Below, piece after piece: positions 1 through 44,025 of a stretch of DNA of 44,025 nucleotides. Position 1 is the stretch's first letter, and each line of letters opens with the position of its first letter. The DNA comes from a virus. Its lineage: Duplodnaviria > Heunggongvirae > Uroviricota > Caudoviricetes. The stretch is taken from IMG/VR virus record IMGVR_UViG_2917408641_000004. The stretch is one strand, 5' to 3'. The position numbers were made by a program, and so were the translations under genes. Under the pieces are notes generated by a model. It did no database searches, was not told where the DNA came from, and was given only the letters and a program-made list of their open reading frames with translations.

Positions 1-19
1 CTATTTGATAAATATTAAA

Positions 20-1315
20 TTAATTTTTCATTGCTTCGTTATGGGGCATGGTTGGGGCAAACTCGCTTAACTGTGTATTTAACAAAGCTACCTGTGCATT
101 ATTGTTTTCAGACATCCATTTTCCGTATACCTGAAATACCATTTGCGCATCTGCATGGCCCATCTGGTTTGCTATAAATGCCGGGTTAGCACCAGCTGTC
201 AGCGACCAGCAGGCATAAGTATGTCTCGACTGATATGATTTTCGATGGCGGAGTCCGGCACGTTTTATCGCTGCGTCCCACATCTGCCTTATTGAGTCAA
301 CGGTAAAATGGTCACCATAATTTTTTACTCTCGCTGACACTTCAGGTTGAAAAACAAAGGTGCATTTATGTTTTTCTGTTCTGCCATACTCTCTGAGGTG
401 AACATCAATGATATGCTCTTTGCTCAGTCTCGTTAATGTCATCTGACTCCGGAGAGCGTCGATTGCTGGCTTAATAAGATGAATGACCCGATTGGTTCCC
501 GCCTGTGTTTTTGGTACCGTGAAACGGTCTTTTGCTAAATTTCTCCTGATCATCATTGTTCCATTTTTCAGATCTATGTCCTCCCATCCAAGTGCACACA
601 GCTCACCAGGGCGAACGCCAGTATAAACAGAAACACACCATAAATTTTTGGCTTGCTGATTTCTGCACGCATCGATAAGACGGATGAATTCCTCCCGCGA
701 AAGAGGATCCGGAATGGTTCTTGATTCCTTTAATGGCGAGATCCCCTTAAACGGGTTATCTGCCAGGTAACCGTTATCAACACCAAACTGGAACACGGCG
801 TTAAGATTTGTCATGTAATTATTTACAGTTACAGCCGATCTCCCTGGTTGTGTAACAATATAGTTACTTTTGGGGATCTGGTATCCAGTCAGTAGCTCTT
901 TACGAACCTCCAGTAATTTTTCTTTATTAATCGATGAGGCAAGATTTTTTTCACCGATTATGCTCAGGATATTTTTGATGACGGCACGGTATGTGTTGAG
1001 TGATGTTTTTGCGACTTCAGTTTCTTTCAGTGCCAGAAATTTTTCAGCCAGTTCTTTTATGGTTAAATCTTGTCGGGTCTCACCAAATTTTTCCAGATTG
1101 CGTGAGGAGGGAAACTGTTTTGCATAGTCGAAAACACCAGTTTTTATTGCGTAACAAACAGAGGCGCGTAGCTCACCTGCAACGCGCCTGTTTTTTGCTG
1201 TGTCAGGAACCCCCAGGTTTTCCCTGACTCTTACGCCTTTATAAACAAACCAGATACGTAATTTCCCTCCATGGTTTTCCACGCCTGTCGGATATTTCAT
1301 TTCAACTTCTCTCAT
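20..1315 (-). CDS. int: Phage tyrosine integrase
   Basis: 431-aa ORF; C-terminal catalytic region with tyrosine-recombinase signatures (..SRHTYACWSL.., ..MGHADAQMVFQVYGKW..); located at prophage edge next to an excisionase-like gene. Confidence 0.9.
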   Translation of the reverse strand: MREVEMKYPTGVENHGGKLRIWFVYKGVRVRENLGVPDTAKNRRVAGELRASVCYAIKTGVFDYAKQFPSSRNLEKFGETRQDLTIKELAEKFLALKETEVAKTSLNTYRAVIKNILSIIGEKNLASSINKEKLLEVRKELLTGYQIPKSNYIVTQPGRSAVTVNNYMTNLNAVFQFGVDNGYLADNPFKGISPLKESRTIPDPLSREEFIRLIDACRNQQAKNLWCVSVYTGVRPGELCALGWEDIDLKNGTMMIRRNLAKDRFTVPKTQAGTNRVIHLIKPAIDALRSQMTLTRLSKEHIIDVHLREYGRTEKHKCTFVFQPEVSARVKNYGDHFTVDSIRQMWDAAIKRAGLRHRKSYQSRHTYACWSLTAGANPAFIANQMGHADAQMVFQVYGKWMSENNNAQVALLNTQLSEFAPTMPHNEAMKN

Positions 1316-1334
1316 TAGTTAGTGTGGCTTTTAG

Positions 1335-1586
1335 TCAAGTAAGATGACGTCTTGGTCTTGCTGATGCCTGGCGCTCAATCCAGCGATCAATTTCTTCCAG
1401 GTTGTAAAAGCATGGACTGTTATCCCATGGCATACCGTCATGAGCGACATGCTTATATTCCCTTCCTTCCATAAACGATTTTTCCCGGGCCTTTTTTAAC
1501 GTACCTTTTTTTATTCCTTTCAGCGCAATTAACTGCTCTTCGGATACCCATTTGCCGGGAGAGACAATCATGATTACTTCGCTCAT
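1335..1586 (-). CDS. xis: Excisionase-like protein
   Basis: 83-aa ORF directly upstream of int on the same strand; small protein with the W..EG..W pattern seen in enterobacterial prophage excisionases. Confidence 0.6.
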   Translation of the reverse strand: MSEVIMIVSPGKWVSEEQLIALKGIKKGTLKKAREKSFMEGREYKHVAHDGMPWDNSPCFYNLEEIDRWIERQASARPRRHLT

Positions 1587-1658
1587 CGATTTCTTTATCT
1601 CTTACATCAGACGAGCGCCGGTTGCAGAATACCAGTCACAACCGGCGACAGTTGAACA

Positions 1659-4130
1659 TTAAGAATCAGCCTGACTCGGGATCAGTTTTTGCCAGATAAC
1701 TGAAACGTATTTTGCCTGGTAACGGGCGTCATCAAGTGCATTATGGCGCTCACCTTCGAATGGAATAGCCGTTCTGGCATCGAAGTCTATGGCTTTCCCC
1801 AGCTCAACGATTGTGCGTACATCGCGATCGTTGTAGTAACGCCACGGGCAGGGGATCCCCTGCCGTTCGTATGAACGGCGCAAAATCGTGTTGTCGAAGT
1901 TGGCTCCATTTCCCCAGACCTGAACAAAAAATTCACCGGAGTTTTCGTCGATAAATTCCCGCAATTGTAACAGTGCATCATCTAACGGGATTTCATCGGT
2001 CATAATGGCAGATTGCGCTTCGCGTGATTGCTTAAGCCACCATTTAATGGTGTCCCGATCAATGACTCCGCCAGCAGTTTCCAGATCGATAGTCTTACTA
2101 AATTCGGGTCCCATATCTCCGGTTTGCGGATCGAAAAATATTGCACCTATTGAGATGATCGGGGCATCAGGATTTTTTCCCATGGTTTCAAGGTCGATCA
2201 TTAGATGGTCACACGTCCTGCTGGTGGATGTGATTTCGTGATGACCGTTCACCTTAATTGAGTGATCTGCCGTCTCGCCAGTTTCATTATCGCTATTGTG
2301 ATGCTGATTGCCGCCAGTGTTCTCCTTGTGTGGATGTTCAGCGCCTTCCATTTCCTCCGGATCATCTTCCTGAACTTCAACCTGATACTCTTCATCGAAT
2401 GTTTCTTGGTATGTTGCGTCGCCCATCACCGCGCCACAATCAGGGCAGTTGCCGCCGCCGGTCTGACCGCAGGCGGTGCAGACTTTTTCCACTTCCTGTT
2501 GCGCCACTGGTTCAGGCTGTTTCGTTTCTGGCTCGTTTTGTAACGCATTTGGGCTGTTTTGTTCCGCTTTTTGGTAGTTCCGTTCCGATTCATGCTGGTT
2601 CTGGTTCACAGAATCGCGGGTCTGGATCCCCTTAACCCATTTCGGATCATTCGGGTCACTAATCCCTTCAACAAATTCACCACGTGATGCAGCAAGCAAC
2701 TTATCGGCGTCAGGCTGGCTGATATTGGCTGCCTGCATAATTTTGTTTACTTCGTCAGCGGTAACTTTTATCGGCTCTGGTTGTTCTGAATCTTCAGCGG
2801 TATCTACATTTTGCGGTAAGCCCGTGTATGTGCCATTTTTTCGGGCAAAATATTCTTCTTTTGTGATTTCAGTGGCGCCAGCAGCCAGTGCCTTATCCAG
2901 ACCAGAAAGTTTGTTTGCGCGACCGTATTTTTCTCCGTCCTTATCTGCGAAGAGGAAATAGAACGGCCCCTCACGCTCTACAGATGGTTCAGCTTCCGGC
3001 GCGGTTTCATTTTTTGGGATATCAGATACCTCAGTTTCCACTGCATCAGTTTGTGTTTCTGATGACTGGAGAACATCAACAGTGCCTAGGTCTGTTTCTT
3101 CATTCTCAAACACGCCCTTTGTCGTCAGGTATTCGCAGATATATTTGTTCAGTGCTACGGGATCTTTGTGAATGTCGATCGGACGCTCACGGACAAGGCC
3201 AAAAATAGTTTGGCGGTCGTAGCGAAGGGCATCAGGCTGTTTGCGCATTGATGCCGAGATACGCTTCCAGTCTTCGCGGTCGTTGTCGATAACTTCTTTT
3301 TTTGCCCAGCGATGGATGCTGCCGTCAATGTTTCCGGCATCCACATCACCAGGCCAGAGAGCGTAGGCCAGTTCGTCATCCAGTGTTTTCCATGTCTGCT
3401 TGTATTCGCGATGAATGGCAGCAATGACCGGGCTGATTTTTCCTGTTGAATTTTCAGTGTACTGTTGATTGGCTCTGGCGCGGGCGAGATCAACAACAGA
3501 CGTGTATTTTCCGGTTTCCTTGCGTTCACCTTCGCGACGTTTTTTCCAGATGCGCATCTCTGCCTGAATTTCGGGCCATTTAGCACCAGGAATACATTTA
3601 TGCTTAACCCACCCAATGGCGTGCAACTTAAGCTCCGGATACATGGCGTTAACTTCTGGCATTTTCATCAACGCTTCAACGATATGTCCGTCGAATGTTG
3701 CCATGTCTTCCTGCAACAATTCCTGTGCGCTAATAACCATATCAACGGTGATGTTTTCACATGTGTCGAACTTAACCATGACAGCGTTCTGTACTTCAGG
3801 GGCCAGCTTGTCAAAAGTGACGTTCATCGGATCGGATTCAGTCTCAACCGGGACAAAAGAAGCAGACTCCTCATCCCAGCGGTTTTCCTGCATATATTCA
3901 GCATCCCATGAATCGAGGGCAGGGCGGGGTATGCCAGGTTTATCCTCGCAGACAATAAATTTATAAGCGCAGTCCTGAGCAGCCGGATAATGTTCCAGGA
4001 ACTGCCAGTGAAATTTTGCTCGAGCACGGCGTTCGTCGCCAGCTTCAATGGCTGTGGCTACAGCCACAGCGCCTTCTTCCCTTGTTGCCAGTTCGTCAGG
4101 AATAGCGGCGCAAATAAAGACTTTACTCAT
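1659..4130 (-). CDS. Large phage exonuclease with C-terminal DEDDh 3'-5' exonuclease domain
   Basis: 823-aa ORF; C-terminal ~190 aa carry Exo I/II/III-like motifs (MIDLETMG, WGNGANFD, HNALDDARY); central Cys4 cluster CTACGQ..CPDCG; occupies the recombination-gene position. Confidence 0.75.
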   Translation of the reverse strand: MSKVFICAAIPDELATREEGAVAVATAIEAGDERRARAKFHWQFLEHYPAAQDCAYKFIVCEDKPGIPRPALDSWDAEYMQENRWDEESASFVPVETESDPMNVTFDKLAPEVQNAVMVKFDTCENITVDMVISAQELLQEDMATFDGHIVEALMKMPEVNAMYPELKLHAIGWVKHKCIPGAKWPEIQAEMRIWKKRREGERKETGKYTSVVDLARARANQQYTENSTGKISPVIAAIHREYKQTWKTLDDELAYALWPGDVDAGNIDGSIHRWAKKEVIDNDREDWKRISASMRKQPDALRYDRQTIFGLVRERPIDIHKDPVALNKYICEYLTTKGVFENEETDLGTVDVLQSSETQTDAVETEVSDIPKNETAPEAEPSVEREGPFYFLFADKDGEKYGRANKLSGLDKALAAGATEITKEEYFARKNGTYTGLPQNVDTAEDSEQPEPIKVTADEVNKIMQAANISQPDADKLLAASRGEFVEGISDPNDPKWVKGIQTRDSVNQNQHESERNYQKAEQNSPNALQNEPETKQPEPVAQQEVEKVCTACGQTGGGNCPDCGAVMGDATYQETFDEEYQVEVQEDDPEEMEGAEHPHKENTGGNQHHNSDNETGETADHSIKVNGHHEITSTSRTCDHLMIDLETMGKNPDAPIISIGAIFFDPQTGDMGPEFSKTIDLETAGGVIDRDTIKWWLKQSREAQSAIMTDEIPLDDALLQLREFIDENSGEFFVQVWGNGANFDNTILRRSYERQGIPCPWRYYNDRDVRTIVELGKAIDFDARTAIPFEGERHNALDDARYQAKYVSVIWQKLIPSQADS

Positions 4131-4223
4131 TTTGTTTTAACCTCATGACAGATTTAAGGATGAACAAATCCCTGCCATTGCTGGCATATAAGAATGAAAC
4201 CGGATATTTATTACGGAACTGTT

Positions 4224-4415
4224 TTAAAGACCTGCCGGGATTTCGATATTATCCAGGTGAATAACTTTATCGACCGGGTAACAGTTACCGGGAATTTTCT
4301 GTTCGGTTGCTGCAGTCATACACTCCTGCATTGTCCTGTGAACACTGACTGCAATATCAACTGGCTCTCCGGAAACAAGAAAAACTGTCAGAACAAGCGC
4401 AAATGCTGAATTCAT
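4224..4415 (-). CDS. Small hypothetical protein with N-terminal signal peptide
   Basis: 63 aa from ATG at 4415 (SD AAGGA 8 nt upstream); hydrophobic N-terminus MNSAFALVLTVFLVSG; ATGA overlap with upstream gene suggests translational coupling. Confidence 0.5.
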   Translation of the reverse strand: MNSAFALVLTVFLVSGEPVDIAVSVHRTMQECMTAATEQKIPGNCYPVDKVIHLDNIEIPAGL

Positions 4416-4600
4416 TGTGCACATCCTTTTGGCATCAGACGTAAACGAGCCAGCATTGAAACAATGCATATTTTATTTAATAGCTCCCGTTCTTGTTTTC
4501 TCTTGTTAATGGCATCTTCAGTAAATACAGGGTTACTGATAGTGACACCAATTTCAAAACAACCTTCAGACGTATTAACGTTTGGTAATAACGTTTTCAT
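4412..4600 (-). CDS. Small hypothetical early protein
   Basis: 62 aa from ATG at 4600 with SD GAGGA 7 nt upstream; stop overlaps start of next gene (ATGA). Confidence 0.5.
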   Translation of the reverse strand: MKTLLPNVNTSEGCFEIGVTISNPVFTEDAINKRKQERELLNKICIVSMLARLRLMPKGCAQ

Positions 4601-5102
4601 TATCGCGTCCTCAACAATGAATTTTGTGATGCAGTGCCTGGTGCCTCCAGGTGACGTTAACCAGTTAACAATTAACGCCGGATACAGAGAATCCACCCAT
4701 AACACTGTTTTTGGTTTTAACTGTTCCGCGTGCGCTTAGCCGCATTCACCGCATCACAAAATTCACTTTAAAAACGGCGGCAGAGCAGTCACGGAGTAAA
4801 ACTGATACCGCCAAACGTCACCAGAAAATTGATAACAGAGGGCGTTGCAGCGGGGTTGTCACTTAAGCGTATGGTCAACCTGACAACTCGGTGTCCTCAA
4901 CGGGGAAGGAATAACCCCGCCATACTTACCGCCGCGCCATTTCGCGGGTTGCCACAACCGGAAGCGCACGGTCGAATTAAATTTAACGACACCGTACAGT
5001 GAGACGAACTTCGCCGTGCGCTTTCGTGTTGTGTGCCTGCTTTTAACCACGTCAGGCGAGGTGGTATCCTTCTTATCCCGAATAACCAAGAAGGAAATCT
5101 AT

Positions 5103-5303
5103 ATGACTAAAGAAGAATTTGTCTCTTATATTTTTGATAAAACGGTTGAAATGTATGCCGCTACTTACGGGTCCTGTAATCCTCTGAATAAACCAGAGGG
5201 GAAAGATGATTTCGACAAAATTTACCGCTTCTTGGAGGACCGCTATATCAAAAGGTTAGAGGACGCAGGGATCAAATCCCCAGTGAAGTCACCATTGTCC
5301 TGA
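5103..5303 (+). CDS. Small hypothetical protein
   Basis: 66 aa from ATG 5103 with SD AAGGAA; transcribed opposite to the flanking early genes. Confidence 0.45.
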   Translation: MTKEEFVSYIFDKTVEMYAATYGSCNPLNKPEGKDDFDKIYRFLEDRYIKRLEDAGIKSPVKSPLS

Positions 5304-5366
5304 GAACTTGCAGGACGTCATGATCGTAACTTCCATCCAAACCGCGACGGCAAATTGCTTCTCGTA

Positions 5367-5636
5367 TTACCGGAAGCAGTTCGCTGGAAATCTCGGTGAT
5401 ATTTCACCTGATAATACGCCTGGCTCAAGTGAGAATATTGGTGAACTTACGCTCTTGGTCTCGACAGTTTCAGAGTCAGTGCCAACATTATAAAGCTCAA
5501 CGAAAGCGGTCTTGATTTTCCGGGCCAGATCTTTTGCTGGCTCGCTTGCAATATCTTTCCCGATTTCTCGCAGCACAGAATGCAATGTATGAGCTGCTGT
5601 TTTCTGTACATCAGACGGTAAATCTTTAAATTCCAT
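5367..5636 (-). CDS. Small hypothetical early protein
   Basis: 89 aa from ATG at 5636 preceded by GAGG; overlaps stop of upstream gene. Confidence 0.45.
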   Translation of the reverse strand: MEFKDLPSDVQKTAAHTLHSVLREIGKDIASEPAKDLARKIKTAFVELYNVGTDSETVETKSVSSPIFSLEPGVLSGEISPRFPANCFR

Positions 5637-5647
5637 CGTCAGCCTCA

Positions 5648-5800
5648 TCAGTCAGTGTTTCTGGCTAACCAGCAACGCGCGCCAGATTCGGTTTTAAACG
5701 TTTTGCTTTTGGTATATGTCATCGCGGTGAACGTACCGTCCTGGTTGGGGAACACGCCACATACCAGAGATTCGCTGTTGCCAAGATCGATAGTATCCAT
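5648..5800 (-). CDS. Small hypothetical early protein
   Basis: 50 aa from ATG at 5800 preceded by GAGG. Confidence 0.4.
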   Translation of the reverse strand: MDTIDLGNSESLVCGVFPNQDGTFTAMTYTKSKTFKTESGARCWLARNTD

Positions 5801-5966
5801 GCTGACCTCATTTCCCCTTAACGCCGGGGTAGCGGAACTGTTTGCTGAGAACACCGTGCGGTGTGTTGATGCAAACAAGATTAGCTATGACTAACATATT
5901 GGTCAAGTGATTTTGTATGTTATGACTAACATAATTAATGTAGTAAAAGATAACTCATTGATGATG

Positions 5967-6374
5967 TTATCTTTTATTTGTCCGCTGACGGGCTTTTAGT
6001 AATTCTTCAAAGAGTTTATTGAAGTTTTTTACTCGAGCTCGCATTTCGGCGAGCTGGGTATCCTGTTCTGATTCTGGCAGTGCATTAAACAGCTCAAGGA
6101 GCTCTAGTTCTTTGGGAGATAAGGCAACTGGCTTCTCAACAGGTGGTGTTGGTTGCTTGTCTTCATCGCCAAATAGAATCCATGTTGGTGAGCATTGCAA
6201 TACTTTGCTGAGGGCAAAAAGGTTCTTCCCTGTAGGTTCACTATCATCCCGTTCCCATTGTGATACAGACACATGGGAGATTTTCAGGGCTTTAGCAAGA
6301 GACCTTTGGGTGTGTTTGAGGTTTTTCCGACGATACCTAATGCGTTCGCCGATAGTTAAATTTTTTGTATCCAT
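5967..6374 (-). CDS. Prophage repressor, HTH XRE family (RacR/CI-like, no S24 peptidase domain)
   Basis: 135 aa; N-terminal helix-turn-helix (QRSLAKALKISHVSVSQWER); divergently arranged with a cro-like gene across an operator-like palindromic intergenic region. Confidence 0.8.
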   Translation of the reverse strand: MDTKNLTIGERIRYRRKNLKHTQRSLAKALKISHVSVSQWERDDSEPTGKNLFALSKVLQCSPTWILFGDEDKQPTPPVEKPVALSPKELELLELFNALPESEQDTQLAEMRARVKNFNKLFEELLKARQRTNKR

Positions 6375-6457
6375 AGTTAGCTAATGCTAAATCGTATTGA
6401 CTATGTTTTTGTTAACATCTATTTTGTTAGTTATAACTAACAATCAAGGTGTTTTAA
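6375..6457. promoter_or_regulatory. Divergent promoter/operator region of the immunity switch
   Basis: 83-bp intergenic region between repressor and cro-like starts; perfect 20-bp palindrome TTGTTAGTTATAACTAACAA at 6424-6443 plus shorter palindromes TTAGCTAA and TGTTAACA; TTGACT -35-like hexamer at 6397. Confidence 0.5.
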
Positions 6458-6688
6458 ATGCTTAAAACTGACGCTCTTTTGTATTTCGGTTCAAAAACAA
6501 AACTTGCACAAGCAGCTGGTATTCGTTTGGCTTCGCTTTATAGCTGGAAAGGGGATTTAGTTCCCGAAGGTCGCGCGATGCGTCTACAGGAGGCATCTGG
6601 CGGGGAGCTTCAGTATGACCCCAAAGTTTATGACGAATATCGTAAGACGAAGCGGGCGGGGCGGTTGAACAATGAAAATCACTCCTGA
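6458..6688 (+). CDS. Cro/YdaS-like HTH regulator
   Basis: 76 aa; SD AAGGTG upstream; HTH-like segment KLAQAAGIRLASLYSW; divergent from repressor as in Rac racR-ydaS. Confidence 0.7.
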   Translation: MLKTDALLYFGSKTKLAQAAGIRLASLYSWKGDLVPEGRAMRLQEASGGELQYDPKVYDEYRKTKRAGRLNNENHS

Positions 6689-7193
6689 ACAGGCTCGTGA
6701 GGCTCTGGATGCCTGGATATGTCGACCAGGAATGACACAGGAGCAGGCGACGATATTAATCACTGAAGCATTCTGGGCTTTGAAAGAGCGCCCGAACATC
6801 GATGTTAAGCGTGTCACAGATGAAGGTGGCGCGGTTGATCAGCGAGCGCTTGGCGTTAATCGAGTGAAGATATTCGAACGCTGGAAGGCTATCGACACCA
6901 GGGATAAGCGTGAAAAGTTCATGGCGCTAGTGCCTGCAATTATGGAGGCTATCCGGATTAATGATTTCAGGTTATATCGTGAAATTAGTGACGGAAAAAG
7001 CATCACGTATATGATCGCCGGGTTAAACAAAGAATATGGCGATGTGGTGGAGTCCGGACTGCTTTTTGCTGATCCTGCCGTAGTGGATCGTGAAACTGAC
7101 GAACTTATAGAAAAAGCAATTGCTTTCAAGCTTGCGTATCGACAGCAATACCAACAAAAAGCTGGATGGAATTATGAGTCTTCTTTTTGCTGA
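6672..7193 (+). CDS. YdaT/CII-like protein
   Basis: 173 aa; start overlaps end of cro-like gene by 17 nt; position and size match the second gene of Rac-type ydaS-ydaT pairs; family assignment by synteny only. Confidence 0.5.
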   Translation: MKITPEQAREALDAWICRPGMTQEQATILITEAFWALKERPNIDVKRVTDEGGAVDQRALGVNRVKIFERWKAIDTRDKREKFMALVPAIMEAIRINDFRLYREISDGKSITYMIAGLNKEYGDVVESGLLFADPAVVDRETDELIEKAIAFKLAYRQQYQQKAGWNYESSFC

Positions 7194-8139
7194 ACGCCCA
7201 CTGGTTATAAACACACAGCTTGCGATGAAGATTGGCTTAAACGAGGCCATTGTGTTGCAGCAGTTGCATTACTGGTTGAGAGATACTAATTCCGGTATGG
7301 AATGTGATGGTGTCCGCTGGATTTATAACACAACGGAACAATGGCTGGAACAGTTCCCATTCTGGTCAGAGTCAACGTTAAAGCGCGCGTTTGCAAGTCT
7401 GAAAACGCTGGGGCTTTTGCGTTGCGAAAAGCTCAATAAATCAAAGCGCGACATGACCAATTTCTACACGATCAACTATGGGTGCGAGCTTTTAGATGGT
7501 GGTAAATTGAGCGTATCCATCGGTTCAAAATGCGCTGCTCCATCAGGTCTAAATGATACGATGGAAGAGGTCAAAATGAAACGCTCCATTGGTTCAAAAC
7601 GACCCAATGTCATCGGGTCAAAATGGCCTGATGATCTTACAGAGAATACAACAGAGATTACTACAGAGAATAAAAACACTTTTCGTCCGGAAGCTTCGCA
7701 ACCGGACCCGCAGACGACTGAACAGGATTTTTTAACCCGGAACTCCGACGCGGTTGTGTTTAGTGCGAAAAAACGCCAGTGGGGTAGCAGGGAGGATTTG
7801 GCGTGTGCGCAGTGGATCTGGGGGCGGATCGTGGGTCTCTACGAACAGGCAGCCAGTGATGATGGCGAGATCATGCGACCAAAAGAGCCTAACTGGACTG
7901 CCTGGGCCAATGACGTGCGCACAATGCGGATGCTGGATGGCAGAAGCCACAGACAAATTTGCGAAATGTTTGGTCGGGTTCAGCGAGATCCATTCTGGGT
8001 AAAAAACATCATGAGCCCGTCAAAGCTCCGCGAAAAATGGGACGAACTGGTCATCCGCCTGGGACGTTCACCTGTACAGCGTTGTGTTAATCATATTTCT
8101 GAACCGGATACAGAAATTCCGCCTGGTTTCAGAGGATAA
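7174..8139 (+). CDS. Phage replication initiator (O-like N-terminus, DnaT-like C-terminus)
   Basis: ATG at 7174 (an alternative TTG start at 7120 exists); iteron repeats lie inside the coding region, encoding repeated IGSK peptides; C-terminus ..VNHISEPDTEIPPGFRG matches the C-terminal signature of primosomal protein DnaT. Confidence 0.7.
   Translation: MSLLFAERPLVINTQLAMKIGLNEAIVLQQLHYWLRDTNSGMECDGVRWIYNTTEQWLEQFPFWSESTLKRAFASLKTLGLLRCEKLNKSKRDMTNFYTINYGCELLDGGKLSVSIGSKCAAPSGLNDTMEEVKMKRSIGSKRPNVIGSKWPDDLTENTTEITTENKNTFRPEASQPDPQTTEQDFLTRNSDAVVFSAKKRQWGSREDLACAQWIWGRIVGLYEQAASDDGEIMRPKEPNWTAWANDVRTMRMLDGRSHRQICEMFGRVQRDPFWVKNIMSPSKLREKWDELVIRLGRSPVQRCVNHISEPDTEIPPGFRG
7517..7625. repeat. 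Replication origin iterons (five approx. 23-bp-spaced repeats) followed by A-rich region
   Basis: Repeats CCATCGGTTCAAAATG (7517), CCATCAGGTCTAAATG (7540), GAGGTCAAAATG (7567), CCATTGGTTCAAAACG (7586), TCATCGGGTCAAAATG (7610); followed by ACAGAGA(A/T)TA triplicate in an A-rich stretch to about 7685. Confidence 0.6.
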
Positions 8140-8179
8140 GTGTTGATTTCAGGTCATGAGGTAATTTTAAGGGGGACTT

Positions 8180-8602
8180 GTGGCAAAAGTTTTTACACAA
8201 GAAGAGCGGGAAAAAATTAAAGGGCAGGTGGTGGAACTCGTGCGCCAGAGCGGTCGTGAGACGTTACGGCAACTGGAAGCTAAAACAGGTGCGACTAGAT
8301 ATCTGATGAGCGTTCTTGCCAGAGAGCTGGTAGCCAGTGGCGATGTATACAACTCCGGCTACGGGTTATTCCCGTCTGAACAGGCGCGTAAGGACTGGCA
8401 AAACGCCCGCAAAAAACTCTCGAGGGCAAAGGTGAAGAAACCTGCTGTGGTTGATCCGGACCTTATCTGGTCATTACCTGACGGAGAAATACGCCGCTAC
8501 GACAGTCGTCTAAACATAATCTGTCGCGAGTGCCGGAAGAGCGAAGTTATGCAGCGTGTTCTGACGTTTTATCAGGGGAATTATCGGGAGGTGATGCTGT
8601 GA
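8180..8602 (+). CDS. Hypothetical phage protein
   Basis: 140 aa; GTG start preceded by strong SD AAGGGGG. Confidence 0.5.
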   Translation: MAKVFTQEEREKIKGQVVELVRQSGRETLRQLEAKTGATRYLMSVLARELVASGDVYNSGYGLFPSEQARKDWQNARKKLSRAKVKKPAVVDPDLIWSLPDGEIRRYDSRLNIICRECRKSEVMQRVLTFYQGNYREVML

Positions 8603-8832
8603 GTACATCGGCTACCATTCTCGACATGTGCTGTGGCAGTCGCATGCTCTGGTTCGATAAGAATGACGAATGGTCGATATTTAGCGATATCAGGAAAGAG
8701 GAACATTCGCTATGTGATGGACGTCACCCGATTATTAATCCCGACATTATCGCTGATTTTCGTGCGCTGCCGTGGTTGTCTGCTTTGCATCAAAAGCAGA
8801 CATTACCAGATTTAGACATCTGTTTCCGATAG
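8600..8832 (+). CDS. Small ORF with SAM-methyltransferase motif I-like segment (possible gene fragment)
   Basis: About 77 aa from GTG 8600 (SD GGAGG upstream); segment [13 protein letters not shown] resembles MTase motif I but the protein is far too short to be a complete methyltransferase. Confidence 0.3.
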
Positions 8833-8864
8833 CCCGTTCTGATGCTACACTTTTTGCTATTTTC

Positions 8865-9551
8865 ATGAACCTCATAAACACATTTATGACTGTTGCTGAT
8901 TTCAAACGCCCCAAATTGGAGCTCCCAAACGGGGCAAAAAAACTATTACTGCACTCTTGCTGTGCTCCATGTTCCGGTGAAGTGATGGAGGCGCTTCAGG
9001 CCTCGGGAATCGACTACACCATCTTTTTCTACAACCCGAACATTCATCCTCAGAAAGAGTATTTAATTCGTAAGGATGAGAATATTCGCTTTGCTAAACA
9101 ACACGGCGTGCCATTTATTGATGCTGATTACGACACAGACAACTGGTTTGAGCGAGCCAAAGGAATGGAATGGGAGCCTGAACGAGGGATCCGTTGTACC
9201 ATGTGTTTTGACATGCGTTTTGAGCGGACTGCACTGTATGCCGCTGAAAATGGTTTCAGTGTGATCAGTAGCTCACTGGGCATTTCACGCTGGAAAAATA
9301 TGCAGCAGGTTAACGACTGTGGACGGCGAGCCGTCGCGCATTATCCGGGCATGGTGTACTGGGATTATAACTGGCGAAAACAGGGCGGCTCTTCCCGCAT
9401 GATTGAAATCAGCAAGCGCGAACAATTCTATCAGCAGGAATATTGTGGCTGCGTGTATTCACTGCGCGATACCAATCTACACCGCAAATCTCAGGGACGC
9501 CCTCTAATCAAAATTGGTCAACTGCACTACGGTAAAGAAGGACAGGAATGA
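8865..9551 (+). CDS. queH: Epoxyqueuosine reductase QueH family protein (DUF208)
   Basis: Cysteine motifs [19 protein letters not shown] and QEYCGCVYS characteristic of QueH; ATG at 8865 chosen because the upstream in-frame extension from 8772 is non-conserved. Confidence 0.75.
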
Positions 9552-9631
9552 TTTTATATTATGCCAACGGAGCGTAGCAGTGTTTCTATATATAGTACGC
9601 CTACCTTAATTTTCAAATAATCATGATTAAT

Positions 9632-9672
9632 GAGCAGGTCATCAGTGCAAGCAATGACCTGCTCATCTTGTT
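9632..9672 (+). terminator. Rho-independent terminator after queH
   Basis: Perfect 11-bp inverted repeat GAGCAGGTCAT / ATGACCTGCTC (9632-9642 and 9654-9664) with 11-nt loop, followed by a T-containing tract. Confidence 0.55.
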
Positions 9673-10163
9673 GAAATTAGAGGAAATCTTGCAGCCATGA
9701 TATGGCTTAAAATAACGTTTGATTATTTTACCTGCTGTTTGTCCCTGGTTTAAAGTCGGTTGTCTGATTTGATTACGCGCAACTGACGCTTACGTATTGA
9801 AGTAACGAGCACGAAGACACATATTTATCAGTGCCTGTATACGTCAAGAGCAGGAGATTTATGTGCTGGTTCTCAAATGCACGCTGGCTATTGTGGCTGT
9901 AATGGCAATTTATTGTCTTGTTATTGTTCTTATGGATCACCTTTCTGATTGATTTCATATTGGCGAGGTAACGGTAGTTAAGTAGAATGGCTGCGGGTGC
10001 TTGAGGCTATCTGCCTCGGGCATGAACACCAACGGCAGATAGAGAAAAGCCCCAGTTAACATTACGCGTCCTGCAAGACGCTTAACATTAATCTGAGGCC
10101 AATTTCATGCTAGACACATGTAGGTTAGCCTCTTACGTGCCGAAAGGCAAGGAGAAGCAGGCT

Positions 10164-10319
10164 ATGAAGCAGCAAAAGGCGATGTTAATCGCCCTGATCG
10201 TCATCTGTTTAACCGTCATAGTGACGGCACTGGTAACGAGGAAAGACCTCTGCGAGGTACGAATCCGAACCGGCCAGACGGAGGTCGCTGTCTTCACAGC
10301 TTACGAACCTGAGGAGTAA
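10164..10319 (+). CDS. hokD: Hok/Gef family type I toxin (HokD/RelF-like)
   Basis: 51-aa product MKQQKAMLIALIVICLTVIVTALVTRKDLCEVRIRTGQTEVAVFTAYEPEE: single TM helix plus conserved Hok C-terminus; SD AAGGAG upstream; 3' hairpins and terminator downstream as in hok mRNAs. Confidence 0.85.
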   Translation: MKQQKAMLIALIVICLTVIVTALVTRKDLCEVRIRTGQTEVAVFTAYEPEE

Positions 10320-10388
10320 GAGACCCGGCGAGGGAGAAATCCCTCGCCACCTCTGATGTGGCAGGCATCCTCAACGCACCCGCACTTA

Positions 10389-10415
10389 ACCCGCTTCGGC
10401 GGGTTTTTGTTTTTA
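10389..10415 (+). terminator. Rho-independent terminator of hok transcript
   Basis: ACCCGC-TTCG-GCGGGT hairpin followed by TTTTTGTTTTT; a second hairpin CGAGGGA-GAAA-TCCCTCG lies at about 10329-10346. Confidence 0.7.
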
Positions 10416-10535
10416 TTTTCAACGCGTTTGAAGTTCTGGACGGTGCCGGAATAGAATCAAAAATACTTAAGTAGCGCGCAGGGATAAGAGGGATGGTCCC
10501 TTAAAGGGGAGAGCTAATTATCCGGAAGGATTCTG

Positions 10536-10772
10536 ATGATGAACATCGAAGAACTGCGTAAAATTTTTTGTGAAGATGGCCTCTATGCTGTGTGCGTTGA
10601 AAATGGAAATCTTGTTAGTCATTACCGCATTATGTGTTTGCGAAAGAATGGGGCTGCGTTAATTAATTTTGTGGATGGTCGAGTGACAGACGGATTTATC
10701 TTGCGCGAAGGTGAGTTTGTCACTTCATTACAGGCACTGAAAGAGATCGGAATAAAAGCAGGCTTTTCGTAA
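10536..10772 (+). CDS. Rem-like small protein, 3' end replaced by IS66-family insertion
   Basis: 78-aa ORF whose last codon and stop are supplied by the IS end; removing the IS and one TSD copy restores an 83-aa ORF ending ..GFSAFAEE, the size I recall for Qin Rem; family call by synteny. Confidence 0.5.
   Translation: MMNIEELRKIFCEDGLYAVCVENGNLVSHYRIMCLRKNGAALINFVDGRVTDGFILREGEFVTSLQALKEIGIKAGFS
10761..10768. repeat. 8-bp target-site duplication of IS66-family element (left copy; right copy 14906-14913)
   Basis: GGCTTTTC directly flanks both imperfect terminal inverted repeats. Confidence 0.8.
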
Positions 10773-11121
10773 CCGGCTCATTTAAACCGTCTGGTCTGTT
10801 TCCTCCGGCTCTACAAAAATAATGTCCATCATTTTTAATGGACACTATCGTATGAAACACCGGACCTGGATCACTGAAGCTTTACGTCTTCACTTTGAAG
10901 AACATTTACCCCGGGTTGTGGCCGGGCGTCGCCTGGGTGTACCAAAATCAACAGTTTGTAGTATGTTCGTGCGCTTTCGGAGAGCTGGCCTTTCGTGGCC
11001 TTTGCCCGCAGGCATGTCGGAGCAGGAACTTGATGCCTGCCTTTACGGACAATTTTCCACGGTACCAGTCGTACGTCCTGAAAGCACCGTTATATCCGAA
11101 GCCCCCGTGGTAAAAAAACGT

Positions 11122-11133
11122 CCCCGGCGGCCC
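11122..11133. repeat. 12-bp target-site duplication of IS4 (left copy; right copy 12560-12571)
   Basis: CCCCGGCGGCCC present immediately outside both IS4 ends. Confidence 0.85.
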
Positions 11134-12559
11134 TAATGCCAGTCAGTTAAGCAACTGACTGGCTCTTTTTCGGGGCTGTGGGGTATTTCCAGGGCCTCTC
11201 CTTTACCACTCTCGGGAAGGCCCTTTCCCTTCTTGTCGGTAATTTCACAAGTTGTCCCATACTTGCAAGATCGCGCATCAGCTCCGGTATACGTCCCGGT
11301 GAAGCGCCCTGCAATGTCATCAGCATTCTCATCACCATTCCGCATGATTCTGAGAAACTCAGTTGATTCGGCCAGTAACCTTTCAGATGTTCTGCCATTT
11401 TAATCATCTGATATCTCACCAGATTATAAGCCAGTAAGACACCCCACAGCTCTTGCTCCACAAGCTCCGGCTTTTTACTTCTCAGCGTCAGCCTGCTCAG
11501 TTGCATCGTCTGTTTTATCTCCCTGTATCCCAGTTCGATTTCCCAGCGATGACTGTACAGATCCGCCATTTCTCCTCCGGGGAAGCGCATGGCGTCCGTC
11601 ATCGACGTCAGCAGATGGCAGACTTTTCCTTTGCGCGTCACGGTCAGCAGGCGGGCTGTCACCTCATTTCCCAGCCCCGGCCACTTTTTTCGTGCCTGCG
11701 GGCTGGTTTTCAGCTTCACCAGATGATCGCCTTTACCCAGTTTTCTGATCTCTTCATATTGCGCTCCCTTTCTGAGAGGGATCATCCAGTGGCGGTGTTC
11801 TCCCGCCTGGCTCCAGGCATTTAACAGTCCCAGTGAGTAATAACCTTTATCCATTAACGTCAGGGTGTTATCGCCGGTTTGTTCTATAAGTTGCTCAGCA
11901 AGCTCATTTTCGCTGTTCTTCATCGTGCCGAAGGCTGCAGCCGTCAGCAGATGGCTGGTCAGTTCCATCTGGCAGACCATTTTGACCTGCGGGTAGAGCG
12001 CCGGGTTCCCGGCATGTGTCTGGCGGGGGAAGGCTGCATCGTTCTCTGGTGTATCCGGTGTGCGCCAGAACACACCATCGATGGCCAGCAGGGTCAGGCC
12101 GCACCAGTGCGGATGCGGCGTGGCGTTATGCCAGAGCTGCGCTGTTTTCGTGAACACGCGGCGGACAGCCTCACTTCCCAGACGCTGGCGGGCCTGAATA
12201 ACGGCACTGGGGGCAACGAAGGGGCGATTGCCCGGCAGCATGATGTCCAGGCGATTCACAATCTGGTGAAGAGGTTCTTTACGCTCAAGCGCCATGCCAA
12301 CAATACACCAGACCATCATTTCGAGGGGAAGACGGCGCTTGCGTAGCGTTACAGTACCTGATTCGGCAAGGCAACGAGAGATGAGTTCGGGGTCGAGGTA
12401 ATCCCCCAGAGAAGTCAGTGGGTTACGCAGAGAATCGTAACGGGATACCAAATCAAGGGCCTGTCCAATGAGCATAAAAAAATCCGGAAACGAGTGAGCG
12501 TTTCCGGATTCTTACACAGCCACTGGATCGGTCAACTGATCCTTAACTGATCGGCATTA
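11134..12559 (-). mobile_element. IS4, complete copy
   Basis: 1426 bp, matching the known IS4 length; terminal inverted repeats TAATGCC(A/G)..TCAGTTAAG; single 442-aa transposase; 12-bp TSD within the expected 11-13 bp range. Confidence 0.9.
11147..12475 (-). CDS. insG: IS4 transposase
   Basis: 442-aa ORF filling the IS4 element; IS4-family DDE transposase. Confidence 0.9.
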
Positions 12560-12571
12560 CCCCGGCGGCCC
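12560..12571. repeat. 12-bp target-site duplication of IS4 (right copy)
   Basis: CCCCGGCGGCCC, identical to 11122-11133. Confidence 0.85.
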
Positions 12572-12936
12572 AACTTCCCTTATGAGTTTAAAATCGCCTT
12601 AGTGGAGCAGTCACTGCAGCCCGGAGCCTGTGTGGCGCAGATCGCCCGGGAAAACGGAATCAACGATAACCTGCTCTTCAACTGGCGCCATCAATACCGG
12701 AAAGGTGGCCTGCTGCCTTCCGGAAAAAATATGCCGGCACTGCTTCCCGTGACGTTAACGCCGGAGCCGGATAATAAAATCCCGGCCCCCGCACAGGAAC
12801 CAGAGCAGATAAATACACCGTCCGACAGTCTGTGTTGTGAGCTGGTTCTGCCGGCCGGAACTCTCAGGCTTAAAGGTAAACTGACGCCGGCGTTATTACA
12901 GACACTTATCCGCGAAATAAAAGGGAGCAGCCACTG

Positions 12937-13284
12937 ATGATATCTCTCCCTGCCGGTTCGCGTATCTGGCTGGTTGCAGGTATCACCGATATGCGAAATG
13001 GCTTTAACGGCCTGGCATCAAAAGTTCAGAACGTCCTGAAGGATGACCCGTTCTCCGGACACCTGTTCATCTTCCGCGGACGCCGGGGTGACCAGATAAA
13101 AGTGTTGTGGGCTGACAGTGACGGACTGTGCCTCTTCACCAAACGCCTGGAGCGGGGCCGCTTCGTCTGGCCAGTCACCCGTGACGGCAAGGTGCACCTT
13201 ACTCCGGCTCAGTTATCCATGCTTCCTGAAGGTATCAACTGGAAGCACCCGAAACGAACGGAACGCGCTGGAATCCGCATATAA
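12937..13284 (+). CDS. tnpB: IS66-family TnpB (Orf2)
   Basis: 115 aa; start overlaps tnpA stop (ATGA); typical IS66 Orf2 sequence (..IWLVAGITDMRNGFNGLA..). Confidence 0.85.
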   Translation: MISLPAGSRIWLVAGITDMRNGFNGLASKVQNVLKDDPFSGHLFIFRGRRGDQIKVLWADSDGLCLFTKRLERGRFVWPVTRDGKVHLTPAQLSMLPEGINWKHPKRTERAGIRI

Positions 13285-13303
13285 CCCGTTGTAAAGTGAG
13301 GAT

Positions 13304-14875
13304 ATGGACACCTCACTTGCTCATGAGAACGCCCGCCTGCGGGCACTGTTGCAGACGCAACAGGACACCATCCGCCAGATGGCTGAATACAACCGCCTGC
13401 TCTCACAGCGGGTGGCGGCTTATGCTTCCGAAATCAACCGGCTGAAGGCGCTGGTTGCGAAACTGCAACGTATGCAGTTCGGTAAAAGCTCAGAAAAACT
13501 TCGTGCAAAAACCGAACGGCAGATACAGGAAGCTCAGGAGCGAATCAGCGCACTTCAGGAAGAAATGGCGGAAACGCTGGGTGAGCAATATGACCCGGTA
13601 CTGCCATCCGCCCTGCGCCAGTCTTCAGCCCGTAAACCGTTACCGGCCTCACTTCCCCGTGAAACCCGGGTTATCCGGCCGGAAGAGGAATGCTGTCCTG
13701 CCTGTGGTGGTGAACTCAGTTCTCTGGGATGTGATGTGTCAGAGCAACTGGAGCTTATCAGCAGCGCCTTTAAGGTTATCGAAACACAACGTCCGAAACT
13801 GGCCTGTTGCCGGTGCGACCATATCGTGCAGGCACCAGTACCTTCAAAACCCATTGCACGCAGTTATGCCGGAGCGGGGCTTCTGGCCCATGTTGTCACC
13901 GGGAAATATGCAGACCATCTGCCGTTATACCGCCAGTCAGAAATATACCGTCGTCAGGGAGTGGAGCTGAGCCGTGCCACACTGGGGCGCTGGACCGGTG
14001 CCGTTGCTGAACTGCTGGAGCCGCTGTATGACGTCCTGCGCCAGTATGTGCTGATGCCCGGTAAAGTCCATGCCGATGATATCCCCGTCCCGGTCCAGGA
14101 GCCGGGCAGCGGTAAAACCCGGACAGCCCGGCTGTGGGTCTACGTCCGTGATGACCGCAACGCCGGTTCACAGATGCCCCCGGCGGTCTGGTTCGCGTAC
14201 AGTCCGGACCGGAAAGGTATCCATCCACAAAATCACCTGGCCGGTTACAGCGGTGTGCTTCAGGCCGATGCTTACGGTGGTTACCGGGCGTTATACGAAT
14301 CCGGCAGAATAACGGAAGCCGCGTGTATGGCTCATGCCCGGAGAAAAATCCACGATGTGCATGCAAGAGCGCCCACCGACATCACCACGGAAGCCCTGCA
14401 GCGTATCGGTGAACTGTATGCTATCGAGGCAGAGGTCCGGGGCTGTTCAGCAGAACAGCGTCTGGCGGCAAGAAAAGCCAGAGCCGCGCCACTGATGCAG
14501 TCACTGTATGACTGGATACAGCAACAGATGAAAACACTGTCGCGTCACTCAGATACGGCAAAAGCGTTCGCATACCTGCTGAAACAGTGGGATGCACTGA
14601 ACGTGTACTGCAGTAATGGCTGGGTGGAAATCGACAACAACATCGCAGAGAACGCCTTACGGGGAGTGGCCGTAGGCCGGAAAAACTGGATGTTCGCGGG
14701 TTCCGACAGCGGTGGTGAACATGCGGCGGTGTTGTACTCGCTGATCGGCACATGCCGTCTGAACAATGTGGAGCCAGAAAAGTGGCTGCGTTACGTCATT
14801 GAACATATCCAGGACTGGCCGGCAAACCGGGTACGCGATCTGTTGCCCTGGAAAGTTGATCTGAGCTCTCAGTAA
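13304..14875 (+). CDS. tnpC: IS66-family transposase TnpC
   Basis: 523 aa; N-terminal coiled-coil/leucine zipper, CxxC..CxxC zinc motif (CPACGG..CCRCDH) and DDE-type C-terminal region characteristic of IS66 transposases. Confidence 0.85.
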
Positions 14876-14905
14876 ATATCAATACGGTTCTGACGAGCCG
14901 CTTAC

Positions 14906-14913
14906 GGCTTTTC
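14906..14913. repeat. 8-bp target-site duplication of IS66-family element (right copy)
   Basis: GGCTTTTC, identical to 10761-10768. Confidence 0.8.
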
Positions 14914-14998
14914 AGCTTTTGCAGAAGAATAAACTCATCTACAATCTTGCGCGGGGCTGAACTCCCGCTGAGTAACACCGTGCCACCGGAGAAAACCG

Positions 14999-15277
14999 AT
15001 GGCACGCAACGTAAAATATTACAATTCTGATAATTCGCCCGTTCTTGCCTGCACGCACGAGCGGTATTCTCACGCATTCAAGTCTGAATGGTTCCAGCAC
15101 CCTCCATGCACTGAAGAGCAGGCTGAATGGATAATTCAGTGTTACCGCAGGCGCGGATACGAGGTTAAGAAAGCCCTTAGTCTCGACTACCGTCACTGGA
15201 TAATCTCAGTCAGATTGCCTTACTCCGAACGCCCACCGCGTCCGTCCCGTACATTCCAGCAACGCATCTGGAGGTAA
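14999..15277 (+). CDS. Hypothetical phage protein
   Basis: 92 aa; SD GGAG upstream; directly precedes the DUF968-like gene. Confidence 0.45.
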   Translation: MARNVKYYNSDNSPVLACTHERYSHAFKSEWFQHPPCTEEQAEWIIQCYRRRGYEVKKALSLDYRHWIISVRLPYSERPPRPSRTFQQRIWR

Positions 15278-15278
15278 C

Positions 15279-16328
15279 GTGCGGGTATTACTTCGACCTG
15301 TTCTGGTACCGGAACTCGGGCTGGTGGTCGTTAAGCCGGGCCGTGAATCCATGCCGGTATTCCACAATACCCGGGTACTGGTGGAGCCGGAACCGAAAAG
15401 CATGCGTAATCTGCCGTCCGGGGTCGTTCCTGCCGTTCGCCAGCCGCTGGTGGAAGACAAAACATTGCTGCCGTTTTTCAGTAACGCACGGGTAATTCGT
15501 GCTGCTGGTGGTGCTGGTGCATTGTCTGACTGGCTGTTGCGCCATATTAAATCCTGCCAGTGGCCACACGGCGATTATCATCACAGCGAAACCGTTATTC
15601 ACCGTTATGGTACCGGCGCAATGGTGTTGTGCTGGCACTGCGACAACCAGCTGCGTGACCAGACATCCGAATCACTCGAGCAACTTGCTCATCAAAACCT
15701 GTCAGCATGGATGATTGACGTCATCGGTCACGCAATAAGCGGTACGCAGGAGCGTGAATTATCTCTGGCTGAATTATCCTGGTGGGCGGTCCGCAATCAG
15801 GTGGCGGACGCGCTACCGGAAGCGGTATTACGTCGCTCGCTGGGATTACCAGCGGAAAAAAACTGCTCGGTGTACCGCGAAAGCGACATCGTACCGGGAG
15901 AGCAGACCGCCACCAGCATATTGAAACAGCGCACAAAAAATCTTGCACCGTTGCCTCACGCCCACCAGCAACAAAACCCATCACAGGAAAAGACGGTGGT
16001 AAGCATCACCGTTGATCCAGAGTCTCCGGAATCTTTCATGAAGCTGCCTAAACGTCACCGTTGGGTTAAGGAGAAATACACACGCTGGGTTAAGACACAG
16101 CCGTGTGCTTGCTGCGGTATGCCAGCCGACGATCCGCATCATCTGATTGGTCACGGGCAGGGCGGAATGGGAACCAAAGCACATGATCTCTTTGTGTTGC
16201 CTTTGTGCAGAAAGCATCACGACGAGCTGCATGCGAATACCGTGGCATTTGAAGAGAAGTATGGCTCCCAGCTGGAGCTGATATTTCGTTTTATCGATCG
16301 TGCGCTGGCAATAGGCGTACTGGCGTAA
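15279..16328 (+). CDS. YdfU-like protein (DUF968) with HNH-like His/Cys motif
   Basis: 349 aa; C-terminal CACCGMPADDPHHLIGHG..H..LCRKHHDELH motif; located immediately upstream of Q as in Qin-type prophages. Confidence 0.55.
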   Translation: MRVLLRPVLVPELGLVVVKPGRESMPVFHNTRVLVEPEPKSMRNLPSGVVPAVRQPLVEDKTLLPFFSNARVIRAAGGAGALSDWLLRHIKSCQWPHGDYHHSETVIHRYGTGAMVLCWHCDNQLRDQTSESLEQLAHQNLSAWMIDVIGHAISGTQERELSLAELSWWAVRNQVADALPEAVLRRSLGLPAEKNCSVYRESDIVPGEQTATSILKQRTKNLAPLPHAHQQQNPSQEKTVVSITVDPESPESFMKLPKRHRWVKEKYTRWVKTQPCACCGMPADDPHHLIGHGQGGMGTKAHDLFVLPLCRKHHDELHANTVAFEEKYGSQLELIFRFIDRALAIGVLA

Positions 16329-16341
16329 GTGGAGAACGAGC

Positions 16342-17094
16342 ATGAACCTTGAAGCTTTACCAAAATATTACTCCCCAAAATCTCCAAAATTGAGTGATGA
16401 CGCACCGGCGACAGGCTCGGGTGGTTTAACAATAACAGATGTGATGGCTGCGCAGGGGATGGTGCAGTCGAAAGCTCCGCTTGGTTTTGCCTTATTCCTG
16501 GCAAAAGTTGGTGTTCAGGATCCTCAGTTTGCGATTGAAGGTCTGCTCAATTACGCGATGGCAATGGATAATCCGACATTGAACAAATTGAGTGAAGAAA
16601 TCCGGTTACAGATCATCCCTTACCTTGTGAATTTTGCCTTTGCTGATTATTCCAGGTCTGCGGCAAGTAAGGCTCGCTGTGAGTATTGTGCTGGTACTGG
16701 ATTTCATAATGTATTGCGCGAAGTGGTGAAACACTCCAGAAGTGGGGAATCTGTTATCAAGGAAGAGTGGGTGAAGGAACTATGTCAGCATTGCCATGGT
16801 AAGGGAGAAGTCAGCACAGCGTGCAGAGGGTGTAAGGGGAAAGGTATTGTCCTGGATGAAAAAAGAACCCAGCTTCATAGCACGCCTGTTTATAAGGTTT
16901 GTGGGCGTTGCAATGGAAACCGGTTTAGTCGTTTACCAACGACACTGGCGCGGTGTCATGTCCAGAAGCTGGTACCAGACCTGACGGATTATCAGTGGTA
17001 CAAAGGATATGCAGATGTCATTGATAAACTGGTTACAAAGTGCTGGCAGGAAGAAGCATATGCTGAGGTGCAATTAAGAAAAGTGACGAGATAA
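16342..17094 (+). CDS. Late-gene antiterminator Q
   Basis: 250 aa; multiple CxxC zinc motifs (CEYCAGTG, CQHCHGKG, CRGCKGKG, CGRCNG); located upstream of the lysis genes. Confidence 0.7.
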   Translation: MNLEALPKYYSPKSPKLSDDAPATGSGGLTITDVMAAQGMVQSKAPLGFALFLAKVGVQDPQFAIEGLLNYAMAMDNPTLNKLSEEIRLQIIPYLVNFAFADYSRSAASKARCEYCAGTGFHNVLREVVKHSRSGESVIKEEWVKELCQHCHGKGEVSTACRGCKGKGIVLDEKRTQLHSTPVYKVCGRCNGNRFSRLPTTLARCHVQKLVPDLTDYQWYKGYADVIDKLVTKCWQEEAYAEVQLRKVTR

Positions 17095-17247
17095 ATGATT
17101 TTCACCGAACGATGGCGACATAACGATTGTATTTTCTAAGGAAACGTGCAAAGAGTTTTCCAATGATGAGCCTTATATGCATACCGGTGGAAAATATCAA
17201 TAAGCCGCGCAGAGTGGTTTTTTTGTGGACATAAACTTTGTGCAGAA

Positions 17248-17285
17248 CGGTAACCATTATGGTTGCCGTGAATGCAGTTTTTTTA
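17248..17285 (+). terminator. Possible terminator downstream of Q (tR'-like)
   Basis: Hairpin CGGTAACCAT-T-ATGGTTGCCG followed by a T8 tract about 9 nt downstream. Confidence 0.3.
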
Positions 17286-18169
17286 CATTGCTGGCTTTTT
17301 TAGATTTGTGTTAGTTATTGATATTAACAAGAAGGGGAAAAGACATGCTAAAACGGCAGGATATGAAGGAAACGGTTATGCGTGAATGTTCCAGTGTGAT
17401 TAACCATATCATCTGGAGAAGCCATCCTGATGCAGGGAAGAGGTAACAGTAACGCGCATCAATCAGGCTGCAAATAAATGGCTTACGCCGGAAATCTGGC
17501 TATCGATGTATTACCGGTTTGTTACCCATGAAGAAAATTAAGGTGATAACGAAACTGATTTTATTGGTGTCTTGTCAGAGTGTTGCGATGAAACTTGTGT
17601 TGGCAGTGCAGGGAAAACAGTAGGATGAAAATTATAAATTGCTTTAAATGAGCTTGATTTTCCTCATGTTATGAGATATTTGTCTTATATTGCTGGTTAA
17701 TTATGAAAATTTTTGTAAATCTACAGCAATAAAATCCATATTAATTAAAGCACTAGATGCGTTTCTGATTTGTGCATGAAACATACATATCATAATGATT
17801 AATTGCATCTATAATTACAGATACAGCATTGTGCTGTTAAAAAACTGGAGTCCCCATGAATACATTATATGTAAGTGATTCAAATGAAAAATCTCATGAC
17901 AGGAATAAAAACAATGAGGATAGTAAGGGTAAGGATAATAAAAAAGACAACCGGAAAGAGTAAATAATCTTTCCTGCATAAAAATACTAGGGTGGAATAT
18001 GTCAGAACATCCAGATTTTGATGACCGTAAGCCTGATGATGAGCCCGTTGAGCGTCCTGATGAGGGGCAACCATTGAACCCTTTTTCACCGGATGATAAA
18101 AGAGATCCTATTATTTAGATATAGCAGAATATAGCCGTTTAAAGTAGGTTGTGTTTTGTTGCTATCCTT

Positions 18170-18197
18170 AAACCACCTCCACAGGAGGTGGTTTTTT
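18170..18197 (+). terminator. Strong rho-independent terminator
   Basis: AAACCACCTCC-ACAG-GGAGGTGGTTT stem-loop followed by TTTTTT. Confidence 0.7.
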
Positions 18198-18254
18198 ACT
18201 AATGGAACATTAATTGGCAGATGTGATTGTGTACGACTTATGGGAGGCTTAAGA

Positions 18255-18440
18255 TTATTTTCTGCCAATAATAAAACCAAGCGTTAACCCTATGCTTAGA
18301 GCAACCACCACGCTAGTCAGTGGATAATTTCTAAATTTATCTTTAACGTTTTCTTTGTCTCCCTGCAAAGCATCGTCAGCACATGATGCATATTTTTTGA
18401 CAGTATTAACTATTTCGTTTTCAGATTGATTTGAAGTCAT
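18255..18440 (-). CDS. Small membrane-anchored protein, ElaB/YqjD-like (DUF883-like)
   Basis: 61 aa from ATG 18440; hydrophilic N-terminus and C-terminal TM segment ..PLTSVVVALSIGLTLGFIIGRK, the architecture of DUF883 stress proteins. Confidence 0.45.
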   Translation of the reverse strand: MTSNQSENEIVNTVKKYASCADDALQGDKENVKDKFRNYPLTSVVVALSIGLTLGFIIGRK

Positions 18441-18893
18441 GTTTGAAGTCCTGATGTTAAGTGGCTTTTTAATTATAGCAGATATGCTTTCAATGATAGG
18501 GCGGAGAGTTGTTATTGAGGTGATACTATGACCACTCAATCAACATTACATAAAATGACGTTTACTCCTGTTTGGCACAGTAGCAGAATTTTGCTTCTGC
18601 TACTGAAGTCGCTTTAGCACTAGAATATGCAGATGGATAAAGCAGTTCAGCGTATGTACTGCGTCATGCATATCGGTCTTGCAGATATGACGAGAAGGGG
18701 AGACAAGGTGTGTGTAATGTAGAAGTCTTTAAAGTGCTGTCTGGGATAACTCTATGCTGAAGTGCAATTGATAAAAGTAACACGATAAAGGTTTTTCAAT
18801 GAAGATGGTAACCTGATGCTTGCATTTTTCAAAAAATATGGATAAAATTTTTTCAACGATGGGCTTTGTATACCCGACGTTAAGAAAAAGTAG

Positions 18894-18918
18894 AAAACCC
18901 GCTGATGAGCGGGTTTTG
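18894..18918 (-). terminator. Hairpin terminator, probably ending the cspF-like transcript
   Basis: ACCCGC-TGATGA-GCGGGT stem-loop flanked by A-run and T-run (potentially bidirectional). Confidence 0.45.
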
Positions 18919-19209
18919 TGCTTTAAATGGGGCAATGGTAATGTTGAATCTCATCCCGGGACTCATGTCTGTTAACTTATTATTTAGCTGGTGACTTGGT
19001 TATTTGCCTGATGTTTAAAATGTTTTCTTCCAGTACAATGTCCCTAAACACAATGAGTCTGCTTATTATATTATTAGCAGAGCTATTACGGCCAAAGTAC
19101 AGCATAAGCTTTTAAAGCCAATCAACCAGTCATCAAGACAGACGGGGTTATTCATAAAAACTCTCCATGTGTGATCCGATGGGGCCTGAAATTAAAGCTT
19201 TAATATAGC

Positions 19210-19422
19210 TCATGAAAGGTAAACATTGGCAGCTGAAGGGCCACGCAGACCATTTATCCGGCAAAATTCCACGCGTAATCCGGTGGTAATTTCTTCTGCA
19301 TCGCGGAGATTGAGCGCTGAAACATGAAGCTGGACATCGATACGACCATCGGATGGGGTGATAAGACCCTTGCCGCTTTTGCCGTCAAAGGTTTTGACAA
19401 TTCCTGTCATTTTACGGGACAA
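19210..19422 (-). CDS. cspF: Cold-shock-like protein, CspF/CspH subfamily
   Basis: 70-aa product [40 protein letters not shown]; divergent from cspB as in the Qin prophage; cannot exclude cspH assignment. Confidence 0.75.
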
Positions 19423-19722
19423 AAAAATTCCTTAATACTGATAACTTGGCGCACTATACACACGTTCCTGAAGAAAGCTATAGTTTTTTGATGGGGTTGA
19501 AGATGGCTGGATGTCTAAAATAAACATTGCTTCATATGTTCAACTATGCGTTAATGATTGCGTCGGTTTGAAGAACAGACGATATACGAAGTAGTTTACT
19601 AAAGCAGTTCTCATTTCAGGTGTTATTCACTTATTCCTTCTTTGAGTCTCTCCAATTAAGTACGAAGTCGTTTCTGTTATACAAGCCATTTATGCCGAAA
19701 GGCTCAAGTTAAGGAATGTAGA

Positions 19723-19938
19723 ATGTCAAATAAAATGACTGGTTTAGTAAAATGGTTTAACGCTGATAAAGGTTTTGGCTTTATTTCTCCTGTTGATGGT
19801 AGTAAAGATGTGTTTGTGCATTTTTCTGCGATTCAGAATGATAATTTTCGAACCTTATTTGAAGGTCAAAAGGTTACCTTCTCTGTAGAGAGTGGTGCTA
19901 AAGGTCCTGCAGCAGCAAATGTCATAATTACTGATTAA
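19723..19938 (+). CDS. cspB: Cold-shock protein CspB
   Basis: 71-aa product [38 protein letters not shown]..; CspA-family RNP motifs. Confidence 0.8.
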
Positions 19939-20221
19939 AATTAATAGTTTGTCTGTATACGATAACGAAGAAGGCTGATGCCTGAGTGGAGATACAGACA
20001 GAGTGGTGAATATTGGATCTCTTTAATAAATAGTAAGGAGATCCAATACATGAAACAATGACCAGCATATTTGGCAATAACTTAATCAGGAAAAGTATGC
20101 TAACCATTGTGGTGAAGTGCAGGTTTGCTGCATGAATAGTTTTACAGCAGAAGCTAACTGCTAGCATAGCAAAACAAAGTGCGTAAGTGGATGACTCCCA
20201 CAAAAAGCACCACAATATTAA

Positions 20222-20242
20222 ACCCGCTCAGGCGGGTTTTTT
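20222..20242 (+). terminator. Rho-independent terminator downstream of cspB
   Basis: CCCGC-TCAG-GCGGG hairpin followed by TTTTTTATT. Confidence 0.6.
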
Positions 20243-20301
20243 ATTGTCTGCTTTAAATATGTTATTAAAATATAAAAAATACTTGTTACGAATAAAATCA
20301 A

Positions 20302-20472
20302 TCAAGCTACAGCTTTAAGATTTGTCTGGAATACTTTGTTGCAATGAGGGCAGATCAAAAGAGCACCTTTTTGTACTCTTGAAAAACTGTGTTCTGACTC
20401 TTGGGTGCAGTTTGGGCAGGAACATTTAACGAGATAATTACGGCGTGATTTTGAGTCTTTACGTTCTGACAT
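20302..20472 (-). CDS. Small zinc-ribbon protein
   Basis: 56 aa from ATG 20472 (AGGA upstream); two CxxC pairs (CPNC..CPHC). Confidence 0.4.
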   Translation of the reverse strand: MSERKDSKSRRNYLVKCSCPNCTQESEHSFSRVQKGALLICPHCNKVFQTNLKAVA

Positions 20473-20690
20473 AGGCTTTTCCTGTATAAATGGCCGTATA
20501 CAGTACACTAAATATGAAAACATATCTCGTATTATTATTTAATATATGATTTTCTTTTAAAATAATTACCCACATTTTTAATGTGTCTGTTTTTTAGCGC
20601 CGTTGAGAACAACGTTTGCTATAAAAACTAACCCATAGACTCCGATCTTTTCAAACATATTGCACCATCTGTGTACATCGGGGTGAGGAT

Positions 20691-20906
20691 ATGAAATCAA
20701 TGGATAAGTTAACAACAGGTATCGCCTATGGCACATCGGCTGGTAATGCTGGTTTCTGGGCATTGCAGTTACTCGATAAAGTAACTCCGTCACAGTGGGC
20801 TGCAATCGGTGTGCTGGGTAGTCTGGTTTTTGGCCTGCTGACATATCTGACAAACCTTTATTTCAAGATTAAAGAAGACAGGCGTAAGGTTGCGAGAAGA
20901 GAGTAA
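20691..20906 (+). CDS. Class II holin (phage 21 S-type pinholin)
   Basis: 71 aa; dual-start MKSM motif; two TM segments; sequence ..[58 protein letters not shown] typical of S21/EssD. Confidence 0.85.
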
Positions 20907-20910
20907 TCCA

Positions 20911-21462
20911 ATGACACAAGTCTATGAACTGGTTGTGAAAGGAGTCCGCAATTTTGAGAATAAAGTGGCGGTAACTGTAGCCTTACGGGACAAAAAACGC
21001 TTTGACGGTGAAATTTTTGACCTGGACATCTCGCTGGACCGTGTTGAAGGTGCCGCGCTGGAGTTTTATGAGGCAGCAGCGAGAAGGAGCATTAGACAGT
21101 TCTTCCTGGATGTTGCTGCCGGGTTATGTGAAGGGGATGAGCAGTCGCCGGAAAAGCGCCCCATAATTTTAGAGGCGCAGAATGTGTGGATAACCTACAA
21201 AGGAAAGCTACCGGGAAGAATTACTGGTTCTCTGAAGACGCCACCGACGGCATTGCGGTCAGAAAAAGATGATATTGAATCGCCCATTGAAAAACTGGAG
21301 GGCAGCGTCGCTGATCTGAATAAAAAATTGTCGGTGCTGATTCCTTCTGAAGATGAAAAAAAACGCCGCGATGAGCAGTTTGCGGCGTTTTACGATTATT
21401 GCATTGAAGTTACTCGCAGGAATTTTGTGAAGATTTTTGAGGAGGGTAAATCTCTTCAGTAA
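20911..21462 (+). CDS. Hypothetical protein inserted between holin and endolysin (YdfR/DUF1327-like by position)
   Basis: 183 aa from ATG 20911 just after holin stop; same strand as the lysis genes. Confidence 0.5.
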   Translation: MTQVYELVVKGVRNFENKVAVTVALRDKKRFDGEIFDLDISLDRVEGAALEFYEAAARRSIRQFFLDVAAGLCEGDEQSPEKRPIILEAQNVWITYKGKLPGRITGSLKTPPTALRSEKDDIESPIEKLEGSVADLNKKLSVLIPSEDEKKRRDEQFAAFYDYCIEVTRRNFVKIFEEGKSLQ

Positions 21463-21783
21463 GCTTAATGGCAGACGCTGCAATTAATTCAGGAAGGTCC
21501 GCAAGGTCATCTGTCAGTGGATATGATGAAAAATCGGCGGCAGTTCTGTTAAGAAGCGCTTTAACTAATTCCTTTTCCTTCTCCGGCAACAAGTTGATTA
21601 GAGCTACGACTGCTTGCCTGAGTGCGATTAAATCAGCAAAAGTTTGTTTTGGTAGATTTGTGTAATCCATAGTCACCTCTGTGTTTATCAGATTGACATC
21701 CTCCTCCCGCCAGTGCCCATCACTGGCGAGGTAAGATTTAACATATCCGGGGATTTGAAGCCGATAAATCCTGATAAATATCC

Positions 21784-22811
<1,028 letters not shown>

Positions 22812-23174
22812 ATTAATATTAAATCGGATTATTTTTAGCGCTGAATGTGAAATTTAAATAAAAAGGACTCTTCCATGAGTCAAAATCCTTGAAATCTTAA
22901 GGGTAAGATAAAAGGTCATTAGACAGAATGACACGTTTTATTAATAAATAAAGCTATTGTTTCATTCGTGTGTTTTTCTTTACAAAAGTAATCCTTGCTA
23001 TGGTTGGTTAATCATGCGTTAATGGTGTTCTGGTTTGTTACAAAATTATCTGAAGCAGTCATTGTTATAATTTTATTATTTGTACCTCTTGAGATTTCCT
23101 TGTTGGTTTTTCTCTCTGATATTTTTTTTCGGACCATTCTGCCCAAGGGCTAACTTCTTCAAAAGGTAATAATG

Positions 23175-23387
23175 ATGTCTAACAAAATGACTGGTTTAGT
23201 GAAATGGTTTAACCCTGAAAAAGGTTTTGGTTTCATCACGCCGAAAGATGGTAGCAAAGATGTGTTTGTCCATTTCTCAGCTATTCAGAGCAACGATTTC
23301 AAAACGTTAACTGAGAATCAGGAAGTCGAATTTGGTATTGAGAACGGACCTAAAGGCCCCGCGGCTGTTCATGTTGTGGCACTTTGA
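23175..23387 (+). CDS. cspI: Cold-shock protein CspI
   Basis: 70-aa product [70 protein letters not shown]. Confidence 0.8.
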
Positions 23388-23594
23388 GGTAGAAAATATT
23401 ACAAACCATATTCACTTTAGATGCCCGTGTTGCCATGGTTCTCAGTATAGAACATCATCTTTTGATGTTTCTGACAGGAATCCTTTCGGGGCAAAATGTA
23501 TCTTTTGTAAATCAATGATGATTACATTTGATAATATTTCACAATACTTAAATGTTAGCCGTCTGTCGTTAGATTTAAGAAAGTGAAAATGAAG

Positions 23595-23614
23595 GCTCCT
23601 TCGGGAGCTTTTTT
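23595..23614 (+). terminator. Rho-independent terminator after cspI
   Basis: GCTCC-TTCG-GGAGC hairpin followed by TTTTTT. Confidence 0.6.
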
Positions 23615-23658
23615 GCTTAGTGTCTAGTCGATGGATACTCACATATTACGGTAACATT

Positions 23659-23889
23659 ATGAAAAAAATAATAGTTTTTTTTAACTCTGAACCAGCAATG
23701 GTAGTGCCAGTGATGACCGGAGTTAACACCATCATGCGTGAATATCCAAATGGCGAAACAACACACCTCACTGTAATGGCTGCAGGGTTTCCATCTCTGA
23801 CCGGAGATCATAAAGTCATTTATGTAGCAGCGGATCGACATGTAACTTCAGAAGAAATTCTGGAAGCAGCAATGAGACTCTTGAATTGA
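23659..23889 (+). CDS. Hypothetical small protein
   Basis: 76 aa from ATG 23659; weak RBS; protein-like composition. Confidence 0.35.
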   Translation: MKKIIVFFNSEPAMVVPVMTGVNTIMREYPNGETTHLTVMAAGFPSLTGDHKVIYVAADRHVTSEEILEAAMRLLN

Positions 23890-24058
23890 TTTGATTCTAA
23901 TGCATTGATAATAAATGATAGTCATCTTTATCTGTTTGTGTGAAATTTAGACCGTCGTATGTTGATTATTGCGATGTTTCATCTTATCTTTTATACGTTT
24001 GCTCCATATAATTGACACTACTGTGTACCAGGAAAGTCATAACAGACTAAAAGAGGAA

Positions 24059-24234
24059 ATGATGAACATTGAAGAGTTAAAAACAAAAACAGAAGCAGAT
24101 ATTTCTGAATATATAACAAAAAAATCATTGAGCTTAAGAAAAAGACCGGGAAAGAAGTTACCAGTATCCAGTTTACTGCACGGGAAAAAATGACTGGTCT
24201 TGAAAGCTATGATATCAAGATTGATTTAATCTAG
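24059..24234 (+). pseudogene. gnsB: gnsB-like gene with -1 frameshift in an A7 tract
   Basis: SD AAGAGG then MMNIEELKTKTEADISEYITKK; frame breaks at the A7 run 24118-24124; the shifted frame continues ..KIIELKKKTGKEVTSIQFTAREKMTGLESYDIKIDLI to stop at 24234, matching GnsA/GnsB proteins end to end. Confidence 0.6.
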
Positions 24235-24529
24235 TATGTTTATAGTATTAGCATCAATTTCTCATCAGATGCTATTCAACAATACAAATTACCCATAAAC
24301 CTCGTTTTTACGGGGTTTTGTTATATTTAAACATTACCGAATAGGTATAAATCTCGATTGTCGATGGTATTGGTTGTGTGACAATACCTAGTCTTTCCGG
24401 TATGCCTGAAGAGAATACAAACGACAGATTATGTAAGGGAAACGCGCTGAAACTTTCACTCTTTCATGCTGAGTGATTTGACGTTATATTTTTAGCCGCA
24501 AGTGAAGAGCAAACGCATGGAGCGACAAA

Positions 24530-24736
24530 ATGCATAAAGATCAATACACTGATGCCCCCTCCCAGGAGCAGGTTCGTGTAAAAACTATGCTTAATAGCAC
24601 CATTTCGATGGGTTACCCGGATGTTGTAATTGCATGTATAGAACATCAAGTGTCTCTGGAAGCATTCAGGGCAATTGAGGCCGCGTTAGTAAAGCACGAT
24701 AAGAATACGAAGGATTATTCCCTGGTGGTTGACTGA
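24530..24736 (+). CDS. Hypothetical small protein
   Basis: 68 aa; SD GGAG 5 nt upstream of ATG. Confidence 0.4.
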
Positions 24737-25097
24737 TCACCATAACTGCTAACCATTCTGACCATTTCACAAGTGACAGAGTCAATATCGTATTCTGTCA
24801 CTGTCAGGCTAATACAGTACTGCAATTCAACTACAGCAATGCCTCGTATTTAGGTGAATTTACAATATCGTCCAGTTCGGATGCCGGCTGCATTTCTGAA
24901 GATAAGGCATTTCGGTTCTCGTATTTTCCCCTCATGCTCGTCAGTCCTGCGCGTAGTAAGAAACAGGACACTCACACTAATTTGTGTGGGCATGCTGTGA
25001 TGTCCTTCTGAATTATCCCCATGCCATTATGTAAAGCTCTGTTACAGATGCTCGTCACGGTTGTCAGGCTGTCGGGTCCTCCCAGTGGGGGGCCCTG

Positions 25098-25120
25098 CCA
25101 CGGGGCGGGAGCGTCGCGGA
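25098..25120. other. cos site (cosN-like nicking region)
   Basis: ACG-GGGCGGGAGCGT-CGCGG closely resembles lambda cosN ACG-GGGCGGCGACCT-CGCGG; lies about 180 bp upstream of the terminase small-subunit gene, as in lambda. Confidence 0.6.
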
Positions 25121-25298
25121 AAAAGGCTAGTTTTTGCATTTCCATGGCGGCGGCAGCATGTTTGGTAATTTATTGATAATTAAAAGTTATTTCTCTTTTC
25201 ACCTGTACAATATTTTTTTCTCCCTGTCATTAGACCAGTTTACAATTAATTGAAATATATAAATAAACATGATTTTCACCTGCCAGATGGAGTTGCTT

Positions 25299-25826
25299 AT
25301 GTCAAATGTGAGCGGGATCGGTGATGCTTATTACTGGAGTGTTTTTAAAATCGCTGAGGCCTTTGGGCTTCACCGGGACACAGTAAAAAAACGGCTTCTC
25401 GCGGCCAACACTCCTGTGGCTGCGACTGTCAGGGGGAACCCCGTTTACGCCCTGCAGCATGTCGGGCCAGCCCTGTTTAGTGTGAAGCATGAGGCAGCAG
25501 ACTCTGTTCATGATCCATCCCGTATGGAGCCGAAAGAGAGAAAGGACTGGTACCAGTCTGAAAATGAAAGGATCAAGCTGGAAAAGGAGCAGCGAAAACT
25601 CATCCCCGTTGATGAAGTAGTCATCGTCTATTCGTCCATGAGAAAGGCTGTCGTCCAGGTTCTGGAGACAATTCCGGATGTTCTTGAACGCGATTGCGCC
25701 CTGACTCCTCAGGCCGTCGGCGTTGTACAGCAGGCAATTGATGACCTGCGATACACTCTTCAGGAAAAATCCTACGAGGCTTGTGCTGCTGAATTAATTC
25801 CTGATGAGGAAGGAGAGAGTCTCTAG
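25299..25826 (+). CDS. Terminase small subunit
   Basis: 175 aa from ATG 25299 (SD GGAG); N-terminal HTH-like DNA-binding region; directly upstream of terminase large subunit and downstream of cos. Confidence 0.6.
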   Translation: MSNVSGIGDAYYWSVFKIAEAFGLHRDTVKKRLLAANTPVAATVRGNPVYALQHVGPALFSVKHEAADSVHDPSRMEPKERKDWYQSENERIKLEKEQRKLIPVDEVVIVYSSMRKAVVQVLETIPDVLERDCALTPQAVGVVQQAIDDLRYTLQEKSYEACAAELIPDEEGESL

Positions 25827-25834
25827 GAGGAATA

Positions 25835-27934
25835 ATGGGTTTTTCATCAGCCCGAAATTTGGGAAGGGACATATCGGCAGGATTTTCCCCACCACGTCGC
25901 ATGCCGATTTCGGAGGCTGTAAAAAAATTCATGCGTGTTCCCAAGGGGGCTGGTAACTCGGTGCCATGGGATCCTGAACTGACACCCTACATCATTGAGC
26001 CCATGAACTGCCTGGCATCGCGTGAATACGATGCGGTGATTTTTGTTGGTCCTGCGCGAACAGGGAAGACCATTGGTCTGATCGATGGATGGATTGTCTA
26101 TACCATCGTTTGCGATCCTTCGGACATGCTCGTTGTGCAGATGACCGAAGATAAGGCCCGCGAGCATTCTAAAAAGCGCCTCGACAGAACGTTCAGAAGC
26201 AGTGCGGCGGTAAAGAAAAGAATGAGTCCACGTCGTAACGACAATAATGTCCATGATAAGACGTTCAGGGATGGCTCGTTCCTTAAAATTGGTTGGCCCT
26301 CGGTCAACATTATGTCGTCGTCGGATTACCGGTTTGTCGCCTTAACCGATTACGACCGTTTTCCGGAGAATATCGACAGCGAGGGTGATGGTTTCTCCCT
26401 GGCCTCAAAACGTACCACCACATTTATGTCCGCCGGGATGACTCTGGTGGAGAGCTCGCCGGGACGTGACATCTGCGACAGCAAATGGCGACGTAAGTCG
26501 CCTCATGAAGCGCCACCGACGACTGGTATTCTTTCCCTTTACAATCGTGGTGACCGCCGCCGCTGGTACTGGTCATGTCCGCACTGCGGTGAATATTTTC
26601 AGCCAGCCATGGATGCCATGACCGGCTACCGTAATGAACCGGATCCCTTTAAAGCCAGTGAGGCGGCGTATCTACTTTGCCCGCACTGCAGCGGCATTAT
26701 CACTGCGGAGAAAAAGCGTGAGCTCAATAGTGCAGGAGTCTGGTTGCGTGAAGGTCAGGTCATTGATCGTAACGGCAACGTTTCCGGTGAACCGCGCCGC
26801 TCCCGTATCGCCAGTTTCTGGATGGAAGGGCCAGCTGCTGCGTATCAGACCTGGGCGCAACTGGTTTACAAATTACTGACTGCAGAACAGGAGTATGAAG
26901 CGACAGGAAGCGAAGAAACACTCAGGGCGGTTATCAACACCGACTGGGGATTGCCTTATCTTCCTCGTGCCAGCATGGAGCAACGAAAAAGTGAACTGCT
27001 TGAGCAGCGGGCAGAGCCAGTTCCTTCCCGCAGTGTGCCGGATGGCATTAATTTCCTTGTGGCGACAGTGGATGTGCAGGCGGGACGTCATCGCCGTTTT
27101 GTGGTTCAGGTAACGGGCTATGGCAGTCGTGGCGAACGCTGGATTATTGATCGTTACAACATCACGCAGTCATTGCGCAGTGACTGCGACGGGGAGAGCC
27201 AGCGAATTGATCCGGCCAGCTATCCAGAAGACTGGGATGTCCTGCTGACGGATGTTTTTCATAAAAGCTGGCCGCTGGCCTCCGATCCTTCTCAACAAAT
27301 GCGACTGATGGCAATGGCGGTGGACTCCGGCGGTGAAGACGGGGTCACTGATAATGCCTATAAATTCTGGCGTCGTTGCCGTCGTGATGGCCTTGGTAAA
27401 CGTATTTACCTGTTTAAGGGTGACAGCATCCGGCGCGCAAAACTGATCAGCCGTACATTCCCTGATAACACCGGACGAACGGGCCGCCGGGCGCAGGCCG
27501 CAGGTGATGTGCCGCTCTGGCTTCTTCAGACGGATGCCCTGAAAGACCGGGTGAATAACGCGTTATGGCGTGACTCGCCAGGTCCAGGCTATGTGCATTT
27601 CCCTGACTGGCTGGGGAGCTGGTTTTACGACGAACTGACGTATGAAGAGCGGAGCAGTGACGGGAAATGGAGTAAGCCGGGTCGCGGTGCCAACGAAGCT
27701 TTTGACCTGATGGTGTATGCCGAGGCTCTGGTCATTCTGCATGGATACGAAAAGATCCGCTGGCCGGATGCACCGGAGTGGGCGAGCCGGGAAACCTGGC
27801 TGGAGTGTGTCCAGGACAGTACCGAACCGTCATCCTCACCGGAACCGGTATCCACGCCTATTAAAAAACAAAAACGGAAGAAAACAGTAACTGACGATGT
27901 TAACCCCTGGCTGACTTCCGGAGGATGGTTATGA
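25835..27934 (+). CDS. Terminase large subunit (lambda gpA-like)
   Basis: 699 aa; SD AGGAGG; Walker A motif VGPARTGKT; gpA-family architecture. Confidence 0.9.
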   Translation: MGFSSARNLGRDISAGFSPPRRMPISEAVKKFMRVPKGAGNSVPWDPELTPYIIEPMNCLASREYDAVIFVGPARTGKTIGLIDGWIVYTIVCDPSDMLVVQMTEDKAREHSKKRLDRTFRSSAAVKKRMSPRRNDNNVHDKTFRDGSFLKIGWPSVNIMSSSDYRFVALTDYDRFPENIDSEGDGFSLASKRTTTFMSAGMTLVESSPGRDICDSKWRRKSPHEAPPTTGILSLYNRGDRRRWYWSCPHCGEYFQPAMDAMTGYRNEPDPFKASEAAYLLCPHCSGIITAEKKRELNSAGVWLREGQVIDRNGNVSGEPRRSRIASFWMEGPAAAYQTWAQLVYKLLTAEQEYEATGSEETLRAVINTDWGLPYLPRASMEQRKSELLEQRAEPVPSRSVPDGINFLVATVDVQAGRHRRFVVQVTGYGSRGERWIIDRYNITQSLRSDCDGESQRIDPASYPEDWDVLLTDVFHKSWPLASDPSQQMRLMAMAVDSGGEDGVTDNAYKFWRRCRRDGLGKRIYLFKGDSIRRAKLISRTFPDNTGRTGRRAQAAGDVPLWLLQTDALKDRVNNALWRDSPGPGYVHFPDWLGSWFYDELTYEERSSDGKWSKPGRGANEAFDLMVYAEALVILHGYEKIRWPDAPEWASRETWLECVQDSTEPSSSPEPVSTPIKKQKRKKTVTDDVNPWLTSGGWL

Positions 27935-28143
27935 ACCAGAATGATATCGAAGCCATGATTCAGCGTTATACGGAAGCTGAAATGGCGGTGCTGGACGGAA
28001 AATCCGTCACTTTTAATGGTCAGCAGATGACCATGGAAAACTTATCTGAGATCCGGCAGGGGCGGCAGGAGTGGGAGCGCCGCCTTGCGGCTCTGATTAC
28101 ACGACGACGGGGGCATCCCGGGTACCGGCTGGCGAGGTTCTGA
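27931..28143 (+). CDS. W: Head-tail joining protein W-like
   Basis: 70 aa; ATGA overlap with terminase stop; lambda gpW-like size and C-terminal RRRG motif. Confidence 0.7.
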   Translation: MNQNDIEAMIQRYTEAEMAVLDGKSVTFNGQQMTMENLSEIRQGRQEWERRLAALITRRRGHPGYRLARF

Positions 28144-28667
28144 TGGCAATTCTTGATGATGTGATTGGCGTTTTTTCACCAGGATGGAAAGCGGCAAGGC
28201 TGCGTTCCCGTGCGGTGATCCAGGCTTATGAGGCCGTAAAAACGACGCGGACACACAAAGCCCGACGGGAGAACCGAACTGCCGACCAGTTAAGCCAGTA
28301 CGGGGCCGTGTCGTTACGTGAGCAGGCCCGTTACCTTGATAACAACCACGATCTGGTCATTGGTGTATTTGACAAGCTGGAAGAACGGGTGGTGGGGAAA
28401 AGACCGGTGATGCCGTGGATTGACCCTGTTAAGGAGGCTGAGGCCTGGAAAATTCAGATTCGTGGTGGAGCGGCGACAGAATCAGACTGGGTACGTGCAG
28501 GTGGTCGTAATCCAGATGATGTCAAACGTCGGCGCAAGGCCGAAATTGATGAAAACCGCAAGCTGGATCTGGTATTTGATACCGATCCGGCCAGTGATAA
28601 AGGAGGCAGCAGTGCCGCAACGAAACGACAGGAGCCGCAGCACACCGACGACCAGTCCGAAGAATAA
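28143..28667 (+). pseudogene. Portal protein remnant with large internal in-frame deletion
   Basis: Only 174 aa where a portal of about 500 aa is expected; N-terminal part (..LREQARYLDNNHDLVIGVFDKLEERVVG) and C-terminal part (..PWIDPVKEAEAWKIQIRGGAATESDW..) align with the N- and C-terminal regions of lambda gpB; TGATG coupling to W. Confidence 0.55.
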
Positions 28668-28680
28668 TTCCTGGTTCAGG

Positions 28681-30639
28681 ATGCAGGCAGGTCACCAGAG
28701 TGACGCGGATATTTATATTTATGACGAGATTGGTTTCTGGGGTGTTACGGCGAAGCAGTTTATCAGTGATCTGAATGCACTGGGCGATATCACCCACATT
28801 AATCTCCATATTAATTCACCGGGTGGCGATGTCTTTGAAGGCATCGCCATTTTTAATGCACTGAAAACACATGGTGCGTCCATTACCGTTTATGTCGACG
28901 GTGTGGCGGCGTCAATGGCGTCGGTCATTGCGATGGTGGGAAACCCGGTCATTATGCCGGAAAACTCCTTCATGATGATTCATAAACCATTTGGATTTAC
29001 GGGCGGTGATGCGGAGGACATGCGCACCTATGCCGACCTGCTCGATAAAGTTGAGGCGGTTCTGTTACCCGCTTATGCACAGAAAACCGGGAAAACCACC
29101 GATGAAATTGCTGCCATGCTGGCGGATGAGACCTGGATGTCCGGTGCCGAATGTCTGGCACAGGGATTTGCTGATCAGGTGACACCAGCCGTTAAGGCAA
29201 TGGCATGTATTCAGTCAAAACGTACAGAGGAATTTAAAAAGATGCCGGAATCCATTCGAAACATGATTACTCCGCCACGCAACAGTGCTCCACGCGTACA
29301 GGATGATGAACCTGCAGCCTCCCGGACGCCAGTGCAGGCAGCAGCACCCGTGGTGGATGAAAACAGTATCCGTGCGCAGGTACTGGCAGAGCAAAAAGCG
29401 CGTGTAAACGGTATTAATGATCTGTTTGCCATGTTTGGCGGGCGTTATCAGACGCTGCAGGCCCAGTGTCTTGCCGATCCTGAATGTTCGCTGGAGCAGG
29501 CCCGTGAAAAGCTGTTGAACGAGATGGGGCGCGAGTCCACGCCATCCAATAAAAATACCCCGGCTCATATTTATGCCGGTAACGGTAATTTTGTGGGGGA
29601 CGGGATTCGCCAGGCGCTGATGGCGCGTGCCGGATTTGAAAAAACCGAACGTGATAATGTCTACAACGGGATGACCCTGCGTGAATATGCCCGTATGTCA
29701 CTAACTGAACGGGGTATTGGGGTTTCCGGTTATAACCCGATGCAGATGGTCGGTGCGGCGTTCACACACAGTACGTCTGACTTCGGTAATATTCTGCTGG
29801 ATGTTGCGAACAAAGCCATTCTGCAGGGCTGGGAAGATGCCCCTGAAACCTATGAACAGTGGACGCGGAAAGGTCAGTTGTCTGATTTTAAAATTGCCCA
29901 TCGTGTGGGTATGGGGGGCTTCAGTGCTCTGCGTCAGGTGCGTGAAGGGGCGGAATATAAATACGTCACCACCGGAGATAAACAGGCCACTATTGCACTG
30001 GCGACCTATGGCGAGCTGTTCAGTATCACCCGTCAGGCCATTATCAATGATGATCTGAATATGCTGACCGATGTCCCGATGAAACTGGGCCGTGCGGCGA
30101 AATCCACTATTGCCGATCTGGTTTATGCCATTCTGACGTCTAACCCGAAAATCTCCACAGATAATGTAAGTCTGTTCGATAAAGCGAAACATGCAAACGT
30201 ACTGGAGAGCGCTGCAATGGACGTGGCATCGCTGGATAAAGCCCGCCAGTTGATGCGCGTTCAGAAAGAGGGGGAGCGTCATCTGAATATTCGTCCTGCG
30301 TTCGTACTGGTACCGACGGCGATGGAGTCTGTTGCTAACCAGGTCATTCGCTCCTCAAGTGTCAAGGGGGCTGACATTAACGCCGGTATTATTAACCCGG
30401 TGAAAGATTTTGCGACCGTTATTGCAGAGCCTCGTCTTGATGATAACAGCCAGACCACCTTCTACCTGGCTGCGTCAAAAGGCTCCGATACGATTGAAGT
30501 GGCTTATCTCAACGGTGTGGATACGCTATATATTGATCAGATGGAGGGCTTCAGTGTGGATGGCGTGACAACGAAAGTGCGTATTGACGCCGGTGTCGCG
30601 CCAGTTGATCACCGCGGTCTGGTGAAATGTACGGCGTAA
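28681..30639 (+). CDS. Fused prohead protease (ClpP-like) - scaffold - major capsid protein
   Basis: 652 aa; N-terminal ClpP/S14 protease fold (YIYDEIGFWGV..INSPGGDVFEGIAIFNAL..SMASVIAMVG..MIHKP), central coiled-coil-like region, C-terminal HK97-fold-type capsid region; single uninterrupted frame. Confidence 0.75.
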   Translation: MQAGHQSDADIYIYDEIGFWGVTAKQFISDLNALGDITHINLHINSPGGDVFEGIAIFNALKTHGASITVYVDGVAASMASVIAMVGNPVIMPENSFMMIHKPFGFTGGDAEDMRTYADLLDKVEAVLLPAYAQKTGKTTDEIAAMLADETWMSGAECLAQGFADQVTPAVKAMACIQSKRTEEFKKMPESIRNMITPPRNSAPRVQDDEPAASRTPVQAAAPVVDENSIRAQVLAEQKARVNGINDLFAMFGGRYQTLQAQCLADPECSLEQAREKLLNEMGRESTPSNKNTPAHIYAGNGNFVGDGIRQALMARAGFEKTERDNVYNGMTLREYARMSLTERGIGVSGYNPMQMVGAAFTHSTSDFGNILLDVANKAILQGWEDAPETYEQWTRKGQLSDFKIAHRVGMGGFSALRQVREGAEYKYVTTGDKQATIALATYGELFSITRQAIINDDLNMLTDVPMKLGRAAKSTIADLVYAILTSNPKISTDNVSLFDKAKHANVLESAAMDVASLDKARQLMRVQKEGERHLNIRPAFVLVPTAMESVANQVIRSSSVKGADINAGIINPVKDFATVIAEPRLDDNSQTTFYLAASKGSDTIEVAYLNGVDTLYIDQMEGFSVDGVTTKVRIDAGVAPVDHRGLVKCTA

Positions 30640-30663
30640 ACGTCGCAGACAACAACTCTGATG

Positions 30664-30682
30664 GCCCGTAAGGGCTTTTTTT
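30664..30682 (+). terminator. Weak terminator-like hairpin after capsid gene
   Basis: GCCC-GTAA-GGGC followed by TTTTTTT. Confidence 0.35.
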
Positions 30683-30725
30683 GTACCTGAAATCAGCCCC
30701 TGAACGGGGCTGTGCGGAGACAGTT

Positions 30726-31049
30726 ATGGCAAAGAATTTTGTAGAAGAAGGAAAAACGGTGGCGATTGTTGCCAGTGCAGCCATCAGCAGCGGAGATCTG
30801 GTGCAGGTGGGCGATGTTTTTGCGGTGGCGCTGACCGATATTCCACAGGGTGAAACAGGCGACGGCATGACCGAAGGTGTGTTTATGCTGCCTAAGCTGA
30901 AAACGGATGACATGAAAACGGGTAAGAAGGTTTATCTGAAGTCCGGAAAAGTTCAGCTGACTAACAGCGGCTCTGATCCGCTGGTCGGGGTTGTCTGGGC
31001 AGATGCCGGAACCAGTGCAGAAGAAGTGCCGGTAAAACTCAATGTCTGA
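30726..31049 (+). CDS. Head-associated protein (possible decoration/DUF2190-like)
   Basis: 107 aa from ATG 30726 (SD GGAGA); Gly/Val-rich small protein between capsid and head-tail genes. Confidence 0.4.
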   Translation: MAKNFVEEGKTVAIVASAAISSGDLVQVGDVFAVALTDIPQGETGDGMTEGVFMLPKLKTDDMKTGKKVYLKSGKVQLTNSGSDPLVGVVWADAGTSAEEVPVKLNV

Positions 31050-31317
31050 TCCCTTTTCCCGGCTGGCAGCGCGTATGGATGCTATCACGGTTAGAAAGAT
31101 GGGAAAGACAGCCTCGATTAATGATGTCGATATGACTGTGATCCCGGGAGAAACACTGGCAGAGCTGAATGCTCTGTCCGGACCTGCGGTCTCTCTGGTG
31201 GTGTTTTCTTCGGGATACCGCCCACGGCGCGGGGATCGCGTTGTTTATGACGGACAACAATGGACGGTCACACGGAATGAACGCTTTAACGGTAAGCCAA
31301 TGATCTTTATTGAGTAA
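31042..31317 (+). CDS. Head-tail joining protein, lambda FII-like
   Basis: 91 aa; position before Z; RRGD and W.V.R motifs as in gpFII. Confidence 0.55.
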   Translation: MSDPFSRLAARMDAITVRKMGKTASINDVDMTVIPGETLAELNALSGPAVSLVVFSSGYRPRRGDRVVYDGQQWTVTRNERFNGKPMIFIE

Positions 31318-31328
31318 AGAGGTGTGGG

Positions 31329-31907
31329 ATGAAGGGGCTTGAGAATGCCATCCGCAATCTGAACAGCCTTGATACCCGTATGGTGCCACAGGCCAGCGCA
31401 TGGGCGATAAACCGTGTGGCACAGAAAGCGGTCTCGGTTACCACCCGGCAGGTTGCCGGGAATACCGTTGCGGGAGATAACCAGGTGAAAGGGATCCCCC
31501 TGAAACTGGTACGTCAGCGTGTCCGGGTGTTTAAAGCCAGTCCGTCAGGAAAAATGACGGCCAGGATCCGCGTTAACCGGGGCAATCTGCCTGCCATTAA
31601 GCTGGGGACAGCCCGGGTCAGACTGGCCCGGCGTGGTGGAAAACTGCAGTACCGTGGCAGTGTGCTGAAGGTGGGTAAATATCTTTTCCGGGATGCGTTT
31701 ATTCAGCAACTGGCGAATGGTCGCTGGCATGTGATGCGGCGTATTGATGGCAAAAATCGTTACCCCATTGATGTGGTGAAAATCCCGCTGTCCGGACAGC
31801 TGACACAGGCATTTGAAGATGCCCGCGACCGCATCATTGCTGCGGAAATGCCGAAACAGCTGGGGTATGCACTGAAACAACAACTGAGGTTATGGCTGGC
31901 CCGATGA
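31329..31907 (+). CDS. Z: Tail completion protein Z
   Basis: 192 aa starting MKGLENAIRNLNSL; SD AGAGG; lambda gpZ-like in size and sequence. Confidence 0.8.
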   Translation: MKGLENAIRNLNSLDTRMVPQASAWAINRVAQKAVSVTTRQVAGNTVAGDNQVKGIPLKLVRQRVRVFKASPSGKMTARIRVNRGNLPAIKLGTARVRLARRGGKLQYRGSVLKVGKYLFRDAFIQQLANGRWHVMRRIDGKNRYPIDVVKIPLSGQLTQAFEDARDRIIAAEMPKQLGYALKQQLRLWLAR

Positions 31908-32305
31908 ACCGACATACACAAATCCGCCAGGTCGTACTGGCACGCCTTCGAGAACAGTGTGGAGACAGCGCCACGTTTTTTGACGGGCTTCCGGCATTTG
32001 TTGATGCGCAGGAACTGCCTGCCGTGGCGGTGTGGCTGAGTGATGCTCAGTACACCGGAAAAATGACGGATGAAGATGACTGGCAGGCTGTTCTGCATAT
32101 TGCTGTCTTCATCCGGGCACAGGCACCGGATTCAGAGCTGGATATGTGGATGGAGAGCACCATTTTCCCGGCCCTGAATGATGTACCAGCACTTTCCGGA
32201 CTCATCGACACCCTGATCCCACTCGGTTTTAACTATCAACGTGATAATGAGATGGCCACCTGGGCGATGGCGGAAATCACGTACCAGATCACGTACACGA
32301 ATTAA
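31904..32305 (+). CDS. U: Tail terminator protein U
   Basis: 133 aa from ATG 31904 (ATGA overlap with Z); ..ATFFDG..PAVAV..DSELD.WMES..PALS..ITY matches gpU. Confidence 0.8.
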   Translation: MNRHTQIRQVVLARLREQCGDSATFFDGLPAFVDAQELPAVAVWLSDAQYTGKMTDEDDWQAVLHIAVFIRAQAPDSELDMWMESTIFPALNDVPALSGLIDTLIPLGFNYQRDNEMATWAMAEITYQITYTN

Positions 32306-32315
32306 GGAGGTGGTA

Positions 32316-33059
32316 ATGACCACACCAAATCCACTGGCAAAAACGAAAGGTGCGGGAACGACGTTCTGGATGTATACCGGCAAGGGCGATGCGTTTGCGA
32401 ACCCTTTATCGGACACTGACTGGCTGCGTCTTGCGATGGTGAAGGATCTGCAACCTGGCGAAATGACCGCTGATGCAGAAGATGACACTTATCTCGATGA
32501 TGAAGATGCAGACTGGAAAACGACAACCCAGGGGCAGAAATCCGTTGGTGATACTTCGGCGACGCTGGCCTGGCGTCCGGGTGACAGCGGGCAGAAAAAA
32601 CTGGTTCAGTTGTTCGACTCCGGTGAAGTCTGCGCGTTTCGTATCAAATATCCCAACAGCACTGTTGATGTTTTCCGTGGCTGGCTGAGCTCACTGGGTA
32701 AAACCATTGCCTCAAAAGACGTGATGACCCGCACTGTGAAAATCAGCGGTGTGGGGCGTCCGTATCTGGCAGAGGAAGGCACTGAAACCGTGAGCGTTAC
32801 CGGGCTGACAGTATCACCGGCATCTGCCAGTGTAAAAGTGGGAGCAACCACCACGCTGACCTTTACAGTAAAACCTGACGGAGCCAGTGACAAAGCGATC
32901 AGTGTGCATTCGTCAGATCCACAGACTGCCACGGTTACCCTGAACGGACTTGTGGCCACGGTAAAAGGCGTGAAGCAGGGCAGTGTCAGCATTGTGGGCA
33001 TGACCGCTGACGGGAATTTTGTGGCTGTGGCTGCGGTGACTGTCAGCGCAGCAGGTTAA
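32316..33059 (+). CDS. V: Major tail protein V with C-terminal Ig-like domain
   Basis: 247 aa from ATG 32316 (SD AAGGAGG); ..KGAGTTFWMYTGKGDAFANPLSD..YLDDEDADW..VDVFRGWLSS.. matches gpV. Confidence 0.9.
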   Translation: MTTPNPLAKTKGAGTTFWMYTGKGDAFANPLSDTDWLRLAMVKDLQPGEMTADAEDDTYLDDEDADWKTTTQGQKSVGDTSATLAWRPGDSGQKKLVQLFDSGEVCAFRIKYPNSTVDVFRGWLSSLGKTIASKDVMTRTVKISGVGRPYLAEEGTETVSVTGLTVSPASASVKVGATTTLTFTVKPDGASDKAISVHSSDPQTATVTLNGLVATVKGVKQGSVSIVGMTADGNFVAVAAVTVSAAG

Positions 33060-33079
33060 CAGGACGATACTCATCATTT

Positions 33080-33103
33080 GCCCCGGTTATTCGGGGCTTT
33101 TTT
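33080..33103 (+). terminator. Terminator-like hairpin after major tail gene
   Basis: GCCCCG-GTTATT-CGGGGC followed by TTTTTT. Confidence 0.5.
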
Positions 33104-33116
33104 GCAGGTGGAGAAC

Positions 33117-33506
33117 ATGATGTTTCTGAAACAGGACACGTTTAATTATGAAAAACAGTCCGTGGTGCTCAGTGAGCTGTCCGGGCTGCAGAGAATTGAA
33201 TATCTGACGTTTGTTCAGCAGCGAACGGCAAAGTTTGATGCCGGGGAGGGAGAACTGCCGGAGGCTGAACGACAGATTGCTTTTCTGCGGATGGGGATGG
33301 ATATCAATGCCTGGCTGGTTTCCCGCTCACTGTGGAATGCGGAACAGTCTCAGGATGTTGAGACGCTTTACGCATCCGTTATTACAACATGGTCGTATGA
33401 TGCCCTGGGTGCGGGGGCGGAGATGGTTCTGTCGCTGAGCGGTATGGGGGCCATTGATAATGCCGGGGATTTGGAGCATGAGGTGCTGACGCCGGAAAAG
33501 TCCTGA
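33117..33506 (+). CDS. G: Tail assembly chaperone G
   Basis: About 130 aa starting MMFLKQDTFN; ..LSELSGLQRIE..SLW.. as in gpG. Confidence 0.8.
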   Translation: MMFLKQDTFNYEKQSVVLSELSGLQRIEYLTFVQQRTAKFDAGEGELPEAERQIAFLRMGMDINAWLVSRSLWNAEQSQDVETLYASVITTWSYDALGAGAEMVLSLSGMGAIDNAGDLEHEVLTPEKS

Positions 33507-33844
33507 CGCGGGAAATGCAGTTTGTCATGCGGCTTGCCCGGGAGTTCCGGCGGGCAGACTGGCGGCGGATGCTGTCGGAAATGTCGGCCACTGAGCTTGG
33601 TGAGTGGGGCGATTATTTCCGGATGCAGAGCTTCAGTGATGTGTGGATGGATGCGCAGTTTGCCTCGCTGAAGGCATTGATCGTGAGAATGGTGTCCGGC
33701 AGCAGTGATGCTGCGGTGGCTGATTTCAGCCTTTTACCGGAAGAGAACGGGATACCGGAGCGAACGGACGAAGAACTGATGCATCTTGGGGAAGGTATTT
33801 CCGGAGGTGTGCGTTATGGACCAGATAGCCAACCTGGTCATTGA
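33482..33844 (+). CDS. T: Tail assembly chaperone T segment, probably expressed as G-T fusion by -1 frameshift
   Basis: ORF in the -1 frame relative to G, open from 33482, overlapping the last 7 codons of G; arrangement identical to lambda G/T. Confidence 0.65.
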   Translation, partial: GADAGKVLTREMQFVMRLAREFRRADWRRMLSEMSATELGEWGDYFRMQSFSDVWMDAQFASLKALIVRMVSGSSDAAVADFSLLPEENGIPERTDEELMHLGEGISGGVRYGPDSQPGH

Positions 33845-36800
33845 TTTGGGGATTGATGCGGCAGAGTTTAAAAATGAAATTCCCCGTATCAAAAACCTTC
33901 TGAATGGTGCAGCCAGCGATGCAGAACGGTCTTCTGCCCGTATGCAGCGTTTTATGGAGCGTCAGACTCAGGCCGCCCGGCAGACAACGCAGGCGGCGTC
34001 TTCGGCTGCAACAGCCGCATCCGTCCATGCGCAGACGGTGGAGAAGAACGCACAGGCTCATGAACGCATGGCCCGCGAGGTGGAGAAAACCCGCCAGCGT
34101 ATGGAGGCACTGAGCCAGAAAATGCGCGAGGAACAGGCGCAGGCCATGGCTCTGGCGGAGGCTCAGGATAAAGCAGCTGCTGCGTTTTATCGTCAGATTG
34201 ACAGTGTGAAACAGGCCAGTGCGGGGCTGCAGGAATTACAGCGTATTCAGCAGCAGATCCGACAGGCCAGAAACAGTGGCGGGATTGGTCAGCAGGATTA
34301 TCTGGCGCTGATTTCTGAGGTTACGGCGAAAACCCGTGTTCTTACGCAGGCTGAGGAAGAGGCTACCCGACAGAAAGTGGCGTTTATCCGTCAGCTTAAA
34401 GAGCAGGCAACCCGCCAGAATCTTTCTTCTTCTGAGTTGCTTCGTGCTAAGGCTGCCCAGCTGGGGGTAAGCAGTGCTGCAGAAGTGTATATCCGCAAAA
34501 TGGAGCAGGCAGGAAAAGCCACGCATTCGCTGGGTCTGAAAAGTGCAGCGGCCCGCCAGGAGATAGGCGTTCTGATAGGTGAACTGGCCCGCGGCAATTT
34601 AGGGGCGCTGAGGGGATCCGGGATAACGCTGGCTAACCGTGCCGGATGGATAGACACTCTGATGTCACCGAAAGGCATGATGCTTGGCGGGGTTATTGGC
34701 GGTATTGCCGCGTCCGTCTATGGTCTGGGTAAAGCCTGGTATGACGGTCAGAAGGAGGGGGAAGAATTTAACCGCCAGTTGTCGCTGACGGGGCATTATG
34801 CCGGAGTCACTGCCGGGCAGCTGTGGACGCTCAGTCGTGCTATTTCCGGGAATGGTATCACGCAACATGCTGCAGCCGGTGCGCTGGCTCAGGTGGTGGG
34901 GAGTGGTGCATTTCGTGGAAACGATATCGGTATGGTGGCGAGAGCTGCCGCACAGATGGAGCGATCGGTTGGCCAGTCGGTCAGCGATACCATAAATCAG
35001 TTTAAGCGGCTGAAGGATGATCCTGTAAATGCCGCGAAGGCTCTGGACAATGAGCTGCATTTTCTTACTGCCACTCAGCTTGAGCAGATACGTGTCCTTG
35101 GGGATCAGGGACGGTCCAGTGATGCTGCACGGATAGCCATGTCTGCACTGGCAGAGGAAACCGGTCGGCGTACTGCGGATATTGATAATAACCTCAATGC
35201 GCTTGGCAGTACGCTGAAGTATCTGTCTGATTTGTGGAGTCGTTTCTGGGATGCGGCCATGAATATTGGTCGTGAAGACTCGCTGGATGAACAGATTGCC
35301 GCTTTACAGGAGAAAGTGTCGCGGGCGAAAAGACTCCCCTGGACGGCATCATCTTCTCAGGTTGAATACGATCAGCAGCGTCTTAACGATCTTCAGGAGA
35401 AAAAACGCCAGAAGGATTTGCAGGATGCAAAAGAGCAGGCAGAGCGGAATTATCAGGAGCAACAGAAACGACGTAATGCTGAAAATGCTGCACTGAACCG
35501 GATGAATGAAACGGAAGCAGCACGACATCAGCGTGAAATTGCGCGTATTAATTCCATGCAGTACGCCGATCAGGCTGTCAGGGATGCAGCGATACAACGT
35601 GAAAATGAACGTTACGAGAAAGCCCTGGCATCCGGTAAGAAAAAAACACGCGAAACCCGTAATGATGAGGCCACCCGGTTATTGCTGCAGTACAGTCAGC
35701 AACAGGCACAGGTGGAAGGACAGATTGCTGCTGCAAGACAGTCAGCAGGCATTGCCACTGAAAAGATGACAGAAGCGCATAAACAGCTTCTGGCTCTGCA
35801 GCAGCGCATCAGCGATCTGGACGGGAAAAAACTGACGGCAGATGAAAAGAGTGTGCTGGCCCGTAAAGATGAACTGATTCAGGCACTGACGCTGCTGGAT
35901 GTAAAACAGCAGGAGCTTCAGAAACAGACGGCACTCAACGATCTGAAGAAAAAAACAATTCAGCTGACCAGTCAACTGGCTGAAGAAGAGCGCGCTCAGC
36001 GTCAGCAACATGACCTGGATATCGCCACGGTGGGTATGGGTGATCAGCAGCGGCAGCGATATCAGGTACAACTGAGTCTTCGCCAGAAATACCAGCAACA
36101 GCTGGAGCAGTTGAGGCGGGATAGTGAGCAGAAAGGGACATATAACACGGATGACTACAGAAAGGCCGAGCAGGCGCTGACGGAGAGCCTGAACCGACAA
36201 CTGAATGAGAATCGCCGTTACTGGCAACAGCTTGAAGTTGTGCAGGGTAACTGGAAAAACGGAGTCCTGCGTGCATTTCAGGATTTTACCGTGGATGCAG
36301 ACAATACGGCAGGAACAGCAGAACAGGTGTTCTCGTCAGCCTTCAGCAACATGGGAAATGGCCTGGCAACTTTTGTCACTACCGGCAAACTCAACTTCAA
36401 ATCCTTCACCTCTTCGGTGCTGTCAGATATGGCGAAAATCCTGGCGCAGGCAACCATGATGAAATCGATAAAAGGGATTGGCAGTGTACTGGGATTTGAT
36501 CTCAGCAGCCTTTCCCTGAATGCCAATGGGGGGATTTATCAGTCTGCTGATTTGAGTCGTTACAGTGGCACGGTGGTTAACCGTCCGACGTTTTTTGCTT
36601 TTGCAAAAGGCGCGGGTGTGATGGGGGAAGCTGGACCTGAAGCCATTCTGCCACTGCGTCGTGGTGCTGACGGTAAGCTGGGGGTTGTGGCGGATATTGG
36701 TGGTTCAGGTATGGCGATGTTTGCCCCGCAGTACAACATCGAGATCAATAACGATGGCACGAACGGGCAGATAGGTCCGGCTGCCCTGAAGGTGGTTTAT

Positions 36801-36881
36801 GACCTTGGGAAAAAAGCGGCAGCGGACTTTATGCAACAGCAGGCCCGTGATGGTGGTCGGTTAAGTGGAGCATATCGGTAA
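33816..36881 (+). CDS. H: Tail tape measure protein H
   Basis: 1021 aa from ATG 33816 (SD GGAGGTG); long coiled-coil-rich protein with C-terminal Gly-rich region; position between T and M. Confidence 0.9.
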   Translation: MDQIANLVIDLGIDAAEFKNEIPRIKNLLNGAASDAERSSARMQRFMERQTQAARQTTQAASSAATAASVHAQTVEKNAQAHERMAREVEKTRQRMEALSQKMREEQAQAMALAEAQDKAAAAFYRQIDSVKQASAGLQELQRIQQQIRQARNSGGIGQQDYLALISEVTAKTRVLTQAEEEATRQKVAFIRQLKEQATRQNLSSSELLRAKAAQLGVSSAAEVYIRKMEQAGKATHSLGLKSAAARQEIGVLIGELARGNLGALRGSGITLANRAGWIDTLMSPKGMMLGGVIGGIAASVYGLGKAWYDGQKEGEEFNRQLSLTGHYAGVTAGQLWTLSRAISGNGITQHAAAGALAQVVGSGAFRGNDIGMVARAAAQMERSVGQSVSDTINQFKRLKDDPVNAAKALDNELHFLTATQLEQIRVLGDQGRSSDAARIAMSALAEETGRRTADIDNNLNALGSTLKYLSDLWSRFWDAAMNIGREDSLDEQIAALQEKVSRAKRLPWTASSSQVEYDQQRLNDLQEKKRQKDLQDAKEQAERNYQEQQKRRNAENAALNRMNETEAARHQREIARINSMQYADQAVRDAAIQRENERYEKALASGKKKTRETRNDEATRLLLQYSQQQAQVEGQIAAARQSAGIATEKMTEAHKQLLALQQRISDLDGKKLTADEKSVLARKDELIQALTLLDVKQQELQKQTALNDLKKKTIQLTSQLAEEERAQRQQHDLDIATVGMGDQQRQRYQVQLSLRQKYQQQLEQLRRDSEQKGTYNTDDYRKAEQALTESLNRQLNENRRYWQQLEVVQGNWKNGVLRAFQDFTVDADNTAGTAEQVFSSAFSNMGNGLATFVTTGKLNFKSFTSSVLSDMAKILAQATMMKSIKGIGSVLGFDLSSLSLNANGGIYQSADLSRYSGTVVNRPTFFAFAKGAGVMGEAGPEAILPLRRGADGKLGVVADIGGSGMAMFAPQYNIEINNDGTNGQIGPAALKVVYDLGKKAAADFMQQQARDGGRLSGAYR

Positions 36882-37210
36882 TGGAGACGTTTCACTGGAA
36901 AGTGCGCCCGGATATGAATGTGGTATCAGAGCCGAAAGTGGTGACAGTGAAGCTGGGCGATGGTTATGAACAGCGTCGTGCGGCGGGACTGAATAACCAG
37001 TTGTCGACTTACAGCGTGACGATACGTGTTCGTAAATGTGAACACCCATCTTTAAAAGCCTTTCTGGAACGGCACGGTGGCGTCCGCGCATTTCAGTGGA
37101 CGCCACCTTATGACTGGAAGCCGATCAGGGTGGTTTGTCGTAAATGGTCGGCAAGCGTGGGGGCGTTGTGGGTAACCATAACGGCAGATTTTGAACAGGT
37201 CGTGGCATAG
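36881..37210 (+). CDS. M: Minor tail protein M
   Basis: 109 aa; METFHWKVRPDM..FGDGY..TYSV..GG..F.WTPPY.W matches gpM. Confidence 0.9.
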   Translation: METFHWKVRPDMNVVSEPKVVTVKLGDGYEQRRAAGLNNQLSTYSVTIRVRKCEHPSLKAFLERHGGVRAFQWTPPYDWKPIRVVCRKWSASVGALWVTITADFEQVVA

Positions 37211-37219
37211 GAGTCTCTG

Positions 37220-37918
37220 ATGCAGGATATTCCACAGGAAACACATCATGAGACGACACGCCTCACTCAGTCAGCCCAGGTGGTGCTCTGGGAAATCGAT
37301 CTGACAGTGGTCGGTGGAGAACGTTATTTTTTCTGTAATGAGCAGAACGAAAAAGGTGAGCCGGTCACCTGGCAGGGGCGACAGTATCAGGCGTATCCCA
37401 TTCAGGGGACGGGATTTGAACTGAACGGCAAGGGCAGTGCTGCCCGTCCGACACTGACGGTTTCTAACCTGCACGGCATGGTCACCGGGATGGCGGAAGA
37501 CCTGCAGAGTCTGGTCGGCGGAACGGTGGTCCGGCGTAAGGTTTACGCCCGTTTTCTGGATGCGGTGAACTTCGTCAACGGAAACAGTGACGCCGATCCG
37601 GAGCAGGAGGTGATCAGCCGCTGGCGCATTGAGCAGTGCAGCGAACTGAGCGCGGTGAGTGCCTCCTTTGTACTGTCCACGCCGACGGAAACGGATGGCG
37701 CTGTTTTTCCGGGACGTATCATGCTGGCCAACACCTGCACCTGGACCTATCGCGGTGACGAGTGCGGTTATAGCGGTCCGGCTGTCGCGGATGAATATGA
37801 CCAGCCAACGTCCGATATCACGAAGGATAAATGCAGCAAATGCCTGAGCGGTTGTAAGTTCCGCAATAACGTCGGCAACTTTGGCGGCTTCCTTTCCATT
37901 AACAAACTTTCGCAGTAA
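37220..37918 (+). CDS. L: Minor tail protein L
   Basis: 232 aa; gpL-like, with C-terminal Cys cluster (CTWTYRGDECGY..CSKCLSGC). Confidence 0.9.
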   Translation: MQDIPQETHHETTRLTQSAQVVLWEIDLTVVGGERYFFCNEQNEKGEPVTWQGRQYQAYPIQGTGFELNGKGSAARPTLTVSNLHGMVTGMAEDLQSLVGGTVVRRKVYARFLDAVNFVNGNSDADPEQEVISRWRIEQCSELSAVSASFVLSTPTETDGAVFPGRIMLANTCTWTYRGDECGYSGPAVADEYDQPTSDITKDKCSKCLSGCKFRNNVGNFGGFLSINKLSQ

Positions 37919-37923
37919 ATCCC

Positions 37924-38667
37924 ATGACACAGACAGAATCAGAGATTCTGGCGCACGCCCGGCGATGTGCGCCAGCGGAGTCGTGCGGCTTCGTGGTAAG
38001 CACGCCGGAGGGGGAAAGATATTTCCCCTGCGTGAATATCTCCGGTGAGCCGGAGGCGTATTTCCGTATGTCGCCGGAAGACTGGCTGCAGGCAGAAATG
38101 CAGGGTGAGATTGTGGCGCTGGTCCACAGCCACCCCGGTGGTCTGCCCTGGCTGAGTGAGGCCGACCGGCGGCTGCAGGTGCAGAGTGATTTGCCGTGGT
38201 GGCTGGTCTGCCGGGGGGCGATTCACAAGTTCCGCTGTGTGCCACATCTTTCCGGGCGGCGCTTTGAGCACGGGGTGACGGACTGTTACACGCTGTTCCG
38301 GGATGCTTACCATCTGGCGGGGATTGAGATGCCGGATTTTCATCGCGAGGATGACTGGTGGCGTAACGGTCAGAATCTCTATCTGGATAATCTGGAGGCC
38401 ACAGGGCTGTATCAGGTGCCGTTGTCAGCGGCGCAGCCGGGCGATGTGCTGCTGTGCTGTTTTGGTTCATCGGTGCCGAATCATGCCGCCATTTACTGTG
38501 GTGACAGCGAGCTGCTGCACCATATTCCTGAACAACTGAGCAAACGAGAGAGGTACACCGACAAATGGCAGCGACGCACACACTCCCTCTGGCGTCACCG
38601 GGCATGGCACGCATCTGCCTTTACGGGGATTTACAACGATTTGGCCGCCGCATCGACCTTCGAGTGA
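37924..38667 (+). CDS. K: Tail assembly protein K (NlpC/P60 + MPN/JAB-like)
   Basis: 247 aa; HSHPGG JAB-type motif; conserved Cys/His of NlpC/P60-like domain. Confidence 0.85.
   Translation: MTQTESEILAHARRCAPAESCGFVVSTPEGERYFPCVNISGEPEAYFRMSPEDWLQAEMQGEIVALVHSHPGGLPWLSEADRRLQVQSDLPWWLVCRGAIHKFRCVPHLSGRRFEHGVTDCYTLFRDAYHLAGIEMPDFHREDDWWRNGQNLYLDNLEATGLYQVPLSAAQPGDVLLCCFGSSVPNHAAIYCGDSELLHHIPEQLSKRERYTDKWQRRTHSLWRHRAWHASAFTGIYNDLAAASTFE

Positions 38668-44025: not shown

Follow-up and report, generated by a model that had tools for sequence, protein, structure and literature searches.

A modular YdfR-family gene in the mosaic holin-lysozyme gap of a lambdoid phage: a lysis-cassette accessory with a possible link to RNase E

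Introduction

What is a 183-aa protein doing between the holin and the lysozyme of a phage lysis cassette? The question is raised by a 44,025-nucleotide stretch of Caudoviricetes DNA (IMG/VR record IMGVR_UViG_2917408641_000004), the whole of which we call the window. The original prediction, made from the letters of the window, held that an extra gene interrupts a cassette whose parts are otherwise contiguous, that it presumably shares a late transcript with its neighbors, and that its product could modulate lysis timing or be unrelated cargo. Here, we describe the gene, its product, its relatives, and the DNA around it, and we weigh what the protein might do.

Results

An intact YdfR-family gene follows a phage 21-type holin gene

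The open reading frame is intact, with its ATG at 20911 and its stop codon at 21460-21462, and it encodes 183 aa on the plus strand, the strand of holin and lysozyme, as had been predicted. Four nucleotides separate its start codon from the stop codon of a 71-aa class II holin of the phage 21 S type (20691-20906, plus strand; PF04971 'Bacteriophage P21 holin S', E = 7.3e-34; phrog_9876 and phrog_20, both holin families), in which we take Met1 and Met4 to be a dual-start motif like that of phage 21 S. Downstream on the plus strand lies a lysozyme gene of the rrrQ or R21 endolysin type (21784-22317; PF00959 Phage_lysozyme, E = 2.6e-24), annotated as rrrQ in a 99.7%-identical genome; the hydrophobic N-terminus of its product suggests a SAR domain. 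The cassette continues with a plus-strand gene for an Rz-like i-spanin (DUF2514; 22314-22811; PF10721, E = 1.9e-38; phrog_312). Inside that gene is a putative o-spanin Rz1 gene (22507-22761), assigned from its open reading frame and by analogy with K-12 rzoQ, which lies inside rzpQ. The Q gene (ydfT) is at about 16342-17094.

Two cspA-type thermoregulator RNAs (19562-20001 and 23017-23433; Rfam RF01766, 159 and 110 bits), each accompanied by a gene for a cold-shock protein, bracket the lysis cassette, the same bracket as in the Qin prophage. They were the only two features returned by an Rfam scan of 19000-23500, and both lie outside the YdfR gene; a GcvB match at 21355-21532, with 21 bits where the gathering score is 42, was rejected as chance. 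The cspB-like gene and the holin gene are separated by a strong terminator-like hairpin (20220-20239).

The profile search gave the DUF1327/YdfR-like result that the original prediction had expected. The match to DUF1327 (PF07041) scored 141.9 bits against a Pfam gathering cut-off of 25 (E = 7.8e-42) and aligned aa 1-112 with positions 1-92 of the 93-position profile, and phrog_2091 ('unknown function') spanned aa 1-183 of 183 (E = 2.5e-111). Homologs of 183 aa are labeled 'YdfR family protein' at NCBI, and the protein cluster of this length holds 681 member sequences.

The protein is acidic (pI 5.3), with a GRAVY of -0.44 and a top 19-residue Kyte-Doolittle mean of 0.81. We did not find a hydrophobic, transmembrane, or SAR segment in it (Kyte-Doolittle, 19-residue window), and a cytoplasmic location is proposed because no segment is hydrophobic. 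Judged from its sequence, the protein is best explained as a soluble, cytoplasmic accessory of Escherichia lambdoid phages. All seven PHROGs that it matched carry the label 'unknown function', and its Pfam, PHROGs, and NCBIfam results contained no lysis-category family. The original prediction had set homology to a known lysis regulator against its own reading, and no such homology was found in these three collections. An NCBIfam scan returned no match, and the PADLOC defense models returned no family at E up to 1, for either the YdfR frame or the minus-strand frame described below. A PDB sequence search gave only coiled-coil matches of chance level (E of at least 0.5), and Foldseek against viral models gave no match with E < 0.02.

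The arrangement is ordinary for E. coli prophages and nearly confined to Escherichia and Shigella

The slot itself is familiar from K-12. There, ydfR (b1555, P76160) of the cryptic prophage Qin lies 4 nt past essQ and ahead of rrrQ; the Qin order essQ-ydfR-rrrQ-rzpQ is that of the window, and the Qin neighbors match as well (cspF, cspB, and ynfU upstream; cspI, ynfN, and gnsB downstream). The two loci differ in what follows the shared start of the gene. K-12 YdfR has 103 aa, with an unrelated short helical tail from about aa 70, whereas the window protein has a 45-aa conserved linker and a 62-aa hairpin; and the K-12 ydfR stop codon overlaps the rrrQ start, whereas in the window a minus-strand frame and a 113-nt non-coding stretch precede the lysozyme gene.

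A 1.8-kb stretch of the locus is 99.4% identical in the plaque-forming phage 2H10, where the gene is an annotated CDS, and 99.3% identical in PhiR63_1, and the arrangement in both phages is identical to that of the window. A DUF1327 gene directly past an S21-type holin gene is also carried by PhiR12, mEp460, Stx2-converting phage 86 (gp05), and Stx1a and Stx2c phages. The phages compared other than 2H10 and PhiR63_1 have different C-terminal modules (protein lengths of 114, 169, and 268 aa) and unrelated antisense frames. Cassettes of the phage 21 and 933W type share the holin family and the GGAGAG-TAA-NNNN-ATG junction; however, in 933W it is R itself that starts at +4 after S, whereas in the window YdfR holds the +4 position and R is shifted 873 nt downstream, behind a leader.

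Among complete E. coli genomes, DNA of the YdfR N-domain occurred in 4348 of 5426 (about 80%), with up to 10 copies per genome. At least 80% of the 1.8-kb query was covered in 292 complete E. coli genomes; in the NCBI annotation of these, the genes are called essQ, 'YdfR family protein', rrrQ, and rzpQ. Both the family and its position are therefore already catalogued and very common. Thus, the gene is extra when compared with the contiguous S-R pair of 933W, as had been claimed, but it is not unusual, being standard in K-12 Qin and in prophages of about 80% of complete E. coli genomes.

Outside this host range the family thins out sharply. All 101 phage records with DUF1327 are E. coli lambdoid or Stx phages. 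A HMMER scan of 1.84 billion representative proteins yielded just 75 DUF1327 clusters, many of them fragments, and a one-genome-per-species scan (185,579 species), run with a 12-sequence alignment, yielded 8 loci, which came from E. coli, E. ruysiae, E. albertii, Shigella flexneri, and two metagenome bins labeled Veillonella parvula and Bacillota. The bin loci (L012 and L014) hold holin-ydfR-lysozyme cassettes of the E. coli type, one with K-12-type identities to the query proteins, and the bins are probably mis-binned Escherichia DNA. As far as these sequence surveys reach, the YdfR family is nearly absent beyond Escherichia and Shigella.

Within its range, the gene keeps close company with the holin gene. 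In 17 of 17 loci with a DUF1327 N-domain, the gene adjoins or sits just downstream of an S21-type holin gene, and in 16 of them it starts 3-4 nt past the holin stop codon; in the remaining one, metagenome contig L017, one gene intervenes. Phage phiSTEC1575-Stx2k (locus L020, 2281-4299) has an S21-type holin gene and ydfR, followed by antisense frames, a second holin pair, and an M15 peptidase gene in place of the lysozyme gene. Since this phage keeps the holin-YdfR pair and loses the lysozyme, the comparison of loci indicates that the YdfR gene is more closely tied to the holin gene than it is to the lysozyme gene. The reverse does not hold: S21-type holins occur in 438 phage records, against the 101 with DUF1327. 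Because of this difference, and because S and R are contiguous in 933W, YdfR appears from these records as an accessory of the S21 lysis cassette and not as a core part of it.

The 183-codon frame is a real gene

Several lines of evidence bear on whether the frame is a gene or a remnant of one. Eight pairwise comparisons of the N-domain, which reach a dS of 1.9, gave dN/dS values of 0.20-0.48, indicating purifying selection. Length variants of 176, 183, and 211 aa differ by in-frame indels, and the gene is intact in the plaque-forming phages 2H10 and PhiR63_1. Together with the DUF1327 and phrog_2091 matches, the N-domain dN/dS and the in-frame length variants lead us to regard the 183-aa frame, on sequence grounds, as a real gene and not a chance open reading frame.

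One annotation points the other way. In NZ_CP128578.1 (strain VG38-53E1; locus L001, 6312-6647), PGAP flags a 99.7%-identical copy as a pseudogene, 'YdfR family protein, incomplete, missing C-terminus'; codons 1-112 alone are annotated there, yet the 183-codon frame is intact. Read at face value, the flag would make the frame a decayed or chimeric pseudogene, with codons 1-112 as a YdfR remnant and the last 71 as accidental read-through into inserted DNA, and the C-terminal module, with a dN/dS of 0.5-0.67 (18 substitutions) that is no better than that of other reading frames, would fit such an origin. We consider this highly improbable. The extension is open in variants of 169, 176, 183, 211, and 296 aa, with in-frame indels of 7 and 28 codons; the C-terminal part has PHROG matches of its own and a predicted helical hairpin; and the 183-aa proteins, with their 681 cluster members, bear the NCBI family name too. 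Since the extension stays open across the in-frame length variants and is present in active phages, the PGAP flag is probably an artifact of comparison with short reference proteins.

The protein is predicted to consist of three modules

An AlphaFold2 model of the 183-aa protein (mean pLDDT 63.5), taken together with alignments, indicates a modular build of three parts: an N-domain, a linker, and a C-terminal hairpin. The N-domain (aa 1-75; 20911-21135, plus strand) is predicted to form strands at 5-14, 18-27, and 34-43 and a 24-residue helix at 50-73, with pLDDT of 70-87. It is common to every member of the DUF1327 family, and it is 82% identical to K-12 YdfR over 74 aa.

The middle segment (aa 76-121; 21136-21273, plus strand), which contains ...PEKRPIILEAQNVWITYKGKLPGRITGSLKTPP..., is predicted to be disordered (pLDDT < 50 over aa 75-121). 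Its sequence is 80-92% identical between alleles with N-domains that are just 57-64% identical. K-12 YdfR is without this segment, its sequence diverging from about aa 70.

The C-terminal module (aa 122-183; 21274-21459, plus strand) is a predicted helical hairpin, with helices at 123-143 and 147-181 and pLDDT of about 60-73. The module matches separate PHROGs (phrog_36381 and phrog_15975) and is optional, being found only in the forms of 169, 176, 183, 211, and 296 aa. The hairpin occurs in only about 5-7% of genomes, and the module together with the minus-strand frame was found in 364 of the 5426 complete E. coli genomes. On metagenome contig L017, the module opens a separate 209-aa gene that has the holin gene on one side and a 75-aa DUF1327 gene on the other, and at another locus (L018) a chimeric frame reuses it elsewhere. 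We rejected one further case, the protein P0151, in which the module stands beside a different lysis cassette, as evidence of a link to lysis; it is a chimera with a truncated copy of the minus-strand frame.

The gap holds a second open reading frame

The gap was described as holding a single gene. The YdfR gene is there, but so are a second frame, of 86 codons on the minus strand (21410-21670, with the 86 codons at 21413-21670; phrog_2572, E = 1.3e-53), and the 113-nt non-coding stretch between that frame and the lysozyme gene, which includes a conserved 46-nt leader. The modular build of the protein, the minus-strand frame, and the mosaic nature of the gap described below had no place in the original prediction.

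Running toward the YdfR gene, the minus-strand frame shares about 50 nt with the 3' end of ydfR (the last 17 codons). A GAGGTG lies 3 nt upstream of its ATG (5 nt for the GAGG core). The encoded 86-aa protein is acidic (pI 4.6) and has a RefSeq entry as a hypothetical protein, WP_001306174.1; its family is tiny, with 18 clusters that are nearly all from E. coli. The frame is open in the 91%-identical PhiR12 allele. Its dN/dS of 0.47, calculated from 13 nucleotide differences between two main alleles only, is not distinct from that of other reading frames. The protein model (pLDDT 72.6) has three helices, at 8-27, 30-48, and 56-74, and gave no specific fold match. Other phages carry unrelated antisense frames in the same slot, namely gp06 of Stx2-86 (104 aa) and a frame in Evi (98 aa).

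The edges of the gap are conserved and its content is exchanged

From the comparison of cassettes, the holin-lysozyme gap appears to be a mosaic swap slot. The left edge is fixed: '(G)GAGAG-TAA-NNNN-ATG' was found in all loci compared, 933W included, whether the next gene is ydfR or R, with a 3-nt spacer at the junction in the PhiR12 allele. The 3' end of the holin gene, GAAGAGAG (20896-20903), lies 7 nt ahead of the YdfR ATG and is probably the Shine-Dalgarno sequence of the YdfR gene. The junction is conserved whichever gene comes next (window 20896-20910; 933W locus L016, 2006-2020), which suggests that whatever gene follows has its ribosome-binding site inside the holin gene.

In cassettes that carry ydfR, the right edge is likewise fixed and consists of a hairpin and a leader. 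The hairpin, CGCCAGTG-CCCAT-CACTGGCG (21708-21728), marks the right edge of the inserted module. It is kept beside three unrelated inserts (the window/PhiR12 type, Evi, and Stx2-86) and appears in the fold predictions for both strands; neither strand has a T-run after it, and the terminator scan did not call it. In the Evi hairpin, a single changed position gives a C/A mismatch on the plus strand and a G-U pair on the minus strand. The leader of the lysozyme gene (21738-21783, plus strand), 46 nt of the form TTAACATATCC...GATAAATCCTGATAAATATCC-ATG, is near-invariant in 6 cassettes with otherwise different inserts and contains no Shine-Dalgarno sequence. It holds a direct repeat, GATAAAT...GATAAAT, and it base-pairs with 21681-21693 in the predicted plus-strand fold, which falls short of significance (z = -1.7).

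A repeated CCACCG...TGGC motif and the conserved hairpin delimit the insert, and the right arm of the hairpin is what remains of the end of the 114-aa ydfR allele on its 3' side (...CCACCGCTGGCCTGA). Because of this remnant, the sequence of the C-terminal module and the minus-strand frame (about 21247-21735) looks like DNA inserted into a short ydfR allele at its end; alternatively, the short allele was derived by deletion. YdfR forms of 72, 103, 114, 169, 176, 183, 211, 268, and 296 aa are known.

Scanning for regulatory signals did not reveal a promoter- or terminator-like site in 20567-21462 other than a weak terminator-like sequence ahead of the holin start (20601-20614); across the region, such sites were about as numerous as in shuffled controls. 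This agrees with the shared transcript that had been predicted for the YdfR gene. A moron has a flanking promoter and terminator of its own, and the scan detected neither for the YdfR gene. For the 86-aa frame, too, the promoter scan detected no promoter; by its orientation, this frame is a better moron candidate than the YdfR gene.

Discussion

The protein is best explained as standing outside the core lysis machinery. As to what it does, our tentative reading, which we hold to be possible but somewhat short of even, is that YdfR is a late-expressed accessory that targets RNase E or RNA and is translationally coupled to the holin gene. It draws on analogy with K-12. A bacterial two-hybrid screen recovered a fragment of K-12 YdfR (aa 1-72) that interacts with RNase E 1-597 and, at lower strength, with RNase G (Göpel et al., RNA Biol 2026, PMC13232886). 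The full-length K-12 protein, carrying a short linker, gave a two-hybrid signal with RNase E 1-597 only, and Strep-tagged K-12 YdfR co-purified RNase E 1-598; it also brought down DNase-resistant nucleic acid, for which the authors were unable to rule out a contaminating protein as the RNA source (PMC13232886). Overproduction of K-12 YdfR changed few transcripts and left growth unaffected, and the interaction data concern the 103-aa K-12 form under overproduction (PMC13232886). The envelope screen of Paradis-Bleau (2014), which the same paper cites for ydfR, does not name ydfR in its main text.

Applied to the window, this reading would run as follows. The gene would be transcribed with the lysis genes on a Q-dependent late transcript, and its translation would be coupled to that of the holin gene through the ATG 4 nt past the holin stop codon and the Shine-Dalgarno-like GAGAG in the holin 3' end. 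The N-domain, of which about 70 aa count here, would bind the catalytic N-terminal half of host RNase E, and probably RNA; we infer this from the K-12 orthologue because the interacting K-12 segment is shared, is 82% identical, and is under purifying selection. Late in infection, YdfR may then alter the decay or processing of some transcripts, and the conserved linker and the optional C-terminal hairpin may add a second surface for interaction or oligomerization. The nearest functional analog of this putative action is Srd of T4, a small phage protein reported to bind the catalytic N-terminal half of RNase E and to stimulate decay of host mRNA (cited in PMC13232886). However, Srd comes from a virulent phage, whereas YdfR is encoded in the late lysis operon of temperate phages. 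If the RNase E link holds for phage-borne alleles, YdfR would be a temperate-phage counterpart of Srd inside the lysis operon of Stx phages.

A function in lysis could explain the strict linkage to the holin gene just as well. YdfR would in that case be a cytoplasmic regulator of lysis timing that targets either the pinholin (its cytoplasmic C-terminal tail, for instance) or the release of the SAR endolysin, with T4 RIII, P1 LydB, and Mu gp23 and gp25 as conceptual parallels. The gene is always beside an S21-type holin gene, nearly always 3-4 nt past its stop codon (16 of 17 loci), the pair persists when the endolysin is swapped, and the family is confined to phages of Escherichia and Shigella with this type of holin. 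Yet adjacency and translational coupling would be expected of any gene inserted at the S-R junction, and the 933W-type cassette works without YdfR. The protein has neither a transmembrane nor a SAR segment, although T4 RIII is cytoplasmic and a membrane anchor is thus no requirement for a cytoplasmic lysis regulator. In addition, its profile matches include no lysis-category PHROG or Pfam lysis regulator, and overproduction of K-12 YdfR produces no growth or lysis phenotype. We regard a lysis-timing regulator as rather unlikely.

Another explanation that we consider unlikely is that YdfR, its C-terminal add-ons, and the antisense frames are unrelated cargo at the S-R junction, a recombination hot spot tolerant of inserted DNA; such genes would be selfish or host-directed, serving for example in exclusion or defense, and would take no part in lysis or RNA decay. 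The mosaic character of the slot speaks for it: nine YdfR lengths from 72 to 296 aa, three unrelated antisense frames sharing one slot, an insert flanked by the CCACCG...TGGC repeats and the conserved hairpin, and the reuse of the C-terminal module in chimeric frames elsewhere, as at L018. Against it, no PADLOC defense model matches, and purifying selection acts on the N-domain among alleles that reach a dS of 1.9. Moreover, the YdfR gene, lying in a late operon without a promoter or terminator of its own, is not expected to be expressed in the lysogen as typical morons are.

A broader and distinctly improbable idea would join several of these elements. YdfR might be a phage device that connects host RNase E with the lysis operon: translational coupling would keep its production in step with that of the pinholin, and its N-domain would dock on the catalytic half of RNase E, with the linker and hairpin recruiting or shielding RNAs such as the endolysin leader and hairpin, and so setting the stability or translation of endolysin mRNA and hence the timing of lysis; the gap would be a dedicated hairpin-bounded slot for the exchange of unrelated antisense genes.

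Returning to the RNase E reading, YdfR is a very common protein of E. coli and Stx prophages, and Stx phages are of medical relevance. Leads on its function are the RNase E link itself and the conservation both of the 'disordered' linker and of the leader and hairpin ahead of the endolysin gene, and the modular build and the swap slot point to three informative forms: the N-domain alone, the 114-aa protein, and the 183-aa protein. A minor observation concerns the N-domain. The protein P0188, a giant of 3128 aa with 15 G2F-domain repeats, gave six matches to aa 6-59 of YdfR (E = 8.9e-9, 34% identity), which may be a chance effect of its repeats or a hint on the origin of the N-domain fold.

Follow-up and report, generated by a model that had tools for sequence, protein, structure and literature searches.

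Is a prophage gene whose two halves lie in different reading frames, on either side of a run of adenines, a real pseudogene, a homopolymer sequencing error, or a slippery site at which some ribosomes restore the frame? The question is raised by a gnsB-like gene in the IMG/VR virus record IMGVR_UViG_2917408641_000004 (Caudoviricetes), a stretch of 44,025 nt that we call the window. The original prediction listed all three readings and also proposed that the gene and a rem-like neighbour form a small paralogous family. We compared the locus with protein families, complete Escherichia coli genomes, phage and metagenomic records, and the literature on recoding.

Reading frames and identity of the interrupted gene

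The reading-frame check of the window placed two start codons, in frame with each other, at the 5' end of the locus (ATG ATG, 24059-24064). In the 0 frame, 22 codons (MMNIEELKTKTEADISEYITKK) lead into a run of exactly seven A, with c (24117) before it and t (24125) after it; the frame then continues as SLSLRKRPGKKLPVSSLLHGKK until it meets TGA (24191-24193). Read from 24124, the -1 frame gives IIELKKKTGKEVTSIQFTAREKMTGLESYDIKIDLI (36 codons) and ends at a TAG at 24232-24234, the native stop, which the TGA of the encoded ORF precedes by 41 nt. Counts, frames and stops confirm the claim that segments of 22 and 36 codons lie in different frames and join seamlessly once A7 is read as A8. The second ATG (24062) lies 5 nt past a GAGG core (24053-24056) and is the start that PGAP assigns to intact gnsB. 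Across the C-terminal part, the ORF search of the window found none of 20 aa or more that has a start codon of its own. Comparison of species-representative loci places the best-conserved block of the family (KTGKEV...F.AREKMTGLE.YD.KI.LI) in the -1 segment. Apart from the missing A, the coding sequence of the window equals the A8 allele of strain L725, with one silent difference relative to that of E. coli 13E0780. Since it shows no secondary decay, it gives no proof that the gene has long been a pseudogene.

Table 1. Features of the gnsB locus and of the surrounding prophage (positions in the window; empty cells where no strand or remark applies).
Feature	Position	Strand	Basis or remark
DicF sRNA	4775-4826	-	typical of Qin-type prophages, like the feature at 9995-10319
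IS4-family transposase	11147-12475	-	interrupts prophage
IS66-family unit, three ORFs	12602-14875		transposase 13304-14875; interrupts prophage
csp paralogue, opposite orientation	19210-19422	-	adjoins cspB-like gene (19723-19938)
cspA thermoregulator RNA (5' of cspI)	23017-23433		Rfam
cspI	23172-23387	+	synteny with annotated relatives; conserved cold-shock cargo cluster
ymcF/ynfQ	within 23332-23586	+	synteny and Pfam YmcF-like
ynfN	23659-23889	+	synteny; intact in window
gnsB pseudogene, Qin-type prophage allele	24059-24234	+	first ATG to native stop; 1-nt deletion inside
Encoded ORF	24062-24193	+	43 aa (44 aa from 24059): 21-22 native GnsB residues and 22-aa basic out-of-frame tail
A7 tract, 1-nt deletion site	24118-24124	+	A8 in intact alleles
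-1 frame segment, GnsB residues 23-58	24124-24234	+	36 codons and TAG
Terminator-like hairpin, then T-rich tail	24297-24318	+	3' of gnsB
Mutator/IS256-type transposase	42817-44025	-	starts at the last base of the window; element extends past the window

Restoring the eighth A yields a product of 58 aa that matches the Pfam family PF08178 (GnsAB_toxin) over the whole profile (positions 1-54 of 54, 114.4 bits for a cutoff of 27, E=2e-33) and aligns without gaps to the GnsA structures PDB 4XO1 and 4XO2 (E=8e-20). Translated from the second ATG, it matches WP_001019207.1, the product of the intact gnsB of E. coli 13E0780, at 100% identity, and the K-12-type GnsB at 93%. The alignment to GnsA and GnsB that had been proposed as a check is thus full-length to the family profile, ungapped to GnsA and identical to an intact GnsB. 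This agreement of frame, profile and structure is far beyond chance. The product as encoded scores 45 bits and covers only positions 1-32 of the profile.

Because the repaired product is identical to an intact GnsB and the gene follows cspI, ymcF/ynfQ and ynfN, we regard it as gnsB itself, which is more than the gnsB-like gene first proposed. The Qin prophage of E. coli carries the same gene in the same synteny (GnsA/GnsB family, PF08178; the paralogue GnsA is the protein of 4XO1/4XO2). The window copy differs from it by the loss of one A of A8, and its encoded protein retains 21-22 of 57 residues. A functional member of the family, which NCBI and Pfam label "addiction module toxin", should be an intact single-domain protein of ~57 aa. 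The encoded ORF has 43 or 44 aa, the last 22 of which are unrelated to GnsB, and this makes it a pseudogene of the family and not a functional member.

Prophage context

The gene lies in the late region of a Qin-like lambdoid prophage, in the order rrrQ (lysozyme), rzpQ (DUF2514), cspI, ymcF/ynfQ, ynfN, gnsB; the last four are the synteny that marks gnsB-type loci in such regions. Beyond gnsB follow a gene for a hypothetical protein of 68 aa, a DUF1441 gene and the large terminase subunit. The Rfam scan of the window found no RNA family over gnsB, and a promoter scan of the plus strand of the ynfN-gnsB interval found no consensus promoter. By eye only, a TATAAT without mismatch (24007-24012) and a weak -35 can be made out. 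Three insertion sequences interrupt the prophage (Table 1), indicating that it is decaying, which fits the presence of pseudogenes among its cargo.

Several other features of the prophage are worth recording. With cspI, the cspB-like gene and the csp paralogue in opposite orientation, it has three cold-shock-domain genes. A second cspA-type thermoregulator leader (19562-20001) accompanies the cspB-like gene, 3.5 kb upstream of the cspI cluster. The early region encodes a QueH homologue (epoxyqueuosine reductase, PF02677, E=3e-65) at 8772-9551, with a short ORF fragment (8530-8832) directly upstream. A ydfR-like DUF1327 ORF (20890-21462) has 190 aa for 103 aa in relatives; PGAP describes the equivalent in close relatives as incomplete, and the ORF of the window is probably a fusion or a rearranged remnant.

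The rem-like gene that had been called a neighbour of gnsB lies at 10536-10772, i.e. 13.3 kb upstream and beyond the IS4 and IS66 insertions. The N-terminus MMNIEEL that the two proteins were said to share is indeed present in both (MMNIEEL(K/R), 7 of 8 residues, pairwise BLASTP E=0.002). Read by eye, the starts of the two genes share only ATGATGAACATyGAAGArytr, and their codons differ at four synonymous positions. BLASTP aligned residues 1-8 only, the upstream DNA is unrelated, and Rem gave no match to the GnsAB Pfam profile at E<=0.1. We therefore dropped the idea of a rem/gnsB family for want of any link beyond these eight residues. The likeness would be a short N-terminal coincidence or a convergence, with no evidence of a family.

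Distribution of tract lengths

We counted tract lengths by exact full-length matches of 76-78 nt around the tract in 5,426 complete RefSeq E. coli genomes. The census returned 25 records with A7, 549 with A8 and a single one with A9, so that A7 makes up 4.4% and A8 ~96% of the copies of the window's gnsB allele. The K-12-type allele aligns without gaps to the A8 version and is in frame, reading ACAAAAAAAATT. All 12 inspected A7 carriers are called "GnsA/GnsB family addiction module toxin, frameshifted" by PGAP; their sources were chicken, cattle, beef, pig, dog, giant panda, human and wastewater, or were unspecified. The frameshifted gnsB genes that RefSeq/PGAP annotates in USDA-ARS-USMARC-49610, LWY6, 13C1079T, STEC313 and TA8571 have the identical A7 lesion in identical 76 nt. 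In its flanks, the window has the rarer haplotype alpha, and most carriers have beta. The exact truncated product of 43 aa was found on 659 contigs of a collection of 15 billion proteins (NCBI, ENA, Logan). These loci come from NCBI drafts, Logan read-run assemblies and ENA metagenomes, short-read assemblies included, and the decay of the downstream prophage varies among them.

Tracts of eight A prevail elsewhere. A8 is present in five lambdoid phage records, and the active phages 2H10, HannyBb, mEp460_ev081 and PhiR63_1 are among the carriers. Among the IMG/VR copies listed, 78 of 80 have A8, one has A7 (~1%) and one has A9. The species-representative loci of Escherichia, Shigella and Citrobacter are all in frame at the tract (16/16). 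A8 is in frame in K-12, E. ruysiae, Shigella and most Citrobacter, and some Citrobacter runs are broken by AAG or by ACT/ACC.

Two further loci deserve mention. In E. coli ECGI0523 (CP178306.1, 1501-1669), a K-12-type gnsB has CTTAAG changed to CTAAG 12 nt past the A8 tract; given this different frameshift, gnsB has been inactivated in more than one way. A contig of 22.9 kb labelled "MAG: Veillonella parvula" (JAGZPX010000007.1) encodes a gnsB product identical to that of E. coli K-12 and is almost certainly a mis-binned Escherichia contig.

Haplotypes and the reality of the A7 allele

To see whether the A7 records descend from one event or from many, we compared the window with 22 A7 and 7 A8 carriers in an alignment of 1.5 kb that includes gnsB and its surroundings. 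The A7 coding sequence was identical in all aligned carriers, and the flanks defined several haplotypes; the SNPs nearest to the tract that separate alpha from beta are at 24034 (84 nt upstream) and 24235 (111 nt downstream). Haplotype alpha comprises, with A7, the window and L001, and L001 equals the A8 carrier L002 at informative sites. Haplotype beta1 is represented by seven mutually identical A7 assemblies, whose origins span at least four countries (among them China, Hong Kong and France). The four A7 carriers of beta2 (L008, L138, L139 and L143) equal the A8 carrier L019 at informative sites, as does the A7 carrier of beta4 (L145) with respect to the A8 carrier L018. Haplotype beta3 is found with A7 in L141 and L142, and the other A7 haplotypes are those of L004, L007 and L144 (beta-like variants), of L010/L011 and of L012. 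The A7 tract is thus present on at least four backgrounds, three of which match an A8 carrier at every informative site. Because A7 occurs on several haplotypes with identical A8 twins, the change between A8 and A7 has taken place several times, at a tract that is a mutational hot spot.

Could the A7 of the window nonetheless be an artefact, the source strain having A8 and an intact gnsB from which one A was dropped in base-calling or consensus? Long-read sequencing is prone to just this error, one base lost from a homopolymer of 8 nt. The 3.6-kb haplotype of the window has no exact match in complete E. coli genomes (best 99.5%), and its closest relatives over this length have A8, as an artefact would have it. 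However, the identical A7 recurs in 25 complete genomes from many laboratories and, through its product, on contigs that include Logan and metagenomic assemblies. The beta1 haplotype, common to seven assemblies, indicates clonal inheritance, so that its A7 is no error. Two further A8 tracts of this prophage, scored as controls over the same genomes, tell how often such a base is lost for technical reasons: the one in rzpQ (22393-22400) is A7 in 2/607 genomes, and the one at 21356-21363 gave no full-length exact A7 among ~324 genomes. These values (0.3% and ~0%) set a ceiling on technical errors that is far lower than the 4.4% at gnsB. Moreover, the window homopolymers that we compared, T8 at 23122-23129 and T8 at 23675-23682, have the same length as in relatives, and the window keeps ORFs of 699-1137 aa without a break. 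We hold the artefact to be unlikely, and the A7 allele is probably none of this assembly's making. Of the three original readings, that of a real pseudogene is the one that the 25 complete genomes, the PGAP calls and the 659 contigs sustain.

The slippery heptamer

The third reading, a slippery site, stood in one part only. The codons at the tract (aca|aaa|aaa|tca) form an X_XXY_YYZ heptamer in the 0-frame register, A_AAA_AAA, at 24118-24124, exactly placed for a -1 shift, and some leak is expected for this reason. What did not hold was the idea of an evolved signal. The fold of 24125-24215 was non-significant (z=-1.6, 17/200 shuffles as stable), with a weak long-range helix only, and 24095-24117 contains no GGAGG-like sequence that could act as an upstream Shine-Dalgarno (SD)-like element. 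The out-of-frame arrangement was not conserved across K-12, the five phages, the 16/16 representatives or the census (549 A8 for 25 A7). A7 and A8 alleles have identical flanks, hence nothing has co-evolved with the shift.

Published values allow the leak to be estimated. Background frameshifting is 0.055%, and motifs without a stimulator reach 2.1-10x background, A_AA.A_AA.A being among those above 0.10% (Sharma et al. 2014, PMC4066793). For RNA polymerase, efficient slippage is placed at stretches of 9 A or T (Atkins et al. 2016, PMC5009743). Since the values for stimulator-free motifs imply a rescue of a fraction of a percent, they suggest an incidental leak of full-length GnsB of roughly 0.1-0.5%, with no programmed mechanism.

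It is important to weigh these results against the possibility that A7 is itself an adaptation, in which programmed -1 frameshifting or transcriptional slippage would deliver a low dose of a toxic full-length GnsB. The heptamer is canonical and sits precisely in register; IS elements use A_AAA_AAA, which shifts at >0.1% without stimulators; and the downstream frame is intact but for the missing A, matching intact alleles. There is also the precedent of the "savior indel" in herpes simplex virus (HSV) thymidine kinase (PMC5009743). Yet SD-like element and significant fold are both missing from the intervals searched, the flanks do not distinguish A7 from A8 alleles, and the 7 A fall short of the 9 A or T at which RNA polymerase slips efficiently (PMC5009743). 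The predominance of A8, in ~96% of allele copies, K-12, five phages, 78/80 of the IMG/VR copies listed and 16/16 representatives, also speaks against it. We consider evolved recoding extremely improbable.

The -1 sites of IS1/IS3-family elements and of dnaX (A_AAA_AAG / A_AAA_AAA) resemble gnsB in having the heptamer in register and a functional continuation in the -1 frame. In contrast to them, gnsB showed neither a stimulatory stem-loop or pseudoknot nor an SD-like element, its shifted arrangement lacks conservation, and a recent deletion produced it in a gene that is normally in frame. The G7/G8 "savior/problem indel" of HSV thymidine kinase (PMC5009743) is similar in that a homopolymer indel inactivates the gene and slippage could restore a trace of product. 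For gnsB, however, there is no sign that a trace product is made or matters, and no selective agent is known.

Homopolymers in adjacent cargo genes

The adjacent gene ynfN has two homopolymers within its first 8 codons, A7 at 23662-23668 and T8 at 23675-23682. The T8 is shortened to T7, with a frameshift, in 32-34 complete E. coli genomes compared with 439 that have T8 (~7%), and ynfN is annotated as frameshifted in K-12 MG1655 and PCN061. Because of this annotation, the K-12 YnfN, which we take to have 51 aa, appears to be the frameshift remnant of a 76-aa protein. A third tract, T8 at 23122-23129 in the 5' leader of cspI and inside the thermoregulator match, is also polymorphic in length, with T7 in L001 and L012.

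Such tracts invite the idea of a contingency switch, i.e. that A8 is kept so that lineages can turn gnsB off and on reversibly. A8 is conserved across Escherichia and most Citrobacter, although a synonymous AAG could break the run; but AAA AAA can also be conserved through Lys codon preference in an AT-rich gene. Tract length is polymorphic on otherwise identical backgrounds, with A7 and A8 on identical haplotypes in at least three cases (L001/L002, the L008 group/L019 and L145/L018), but the direction of change cannot be read from these data, and a tract of 8 nt is short for a classical contingency locus. The -1 variants reach 4.4% at gnsB and ~7% at the ynfN T8 compared with 0-0.3% at control A8 tracts, these being counts of genomes and not of events. 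Relaxed or positive selection for loss, together with clonal descent, can account for the enrichment, and the excess of A7 at gnsB over controls does reflect clonal descent in part. Furthermore, A9 is nearly absent (1 genome), and A7 is ~1% among the IMG/VR copies listed. We judge a contingency switch highly improbable. A broader version, in which the gnsB A8 and the ynfN T8 are mutational switches by which selection repeatedly silences, and possibly restores, small prophage-borne modulators of cold shock and membrane lipids, while the A_AAA_AAA register of the OFF allele gives a physiologically relevant trickle of full-length GnsB, also seems to us quite improbable.

Consequences of the frameshift

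We think it likely that the locus holds a genuine loss-of-function allele of gnsB, which encodes 57 aa and belongs to the cargo of a Qin-like lambdoid prophage of E. coli. Strand slippage during replication would have removed one A from the conserved A8, as expected from what is established about homopolymer indels; the A8 spans the codons for Thr20-Lys21-Lys22-Ile23 (ACA AAA AAA ATC). By the sequence, translation now yields a peptide of 43 or 44 aa with the first 21-22 residues of GnsB and 22 unrelated basic residues, and residues 23-57, the best-conserved part of the family, are replaced or lost. We infer loss of function from the truncation of these conserved C-terminal 35 residues. The same deletion has arisen several times in E. 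coli and is passed on within lineages. The A_AAA_AAA register may still let a small, unselected fraction of ribosomes make full-length GnsB, to which rare slippage of RNA polymerase could add.

The activities that would be lost are known from overexpression. Raised levels of gnsA or gnsB increase unsaturated fatty acids and suppress the defects of fabA6 and secG-null strains (Sugai 2001, as cited in PMC10607373 and bioRxiv 10.1101/2024.03.27.586906). A cold-sensitive relA fadR strain is rescued by pCAgnsB (bioRxiv 10.1101/2024.03.27.586906), and overexpression raises the number of persisters to ampicillin (gnsA and gnsB) and to gentamicin (gnsB) (bioRxiv 10.1101/310961).

Since the same broken allele recurs in hundreds of other E. 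coli assemblies and existing annotation treats it as a pseudogene, it is a real variant of a known prophage gene, and an ordinary one, with loss of function. Outside annotation it is of little consequence; there, the proper label is frameshifted gnsB pseudogene, neither a new gene nor a recoding site. Beyond this locus, gnsB and ynfN, two adjacent small cargo genes of Qin-like prophages, undergo recurrent loss through 8-nt homopolymers in 4-7% of carriers. Because frameshifts are at 0-0.3% in the control tracts, this hints that their loss is tolerated or favoured; for gnsB, a toxin-like gene, that would fit the 4.4% of A7 copies.

Follow-up and report, generated by a model that had tools for sequence, protein, structure and literature searches.

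Among lambda-like phages the 7-bp cosQ is a known conserved element, and cosQ, the cohesive-end sequence's left half and the flanking CG dinucleotides are all conserved while bp 7-12 are naturally variable (PMC4669245). Relative to lambda, the cosN of Gifsy-1 is changed at bp 8, 9 and 11 and that of N15 at bp 9 and 12 (PMC4669245). Downstream of cosN, the lambda spacer I2 (bp 18-50) is rich in poly-dA and poly-dT (PMC4856287), and R3 occupies bp 50-65 in lambda and bp 48-60 in N15 (PMC9026076). Gifsy-1, listed by Feiss et al. among the lambda-like cos phages, has a cosB ordered R3-I1-R2-R1 (PMC4669245, PMC9026076). A cosB of this class, as Feiss and co-workers define it, holds TerS-binding R sequences, which in N15 come down to a lone R3, together with an IHF site, all at a critical spacing from cosN. 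The cos of LLS and mEp213, GGGCGGCGCGCT, was proposed from the TerL family and from similarity to lambda (PMC12315714), and the 5' cohesive ends of Cr-LKS3 were determined experimentally; at 9 nt in length, these ends have their first 4 bp and their flanks in common with lambda (PMC9303873). Tritos, prophage 3 of Escherichia coli LF82, forms virions and plaques (PMC9928086).

The locus described here lies in a stretch of 44,025 nucleotides, hereafter the window, which is an integrated prophage with, in order, int, early genes, Q, lysis genes, cos, terS, terL, head genes, tail genes and a J-like gene. The segment from 25074 to about 25298 is very probably a lambda-type cos, belonging to a lambdoid E. 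coli prophage of the Tritos/cdtI type related to Qin. Its layout would be that of the lambda cos: cosQ, cosN, an A/T-rich spacer and a cosB with an IHF site, then terS and terL.

cosQ, cosN and the predicted cohesive ends

The 17-mer GGGCGGGAGCGTCGCGG occurs once in the window, at 25103-25119 on the plus strand; the interval first reported, 25098-25120, is this sequence with CCACG on its left and one A on its right. Compared with the lambda end sequence taken from NC_001416, GGGCGGCGACCTCGCGG, it has 4 mismatches in 17 positions, which fall at cohesive-end positions 7, 8, 9 and 11, in agreement with the original prediction of a lambda-like motif with few differences. Alignment to the lambda cos places ...GGTTACG/GGGCGGCGACCT/CGCGG of lambda opposite ...TGCCACG/GGGCGGGAGCGT/CGCGG of the window, with cosQ, the CG flanks and bp 1-6 in common. 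The two 12-mers are the same at 8 of 12 positions, including all of bp 1-6 (GGGCGG), and all four mismatches thus sit in bp 7-12, the half known to be variable (PMC4669245).

The cosN core, CG/GGGCGGGAGCGT/CG, spans 25101-25116 (+), and its nicks are predicted by homology to lambda (PMC9026076). The predicted positions are 25102/25103 for the top strand and 25114/25115 for the bottom strand, so that the left end would carry the 12-nt 5' overhang 5'-GGGCGGGAGCGT and the right end 5'-ACGCTCCCGCCC. Each of these predicted nicks has a CG dinucleotide beside it, at 25101-25102 and 25115-25116 (...CCACG/GGG...CGT/CGCGG). Of the 16 cosN positions, 8 obey two-fold rotational symmetry (lambda has 10), as do 12 of 22 when the window's site is taken more widely. 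The 8 of 16 is no better than in composition-matched shuffles, 26% of which reach 8.

By itself, the resemblance of the 17-mer to lambda is at chance level. First-order Markov simulations of the window give an expectation of 0.91 matches to the lambda 17-mer per window when up to 4 mismatches are allowed, with at least one match in 59% of simulations, and the window contains no match with 3 mismatches or fewer. A rate of about 0.9 per window would suit a fortuitous G+C-rich match without any packaging role, in a phage that packages by headful (pac) or from a site elsewhere. Yet the composite pattern GGGTCCT-N18-23-CG-GGGCGG-N6-CGCGG, present once in the window (25074-25119), appeared in 0 of 2000 simulations, is conserved, with an unchanging distance to terS, in diverged phages, accompanies a gpA-family TerL and coincides with the first base of two deposited phage genomes, those of cdtI and Tritos. 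These four observations contradict a chance or headful reading, which we consider extremely improbable. The site is regarded as real because of its surroundings, namely cosQ, the CG dinucleotides, the A/T tract, the IHF site and terS/terL, and not because of the 17-mer alone.

The heptamer GGGTCCT at 25074-25080 (+), one of only two occurrences in the window, is identical to lambda bp 48473-48479, which we take to be the 7-bp cosQ, lambda's signal for terminating packaging. From the heptamer to the predicted top-strand nick the spacer is 22 nt, compared with 23 nt in lambda. Close copies were collected as 80 IMG/VR loci with an almost identical TerS, representing 57 distinct upstream sequences; an alignment-based viral scan recovered no other loci than the near-identical ones of the single-protein scan, and a TerS scan of genome contigs gave only 2 loci. 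Among 36 distinct cosQ-anchored segments of these close copies GGGTCCT is invariant while 8 unrelated classes of left flank adjoin it, and it is precisely at cosQ that conservation rises, from about 0.6-0.7 to 1.0. Invariant beside unrelated flanks, cosQ thus forms the left limit of a conserved packaging module, as is expected for a mosaic lambdoid genome.

A comparable footprint was found in more distant relatives, using three further scans for which diverged TerS proteins of the DUF1441 type (55-63% identity with the window TerS) served as seeds. A cosN-like site is present in 74 of 117 distinct diverged upstream regions, with the terS ATG at bp 195-199 except for one outlier at bp 236; the remaining 43 either come from truncated loci or belong to more divergent forms of high G+C content. 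The cosQ of these relatives is GGGTCCT or AGGTACT, followed by a spacer of 22-23 nt. CCACG precedes the nick position in 72 of the 74 and CGCGG follows in 65, and the cohesive-end sequence has a hypervariable right half, lambda's exact GGGCGGCGACCT being found in 11 diverged regions. A separate case is Trabulsiella guamensis (L014 / L113; TerS 57% identical), where a degenerate cosN-like GGGGGACGGGGA without GGGTCCT lies upstream of terS and an R3-like plus IHF-like block is present in two tandem copies of about 80 bp.

Spacer, IHF-type site and predicted cosB

Between cosN and cosB lies an A-tract/T-tract spacer, AAAAAGGCTAGTTTTT (25120-25135, +), which occupies the position of lambda I2. When 32 non-redundant cos regions that precede DUF1441 terS genes were aligned with MAFFT, this spacer proved strongly conserved as AAAACGGCTAGTTTT. 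It is followed at 25138-25160 (+) by a footprint in two parts, ATTTCCATGG, which is conserved, and a GC-rich triplet element specific to the lineage, CGGCGGCAGCATG, at 25148-25160 (bp 46-58). The location of the triplet element corresponds to that of R3 in lambda and N15, making it a candidate primary TerS-binding site. Among relatives, TTTTCATG is conserved and the next 13-16 bp vary by lineage, for instance as CTGTCAGCAGCAGGTG, GGGACACCACCAYGTG and CGCATCATCAGCAGGTG.

As a side observation, the elements at the R3 position (bp 46-60) are triplet-periodic and lineage-specific, with CGGCGGCAGCA in the window and CTGTCAGCAGCAG, GGGACACCACCA or CGCATCATCAGCA in others, and in the DUF1441-terS cos regions they are flanked by the conserved TTTTCATG and a conserved IHF-like site. 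Judging from these sequences, they may embody a packaging specificity that co-varies with TerS.

An I1-like candidate IHF site, TATCAATAAATTA, is found at 25166-25178 on the minus strand (bp 64-76) as a perfect match to the consensus WATCAANNNNTTR; the window holds 5 such matches where 2.0 are expected, and the match alone is weak. The IHF-type site aligns with lambda TAACTTAATGTTT at bp 74-86, about 10 bp nearer to cosN than its lambda counterpart, and its TTGAT core is conserved among relatives, where the alignment of 32 regions retains it as TAAC....TTGAT.

Three further elements, built around CACCTG/CAGGTG...TGTCA, emerged from the same alignment. Element A, TTTTCACCTGTAC (25196-25208, +), a candidate R site, reads T(C/G)AGGTGACAA or TTCACCTGTCC in relatives; it forms a 10-bp direct repeat with 25273-25282, not significant as a repeat in this sequence alone. 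Element B, CCTGTCATTAGACCAG (25223-25238, +), also a candidate R site, aligns with CTGTCA(C/T)CTGACCAG of relatives. Element C, TTTTCACCTGCCAGATGG (25273-25290, +), is a candidate R1-like site which aligns with TTCACCTGACAG.GTGAGGTG of relatives and adjoins the terS ribosome-binding site. When 12-16-mers from bp 38-72 were compared with bp 78-196 on both strands, a lambda-type R3/R2/R1 repeat set did not rise above shuffled controls within the single window sequence, and a general repeat search returned only weak AT-rich pairs. A promoter/terminator scan and Rfam gave nothing in the cos region. The predicted assignment of cosB consequently draws on position and conservation.

Terminase subunits and related phages

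The original prediction placed the motif at the expected distance from the small terminase gene, and this holds: with the first cohesive-end base as bp 1, the terS ATG (25299) falls at bp 197 and that of lambda Nu1 at bp 191 (PMC9026076). The mechanically called terS ORF begins at an ATG at 25269, a codon which is CTG in most near-identical relatives, whereas the start at 25299 is backed by the family alignment and has GGAG ahead of it (25289-25292). The GenBank records differ on this start, which is set at bp 185 in cdtI and bp 197 in Tritos.

The terS gene (25299-25826, +) encodes a small terminase subunit of 175 aa with a DUF1441 domain (Pfam PF07278, E=1.9e-44), the only domain that Pfam reports, Phage_Nu1 not being detected. 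The PHROG profiles indicate that this TerS is a remote homologue of Nu1 because the two proteins hit each other's family reciprocally: the window TerS matches phrog_141 ('terminase small subunit', E=1.9e-65) and phrog_57, the lambda Nu1 family (E=1.3e-9), and lambda Nu1 in return matches phrog_57 (1e-76) and phrog_141 (E=5.6e-8), both families being annotated as small terminase subunit. A direct hhalign comparison of TerS with Nu1 was not significant, and no solved structure was matched by the TerS sequence. In an AF2 model (pLDDT 81.6), long helices come after a beta-alpha-alpha-beta-beta-alpha segment at the N-terminus, and the modelled N-terminal topology is consistent with a winged helix-turn-helix. 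A Nu1-family TerS is not required by the definition of Feiss et al., since Gifsy-2, among other published lambda-like cos phages, has a TerS of the DUF1441 type.

The terL gene (25835-27934, +) encodes a large terminase subunit of 699 aa which belongs to the gpA family, that of the 5'-extended cos type, by its Pfam domains, GpA_ATPase (E=4e-80) and GpA_nuclease (E=4.5e-86), and which shows 24% identity with lambda gpA across 627 aa (BLASTP, E=5e-22). A headful-type terminase had been named at the outset as a finding that would speak against a cos; because TerL carries these two domains, it is not of that type. Together with the conserved cosQ, CG dinucleotides and GGGCGG, the gpA-family TerL upholds the lambda-type cos packaging that was foreseen.

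The window shares with lambda the cosQ heptamer GGGTCCT, the flanking CGs, GGGCGG at bp 1-6, a predicted 12-bp stagger, an A/T-rich spacer followed by an IHF-type site, a terS start at about 190-197 bp and a gpA-family terL. It departs from lambda at bp 7, 8, 9 and 11 and in the length of the cosQ spacer (22 rather than 23 nt), it lacks the lambda R-sequences (CGTTTCC...), its TerS is of the DUF1441 and not the Phage_Nu1 type, and its TerL is only 24% identical. Three points go further than the original prediction: the motif match alone is non-significant, a DUF1441 TerS goes with a cosB unlike that of lambda, and the resident prophage is probably defective.

By analogy with lambda (PMC4669245, PMC4856287, PMC9026076), packaging at such a site would begin when dimers of the DUF1441-type TerS bind cosB (bp ~36-190) with the aid of a bend that IHF induces. 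The resulting complex would position the gpA-type TerL endonuclease on cosN, where TerL would nick the top strand at 25102/25103 and the bottom strand at 25114/25115. Strand separation would then yield the 12-nt 5' overhangs, with 5'-GGGCGGGAGCGT on the left end and the complementary one on the right end. Packaging would proceed to the right, taking in terS and terL and then the head and tail genes, and would stop at the next cos of the concatemer, with the terminal cut directed by cosQ and cosN.

The closest described phages are cdtI (AB285204 / NC_009514) and Tritos (OV696610), which show 98.7-99% identity to a 1-kb query spanning the site. Each record has the equivalent of window base 25103 as its base 1 and that of 25102 as its last base, so that they begin with GGGCGGGAGCGTCGCGG and end with ...CTGCCACG (...CCACG). 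Both have the same 12-mer, GGGCGGGAGCGT, and a TerS protein 100% identical to that of the window. Tritos has the gene order of the window throughout, in blocks of 88.9-99.1% identity, and window 25103-42721 is 96.7-99.1% identical to Tritos 1-18614, the portal deletion described below apart; parts of the early region differ between the two. In cdtI, the sequence left of cosQ is unlike that of the window. The literature searched contained no statement on experimental end mapping of cdtI or Tritos, the LF82/Tritos paper (PMC9928086) does not describe any, and the exact 12-mer GGGCGGGAGCGT was not found quoted in the phage literature searched. The depositors of the two records may have chosen these starts on the model of lambda.

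Salmonella loci with a TerS 55% identical to that of the window carry GGGCGGCAGCGG, which differs from the window 12-mer at bp 7 and 12, in the same cosQ, CG and I2 layout. Their packaging specificity is likely to be different because the elements at the R3 position differ, CGGCGGCAGCATG in the window and GGGACACCACCATGTG in the Salmonella loci. Phages of the Gifsy-1/Gifsy-2 type have a fused ClpP-protease/capsid gene, as does the head module of the window (PMC12315714). In mEp213 / LLS and mEp460, the cosQ, the spacer, CCACG/GGGCGG, CGCGG and the I2 block are homologous to those of the window, whereas TerS is about 41% identical and cosB differs beyond bp ~40. The cohesive-end sequence of mEp460, GGGCGGGAGCGG, is one base off that of the window, while mEp213 and Kp4865-4 share GGGCGGCGCGCT. 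VT1-Sakai and related Stx phages share the cosQ-cosN core and have right halves of their own.

Some of these comparisons could be taken to mean that the site is a cos cut otherwise than in lambda, with another overhang length or shifted nicks. The TerS of Cr-LKS3, 38% identical to that of the window, is of the same family and goes with a 5' overhang of 9 and not 12 nt (PMC9303873); VT1-Sakai shows an apparent 1-nt length difference; and the G at position 7 is rare, occurring in 1 of 17 distinct 12-mers among diverged relatives. Against this, CCACG and CGCGG stand exactly 12 bp apart, both here and in almost every enterobacterial relative, and the depositors of cdtI and Tritos put the genome ends at the lambda-equivalent positions. 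We consequently hold a departure from the lambda cut to be very unlikely, and the lambda-type nicks remain the preferred prediction.

State of the resident prophage and occurrence in E. coli

Although cos, terS and terL are intact in the window, the rest of the prophage is not. The junction 28401/28402 corresponds to Tritos 3299/4284, i.e., an in-frame deletion of 984 bp (Tritos 3300-4283) which removes 328 of the 502 portal codons and leaves a remnant ORF of 174 aa (28143-28667) with only the N-terminus of Phage_portal_2. This junction was found in 0 of 5,426 complete E. coli genomes, and the deletion could be private to this copy or an assembly artefact. Three IS elements are also present. 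An IS4-family transposase (11147-12475, -) in the early-right region and the adjoining IS66-family tnpA/tnpB/tnpC (12602-14875, +) have no counterpart in Tritos, and a Mutator-family transposase (Pfam Transposase_mut; 42817-44025, -) directly follows the J-like tail gene, in the place taken in Tritos by the stf side tail-fibre genes; its ORF runs to the window's final base. Activity in this host is doubtful because of the portal deletion and the three IS elements; to judge by its gene content, the window copy is probably defective and could not package from its own cos without help.

Other genes and RNAs of the prophage were noted in passing. The early region encodes a QueH-like epoxyqueuosine reductase domain (PF02677, E=3e-65; 8772-9551, +), possibly a moron or a DNA-modification-related gene. 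Rfam matches typical of Qin/Tritos-type prophages correspond to the DicF sRNA (4775-4826, -), to the sok antitoxin RNA of a hok/sok module (9995-10169, +) and to two cspA-type thermoregulator leaders (19562-20001, + and 23017-23433, +) upstream of cold-shock genes.

The marking of the site as the likely ends of the linear genome, put forward in the original prediction, is supported. The cdtI and Tritos records do start at the base equivalent to 25103, and the site marks the place at which ends would be cut, but the present copy probably makes no virions unaided. We lean slightly towards the view that the site is a true cos by descent which has become a relic and is never used in this copy. With the portal deleted there would be no proheads able to accept DNA, and with the IS insertions replication or excision may be abnormal. 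The absence of the portal junction from the 5,426 complete genomes also fits a relic, as do the many E. coli matches to the cos-terS region that prove to be cryptic Qin prophages with a truncated terL. On the other side stand the 99% identity of cos-terS to that of plaque-forming Tritos, with a TerS protein 100% identical, and the intact terL; the deletion could be an artefact of assembly, and a related phage resident in the same cell could supply portal and heads.

Such a supply would also underlie a further reading, which we find very unlikely, namely that cos, terS and terL have been kept intact for use in trans and that the prophage is a satellite-like, helper-dependent element rather than simple debris. 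A co-resident lambdoid phage would give the heads and the element's own cosB specificity would direct packaging, the GC-rich CGGCGGCAGC element at the R3 position being read by the DUF1441 TerS.

The exact TerS sequence of the window is present on at least 1000 contigs, and the cos-terS kilobase is matched in 2,126 of 5,426 complete E. coli genomes. Relatives of Tritos, cdtI and Qin thus occur in about 40% of complete E. coli genomes. The feature is an already known one, an ordinary lambda-type cos, and brings nothing conceptually new: the ends are already in deposited genomes and the class has been characterised for lambda, 21, N15 and Gifsy-1. For this widespread group of prophages, the site fixes the packaging strategy (cos, with predicted 12-nt 5' overhangs), the ends of the virion genome and its orientation, and is useful for annotating prophage boundaries, re-orienting assemblies and predicting helper/satellite pairs with a common packaging specificity.

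Follow-up and report, generated by a model that had tools for sequence, protein, structure and literature searches.

In tailed phages the head needs a dodecameric portal at one vertex, both for DNA packaging and for joining to the neck and tail (PMC10721106). The published domain limits of the lambda portal protein, gpB, place the wing at residues 24-249 and 368-452, the stem at 250-279 and 343-367, the clip at 280-342 and the crown at 453-511; in the tunnel loop, Gln379 contacts DNA (PMC10721106). The consequences of portal loss in a lambdoid prophage have been followed in a B (portal) deletion derivative of an Stx2dact prophage: induction, replication and phage-DNA release were unimpaired (attP rose 209-fold, compared with 235-fold in the wild type), but DNase then cut the attP signal more than 23-fold, compared with less than 1.5-fold in the wild type, indicating that packaging had been lost (PMC6328086).

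The closest described relatives of the locus considered here are lambdoid phages such as mEp460, cdtI, Ayreon, HannyBb and Tritos, whose 502-aa portals (AFM76041.1 in mEp460) are encoded between a W-like gene, itself preceded by the large terminase gene, and a fused protease-major capsid gene. The DNA analyzed (44,025 nt, IMG/VR record IMGVR_UViG_2917408641_000004; the whole of it is referred to below as the window) has the same arrangement, with an ORF of only 525 bp in the portal position. Our reading, to which we would assign a probability of about 90%, is that this ORF represents an inactivating in-frame portal deletion in a defective lambdoid prophage of the mEp460/cdtI/HannyBb type, in Escherichia marmotae. 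An initial annotation had described a 174-codon ORF between W and the protease-capsid gene and had taken it for a lambda-family portal with an in-frame internal deletion. Both points hold up: the ORF is present as described, and relative to intact 502-aa (1509-bp) portals it is missing exactly 984 bp (328 codons), its central two-thirds. The head genes and the parts of the remnant are as follows.

25287 to 25826, plus strand: small terminase gene (DUF1441), intact
25835 to 27934, plus strand: large terminase gene (GpA ATPase and nuclease), 699 aa, intact
27925 to 28143, plus strand: W-like head-tail adaptor gene (DUF6148, weak match), 72 aa, intact, 100% identical to HannyBb
28143 to 28667, plus strand: remnant portal ORF, ATG to TAA, 525 bp, 174 aa (WP_241482983.1)
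28143 to 28401, plus strand: 5' remnant, portal codons 1-86 and base 1 of codon 87, matching the portals of mEp460 and HannyBb at 100% aa identity
28401 to 28402, plus strand: deletion junction, portal nt 260-1243 (residues 87-415) absent, hybrid codon A/GA encoding Arg87
28402 to 28667, plus strand: 3' remnant, bases 2 and 3 of codon 415, then codons 416-502 with the stop
28612 to 30639, plus strand: ClpP-like prohead protease/major capsid fusion gene, GTG start after AAGGAGG, 675 aa, intact in the window

The remnant is interlocked with the genes on either side of it. The TGA of the W-like gene and the ATG of the remnant have one base in common (TGATG), and the last 56 nt of the remnant overlap the 5' start of the protease-capsid fusion gene, whose Shine-Dalgarno sequence (AAGGAGG, 28600-28606) and GTG start (28612) both lie within the 3' remnant.

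A megablast comparison of window positions 27500-29500 with 50,697 phage records found 16 phages (mEp460, cdtI, Ayreon, phi458, Tritos and HannyBb among them) that cover the whole query at 98.6-99.1% nucleotide identity. In 16 of 16, the 2001-nt query maps as two pieces over 2985 nt, and the extra DNA is inside the annotated portal gene. Further off, in phage record 1720a-02 (KF030445), the 3' part of the portal gene and the protease gene are 83% identical to the window at the nucleotide level; this record may be the phi-stx2dact phage of the portal-deletion study.

Base-level mapping of the junction used three intact references, mEp460 (L001), HannyBb (L005) and a prophage of E. coli S88 (L006), which are identical in sequence at both breakpoints and which all gave the same, single breakpoint solution. 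This is the alignment to full-length portals that had been proposed for defining the missing segment, and it sets the limits of that segment at portal nt 260-1243. The junction sequence quoted in the initial annotation, EERVVGKRPVMPWIDP, proved correct, and lies between 28401 and 28402. At this point AAC (Asn87) and GGA (Gly415) have been merged into the hybrid codon A/GA, creating the new Arg87, and the protein reads EERVVGK-R-PVMPWIDP. The proportions of the two ends had been estimated less well, at about 105 N-terminal and about 60 C-terminal aa: those retained are 86 N-terminal aa, Arg87 and 87 C-terminal aa. At the protein level each part matches phage portals at 100%, so the remnant is not a chance ORF. 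The full identity over 86 plus 87 residues, together with a gene order like that of the 16 phages, supports portal descent and makes the ORF, by origin, a PF05136 portal allele of the mEp460/cdtI lambdoid type.

Neither microhomology nor repeats were found at the breakpoints (0 bp, against the three intact references), and the deletion looks like a single illegitimate event, blunt and independent of homology. An imperfect AC[G/C]GG similarity at the breakpoints was considered as a possible cause; being one base out of register, it would yield a deletion of 985 bp and does not account for the event. Since one deletion in three keeps the frame by chance, the preserved frame is no evidence of selection.

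About 85% of the PF05136 (Phage_portal_2) domain has been removed by the deletion, and about one-sixth is left. In an intact homolog the profile scores 277 bits (residues 35-372, profile positions 3-354); in the remnant it scores 25.6 bits (residues 35-95, profile positions 3-62 of 354), below the gathering threshold of 32.9 bits. Lambda gpB belongs to the same Pfam family and is only a distant sequence relative. In a phmmer search against PDB sequences, residues 305-440 of the intact portal align to gpB residues 332-474 (PDB 8K38; E = 1e-4, 136 aa), with the right breakpoint (415/416) falling at about gpB 449/450, in a comparison that covers only residues ~305-489 of the intact portal and leaves the N-terminal breakpoint outside the structure alignment. 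In gpB terms, the C-terminal 87 aa of the remnant begin at about residue 450 and take in the last part of the wing and the crown. Taken together with the published domain limits, this alignment puts the stem, the clip and the tunnel-loop region, all present in gpB, within the deleted residues 87-415, along with most of the wing. On this evidence the remnant is a short N-terminal wing piece joined to the crown and the acidic C-terminal tail, with the join very close to the border between wing and crown. A single-sequence AlphaFold2 model of the 174-aa product has a pLDDT of 45.7 and a pTM of 0.18, too low to be informative. By its defining features (a sub-threshold profile score and the loss of stem, clip and tunnel loop), the remnant would be no functional PF05136 portal. 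It is possible that a stable product with some activity is made, the coupled start, the frame and the stop all being native.

The exact 174-aa protein has been deposited from Escherichia marmotae as WP_241482983.1, where it is annotated “hypothetical protein”; part of the value of the present analysis for annotation is that this entry can be named as a portal remnant. The identical allele is found on five contigs in separate assemblies (GCA_000807695.3, Logan SRR6001584 and SRR6001587, and a 4.67-Mb contig). Over the shared regions L003 matches the window at 100%, whereas L002 shows two substitutions and two runs of N against it, and L004 (SRR6001587) five substitutions and two 1-bp indels. 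A sequencing or assembly error with a collapsed region was also weighed as the origin of the short gene, solely because the deletion turned up in no other collection searched. It has next to no probability: the junction is identical in several separate assemblies, among which L004 carries SNPs elsewhere, and the breakpoints have no flanking repeats able to cause a collapse. In L004, a T missing at the equivalent of window position 29320 splits the protease-capsid gene into ORFs of 264 and 429 aa. Continued decay in a head module that had lost its use would account for this, as would an assembly error.

Outside these assemblies, the initial annotation had pointed to equally short portals in functional relatives as something to look for, and none came to light: all 16 of the closest phages carry a 1509-bp gene, and among 5,426 complete E. 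coli genomes the short allele occurs in none of the 1,897 that carry the gene, the criterion being a match over at least 80% of the short ORF. A 40-nt sequence spanning the junction had no match in GTDB species representatives, IMG/VR or JGI metagenomes; a positive control, the intact 40-mer at the left breakpoint, had 63 matches in IMG/VR. Since the allele is limited to a few near-identical E. marmotae assemblies, the deletion is best seen as a recent, lineage-restricted event, with no horizontal spread.

The closest overall relative of the prophage is HannyBb, with which it is collinear at 95.8-99.5% identity: the left end carries int and xis, followed by the early genes, Q, and the lysis, head and tail genes. 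Full length in comparison with HannyBb are, for the head, TerS, TerL, the W-like protein, the protease-capsid fusion, the decoration protein and a Gifsy-2-like protein; for the tail, Z, U, V, G, T, H, M, L, K, I and J; and, elsewhere, int, xis, exo, cII, O, a Ren-like gene, Q, holin, lysozyme and Rz. The possibility of a full-length portal encoded elsewhere in the prophage, also raised in the initial annotation, was followed up within the window, where neither a second portal (tblastn with the intact portal) nor a copy of the deleted 984 bp (blastn with the deleted segment) was found. A Pfam scan of the other large ORFs likewise returned no portal: what it recognized was integrase, exonuclease, a QueH-like protein, three transposases, DUF968/HNH, Q and J. 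In this gene-by-gene comparison, no essential gene of the window other than the portal gene is damaged.

Several other features of the window may be recorded here. The immunity region (5071-6560) contains a repressor gene (5967-6374, minus strand) and a cro-like gene with 57% and 71% aa identity to HannyBb, between flanks that are ~99% identical, pointing to a different immunity type on a near-identical backbone. An early-region ORF at 8772-9551 (plus strand) has a QueH epoxyqueuosine reductase domain (PF02677, 220 bits) and is 100% identical to an unannotated HannyBb protein. Rfam matches above the gathering score include a DicF sRNA (4775-4826, minus strand); a sok antitoxin RNA (9995-10169, plus strand), which adjoins a MokW/Hok-like ORF at 10107-10316; and two cspA thermoregulator leaders (19562-20001 and 23017-23433, both plus strand), each before a prophage cold-shock-protein gene. 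There are no tRNA genes in the window.

The prophage carries three insertion sequences.

10769 to 14905, no strand assigned: IS66-family element with GTAA... terminal inverted repeats and an 8-bp target duplication, GGCTTTTC
11147 to 12475, minus strand: IS4-family transposase gene, nested in the left part of the IS66-family element
42722 to 44025, minus strand: IS256/Mutator-family transposase element, starting 35 bp past the J stop and running off the window

The two copies of the target duplication of the IS66-family element are at 10761-10768 and 14906-14913, and its tnpA/B/C-like ORFs occupy 12602-14875. Relative to HannyBb, the IS66/IS4 composite interrupts the early (nin-like) region at a point past the replication genes and ahead of Q, where the IS66-family element cuts the final five codons off a small nin-region ORF. 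This insertion is a second sign of decay, and could be polar on late-gene activation. At the other end, the IS256-family element stands where HannyBb has its side-tail-fiber genes, none of which is present in the window. The suggestion in the initial annotation that the tail and lysis modules are intact accordingly stands for Z to J and for the lysis genes, all full length, and fails for the side-tail-fiber position, which the IS element has taken over. The 63 nt at 42720-42782 are 98% complementary to 12501-12563 in the IS66/IS4 cluster, so that a 30-kb segment including the entire late operon has inverted repeats on either side.

One alternative to a dead prophage is a dependent one, in which the near-identical portal of a sibling prophage or of a superinfecting relative complements the deletion in trans and particles are still made. 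Potential donors would not be scarce, as the portal gene family is very common in E. coli (the 1,897 of 5,426 genomes mentioned above, some with up to three copies, in six places), and all of the other morphogenetic genes of the element are intact. On the other hand, there is no second portal in the 44-kb window, the allele shows no sign of horizontal spread beyond a few near-identical assemblies, and the prophage has taken up IS insertions, with a further capsid-gene frameshift in a sister isolate. We regard complementation of this kind as improbable, and simple inactivation as the better description.

Broken portals are common in prophages of the mEp460/HannyBb head-module family. A homolog search with the remnant as query, which preferentially recovers in-frame alleles, returned only fragments of at most 304 aa and no full-length portals. 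Three of the alleles recovered are in Escherichia prophages with the same head-module type. P0003 (250 aa) is an independent in-frame portal deletion with both termini kept and its junction at a repeated TRPM motif. P0004 (219 aa; L007, 5345-6004) is another independent in-frame deletion that keeps both termini, in a prophage that also lacks G, T, H and M entirely and V in part. P0007 (199 aa; L008, 6001-6600, and also L009 and L010) is a W::portal fusion found in several genomes; L008 has in addition a 1213-aa fusion of tape measure and J (H::J), and L010 has a truncated protease gene.

In IMG/VR (loci L011-L073) the portal ORF could be read to its stop in 42 loci. It has the full 502 aa in 26 of these and 491 and 501 aa in two others; in the remaining 14 it is disrupted: six contigs share a 1-bp insertion that leaves 350 aa, and in the others homology is lost at nt 330, 560, 708 or 1335. 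The corresponding figure for the protease-capsid gene is 3 of 12, in a tally that is small, includes non-independent alleles, and draws on many loci that are cut or come from old drafts. The idea that inactivation in this prophage family falls preferentially on the portal was set aside, 14 of 42 being no clear excess over 3 of 12.

These alleles bear on a further possibility, that the remnant has acquired a new role, for example as a dominant-negative decoy poisoning portal-ring or procapsid assembly in related superinfecting phages, or that the element is kept as a headless tail and lysis (tailocin-like) module. It is somewhat in keeping with such a role that the reading frame survives together with its coupled start and its own stop, that portal deletions which are in frame and keep both termini have arisen independently elsewhere (P0003 and P0004, to which the W::portal fusion P0007 may be added), and that neither the tail genes (Z to J) nor the lysis genes are damaged. 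Other observations speak against it: an in-frame outcome has a one-in-three chance, and the search favors in-frame alleles; the portal shows no clear excess of disruption over the capsid gene in the IMG/VR relatives; the allele is very rare; and an IS element occupies the side-fiber position. The terminase, protease-capsid and decoration genes are also intact, and head genes ~99% identical to those of live phages imply that the deletion is recent rather than a shaped adaptation. Co-option in any of these forms is accordingly very unlikely, less likely still than complementation in trans. In its most specific version, the remnant, translationally coupled in the late operon, would be kept as a decoy that interferes with portal or procapsid assembly by superinfecting lambdoid phages; this, too, we would consider very doubtful. 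If the decoy reading were true, P0003, P0004 and P0007 would be convergent examples.

To return to inactivation, one 984-bp deletion took out codons 87-415, the frame being kept by chance, and the parts lost are those that form the dodecameric DNA channel and dock the terminase and the adaptor. On induction the prophage would be expected still to excise, replicate, express its late genes, build tails and lyse the cell. With no portal of its own, it should package no DNA into heads, and should produce no infectious, plaque-forming or transducing particles unless a compatible portal were supplied in trans. Portal function, and with it the ability to make DNA-filled heads, has almost certainly been lost, a conclusion drawn from the domain content removed and from the outcome of the published portal-deletion experiment. 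For E. marmotae, the element is probably a non-transmissible prophage that may still lyse its host on induction. The 44-kb element is likely to be scored as intact by prophage-prediction tools, yet is probably dead for particle production.

Among described systems, the mEp460-type phages are the nearest match to this element, their portals differing from the remnant in the presence of residues 87-415. The Stx2dact portal deletion offers the functional parallel, as portal loss in a lambdoid prophage of a like kind, and its phenotype, in which induction, replication and lysis persist while the DNA goes unencapsidated, is in effect the prediction for the present element; that mutant was engineered and tested in the laboratory, whereas the lesion described here is natural, partial and in frame, with a phenotype that is predicted. 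The prophages with other portal deletions, frameshifts and fusions (L007-L010 and IMG/VR L011-L073) show the same gene failing in other ways, and differ from the present element, in which the portal deletion is the sole essential-gene lesion seen.

Defective lambdoid prophages of E. coli that have decayed by deletion and IS insertion likewise combine an essential head-gene lesion with IS elements. The present element has what would be expected of such a prophage, namely a collinear gene set with an integrase, and an inactivating lesion in its only portal gene. In principle it teaches nothing beyond what is already understood of prophage decay, and it fits these well-known defective prophages as a case of ordinary decay. 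What is specific to it is the allele itself and the early stage at which the decay, with apparently one essential-gene lesion so far, has been caught.

Follow-up and report, generated by a model that had tools for sequence, protein, structure and literature searches.

In Gifsy-2, the genes for the prohead protease and the coat protein are fused (Effantin et al. 2010, Virology 402:355, as reported in PMC12315714 and PMC8538268). According to the literature, the protease and the middle part are removed by autoproteolysis, so that the decorated T=7 capsid contains only the C-terminal part; such processing is known for Gifsy-2 only. The Gifsy-2 decoration protein is trimeric (PMC8538268). Two other head systems share some of these traits. 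In HK97 (gp4 and gp5), an HK97-type coat protein likewise carries an N-terminally fused scaffold part, the delta-domain, which is cut off by the phage protease, but the protease is encoded by a separate gene and the coat is cross-linked. The HK97 protease belongs to the herpesvirus-like S80/U9 family. In lambda (C, Nu3, E and D), the protease is fused to the scaffold by means of the nested genes C and Nu3, whereas the coat gene E is separate and is followed by a gene for a trimeric decoration-type protein. The lambda head protease is of the SppA/S49 type.

Here we describe a head gene in a 44,025-nucleotide stretch of phage DNA (the window), which is 100% identical to CP025979.1 (Escherichia marmotae HT073016). 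The gene product is 69% identical to Gifsy-2 STM1034.3n along the whole 652 aa counted from the ATG at 28681 (all residue numbers below refer to this 652-aa version), and both are single ORFs with a ClpP-like protease, a middle part of roughly 200 aa and a coat domain. Gene order is also common to the two, i.e. terminase, a small W-like gene, portal, fusion gene, a DUF2190/cement decoration gene and lambda-like tail genes, and mEp460 has a matching order around its fusion gene. The Gifsy-2 decoration protein STM1034 is 61% identical to the 107-aa DUF2190 product. Together with a clear match to the curated model NF045540 (see below), this confirms the Gifsy-2-type tripartite arrangement that had been proposed in a first-pass annotation of the DNA. 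The differences from Gifsy-2 are a shorter variable linker, leucine instead of the proline that Gifsy-2 keeps at position 616, and the deletion of most of the partner portal gene, with which the present copy cannot build a virion. As in lambda, the head genes of this lambdoid prophage follow a lambda-family portal in the late operon, and a gene for a trimeric decoration-type protein comes after the coat gene, while the ClpP/S14-like type of the fused protease and the presence of a decoration gene in place of cross-linking set the group apart from HK97. Our reading, which we hold to be very probable, is that this is a Gifsy-2-type lambdoid head gene in a defective Qin-like prophage of E. marmotae HT073016, still open but most likely a relic that is drifting without selection.

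From 28420 onward, the plus-strand reading frame stays open until the TAA at 30637-30639, and the segment from ATG 28681 to 30639 encodes exactly 652 aa with no internal stop, as had been claimed. The open frame had been described correctly; its start, on the other hand, probably lies at GTG 28612, which makes the CDS 69 nt longer upstream and the product 675 aa. This is suggested by the motif AAGGAGG (7 nt), situated 5 nt before this GTG and the sole strong Shine-Dalgarno sequence in the frame, and the RefSeq/PGAP protein begins at the same codon, also giving 675 aa. Furthermore, the Met encoded at 28681 is aligned with an Ile in the Gifsy-2 protein, so that ATG 28681 cannot be the start for the family. 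At the place matching the hairpin and T-run directly after the gene, a rho-independent terminator is annotated in phage mEp460. The features of the locus are listed in Table 1.

Table 1. Features of the head region and of the insertion elements upstream of it (positions in the window; aa counted from ATG 28681 for the fusion protein).
Feature	Position	Strand	Basis or remark
IS66-family element (~4.1 kb)	10769..14905		8-bp duplication
IS4, nested in the IS66-family element	11134..12559		12-bp duplication
Small terminase (DUF1441)	25269..25826	+	apparently intact
Large terminase, 699 aa	25835..27934	+	apparently intact
Small W-like head-tail adaptor	27931..28143	+	apparently intact
Lambda-family portal gene remnant, 174 aa	28143..28667	+	two-piece BLAST against intact copies
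ClpP-like prohead protease / scaffold-like linker / major capsid protein fusion gene (start probably GTG 28612)	28612..30639	+	ORF, Shine-Dalgarno, NF045540, PHROG 133
ClpP/S14-type serine protease domain, aa 23-168	28747..29184	+	PF00574 CLP_protease, E 4.6e-36
Middle segment, aa 169-353 (~185 aa)	29185..29739	+	between Pfam domains
Major capsid protein domain, aa 354-649 (Phage_capsid_4 / Mu gpT-like family)	29740..30627	+	PF25209, E 2.7e-53
Codon CTA = Leu616	30526..30528	+	Pro in every other homologue examined
Terminator-like hairpin + T-run directly after the fusion gene	30663..30683	+	mEp460 counterpart
Head decoration ('cement', DUF2190) gene, 107 aa	30726..31049	+	PF09956, 1.4e-20; PHROG 122

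Domain searches found PF00574 and PF25209 within one polypeptide, both far beyond chance. The protease part also matches the head maturation protease model NF045542 (E 1.3e-64) and aligns with the ClpP of PDB entry 1y7o (E 8e-16). In this alignment Ser78 and His101 correspond to the catalytic Ser and His of ClpP, and Glu150, which lies beside Asp149, to the catalytic Asp; all four residues (S78, H101, D149 and E150) are invariant across 20 aligned sequences. The capsid domain has an additional match to PF10124 (E 3.7e-08) and is weakly similar in sequence to solved capsid proteins (8rkc/8rkx at E 1.8e-4, 9jod at E 7.6e-3).

The middle segment gave no Pfam match of its own, and a search of solved structures (PDB) with aa 169-353 returned nothing meaningful. 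It begins with a conserved stretch, followed by a variable linker rich in Pro, Ala, Thr and Gln (about aa 197-226, nt 29269-29358), whose length differs among homologues, and then by short predicted helices. Columns 225-265 of the 20-sequence alignment have indels and low conservation. The AlphaFold2 model of the 652 aa, built from this alignment, in which all sequences are at least 75% identical, was unusable (mean pLDDT 35.7, pTM 0.20), and only the helices at 227-250, 257-265 and 271-284 (a span of about aa 227-284) reached a pLDDT of ~60-80. The 'coiled-coil-like' character earlier attributed to the segment is not demonstrated; what is found is a variable linker with short predicted helices. 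We infer its function to be that of a scaffold or delta-domain equivalent, presumably including the maturation cleavage site or sites.

The fusion gene is a known, ordinary and already annotated phage head gene. The alignment of its product with NF045540 (scaf_prot_MCP1) scores 978.4 bits, where the cut-off is 475, and spans all but the first and last of the 652 profile positions (2-651), and PHROG 133 matches it end to end with 1180 bits. The exact protein is present in RefSeq as WP_154663975.1 of E. marmotae HT073016, where it already carries the fusion name. At the DNA level the gene is 98.8-99.1% identical to the isolated phages mEp460, cdtI, phi458, Ayreon and Tritos, and of the 5426 complete E. 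coli genomes searched, 2184 (~40%) contain matching DNA, the copies there being annotated as 'ClpP-like prohead protease/major capsid protein fusion protein'. The members of NF045540 from E. coli lambdoid phages and from E. coli/Shigella prophages have the same length and start, with 98.8-99.9% DNA identity; compared with the E. coli members, the protein differs by P616L only, and the adjoining portal deletion is absent from them. All of the best 120 homologues listed are at least 75% identical, while homologues in phages of Pseudomonas, Stenotrophomonas and Ralstonia are at 31-56% identity.

The surrounding prophage resembles Qin, the defective prophage of E. coli K-12. The window contains the DicF sRNA, hok/sok and two csp genes whose leaders are of the cspA type, and at collinear positions its closest E. 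coli match has genes annotated as ydfT, essD, rrrQ, rzpQ, cspI, ymcF and gnsB. Scanning the window for tRNA genes yielded none. K-12 Qin has lost its head and tail genes, whereas its E. marmotae relative retains them, its decay being less advanced. One E. coli copy matches the head region at 99.9% identity, from which we conclude that the prophage is young and has had little time for mutations to build up. Also speaking against a relic, the fusion ORF is intact and is preceded by a strong ribosome-binding site, and the genes for the terminases, the decoration protein and the tail look whole; the packaging genes at 25269..28143 are equal in length to those in the E. coli relative. The prophage nevertheless carries three IS elements, and it has neither an uninterrupted early-to-late regulatory region nor a complete tail-fibre end. 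The nested IS66/IS4 insertion sits between the early region and the gene for a Q-type antiterminator, upstream of the latter, and likely blocks late transcription; an IS256-family transposase gene adjoins J, directly after it.

The portal gene was correctly described as damaged. It has lost 984 bp (328 codons) in frame, with the junction between 28401 and 28402 (junction sequence GGTGGGGAAAAGACCGGTGATG, in which no microhomology was found), and its product has shrunk from the 503 aa of intact relatives to 174 aa. Residues 1-86 and 415-502 are retained, and the remnant maps to residues 1-87 and 418-484 of the Gifsy-2 portal. Against TIGR01539 the remnant scores 94 bits, below the cut-off of 172.7, as compared to 458 bits for an intact portal. 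The deletion was present in none of the 5426 complete E. coli genomes, and the exact 174-aa mini-portal was found on no more than about five contigs, of which the identified ones belong to E. marmotae. An assembly artefact was rejected as its source, because the deletion occurs in the complete genome, in a same-strain draft and in an independent Logan assembly. With 328 of 503 portal codons gone, there should be neither a DNA-packaging vertex nor a tail attachment site, and thus no infectious particles, judging from what is known of Gifsy-2 and HK97.

The fusion gene itself is altered at one codon. P616L is the sole difference from the fusion protein of E. coli O157:H16, and all 19 homologues compared, which are 75-99% identical, have Pro616, as does Gifsy-2. 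A sister copy with the same portal deletion is present in the independent assembly SRR6001587. It keeps Pro616, with C at 30527 and hence the codon CCA, but a 1-bp deletion at 29320 breaks its fusion gene into parts of 264 and 429 aa. As this assembly was made automatically, the 1-bp deletion may be an error. Such a frameshift argues against selection for the gene. Between the window and the sister copy there are five base substitutions, four of them non-synonymous (codon positions assigned by hand).

From the Gifsy-2 and HK97 literature, a plausible course of events in a working phage can be drawn. The gene would yield one polypeptide, probably of 675 aa (~73 kDa), composed of a ClpP-like serine protease, a linker or scaffold-like segment and an HK97-type coat domain. 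By analogy, the C-terminal coat domains would build a T=7 procapsid that encloses the N-terminal parts, and the tethered protease would then trim off both itself and the linker. DNA packaging would accompany expansion of the shell, which would be decorated and stabilised by the DUF2190/cement protein encoded by the following gene.

If the gene were still functional in E. marmotae, induction might give empty, portal-less procapsids or capsids that process themselves but package no DNA. The intact ORF with its perfect Shine-Dalgarno sequence, the predicted catalytic residues Ser78 and His101 and the intact decoration gene are all in keeping with this, and since expression of the HK97 coat protein gives portal-less shells (PMC10275583), such empty shells are conceivable here too. 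The substitution P616L, on the other hand, hits a position that is invariant in 20 homologues, the ~4.1-kb IS66/IS4 insertion before the Q antiterminator is a likely block to late transcription, and the sister copy is frameshifted, so we regard a functional gene as unlikely. The earlier description of the gene as 'potentially assembly-competent' is doubtful on the same grounds. Quite unlikely, in our estimate, is a second product made from an internal in-frame start, e.g. Met188 at the border between protease and linker, by which a protease-free scaffold-capsid protein would set the ratio of protease to coat as with lambda C/Nu3. Met188 is invariant in the 20 homologues and conserved in Gifsy-2, and it is preceded, at a distance of ~10 nt, by the weak purine-rich motif GAGGAA. 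This motif, however, consists of Glu-Glu codons, which confounds its conservation with coding, and the only strong Shine-Dalgarno sequence in the frame is that of GTG 28612; among internal starts in the fusion frame none has a Shine-Dalgarno match of at least 6 nt, the site before Met188 being the only weak one, and there is no convincing counterpart to the nested lambda start.

More far-reaching is the idea of domestication, in which the capsid gene without its portal, and possibly the mini-portal too, is kept for a host function, such as an encapsulin-like compartment or interference with the assembly of incoming related phages. The deletion being in frame does permit a 174-aa fusion of the N- and C-terminal portal parts, and the capsid ORF is still open. 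An in-frame deletion is, however, expected by chance in one case out of three, the mini-portal was found only on the few contigs mentioned above and in none of the 5426 E. coli genomes, and one lineage with the portal deletion has a frameshifted fusion gene. In addition, the gene has neither a cargo gene nor an encapsulin-type setting; it is surrounded by terminase, decoration and tail genes in a late operon of lambdoid type that is complete. We regard domestication as extremely unlikely. A related proposal, which we find very improbable, is that the fusion gene, perhaps together with the mini-portal, is retained in E. marmotae to form a self-processing portal-less shell or to act as a decoy by which incoming phages of the Gifsy-2/mEp460 type are poisoned in their head assembly; the former, if true, would be a step toward an encapsulin-like compartment.

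The significance of the fusion gene beyond correct annotation is small, as the gene class has been known from Gifsy-2 since 2010 and has its own curated NCBIfam model, and it opens no new question. The locus offers a possible natural test of whether a coat-protease fusion can form a shell without a portal. It is a snapshot of early prophage decay in a Qin-type element, with an in-frame portal deletion found only in E. marmotae, a substitution of an otherwise invariant proline and a frameshifted sister copy.

On the plus strand, a reading frame without stop codons extends between 28420 and the TAA (30637-30639), and translation from the ATG at 28681 yields the uninterrupted 652 aa described in the first-pass annotation (amino acid numbers refer to this version). 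Domain searches located both a ClpP-like protease and a capsid domain in this one polypeptide, as had also been claimed, with Mu-like gpT as a secondary Pfam match in the capsid part. The fusion protein aligned end to end with PHROG 133 (1180 bits), and with positions 2-651 of 652 in the NCBIfam profile NF045540 (978 bits, the curated cut-off being 475 bits). Among solved structures, the N-terminal part matched ClpP (best 1y7o, 8e-16), and the C-terminal part gave weak matches to the capsid proteins 8rkc/8rkx (1.8e-4) and 9jod (7.6e-3). The catalytic Ser and His of ClpP align with Ser78 and His101 and its Asp with Glu150, all three being invariant among 20 aligned family members. The fusion of protease and capsid in one ORF is real and far above chance.

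The proposed Gifsy-2-type arrangement is confirmed by the alignment to Gifsy-2 STM1034.3n, 69% identical over the whole length, and by a gene order common to Gifsy-2, mEp460 and the window, i.e. small and large terminase, W-like gene, lambda-family portal, fusion gene, decoration gene and lambda-like tail. The decoration gene is 61% identical to its Gifsy-2 counterpart. In Gifsy-2, the prohead protease and coat genes are described as fused (Effantin et al. 2010, cited in PMC12315714), the decoration protein as trimeric and the capsid as T=7 (PMC8538268, PMC8814770). The DNA of the region is 98.8-99.1% identical to that of the isolated phages mEp460, cdtI, phi458, Ayreon and Tritos; matching DNA, annotated with exactly this fusion product name, occurs in 2184 out of 5426 complete E. 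coli genomes; and full-length relatives include Pseudomonas phages at 56% identity. The window comes from the Escherichia marmotae HT073016 chromosome, which is 100% identical (CP025979.1, 837010-849534) to window positions 22143-34667, and RefSeq already names the exact 675-aa protein, WP_154663975.1, as a fusion protein. The gene class is thus known and annotated, and none of it is new; what we find is a known gene type, correctly read in the first pass, inside a defective prophage. As a separate observation, the head genes (27900-31100) are 99.9% identical to those of an E. coli O157:H16 prophage and the flanking late region (21774-42229) about 97%, a pattern suggesting that prophages of E. 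coli and E. marmotae have recently exchanged the head segment.

The coding sequence most likely begins at the GTG at 28612, overlapping the 3' end of the portal gene by 56 nt, since AAGGAGG, 5 nt upstream, is the sole strong ribosome-binding site in the scanned frame (the ATG at 28681 has none), RefSeq/PGAP uses the same start, the residues NSWFRM directly preceding Met1 are conserved as protein in the family alignment, and this Met is replaced by Ile in Gifsy-2. The terminator-like hairpin downstream of the gene coincides with an annotated terminator in mEp460.

The middle segment (aa 169-353) had no family or structure match of its own in the family and solved-structure searches. In the family alignment it consists of a conserved stretch, a linker of variable length rich in Pro, Ala, Thr and Gln (around aa 197-226), and a conserved region. 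Within the latter, an otherwise poor structure model predicts three short helices (227-250, 257-265 and 271-284), to which pLDDT values of about 60-80 are limited. The segment is helical according to this model, and the coiled-coil-like character ascribed to it stays putative. It may serve as a scaffold, judging from the HK97 delta domain as a parallel and from the description of Gifsy-2.

Features of the prophage and of the fusion protein (nucleotide positions unless marked aa)
Feature	Position	Strand	Details
Integrase	20..1315	-	
DicF sRNA	4775-4826	-	Rfam, above gathering score
cI-like repressor	5967..6374	-	
sok antitoxin RNA	9995-10169	+	Rfam, above gathering score
IS66-family (ISCro1-like) element	10769..14905		flanking 8-bp duplication GGCTTTTC; nested insertion as a whole 10761-14913
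IS4, nested in IS66-family element	11134..12559		1426 bp; 12-bp duplication CCCCGGCGGCCC
cspA-type thermoregulator leader	19562-20001	+	Rfam, above gathering score
cspA-type thermoregulator leader	23017-23433	+	Rfam, above gathering score
Portal remnant (mini-portal)	28143..28667	+	174 aa; portal residues 1-86 and 415-502 kept
Fusion gene, most likely coding sequence	28612..30639	+	
CLP_protease domain	aa 23-168	+	Pfam E 4.6e-36
Phage_capsid_4 domain	aa 354-649	+	Pfam E 2.7e-53
Terminator-like hairpin	30663-30676		3' of fusion gene
DUF2190/cement decoration gene	30726..31049	+	next after fusion gene
IS256/Mutator-family transposase gene	42817-44025	-	directly after J tail-tip gene; runs off window end

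The portal gene is indeed damaged, as every close relative aligns to the region in two pieces. It lacks 984 bp (328 codons, in frame), with the junction between 28401 and 28402, where no microhomology was found. The remnant corresponds to residues 1-87 and 418-484 of the Gifsy-2 portal and scores 94 bits against TIGR01539 (cut-off 172.7 bits), as compared to 458 bits for the intact protein. Three assemblies carry the deletion, which rules out an assembly artefact. The junction occurred in none of the 5426 complete E. coli genomes searched, and exact matches to the mini-portal protein came from about five contigs, the identified ones being E. marmotae. From general phage biology, so reduced a portal would be unable to form the dodecameric ring, and packaging and tail joining would therefore be lost.

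Could the fusion gene nonetheless still be competent, as the first-pass annotation proposed, and form empty, portal-less shells? Expressed HK97 coat protein is reported to build such shells (PMC10275583), no damage is apparent in the fusion ORF and its ribosome-binding site or in the genes for terminases, decoration and tail, and the element is young, judging by head genes 99.9% identical to the E. coli copy; taken together, this leaves empty shells as an unlikely possibility that no observation supports. Four observations point to decay, and we consider competence doubtful. The sole amino acid difference from the O157:H16 copy, P616L, affects a proline shared by Gifsy-2 and by each of the 19 other homologues in the alignment (75-99% identity). 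A sister copy of the prophage region, from an independent assembly (L005, SRR6001587), has the same portal deletion and retains the ancestral Pro616, but one base is lost at 29320, splitting the fusion gene into 264 and 429 aa; after portal loss, the two lineages thus each gained a different change in this gene. Four of the five base substitutions between these copies over 12.5 kb are non-synonymous (codon positions assigned by hand).

The prophage is also rich in IS elements. The IS66/IS4 composite lies near the 3' end of a rem-like gene, between the early region and the downstream DUF968 and Q-type antiterminator genes, and the IS256/Mutator transposase follows J at the place of lom and the side tail fibre genes in relatives. 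With these insertions, it is doubtful that the late genes would be transcribed upon induction.

In an intact relative, a precursor of about 73 kDa would be made from the GTG, presumably as a single product. Judging from Gifsy-2 and HK97, its C-terminal coat domains would build a T=7 procapsid that encloses protease and linker. The Ser78/His101 protease would cut off the N-terminal third to half, and, as in Gifsy-2, the shell would expand and be decorated by the DUF2190 protein. In the window copy, this pathway would be broken by the loss of the portal and probably also by a failure of late transcription.

In public E. coli data, the fusion gene also occurs in one continuous frame with terminase, portal, tail L or tail J domains, as in seven of the homologues listed (P0008, P0035, P0036, P0063, P0066, P0080 and P0083). 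Such chimeric ORFs are many, so that prophages seem often to decay through large deletions within the head-tail module.

The early region carries an unusual lambdoid-phage cargo, a homologue of the epoxyqueuosine reductase QueH (8772-9551, plus strand, Pfam 2.7e-65). A low-GC stretch after the Q-type gene (17100-19200, 36-39% G+C), with no ORF of at least 100 aa and no family hit among those examined, may be degraded cargo. The window also contains hok/sok, lysis genes, an antiterminator of the ydfT type and two csp genes, each preceded by a cspA-type leader. It is a Qin-like lambdoid prophage, marked as a relative of E. coli Qin by DicF, sok and the cspA-type leaders. To our knowledge, Qin of K-12 is without head and tail genes, and the prophage studied here looks like an earlier stage of decay.

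What the first reader, a model, noticed from the sequence alone, without database searches (positions are those of the whole stretch)
33482..33515. G/T overlap with a non-canonical slippery sequence
The T frame is -1 relative to G and opens just after a stop at 33479-33481, so a G-T fusion requires a -1 shift within 33482-33503. The canonical lambda heptamer GGGAAAG is absent; the only candidate is CCG-GAA-AAG (an A-AAG lysine slip). Either frameshifting here uses a weaker site or G-T expression is impaired, which would be a second defect in this prophage.
Basis: partly seen in the sequence, partly recalled or inferred. Interest (0 to 1): 0.4.

Follow-up and report, generated by a model that had tools for sequence, protein, structure and literature searches.

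The report
Normal N15-type G/T frameshift site
The phage tail-chaperone genes G and T overlap here at the sequence GGAAAAG instead of lambda's GGGAAAG, but that same sequence is the usual one in working relatives such as N15, phi80 and mEp460, so it is an ordinary frameshift site and not a defect.

Summary
Gene G (33117-33506) and the T frame (open from 33482, stop at 33842-33844) overlap. T is -1 relative to G, so the shift must happen within 33482-33503. GGGAAAG is absent from that window, and the only shift-prone sequence is G_GAA_AAG at 33494-33500.

- The junction is base-for-base identical in seven sequenced phages, several with a named laboratory host: mEp460, Tritos, Ayreon, cdtI, phi458, HannyBb and PhiR55_1.
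- GGAAAAG sits at the homologous position in N15, phi80, HK225, mEp043, Fels-1 and a Klebsiella phage. The N15 GenBank record annotates it as the -1 slippery sequence.
- It occurs in 51 of 79 G/T loci from species-representative genomes, in 48 distinct sequence contexts. The flanks vary and the heptamer does not.

The "weaker site" reading stays plausible. In published in vitro work G_GAA_AAG is less slippery than G_GGA_AAG, and I found no conserved stimulatory RNA structure.

The most likely mechanism is a low-level -1 slip. tRNA-Lys re-pairs AAG to AAA, and tRNA-Glu re-pairs GAA to GGA with a middle G.U pair. The product would be a 242-aa G-T fusion.

The prophage does carry one real defect elsewhere: a 984-bp in-frame deletion in the portal gene.

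The parts
32316..33059 (+). Major tail tube protein gene (lambda V homolog). This is the upstream context gene.
   Evidence: Pfam Phage_TTP_12 at 2e-65 plus Big_2. It corresponds to the annotated major tail protein of mEp460, Tritos and the RefSeq record.
33080..33105 (+). GC-rich hairpin followed by a T run, between V and G (gccccggttattcggggctttttt). It resembles an intrinsic terminator.
   Evidence: Read directly from the sequence. The mEp460 and Ayreon records annotate a rho-independent terminator at the equivalent position.
33117..33506 (+). Gene G, the tail assembly chaperone (129 aa from the ATG at 33117; RefSeq starts it at 33120). The stop TGA is at 33504-33506.
   Evidence: TIGR01674 phage_lambda_G at 8e-56, and PF06894 at 1.4e-40.
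33479..33481 (+). TGA in the T (-1) frame. It sets the upstream limit of the shift window.
33494..33500 (+). Shift site G_GAA_AAG. In the 0 frame it reads Glu-Lys, and in the -1 frame it reads GGA AAA.
   Evidence: It is the only in-frame N_NNY_YYZ site in the shift window. It is positionally homologous to lambda G_GGA_AAG and identical to the N15 heptamer that GenBank annotates as the slippery sequence. Positions 2, 4, 5 and 6 are invariant across 62 distinct homologous loci.
33500..33844 (+). T-frame (-1) part of the predicted G-T fusion: 114 codons from GTC at 33500, plus the stop at 33842-33844. The predicted fusion is 128 + 114 = 242 aa, with the junction ...LTPEK|VLTREMQF...
   Evidence: TIGR01715 phage_lam_T at 4e-40, and PF06223 at 5e-15. 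T-frame conservation (K2, E7, F10 invariant) starts at the heptamer, upstream of the ATG at 33515.
33816..36881 (+). Tape measure protein gene (lambda H homolog). This is the downstream context gene.
   Evidence: Pfam TMP_2 at 7e-49 and Tape_meas_lam_C at 3e-22.

Best explanation
This is the intact, wild-type programmed -1 ribosomal frameshift site of a lambda-like G/GT tail-assembly-chaperone gene pair. It is the N15/phi80-type variant G_GAA_AAG rather than the lambda-type G_GGA_AAG. Most ribosomes read G to its stop at 33504-33506 and make gpG. A small fraction slip back one base with GAA in the P site and AAG in the A site. tRNA-Lys (anticodon mnm5s2UUU) re-pairs perfectly from AAG to AAA. 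tRNA-Glu (anticodon UUC) re-pairs from GAA to GGA, keeping the first and third base pairs and forming a G.U pair in the middle. Translation then continues in the T frame from GTC at 33500 and yields a 242-aa G-T fusion. By homology with lambda, that fusion would link the tape measure protein to the tail tube subunit. Shown here: the gene identities, the frame geometry, the uniqueness of the site, its identity in sequenced related phages, and its conservation at nucleotide level. Inferred: that the slip occurs, that both tRNAs take part, and that efficiency is lower than in lambda. No stimulatory RNA element appears to be involved.
For: 1. G and T are equivalog-level matches to lambda G and T, and they lie between the V and H homologs.
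2. The geometry allows a shift only within 33482-33503, and GGAAAAG is the only site there.
3. The 161-nt junction region is 99% identical in mEp460, Tritos, Ayreon, cdtI, phi458, HannyBb and PhiR55_1, and is invariant from 33486 to 33546. The hosts named in the records include E. coli K12, C and MC1061.
4. The same heptamer lies at the aligned position in N15, phi80, HK225, mEp043, Fels-1 and Kp4865-4, at 42-67% T identity. The N15 record annotates exactly these 7 bases as 'slippery sequence for -1 translational frameshift'.
5. Among 79 loci from GTDB species representatives, 51 have GGAAAAG, in 48 distinct contexts. Heptamer positions 2, 4, 5 and 6 are 100% conserved, and positions 1 and 7 are 95% conserved, while the flanks are 35-70% conserved. 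Position 1 is the synonymous third base of seven different codons (GCG, CCG, CTG, AAG, TTG, ACG, GTG) plus ATG, and it is G in 59 of 62.
6. All 120 IMG/VR contigs with the same flanks carry GGAAAAG.
7. In 62 of 62 distinct loci the G frame stops within 10 codons after the heptamer and the T frame stays open. The first Met in the T frame is at 5, 9, 15 or 23 codons, so there is no conserved independent start.
8. A_AAG is the most shift-prone tetramer in E. coli (PMC4066793). Sites with a non-cognate P-site codon before A_AAG are used naturally, for example G_CGA_AAG in IS1222 (PMC5009743).
Against: No frameshift product was observed here, so everything is comparative. In a reconstituted system G GAA AAG gave mainly 0-frame product and was described as unfavourable for slippage (PMC6924986). 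In vivo, Z_ZZN tetramers without a stimulator were barely above background, at 0.147% versus 0.112% (PMC4066793). I found no conserved downstream structure. The alifold consensus of 48 sequences was -1.5 kcal/mol with about zero covariation, and fold z-scores were near 0. An upstream SD-like GAGGTG at 33480-33485 is polymorphic (GAGGCG in mEp460), and such motifs occur in only 20 of 48 lineages. How enough G-T is made therefore remains unmeasured.
Confidence: 0.86

Rival explanations
1. The site is decayed. A G-to-A change in an ancestral GGGAAAG crippled G-T synthesis, giving a second defect in a degenerating prophage.
For: GGAAAAG differs from lambda's GGGAAAG by one base. It is less slippery in vitro. 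The prophage does carry a real defect, a 984-bp deletion in the portal gene.
Against: The junction is identical in seven sequenced phages, several with a named laboratory host. The same heptamer is present in N15 and phi80. It occurs in 48 distinct lineages across many enterobacterial genera, with an invariant heptamer in variable flanks. All 120 IMG/VR relatives sampled carry it.
Confidence: 0.02
2. T is made as a free protein from its own ATG at 33515, as most GenBank and RefSeq records annotate it, and no frameshift is needed.
For: An ATG at 33515 is preceded by GGGAA, a weak SD-like sequence. The RefSeq, mEp460, Tritos, cdtI, HannyBb and PhiR55_1 records all annotate a 109-aa T protein starting there.
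Against: The start is not conserved. The first Met in the T frame falls 5, 9, 15 or 23 codons after the heptamer, and in most lineages it lies inside the conserved LAREFGRPDWR core. Ayreon and phi458 annotate other starts. T-frame conservation (K2, E7, F10) begins at the heptamer, before the ATG. In lambda the T sequence is described as being made as the -1 frameshift-derived gpGT fusion (PMC5009743).
Confidence: 0.06
3. The outcome is the same, but only one tRNA slips. Peptidyl-tRNA-Lys on AAG slips to AAA in the P site while the A site waits for the next codon (UCC here, a stop codon in some relatives), and tRNA-Glu plays no part.
For: In 13 of 62 distinct lineages a stop codon (TAG or TAA) directly follows the heptamer. 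The P-site codon varies (GAA, GGA, GTA, GCA), and AGAAAAG occurs in Morganella. A_AAG alone is a known -1 site.
Against: Heptamer positions 1 and 2 (GG) are 95% and 100% conserved, even though position 1 is a synonymous third-codon base in many different codons. A single tRNA-Lys slip would not require that, whereas keeping the first base pair of the P-site tRNA after the shift would. In this window the next codon is UCC, not a stop.
Confidence: 0.2
4. The -1 change is made at the RNA level, by transcriptional slippage on the A run.
For: The site contains a run of four A residues.
Against: From established knowledge, productive RNA polymerase slippage in bacteria needs runs of roughly 7-9 or more A or T residues, and four is far too short. 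Conservation of the G at position 7 and the GG at positions 1-2 fits tRNA re-pairing, not polymerase slippage.
Confidence: 0.01

Closest known systems
Bacteriophage lambda G/GT programmed -1 frameshift (Levin, Hendrix and Casjens 1993; Xu, Hendrix and Duda 2004, 2013, as cited in PMC5009743)
   Same: The proteins are homologous (TIGR01674 and TIGR01715 equivalogs). The gene order V-G-T-H is the same. The shift site is at the aligned codon, and the same A-site AAG-to-AAA tRNA-Lys slip is implied. No downstream structure is evident.
   Different: The P-site codon is GAA (Glu) instead of GGA (Gly), so re-pairing in the -1 frame has a middle-position G.U pair instead of a full match. The G stop comes 1 codon after the heptamer instead of 5. 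The T part is shorter (114 versus 145 codons), because lambda has a repeated C-terminal GGVRY segment.
Phage N15 genes 14/15, and likewise phi80, HK225 and mEp043
   Same: The heptamer GGAAAAG is identical and lies at the homologous position. In the N15 GenBank record it is annotated as the slippery sequence for the -1 frameshift.
   Different: T identity is only about 41-43%. In N15 the G stop is 5 codons downstream, whereas here it is 1 codon downstream.
A_AAG sites with a non-cognate P-site codon: IS1222 G_CGA_AAG and Bacillus subtilis cdd A_CGA_AAG (PMC5009743)
   Same: These are -1 shifts that depend on tRNA-Lys slipping from AAG to AAA, without a canonical XXX triplet for the P-site tRNA.
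   Different: They occur in different genes. According to the E. coli motif study, IS-element shift sites usually come with stimulators. Here none was found, and the P-site re-pairing (GAA to GGA) is closer to cognate.
E. coli dnaX A_AAA_AAG
   Same: It uses the same shifty A-site codon and the same tRNA-Lys.
   Different: dnaX has a fully cognate tandem slip, an upstream SD-like element and a downstream stem-loop, and it shifts at high efficiency. None of these features is shown here.

Membership tests
Lambda-type G/GT tail assembly chaperone frameshift | Two overlapping ORFs lie between the major tail protein gene and the tape measure gene, with the second ORF in the -1 frame. | tested here: met
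   V is at 32316-33059, G at 33117-33506, the T frame at 33482-33844 and H at 33816-36881. T is -1 relative to G.
Lambda-type G/GT tail assembly chaperone frameshift | The upstream ORF is homologous to gpG and the downstream ORF to gpT. | tested here: met
   TIGR01674 scored 187.7 bits (cutoff 74.45) and TIGR01715 scored 136.5 bits (cutoff 77.35). Pfam PF06894 and PF06223 also matched.
Lambda-type G/GT tail assembly chaperone frameshift | The downstream ORF has no conserved start of its own, and its conservation begins at the shift site. | tested here: met
   The first T-frame Met is at 5, 9, 15 or 23 codons across 62 distinct loci. Invariant K2, E7 and F10 precede the ATG at 33515.
Lambda-type G/GT tail assembly chaperone frameshift | A shift-prone sequence lies in the overlap, in register with the G frame. 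| tested here: met
   G_GAA_AAG at 33494-33500 is in register, is unique in the shift window, and aligns with lambda G_GGA_AAG.
Lambda-type G/GT tail assembly chaperone frameshift | A G-T fusion protein is made at a low, fixed ratio to G (about 1:30 in lambda). | not testable with these tools
   This needs a reporter assay, a western blot or proteomics. The lambda ratio is taken from PMC5009743.
Canonical X_XXY_YYZ tandem-slippage heptamer | Positions 1-3 are identical and positions 4-6 are identical, so both tRNAs re-pair cognately in the -1 frame. | tested here: not met
   Positions 1-3 are G, G, A. Only the YYY part (AAA) is present. The site should not be filed as a canonical heptamer.
N15/phi80-type G_GAA_AAG G/T shift site | The heptamer GGAAAAG lies at the codon aligned with the shift site of N15 genes 14/15. 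| tested here: met
   N15 locus L094 positions 604-610 read GGAAAAG and are annotated as the slippery sequence. The T-frame alignment starts at GK in every member.
Stimulated -1 PRF signals (dnaX or IS3/IS911 type) | A conserved downstream hairpin or pseudoknot lies 5-9 nt after the motif. | tested here: not met
   For the 60 nt after the site in this window z = 0.09, and for 90 nt z = -1.09. Across 48 homologs the mean z was -0.31, and the alifold consensus was -1.5 kcal/mol with a covariation term of about 0.06. In the 7-sequence alifold the covariation term was unfavourable, at +0.88.
Stimulated -1 PRF signals (dnaX or IS3/IS911 type) | A conserved SD-like element lies 6-17 nt upstream. | tested here: inconclusive
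   GAGGTG at 33480-33485 lies 8 nt before the heptamer, but it reads GAGGCG in mEp460, Tritos, cdtI, HannyBb and PhiR55_1. A GGAG, GAGG or AGGA motif occurs within -21 to -5 in 20 of 48 lineages, in a region rich in acidic (GAG/GAA) codons.

The most novel reading that the evidence does not exclude
G_GAA_AAG is not a canonical slippery heptamer, yet it is the majority G/T shift site in enterobacterial lambda-like tails, and lambda's GGGAAAG is the minority. Kinetic studies use this same sequence as the unfavourable control. Either it shifts in vivo at a lambda-like few percent without any stimulator, which would extend the P-site re-pairing rules to a middle-position G.U pair, or these phages assemble tails with a much lower GT:G ratio than lambda, whose assembly is reported to need a balanced ratio. 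The near-invariant G at the synonymous position 1 hints that P-site re-pairing is under selection.
Probability: 0.3. Interest if true: 0.35.

Novelty: already known. Interest (0 to 1): 0.12.

Why it matters
For this window it matters little. The G/T junction is wild-type and should not be counted as a defect when judging whether the prophage is functional; the portal deletion is what disables it. There are two wider points. First, automatic annotation (RefSeq and most phage records seen here) still calls T as a free 109-aa ORF and gives no slippage join. Second, scanners that demand a strict X_XXY_YYZ motif will miss the commonest shift site of this family, so G_GNA_AAR should be accepted for lambda-like G/T pairs. 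The measured efficiency of G_GAA_AAG in its natural context, compared with lambda's site, is a small, cleanly testable gap.

Tried and rejected
1. Downstream stimulatory structure. Folding of 60 and 90 nt after the site in the window, N15, phi80, lambda and Fels-1 gave z-scores between -1.6 and +0.7. RNAalifold on 7 sequences and then on 48 gave no supported structure. Rejected.
2. Upstream SD-like stimulator (GAGGTG at 33480-33485). It is polymorphic and not conserved. Left as inconclusive.
3. The GGGAAAT at 33510-33516 as a hidden lambda-like site. It lies after the G stop and out of register. Rejected.
4. Other slip sites in 33482-33503. No other codon re-pairs in the -1 frame.
5. First IMG/VR scan with the T protein. 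It returned only relatives 100% identical to the query, so it gave no diversity. I replaced it with a tblastn 'spread' sample of phages and a profile scan of species-representative genomes.
6. Literature. Searches for GGAAAAG with 'frameshift', for 'tail assembly' with N15 and 'slippery', and for phi80/N15 found no paper in the library that discusses this heptamer in phages. Xu et al. 2004 and Xu et al. 2013 are not held. The statement that N15's heptamer is recognised therefore rests on its GenBank annotation.
7. The expensive protein-database, structure-prediction and fold-search tools were not used. Gene identity was already at equivalog level, and those tools could not bear on slippage.

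Full report
**The observation**

The ORF at 33117-33506 reads ...GAG GTG CTG ACG CCG GAA AAG TCC TGA. The frame one base behind it has a TGA at 33479-33481 and is then open from 33482 to a stop at 33842-33844. A fusion of the two therefore needs a -1 shift within 33482-33503. No X_XXY_YYZ heptamer lies in that window. The only in-register site with an A-site slip is G_GAA_AAG at 33494-33500. GGGAAAG occurs ten times in the window, but never in the overlap.

**What the genes are**

- The upstream ORF is an equivalog-level match to lambda gpG (TIGR01674, 8e-56; PF06894, 1.4e-40).
- The -1 frame is an equivalog-level match to lambda gpT (TIGR01715, 4e-40; PF06223).
- They lie between a lambda-V-type tail tube gene (PF16461, 2e-65) and a lambda-H-type tape measure gene.
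- The window is a lambdoid prophage of the mEp460/cdtI type. It is 100% identical over the G-T region to E. coli O121 chromosomes, and close relatives occur in 1848 of 5426 complete E. coli genomes.

**Test of the "impaired" reading**

- Over 161 nt around the junction, mEp460, Tritos, Ayreon, cdtI, phi458, HannyBb and PhiR55_1 are 99% identical to the window. They are invariant from 33486 to 33546, which includes GCTGACGCCGGAAAAGTCCTGA. Some of these records name laboratory hosts such as E. coli K12, C and MC1061.
- All 80 IMG/VR relatives found with the T protein carry CCGGAAAAGTCCTGA.
- All 120 IMG/VR contigs found with the flanks and a free heptamer carry GGAAAAG.

**More distant relatives**

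I extracted the G/T junction from phages whose T protein is 34-67% identical to this one.

| Heptamer at the aligned codon | Phages |
|---|---|
| GGAAAAG | Fels-1, mEp043, HK225, Klebsiella phage Kp4865-4, N15, phi80 |
| GGGAAAG | lambda, PhiR12_4, one group of Stx2a phages |
| AAAAAAG | another group of Stx phages |
| CCCAAAA | Vibrio phages |

The N15 GenBank record annotates exactly these seven bases as "slippery sequence for -1 translational frameshift". The HK225 record calls the downstream ORF "tail assembly protein GT".

A profile scan of one genome per species gave 79 usable loci.

| Heptamer | Loci | Notes |
|---|---|---|
| GGAAAAG | 51 | |
| GGGAAAG | 19 | Most are literal lambda DNA in assemblies of unrelated bacteria |
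| AGAAAAG | 3 | Morganella |
| GGTAAAG | 3 | Two are Pantoea; the third is an Enterobacterales MAG |
| GGCAAAA | 2 | |
| GGGAAAA | 1 | |

After removing duplicates there are 62 distinct contexts, and 48 of them have GGAAAAG. Heptamer positions 2, 4, 5 and 6 are invariant. Positions 1 and 7 are 95% conserved, and position 3 is A in 82%. Flanking columns are mostly 35-70% conserved. Within this family lambda's heptamer is the exception and GGAAAAG is the rule.

**Evidence that the two frames are joined at this point**

- In all 62 distinct loci the G frame stops within ten codons after the heptamer, and the T frame stays open.
- The T frame has a stop within ten codons upstream in 41 of the 62.
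- The first methionine in the T frame is at codon 5, 9, 15 or 23 after the heptamer, depending on lineage. In most lineages it falls inside the conserved LAREFGRPDWR core.
- T-frame residues K2, E7 and F10 are invariant. In this window they lie upstream of the ATG at 33515, which the databases annotate as the T start.

This is the signature of a fusion made by a -1 shift at the heptamer. It is not what an independently initiated T gene would look like.

**How it most likely works**

After the slip, tRNA-Lys moves from AAG to AAA, which is a perfect match. A_AAG is the most shift-prone tetramer in E. coli (PMC4066793; PMC5009743). tRNA-Glu moves from GAA to GGA, keeping its first and third pairs and forming a G.U pair in the middle.

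Heptamer position 1 is the third base of the preceding G-frame codon. It is G in 59 of 62 distinct loci, even though that codon is variously GCG, CCG, CTG, AAG, TTG, ACG, ATG or GTG. The T-frame GGA codon is never translated, so this conservation looks like selection on the RNA. It fits the need to keep the first base pair of the P-site tRNA after the shift. I therefore favour a two-tRNA slip, but this is an inference.

A single P-site tRNA-Lys slip remains possible. Thirteen of the 62 lineages place a stop codon directly after AAG.

I found no stimulator.

- Folds of the downstream 60-90 nt are no more stable than shuffled sequence.
- RNAalifold finds no supported structure, either in 7 sequences (covariation term +0.88) or in 48 sequences (-1.5 kcal/mol).
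- An SD-like GAGGTG eight bases upstream is polymorphic among the phages.

**What remains open**

- Peng et al. 2019 used AUG GAA AAG as the sequence "unfavorable for slippage", in contrast to G GGA AAG, and saw mainly 0-frame product (PMC6924986).
- Sharma et al. 2014 found tetramers without stimulators barely above background.
- The lambda G:GT ratio is about 30:1 (PMC5009743).
- The ratio for GGAAAAG phages has not, to my knowledge, been reported in the papers available here.

This is a modest, testable gap. It is not a defect of this prophage.

**The prophage's real defect**

The window lacks 984 bp (328 codons, in frame) of the portal gene relative to phage Tritos. Window positions 28401|28402 correspond to Tritos 3299|4284, which leaves a 174-aa remnant of a 502-aa protein. 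That deletion should prevent head assembly. The G/T junction is not a second lesion.

**Verdict**

The feature is an already known kind of site, the N15-type G/T shift heptamer, in an ordinary member of the family. Interest is low.

Noticed in passing
window 28143-28667 (junction at 28401|28402): The portal gene carries a 984-bp (328-codon) in-frame internal deletion relative to phage Tritos (Tritos 3300-4283 are missing). This leaves a 174-aa remnant of the 502-aa portal protein. mEp460, HannyBb and cdtI also have about 985-995 bp more than the window over this stretch.
   Followed up: partly
window 28396-28402: A GGAAAAG lies exactly across the portal deletion junction. Tritos reads GGGGAAAAACGG at the left breakpoint and TTCCGGACCAGTG at the right. 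The window reads GGGGAAAAGACCGGTG. Any microhomology is therefore at most a few bases.
   Followed up: partly
window, whole: GGAAAAG occurs 15 times on both strands, against 7.1 +/- 2.2 expected from dinucleotide shuffles, and 0 of 100 shuffles reach 15. Codon and amino-acid composition may account for it. I did not examine this.
   Followed up: no
window 33080-33105: A GC-rich hairpin followed by a T run lies between the major tail gene V and G. The mEp460 and Ayreon records annotate it as a rho-independent terminator. If functional, it would lower G/T/H transcription relative to V.
   Followed up: no
loci L158-L164, L166-L170, L177, L180, L181 (GTDB genome contigs): G/T junctions identical to lambda's over the 34 nt compared turn up on short or low-coverage contigs of unrelated bacteria, including Kitasatospora, Paenibacillus, Oceanobacillus, Shewanella, Leeuwenhoekiella, Pseudoxanthomonas and Chromatium. 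This looks like lambda control or marker DNA contaminating those assemblies. It inflates the apparent count of GGGAAAG sites.
   Followed up: no
window 33515-33844 and equivalent features in L001-L008: RefSeq and most GenBank records annotate T as a free ORF, with starts that disagree between records: 109 aa in mEp460, cdtI and RefSeq, 87 aa in Ayreon, and 91 aa in phi458. None of them gives a ribosomal-slippage join.
   Followed up: yes
loci L114-L116 (Morganella), L119-L126, L132, L172 (Proteus, Providencia), L110, L112: In several lineages the G stop codon (TAA or TAG) directly abuts the heptamer, for example AGAAAAG-TAA, GGAAAAG-TAG and GGCAAAA-TAG. This includes the least canonical heptamers. 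It may mean that slow termination compensates for poorer P-site re-pairing.
   Followed up: no
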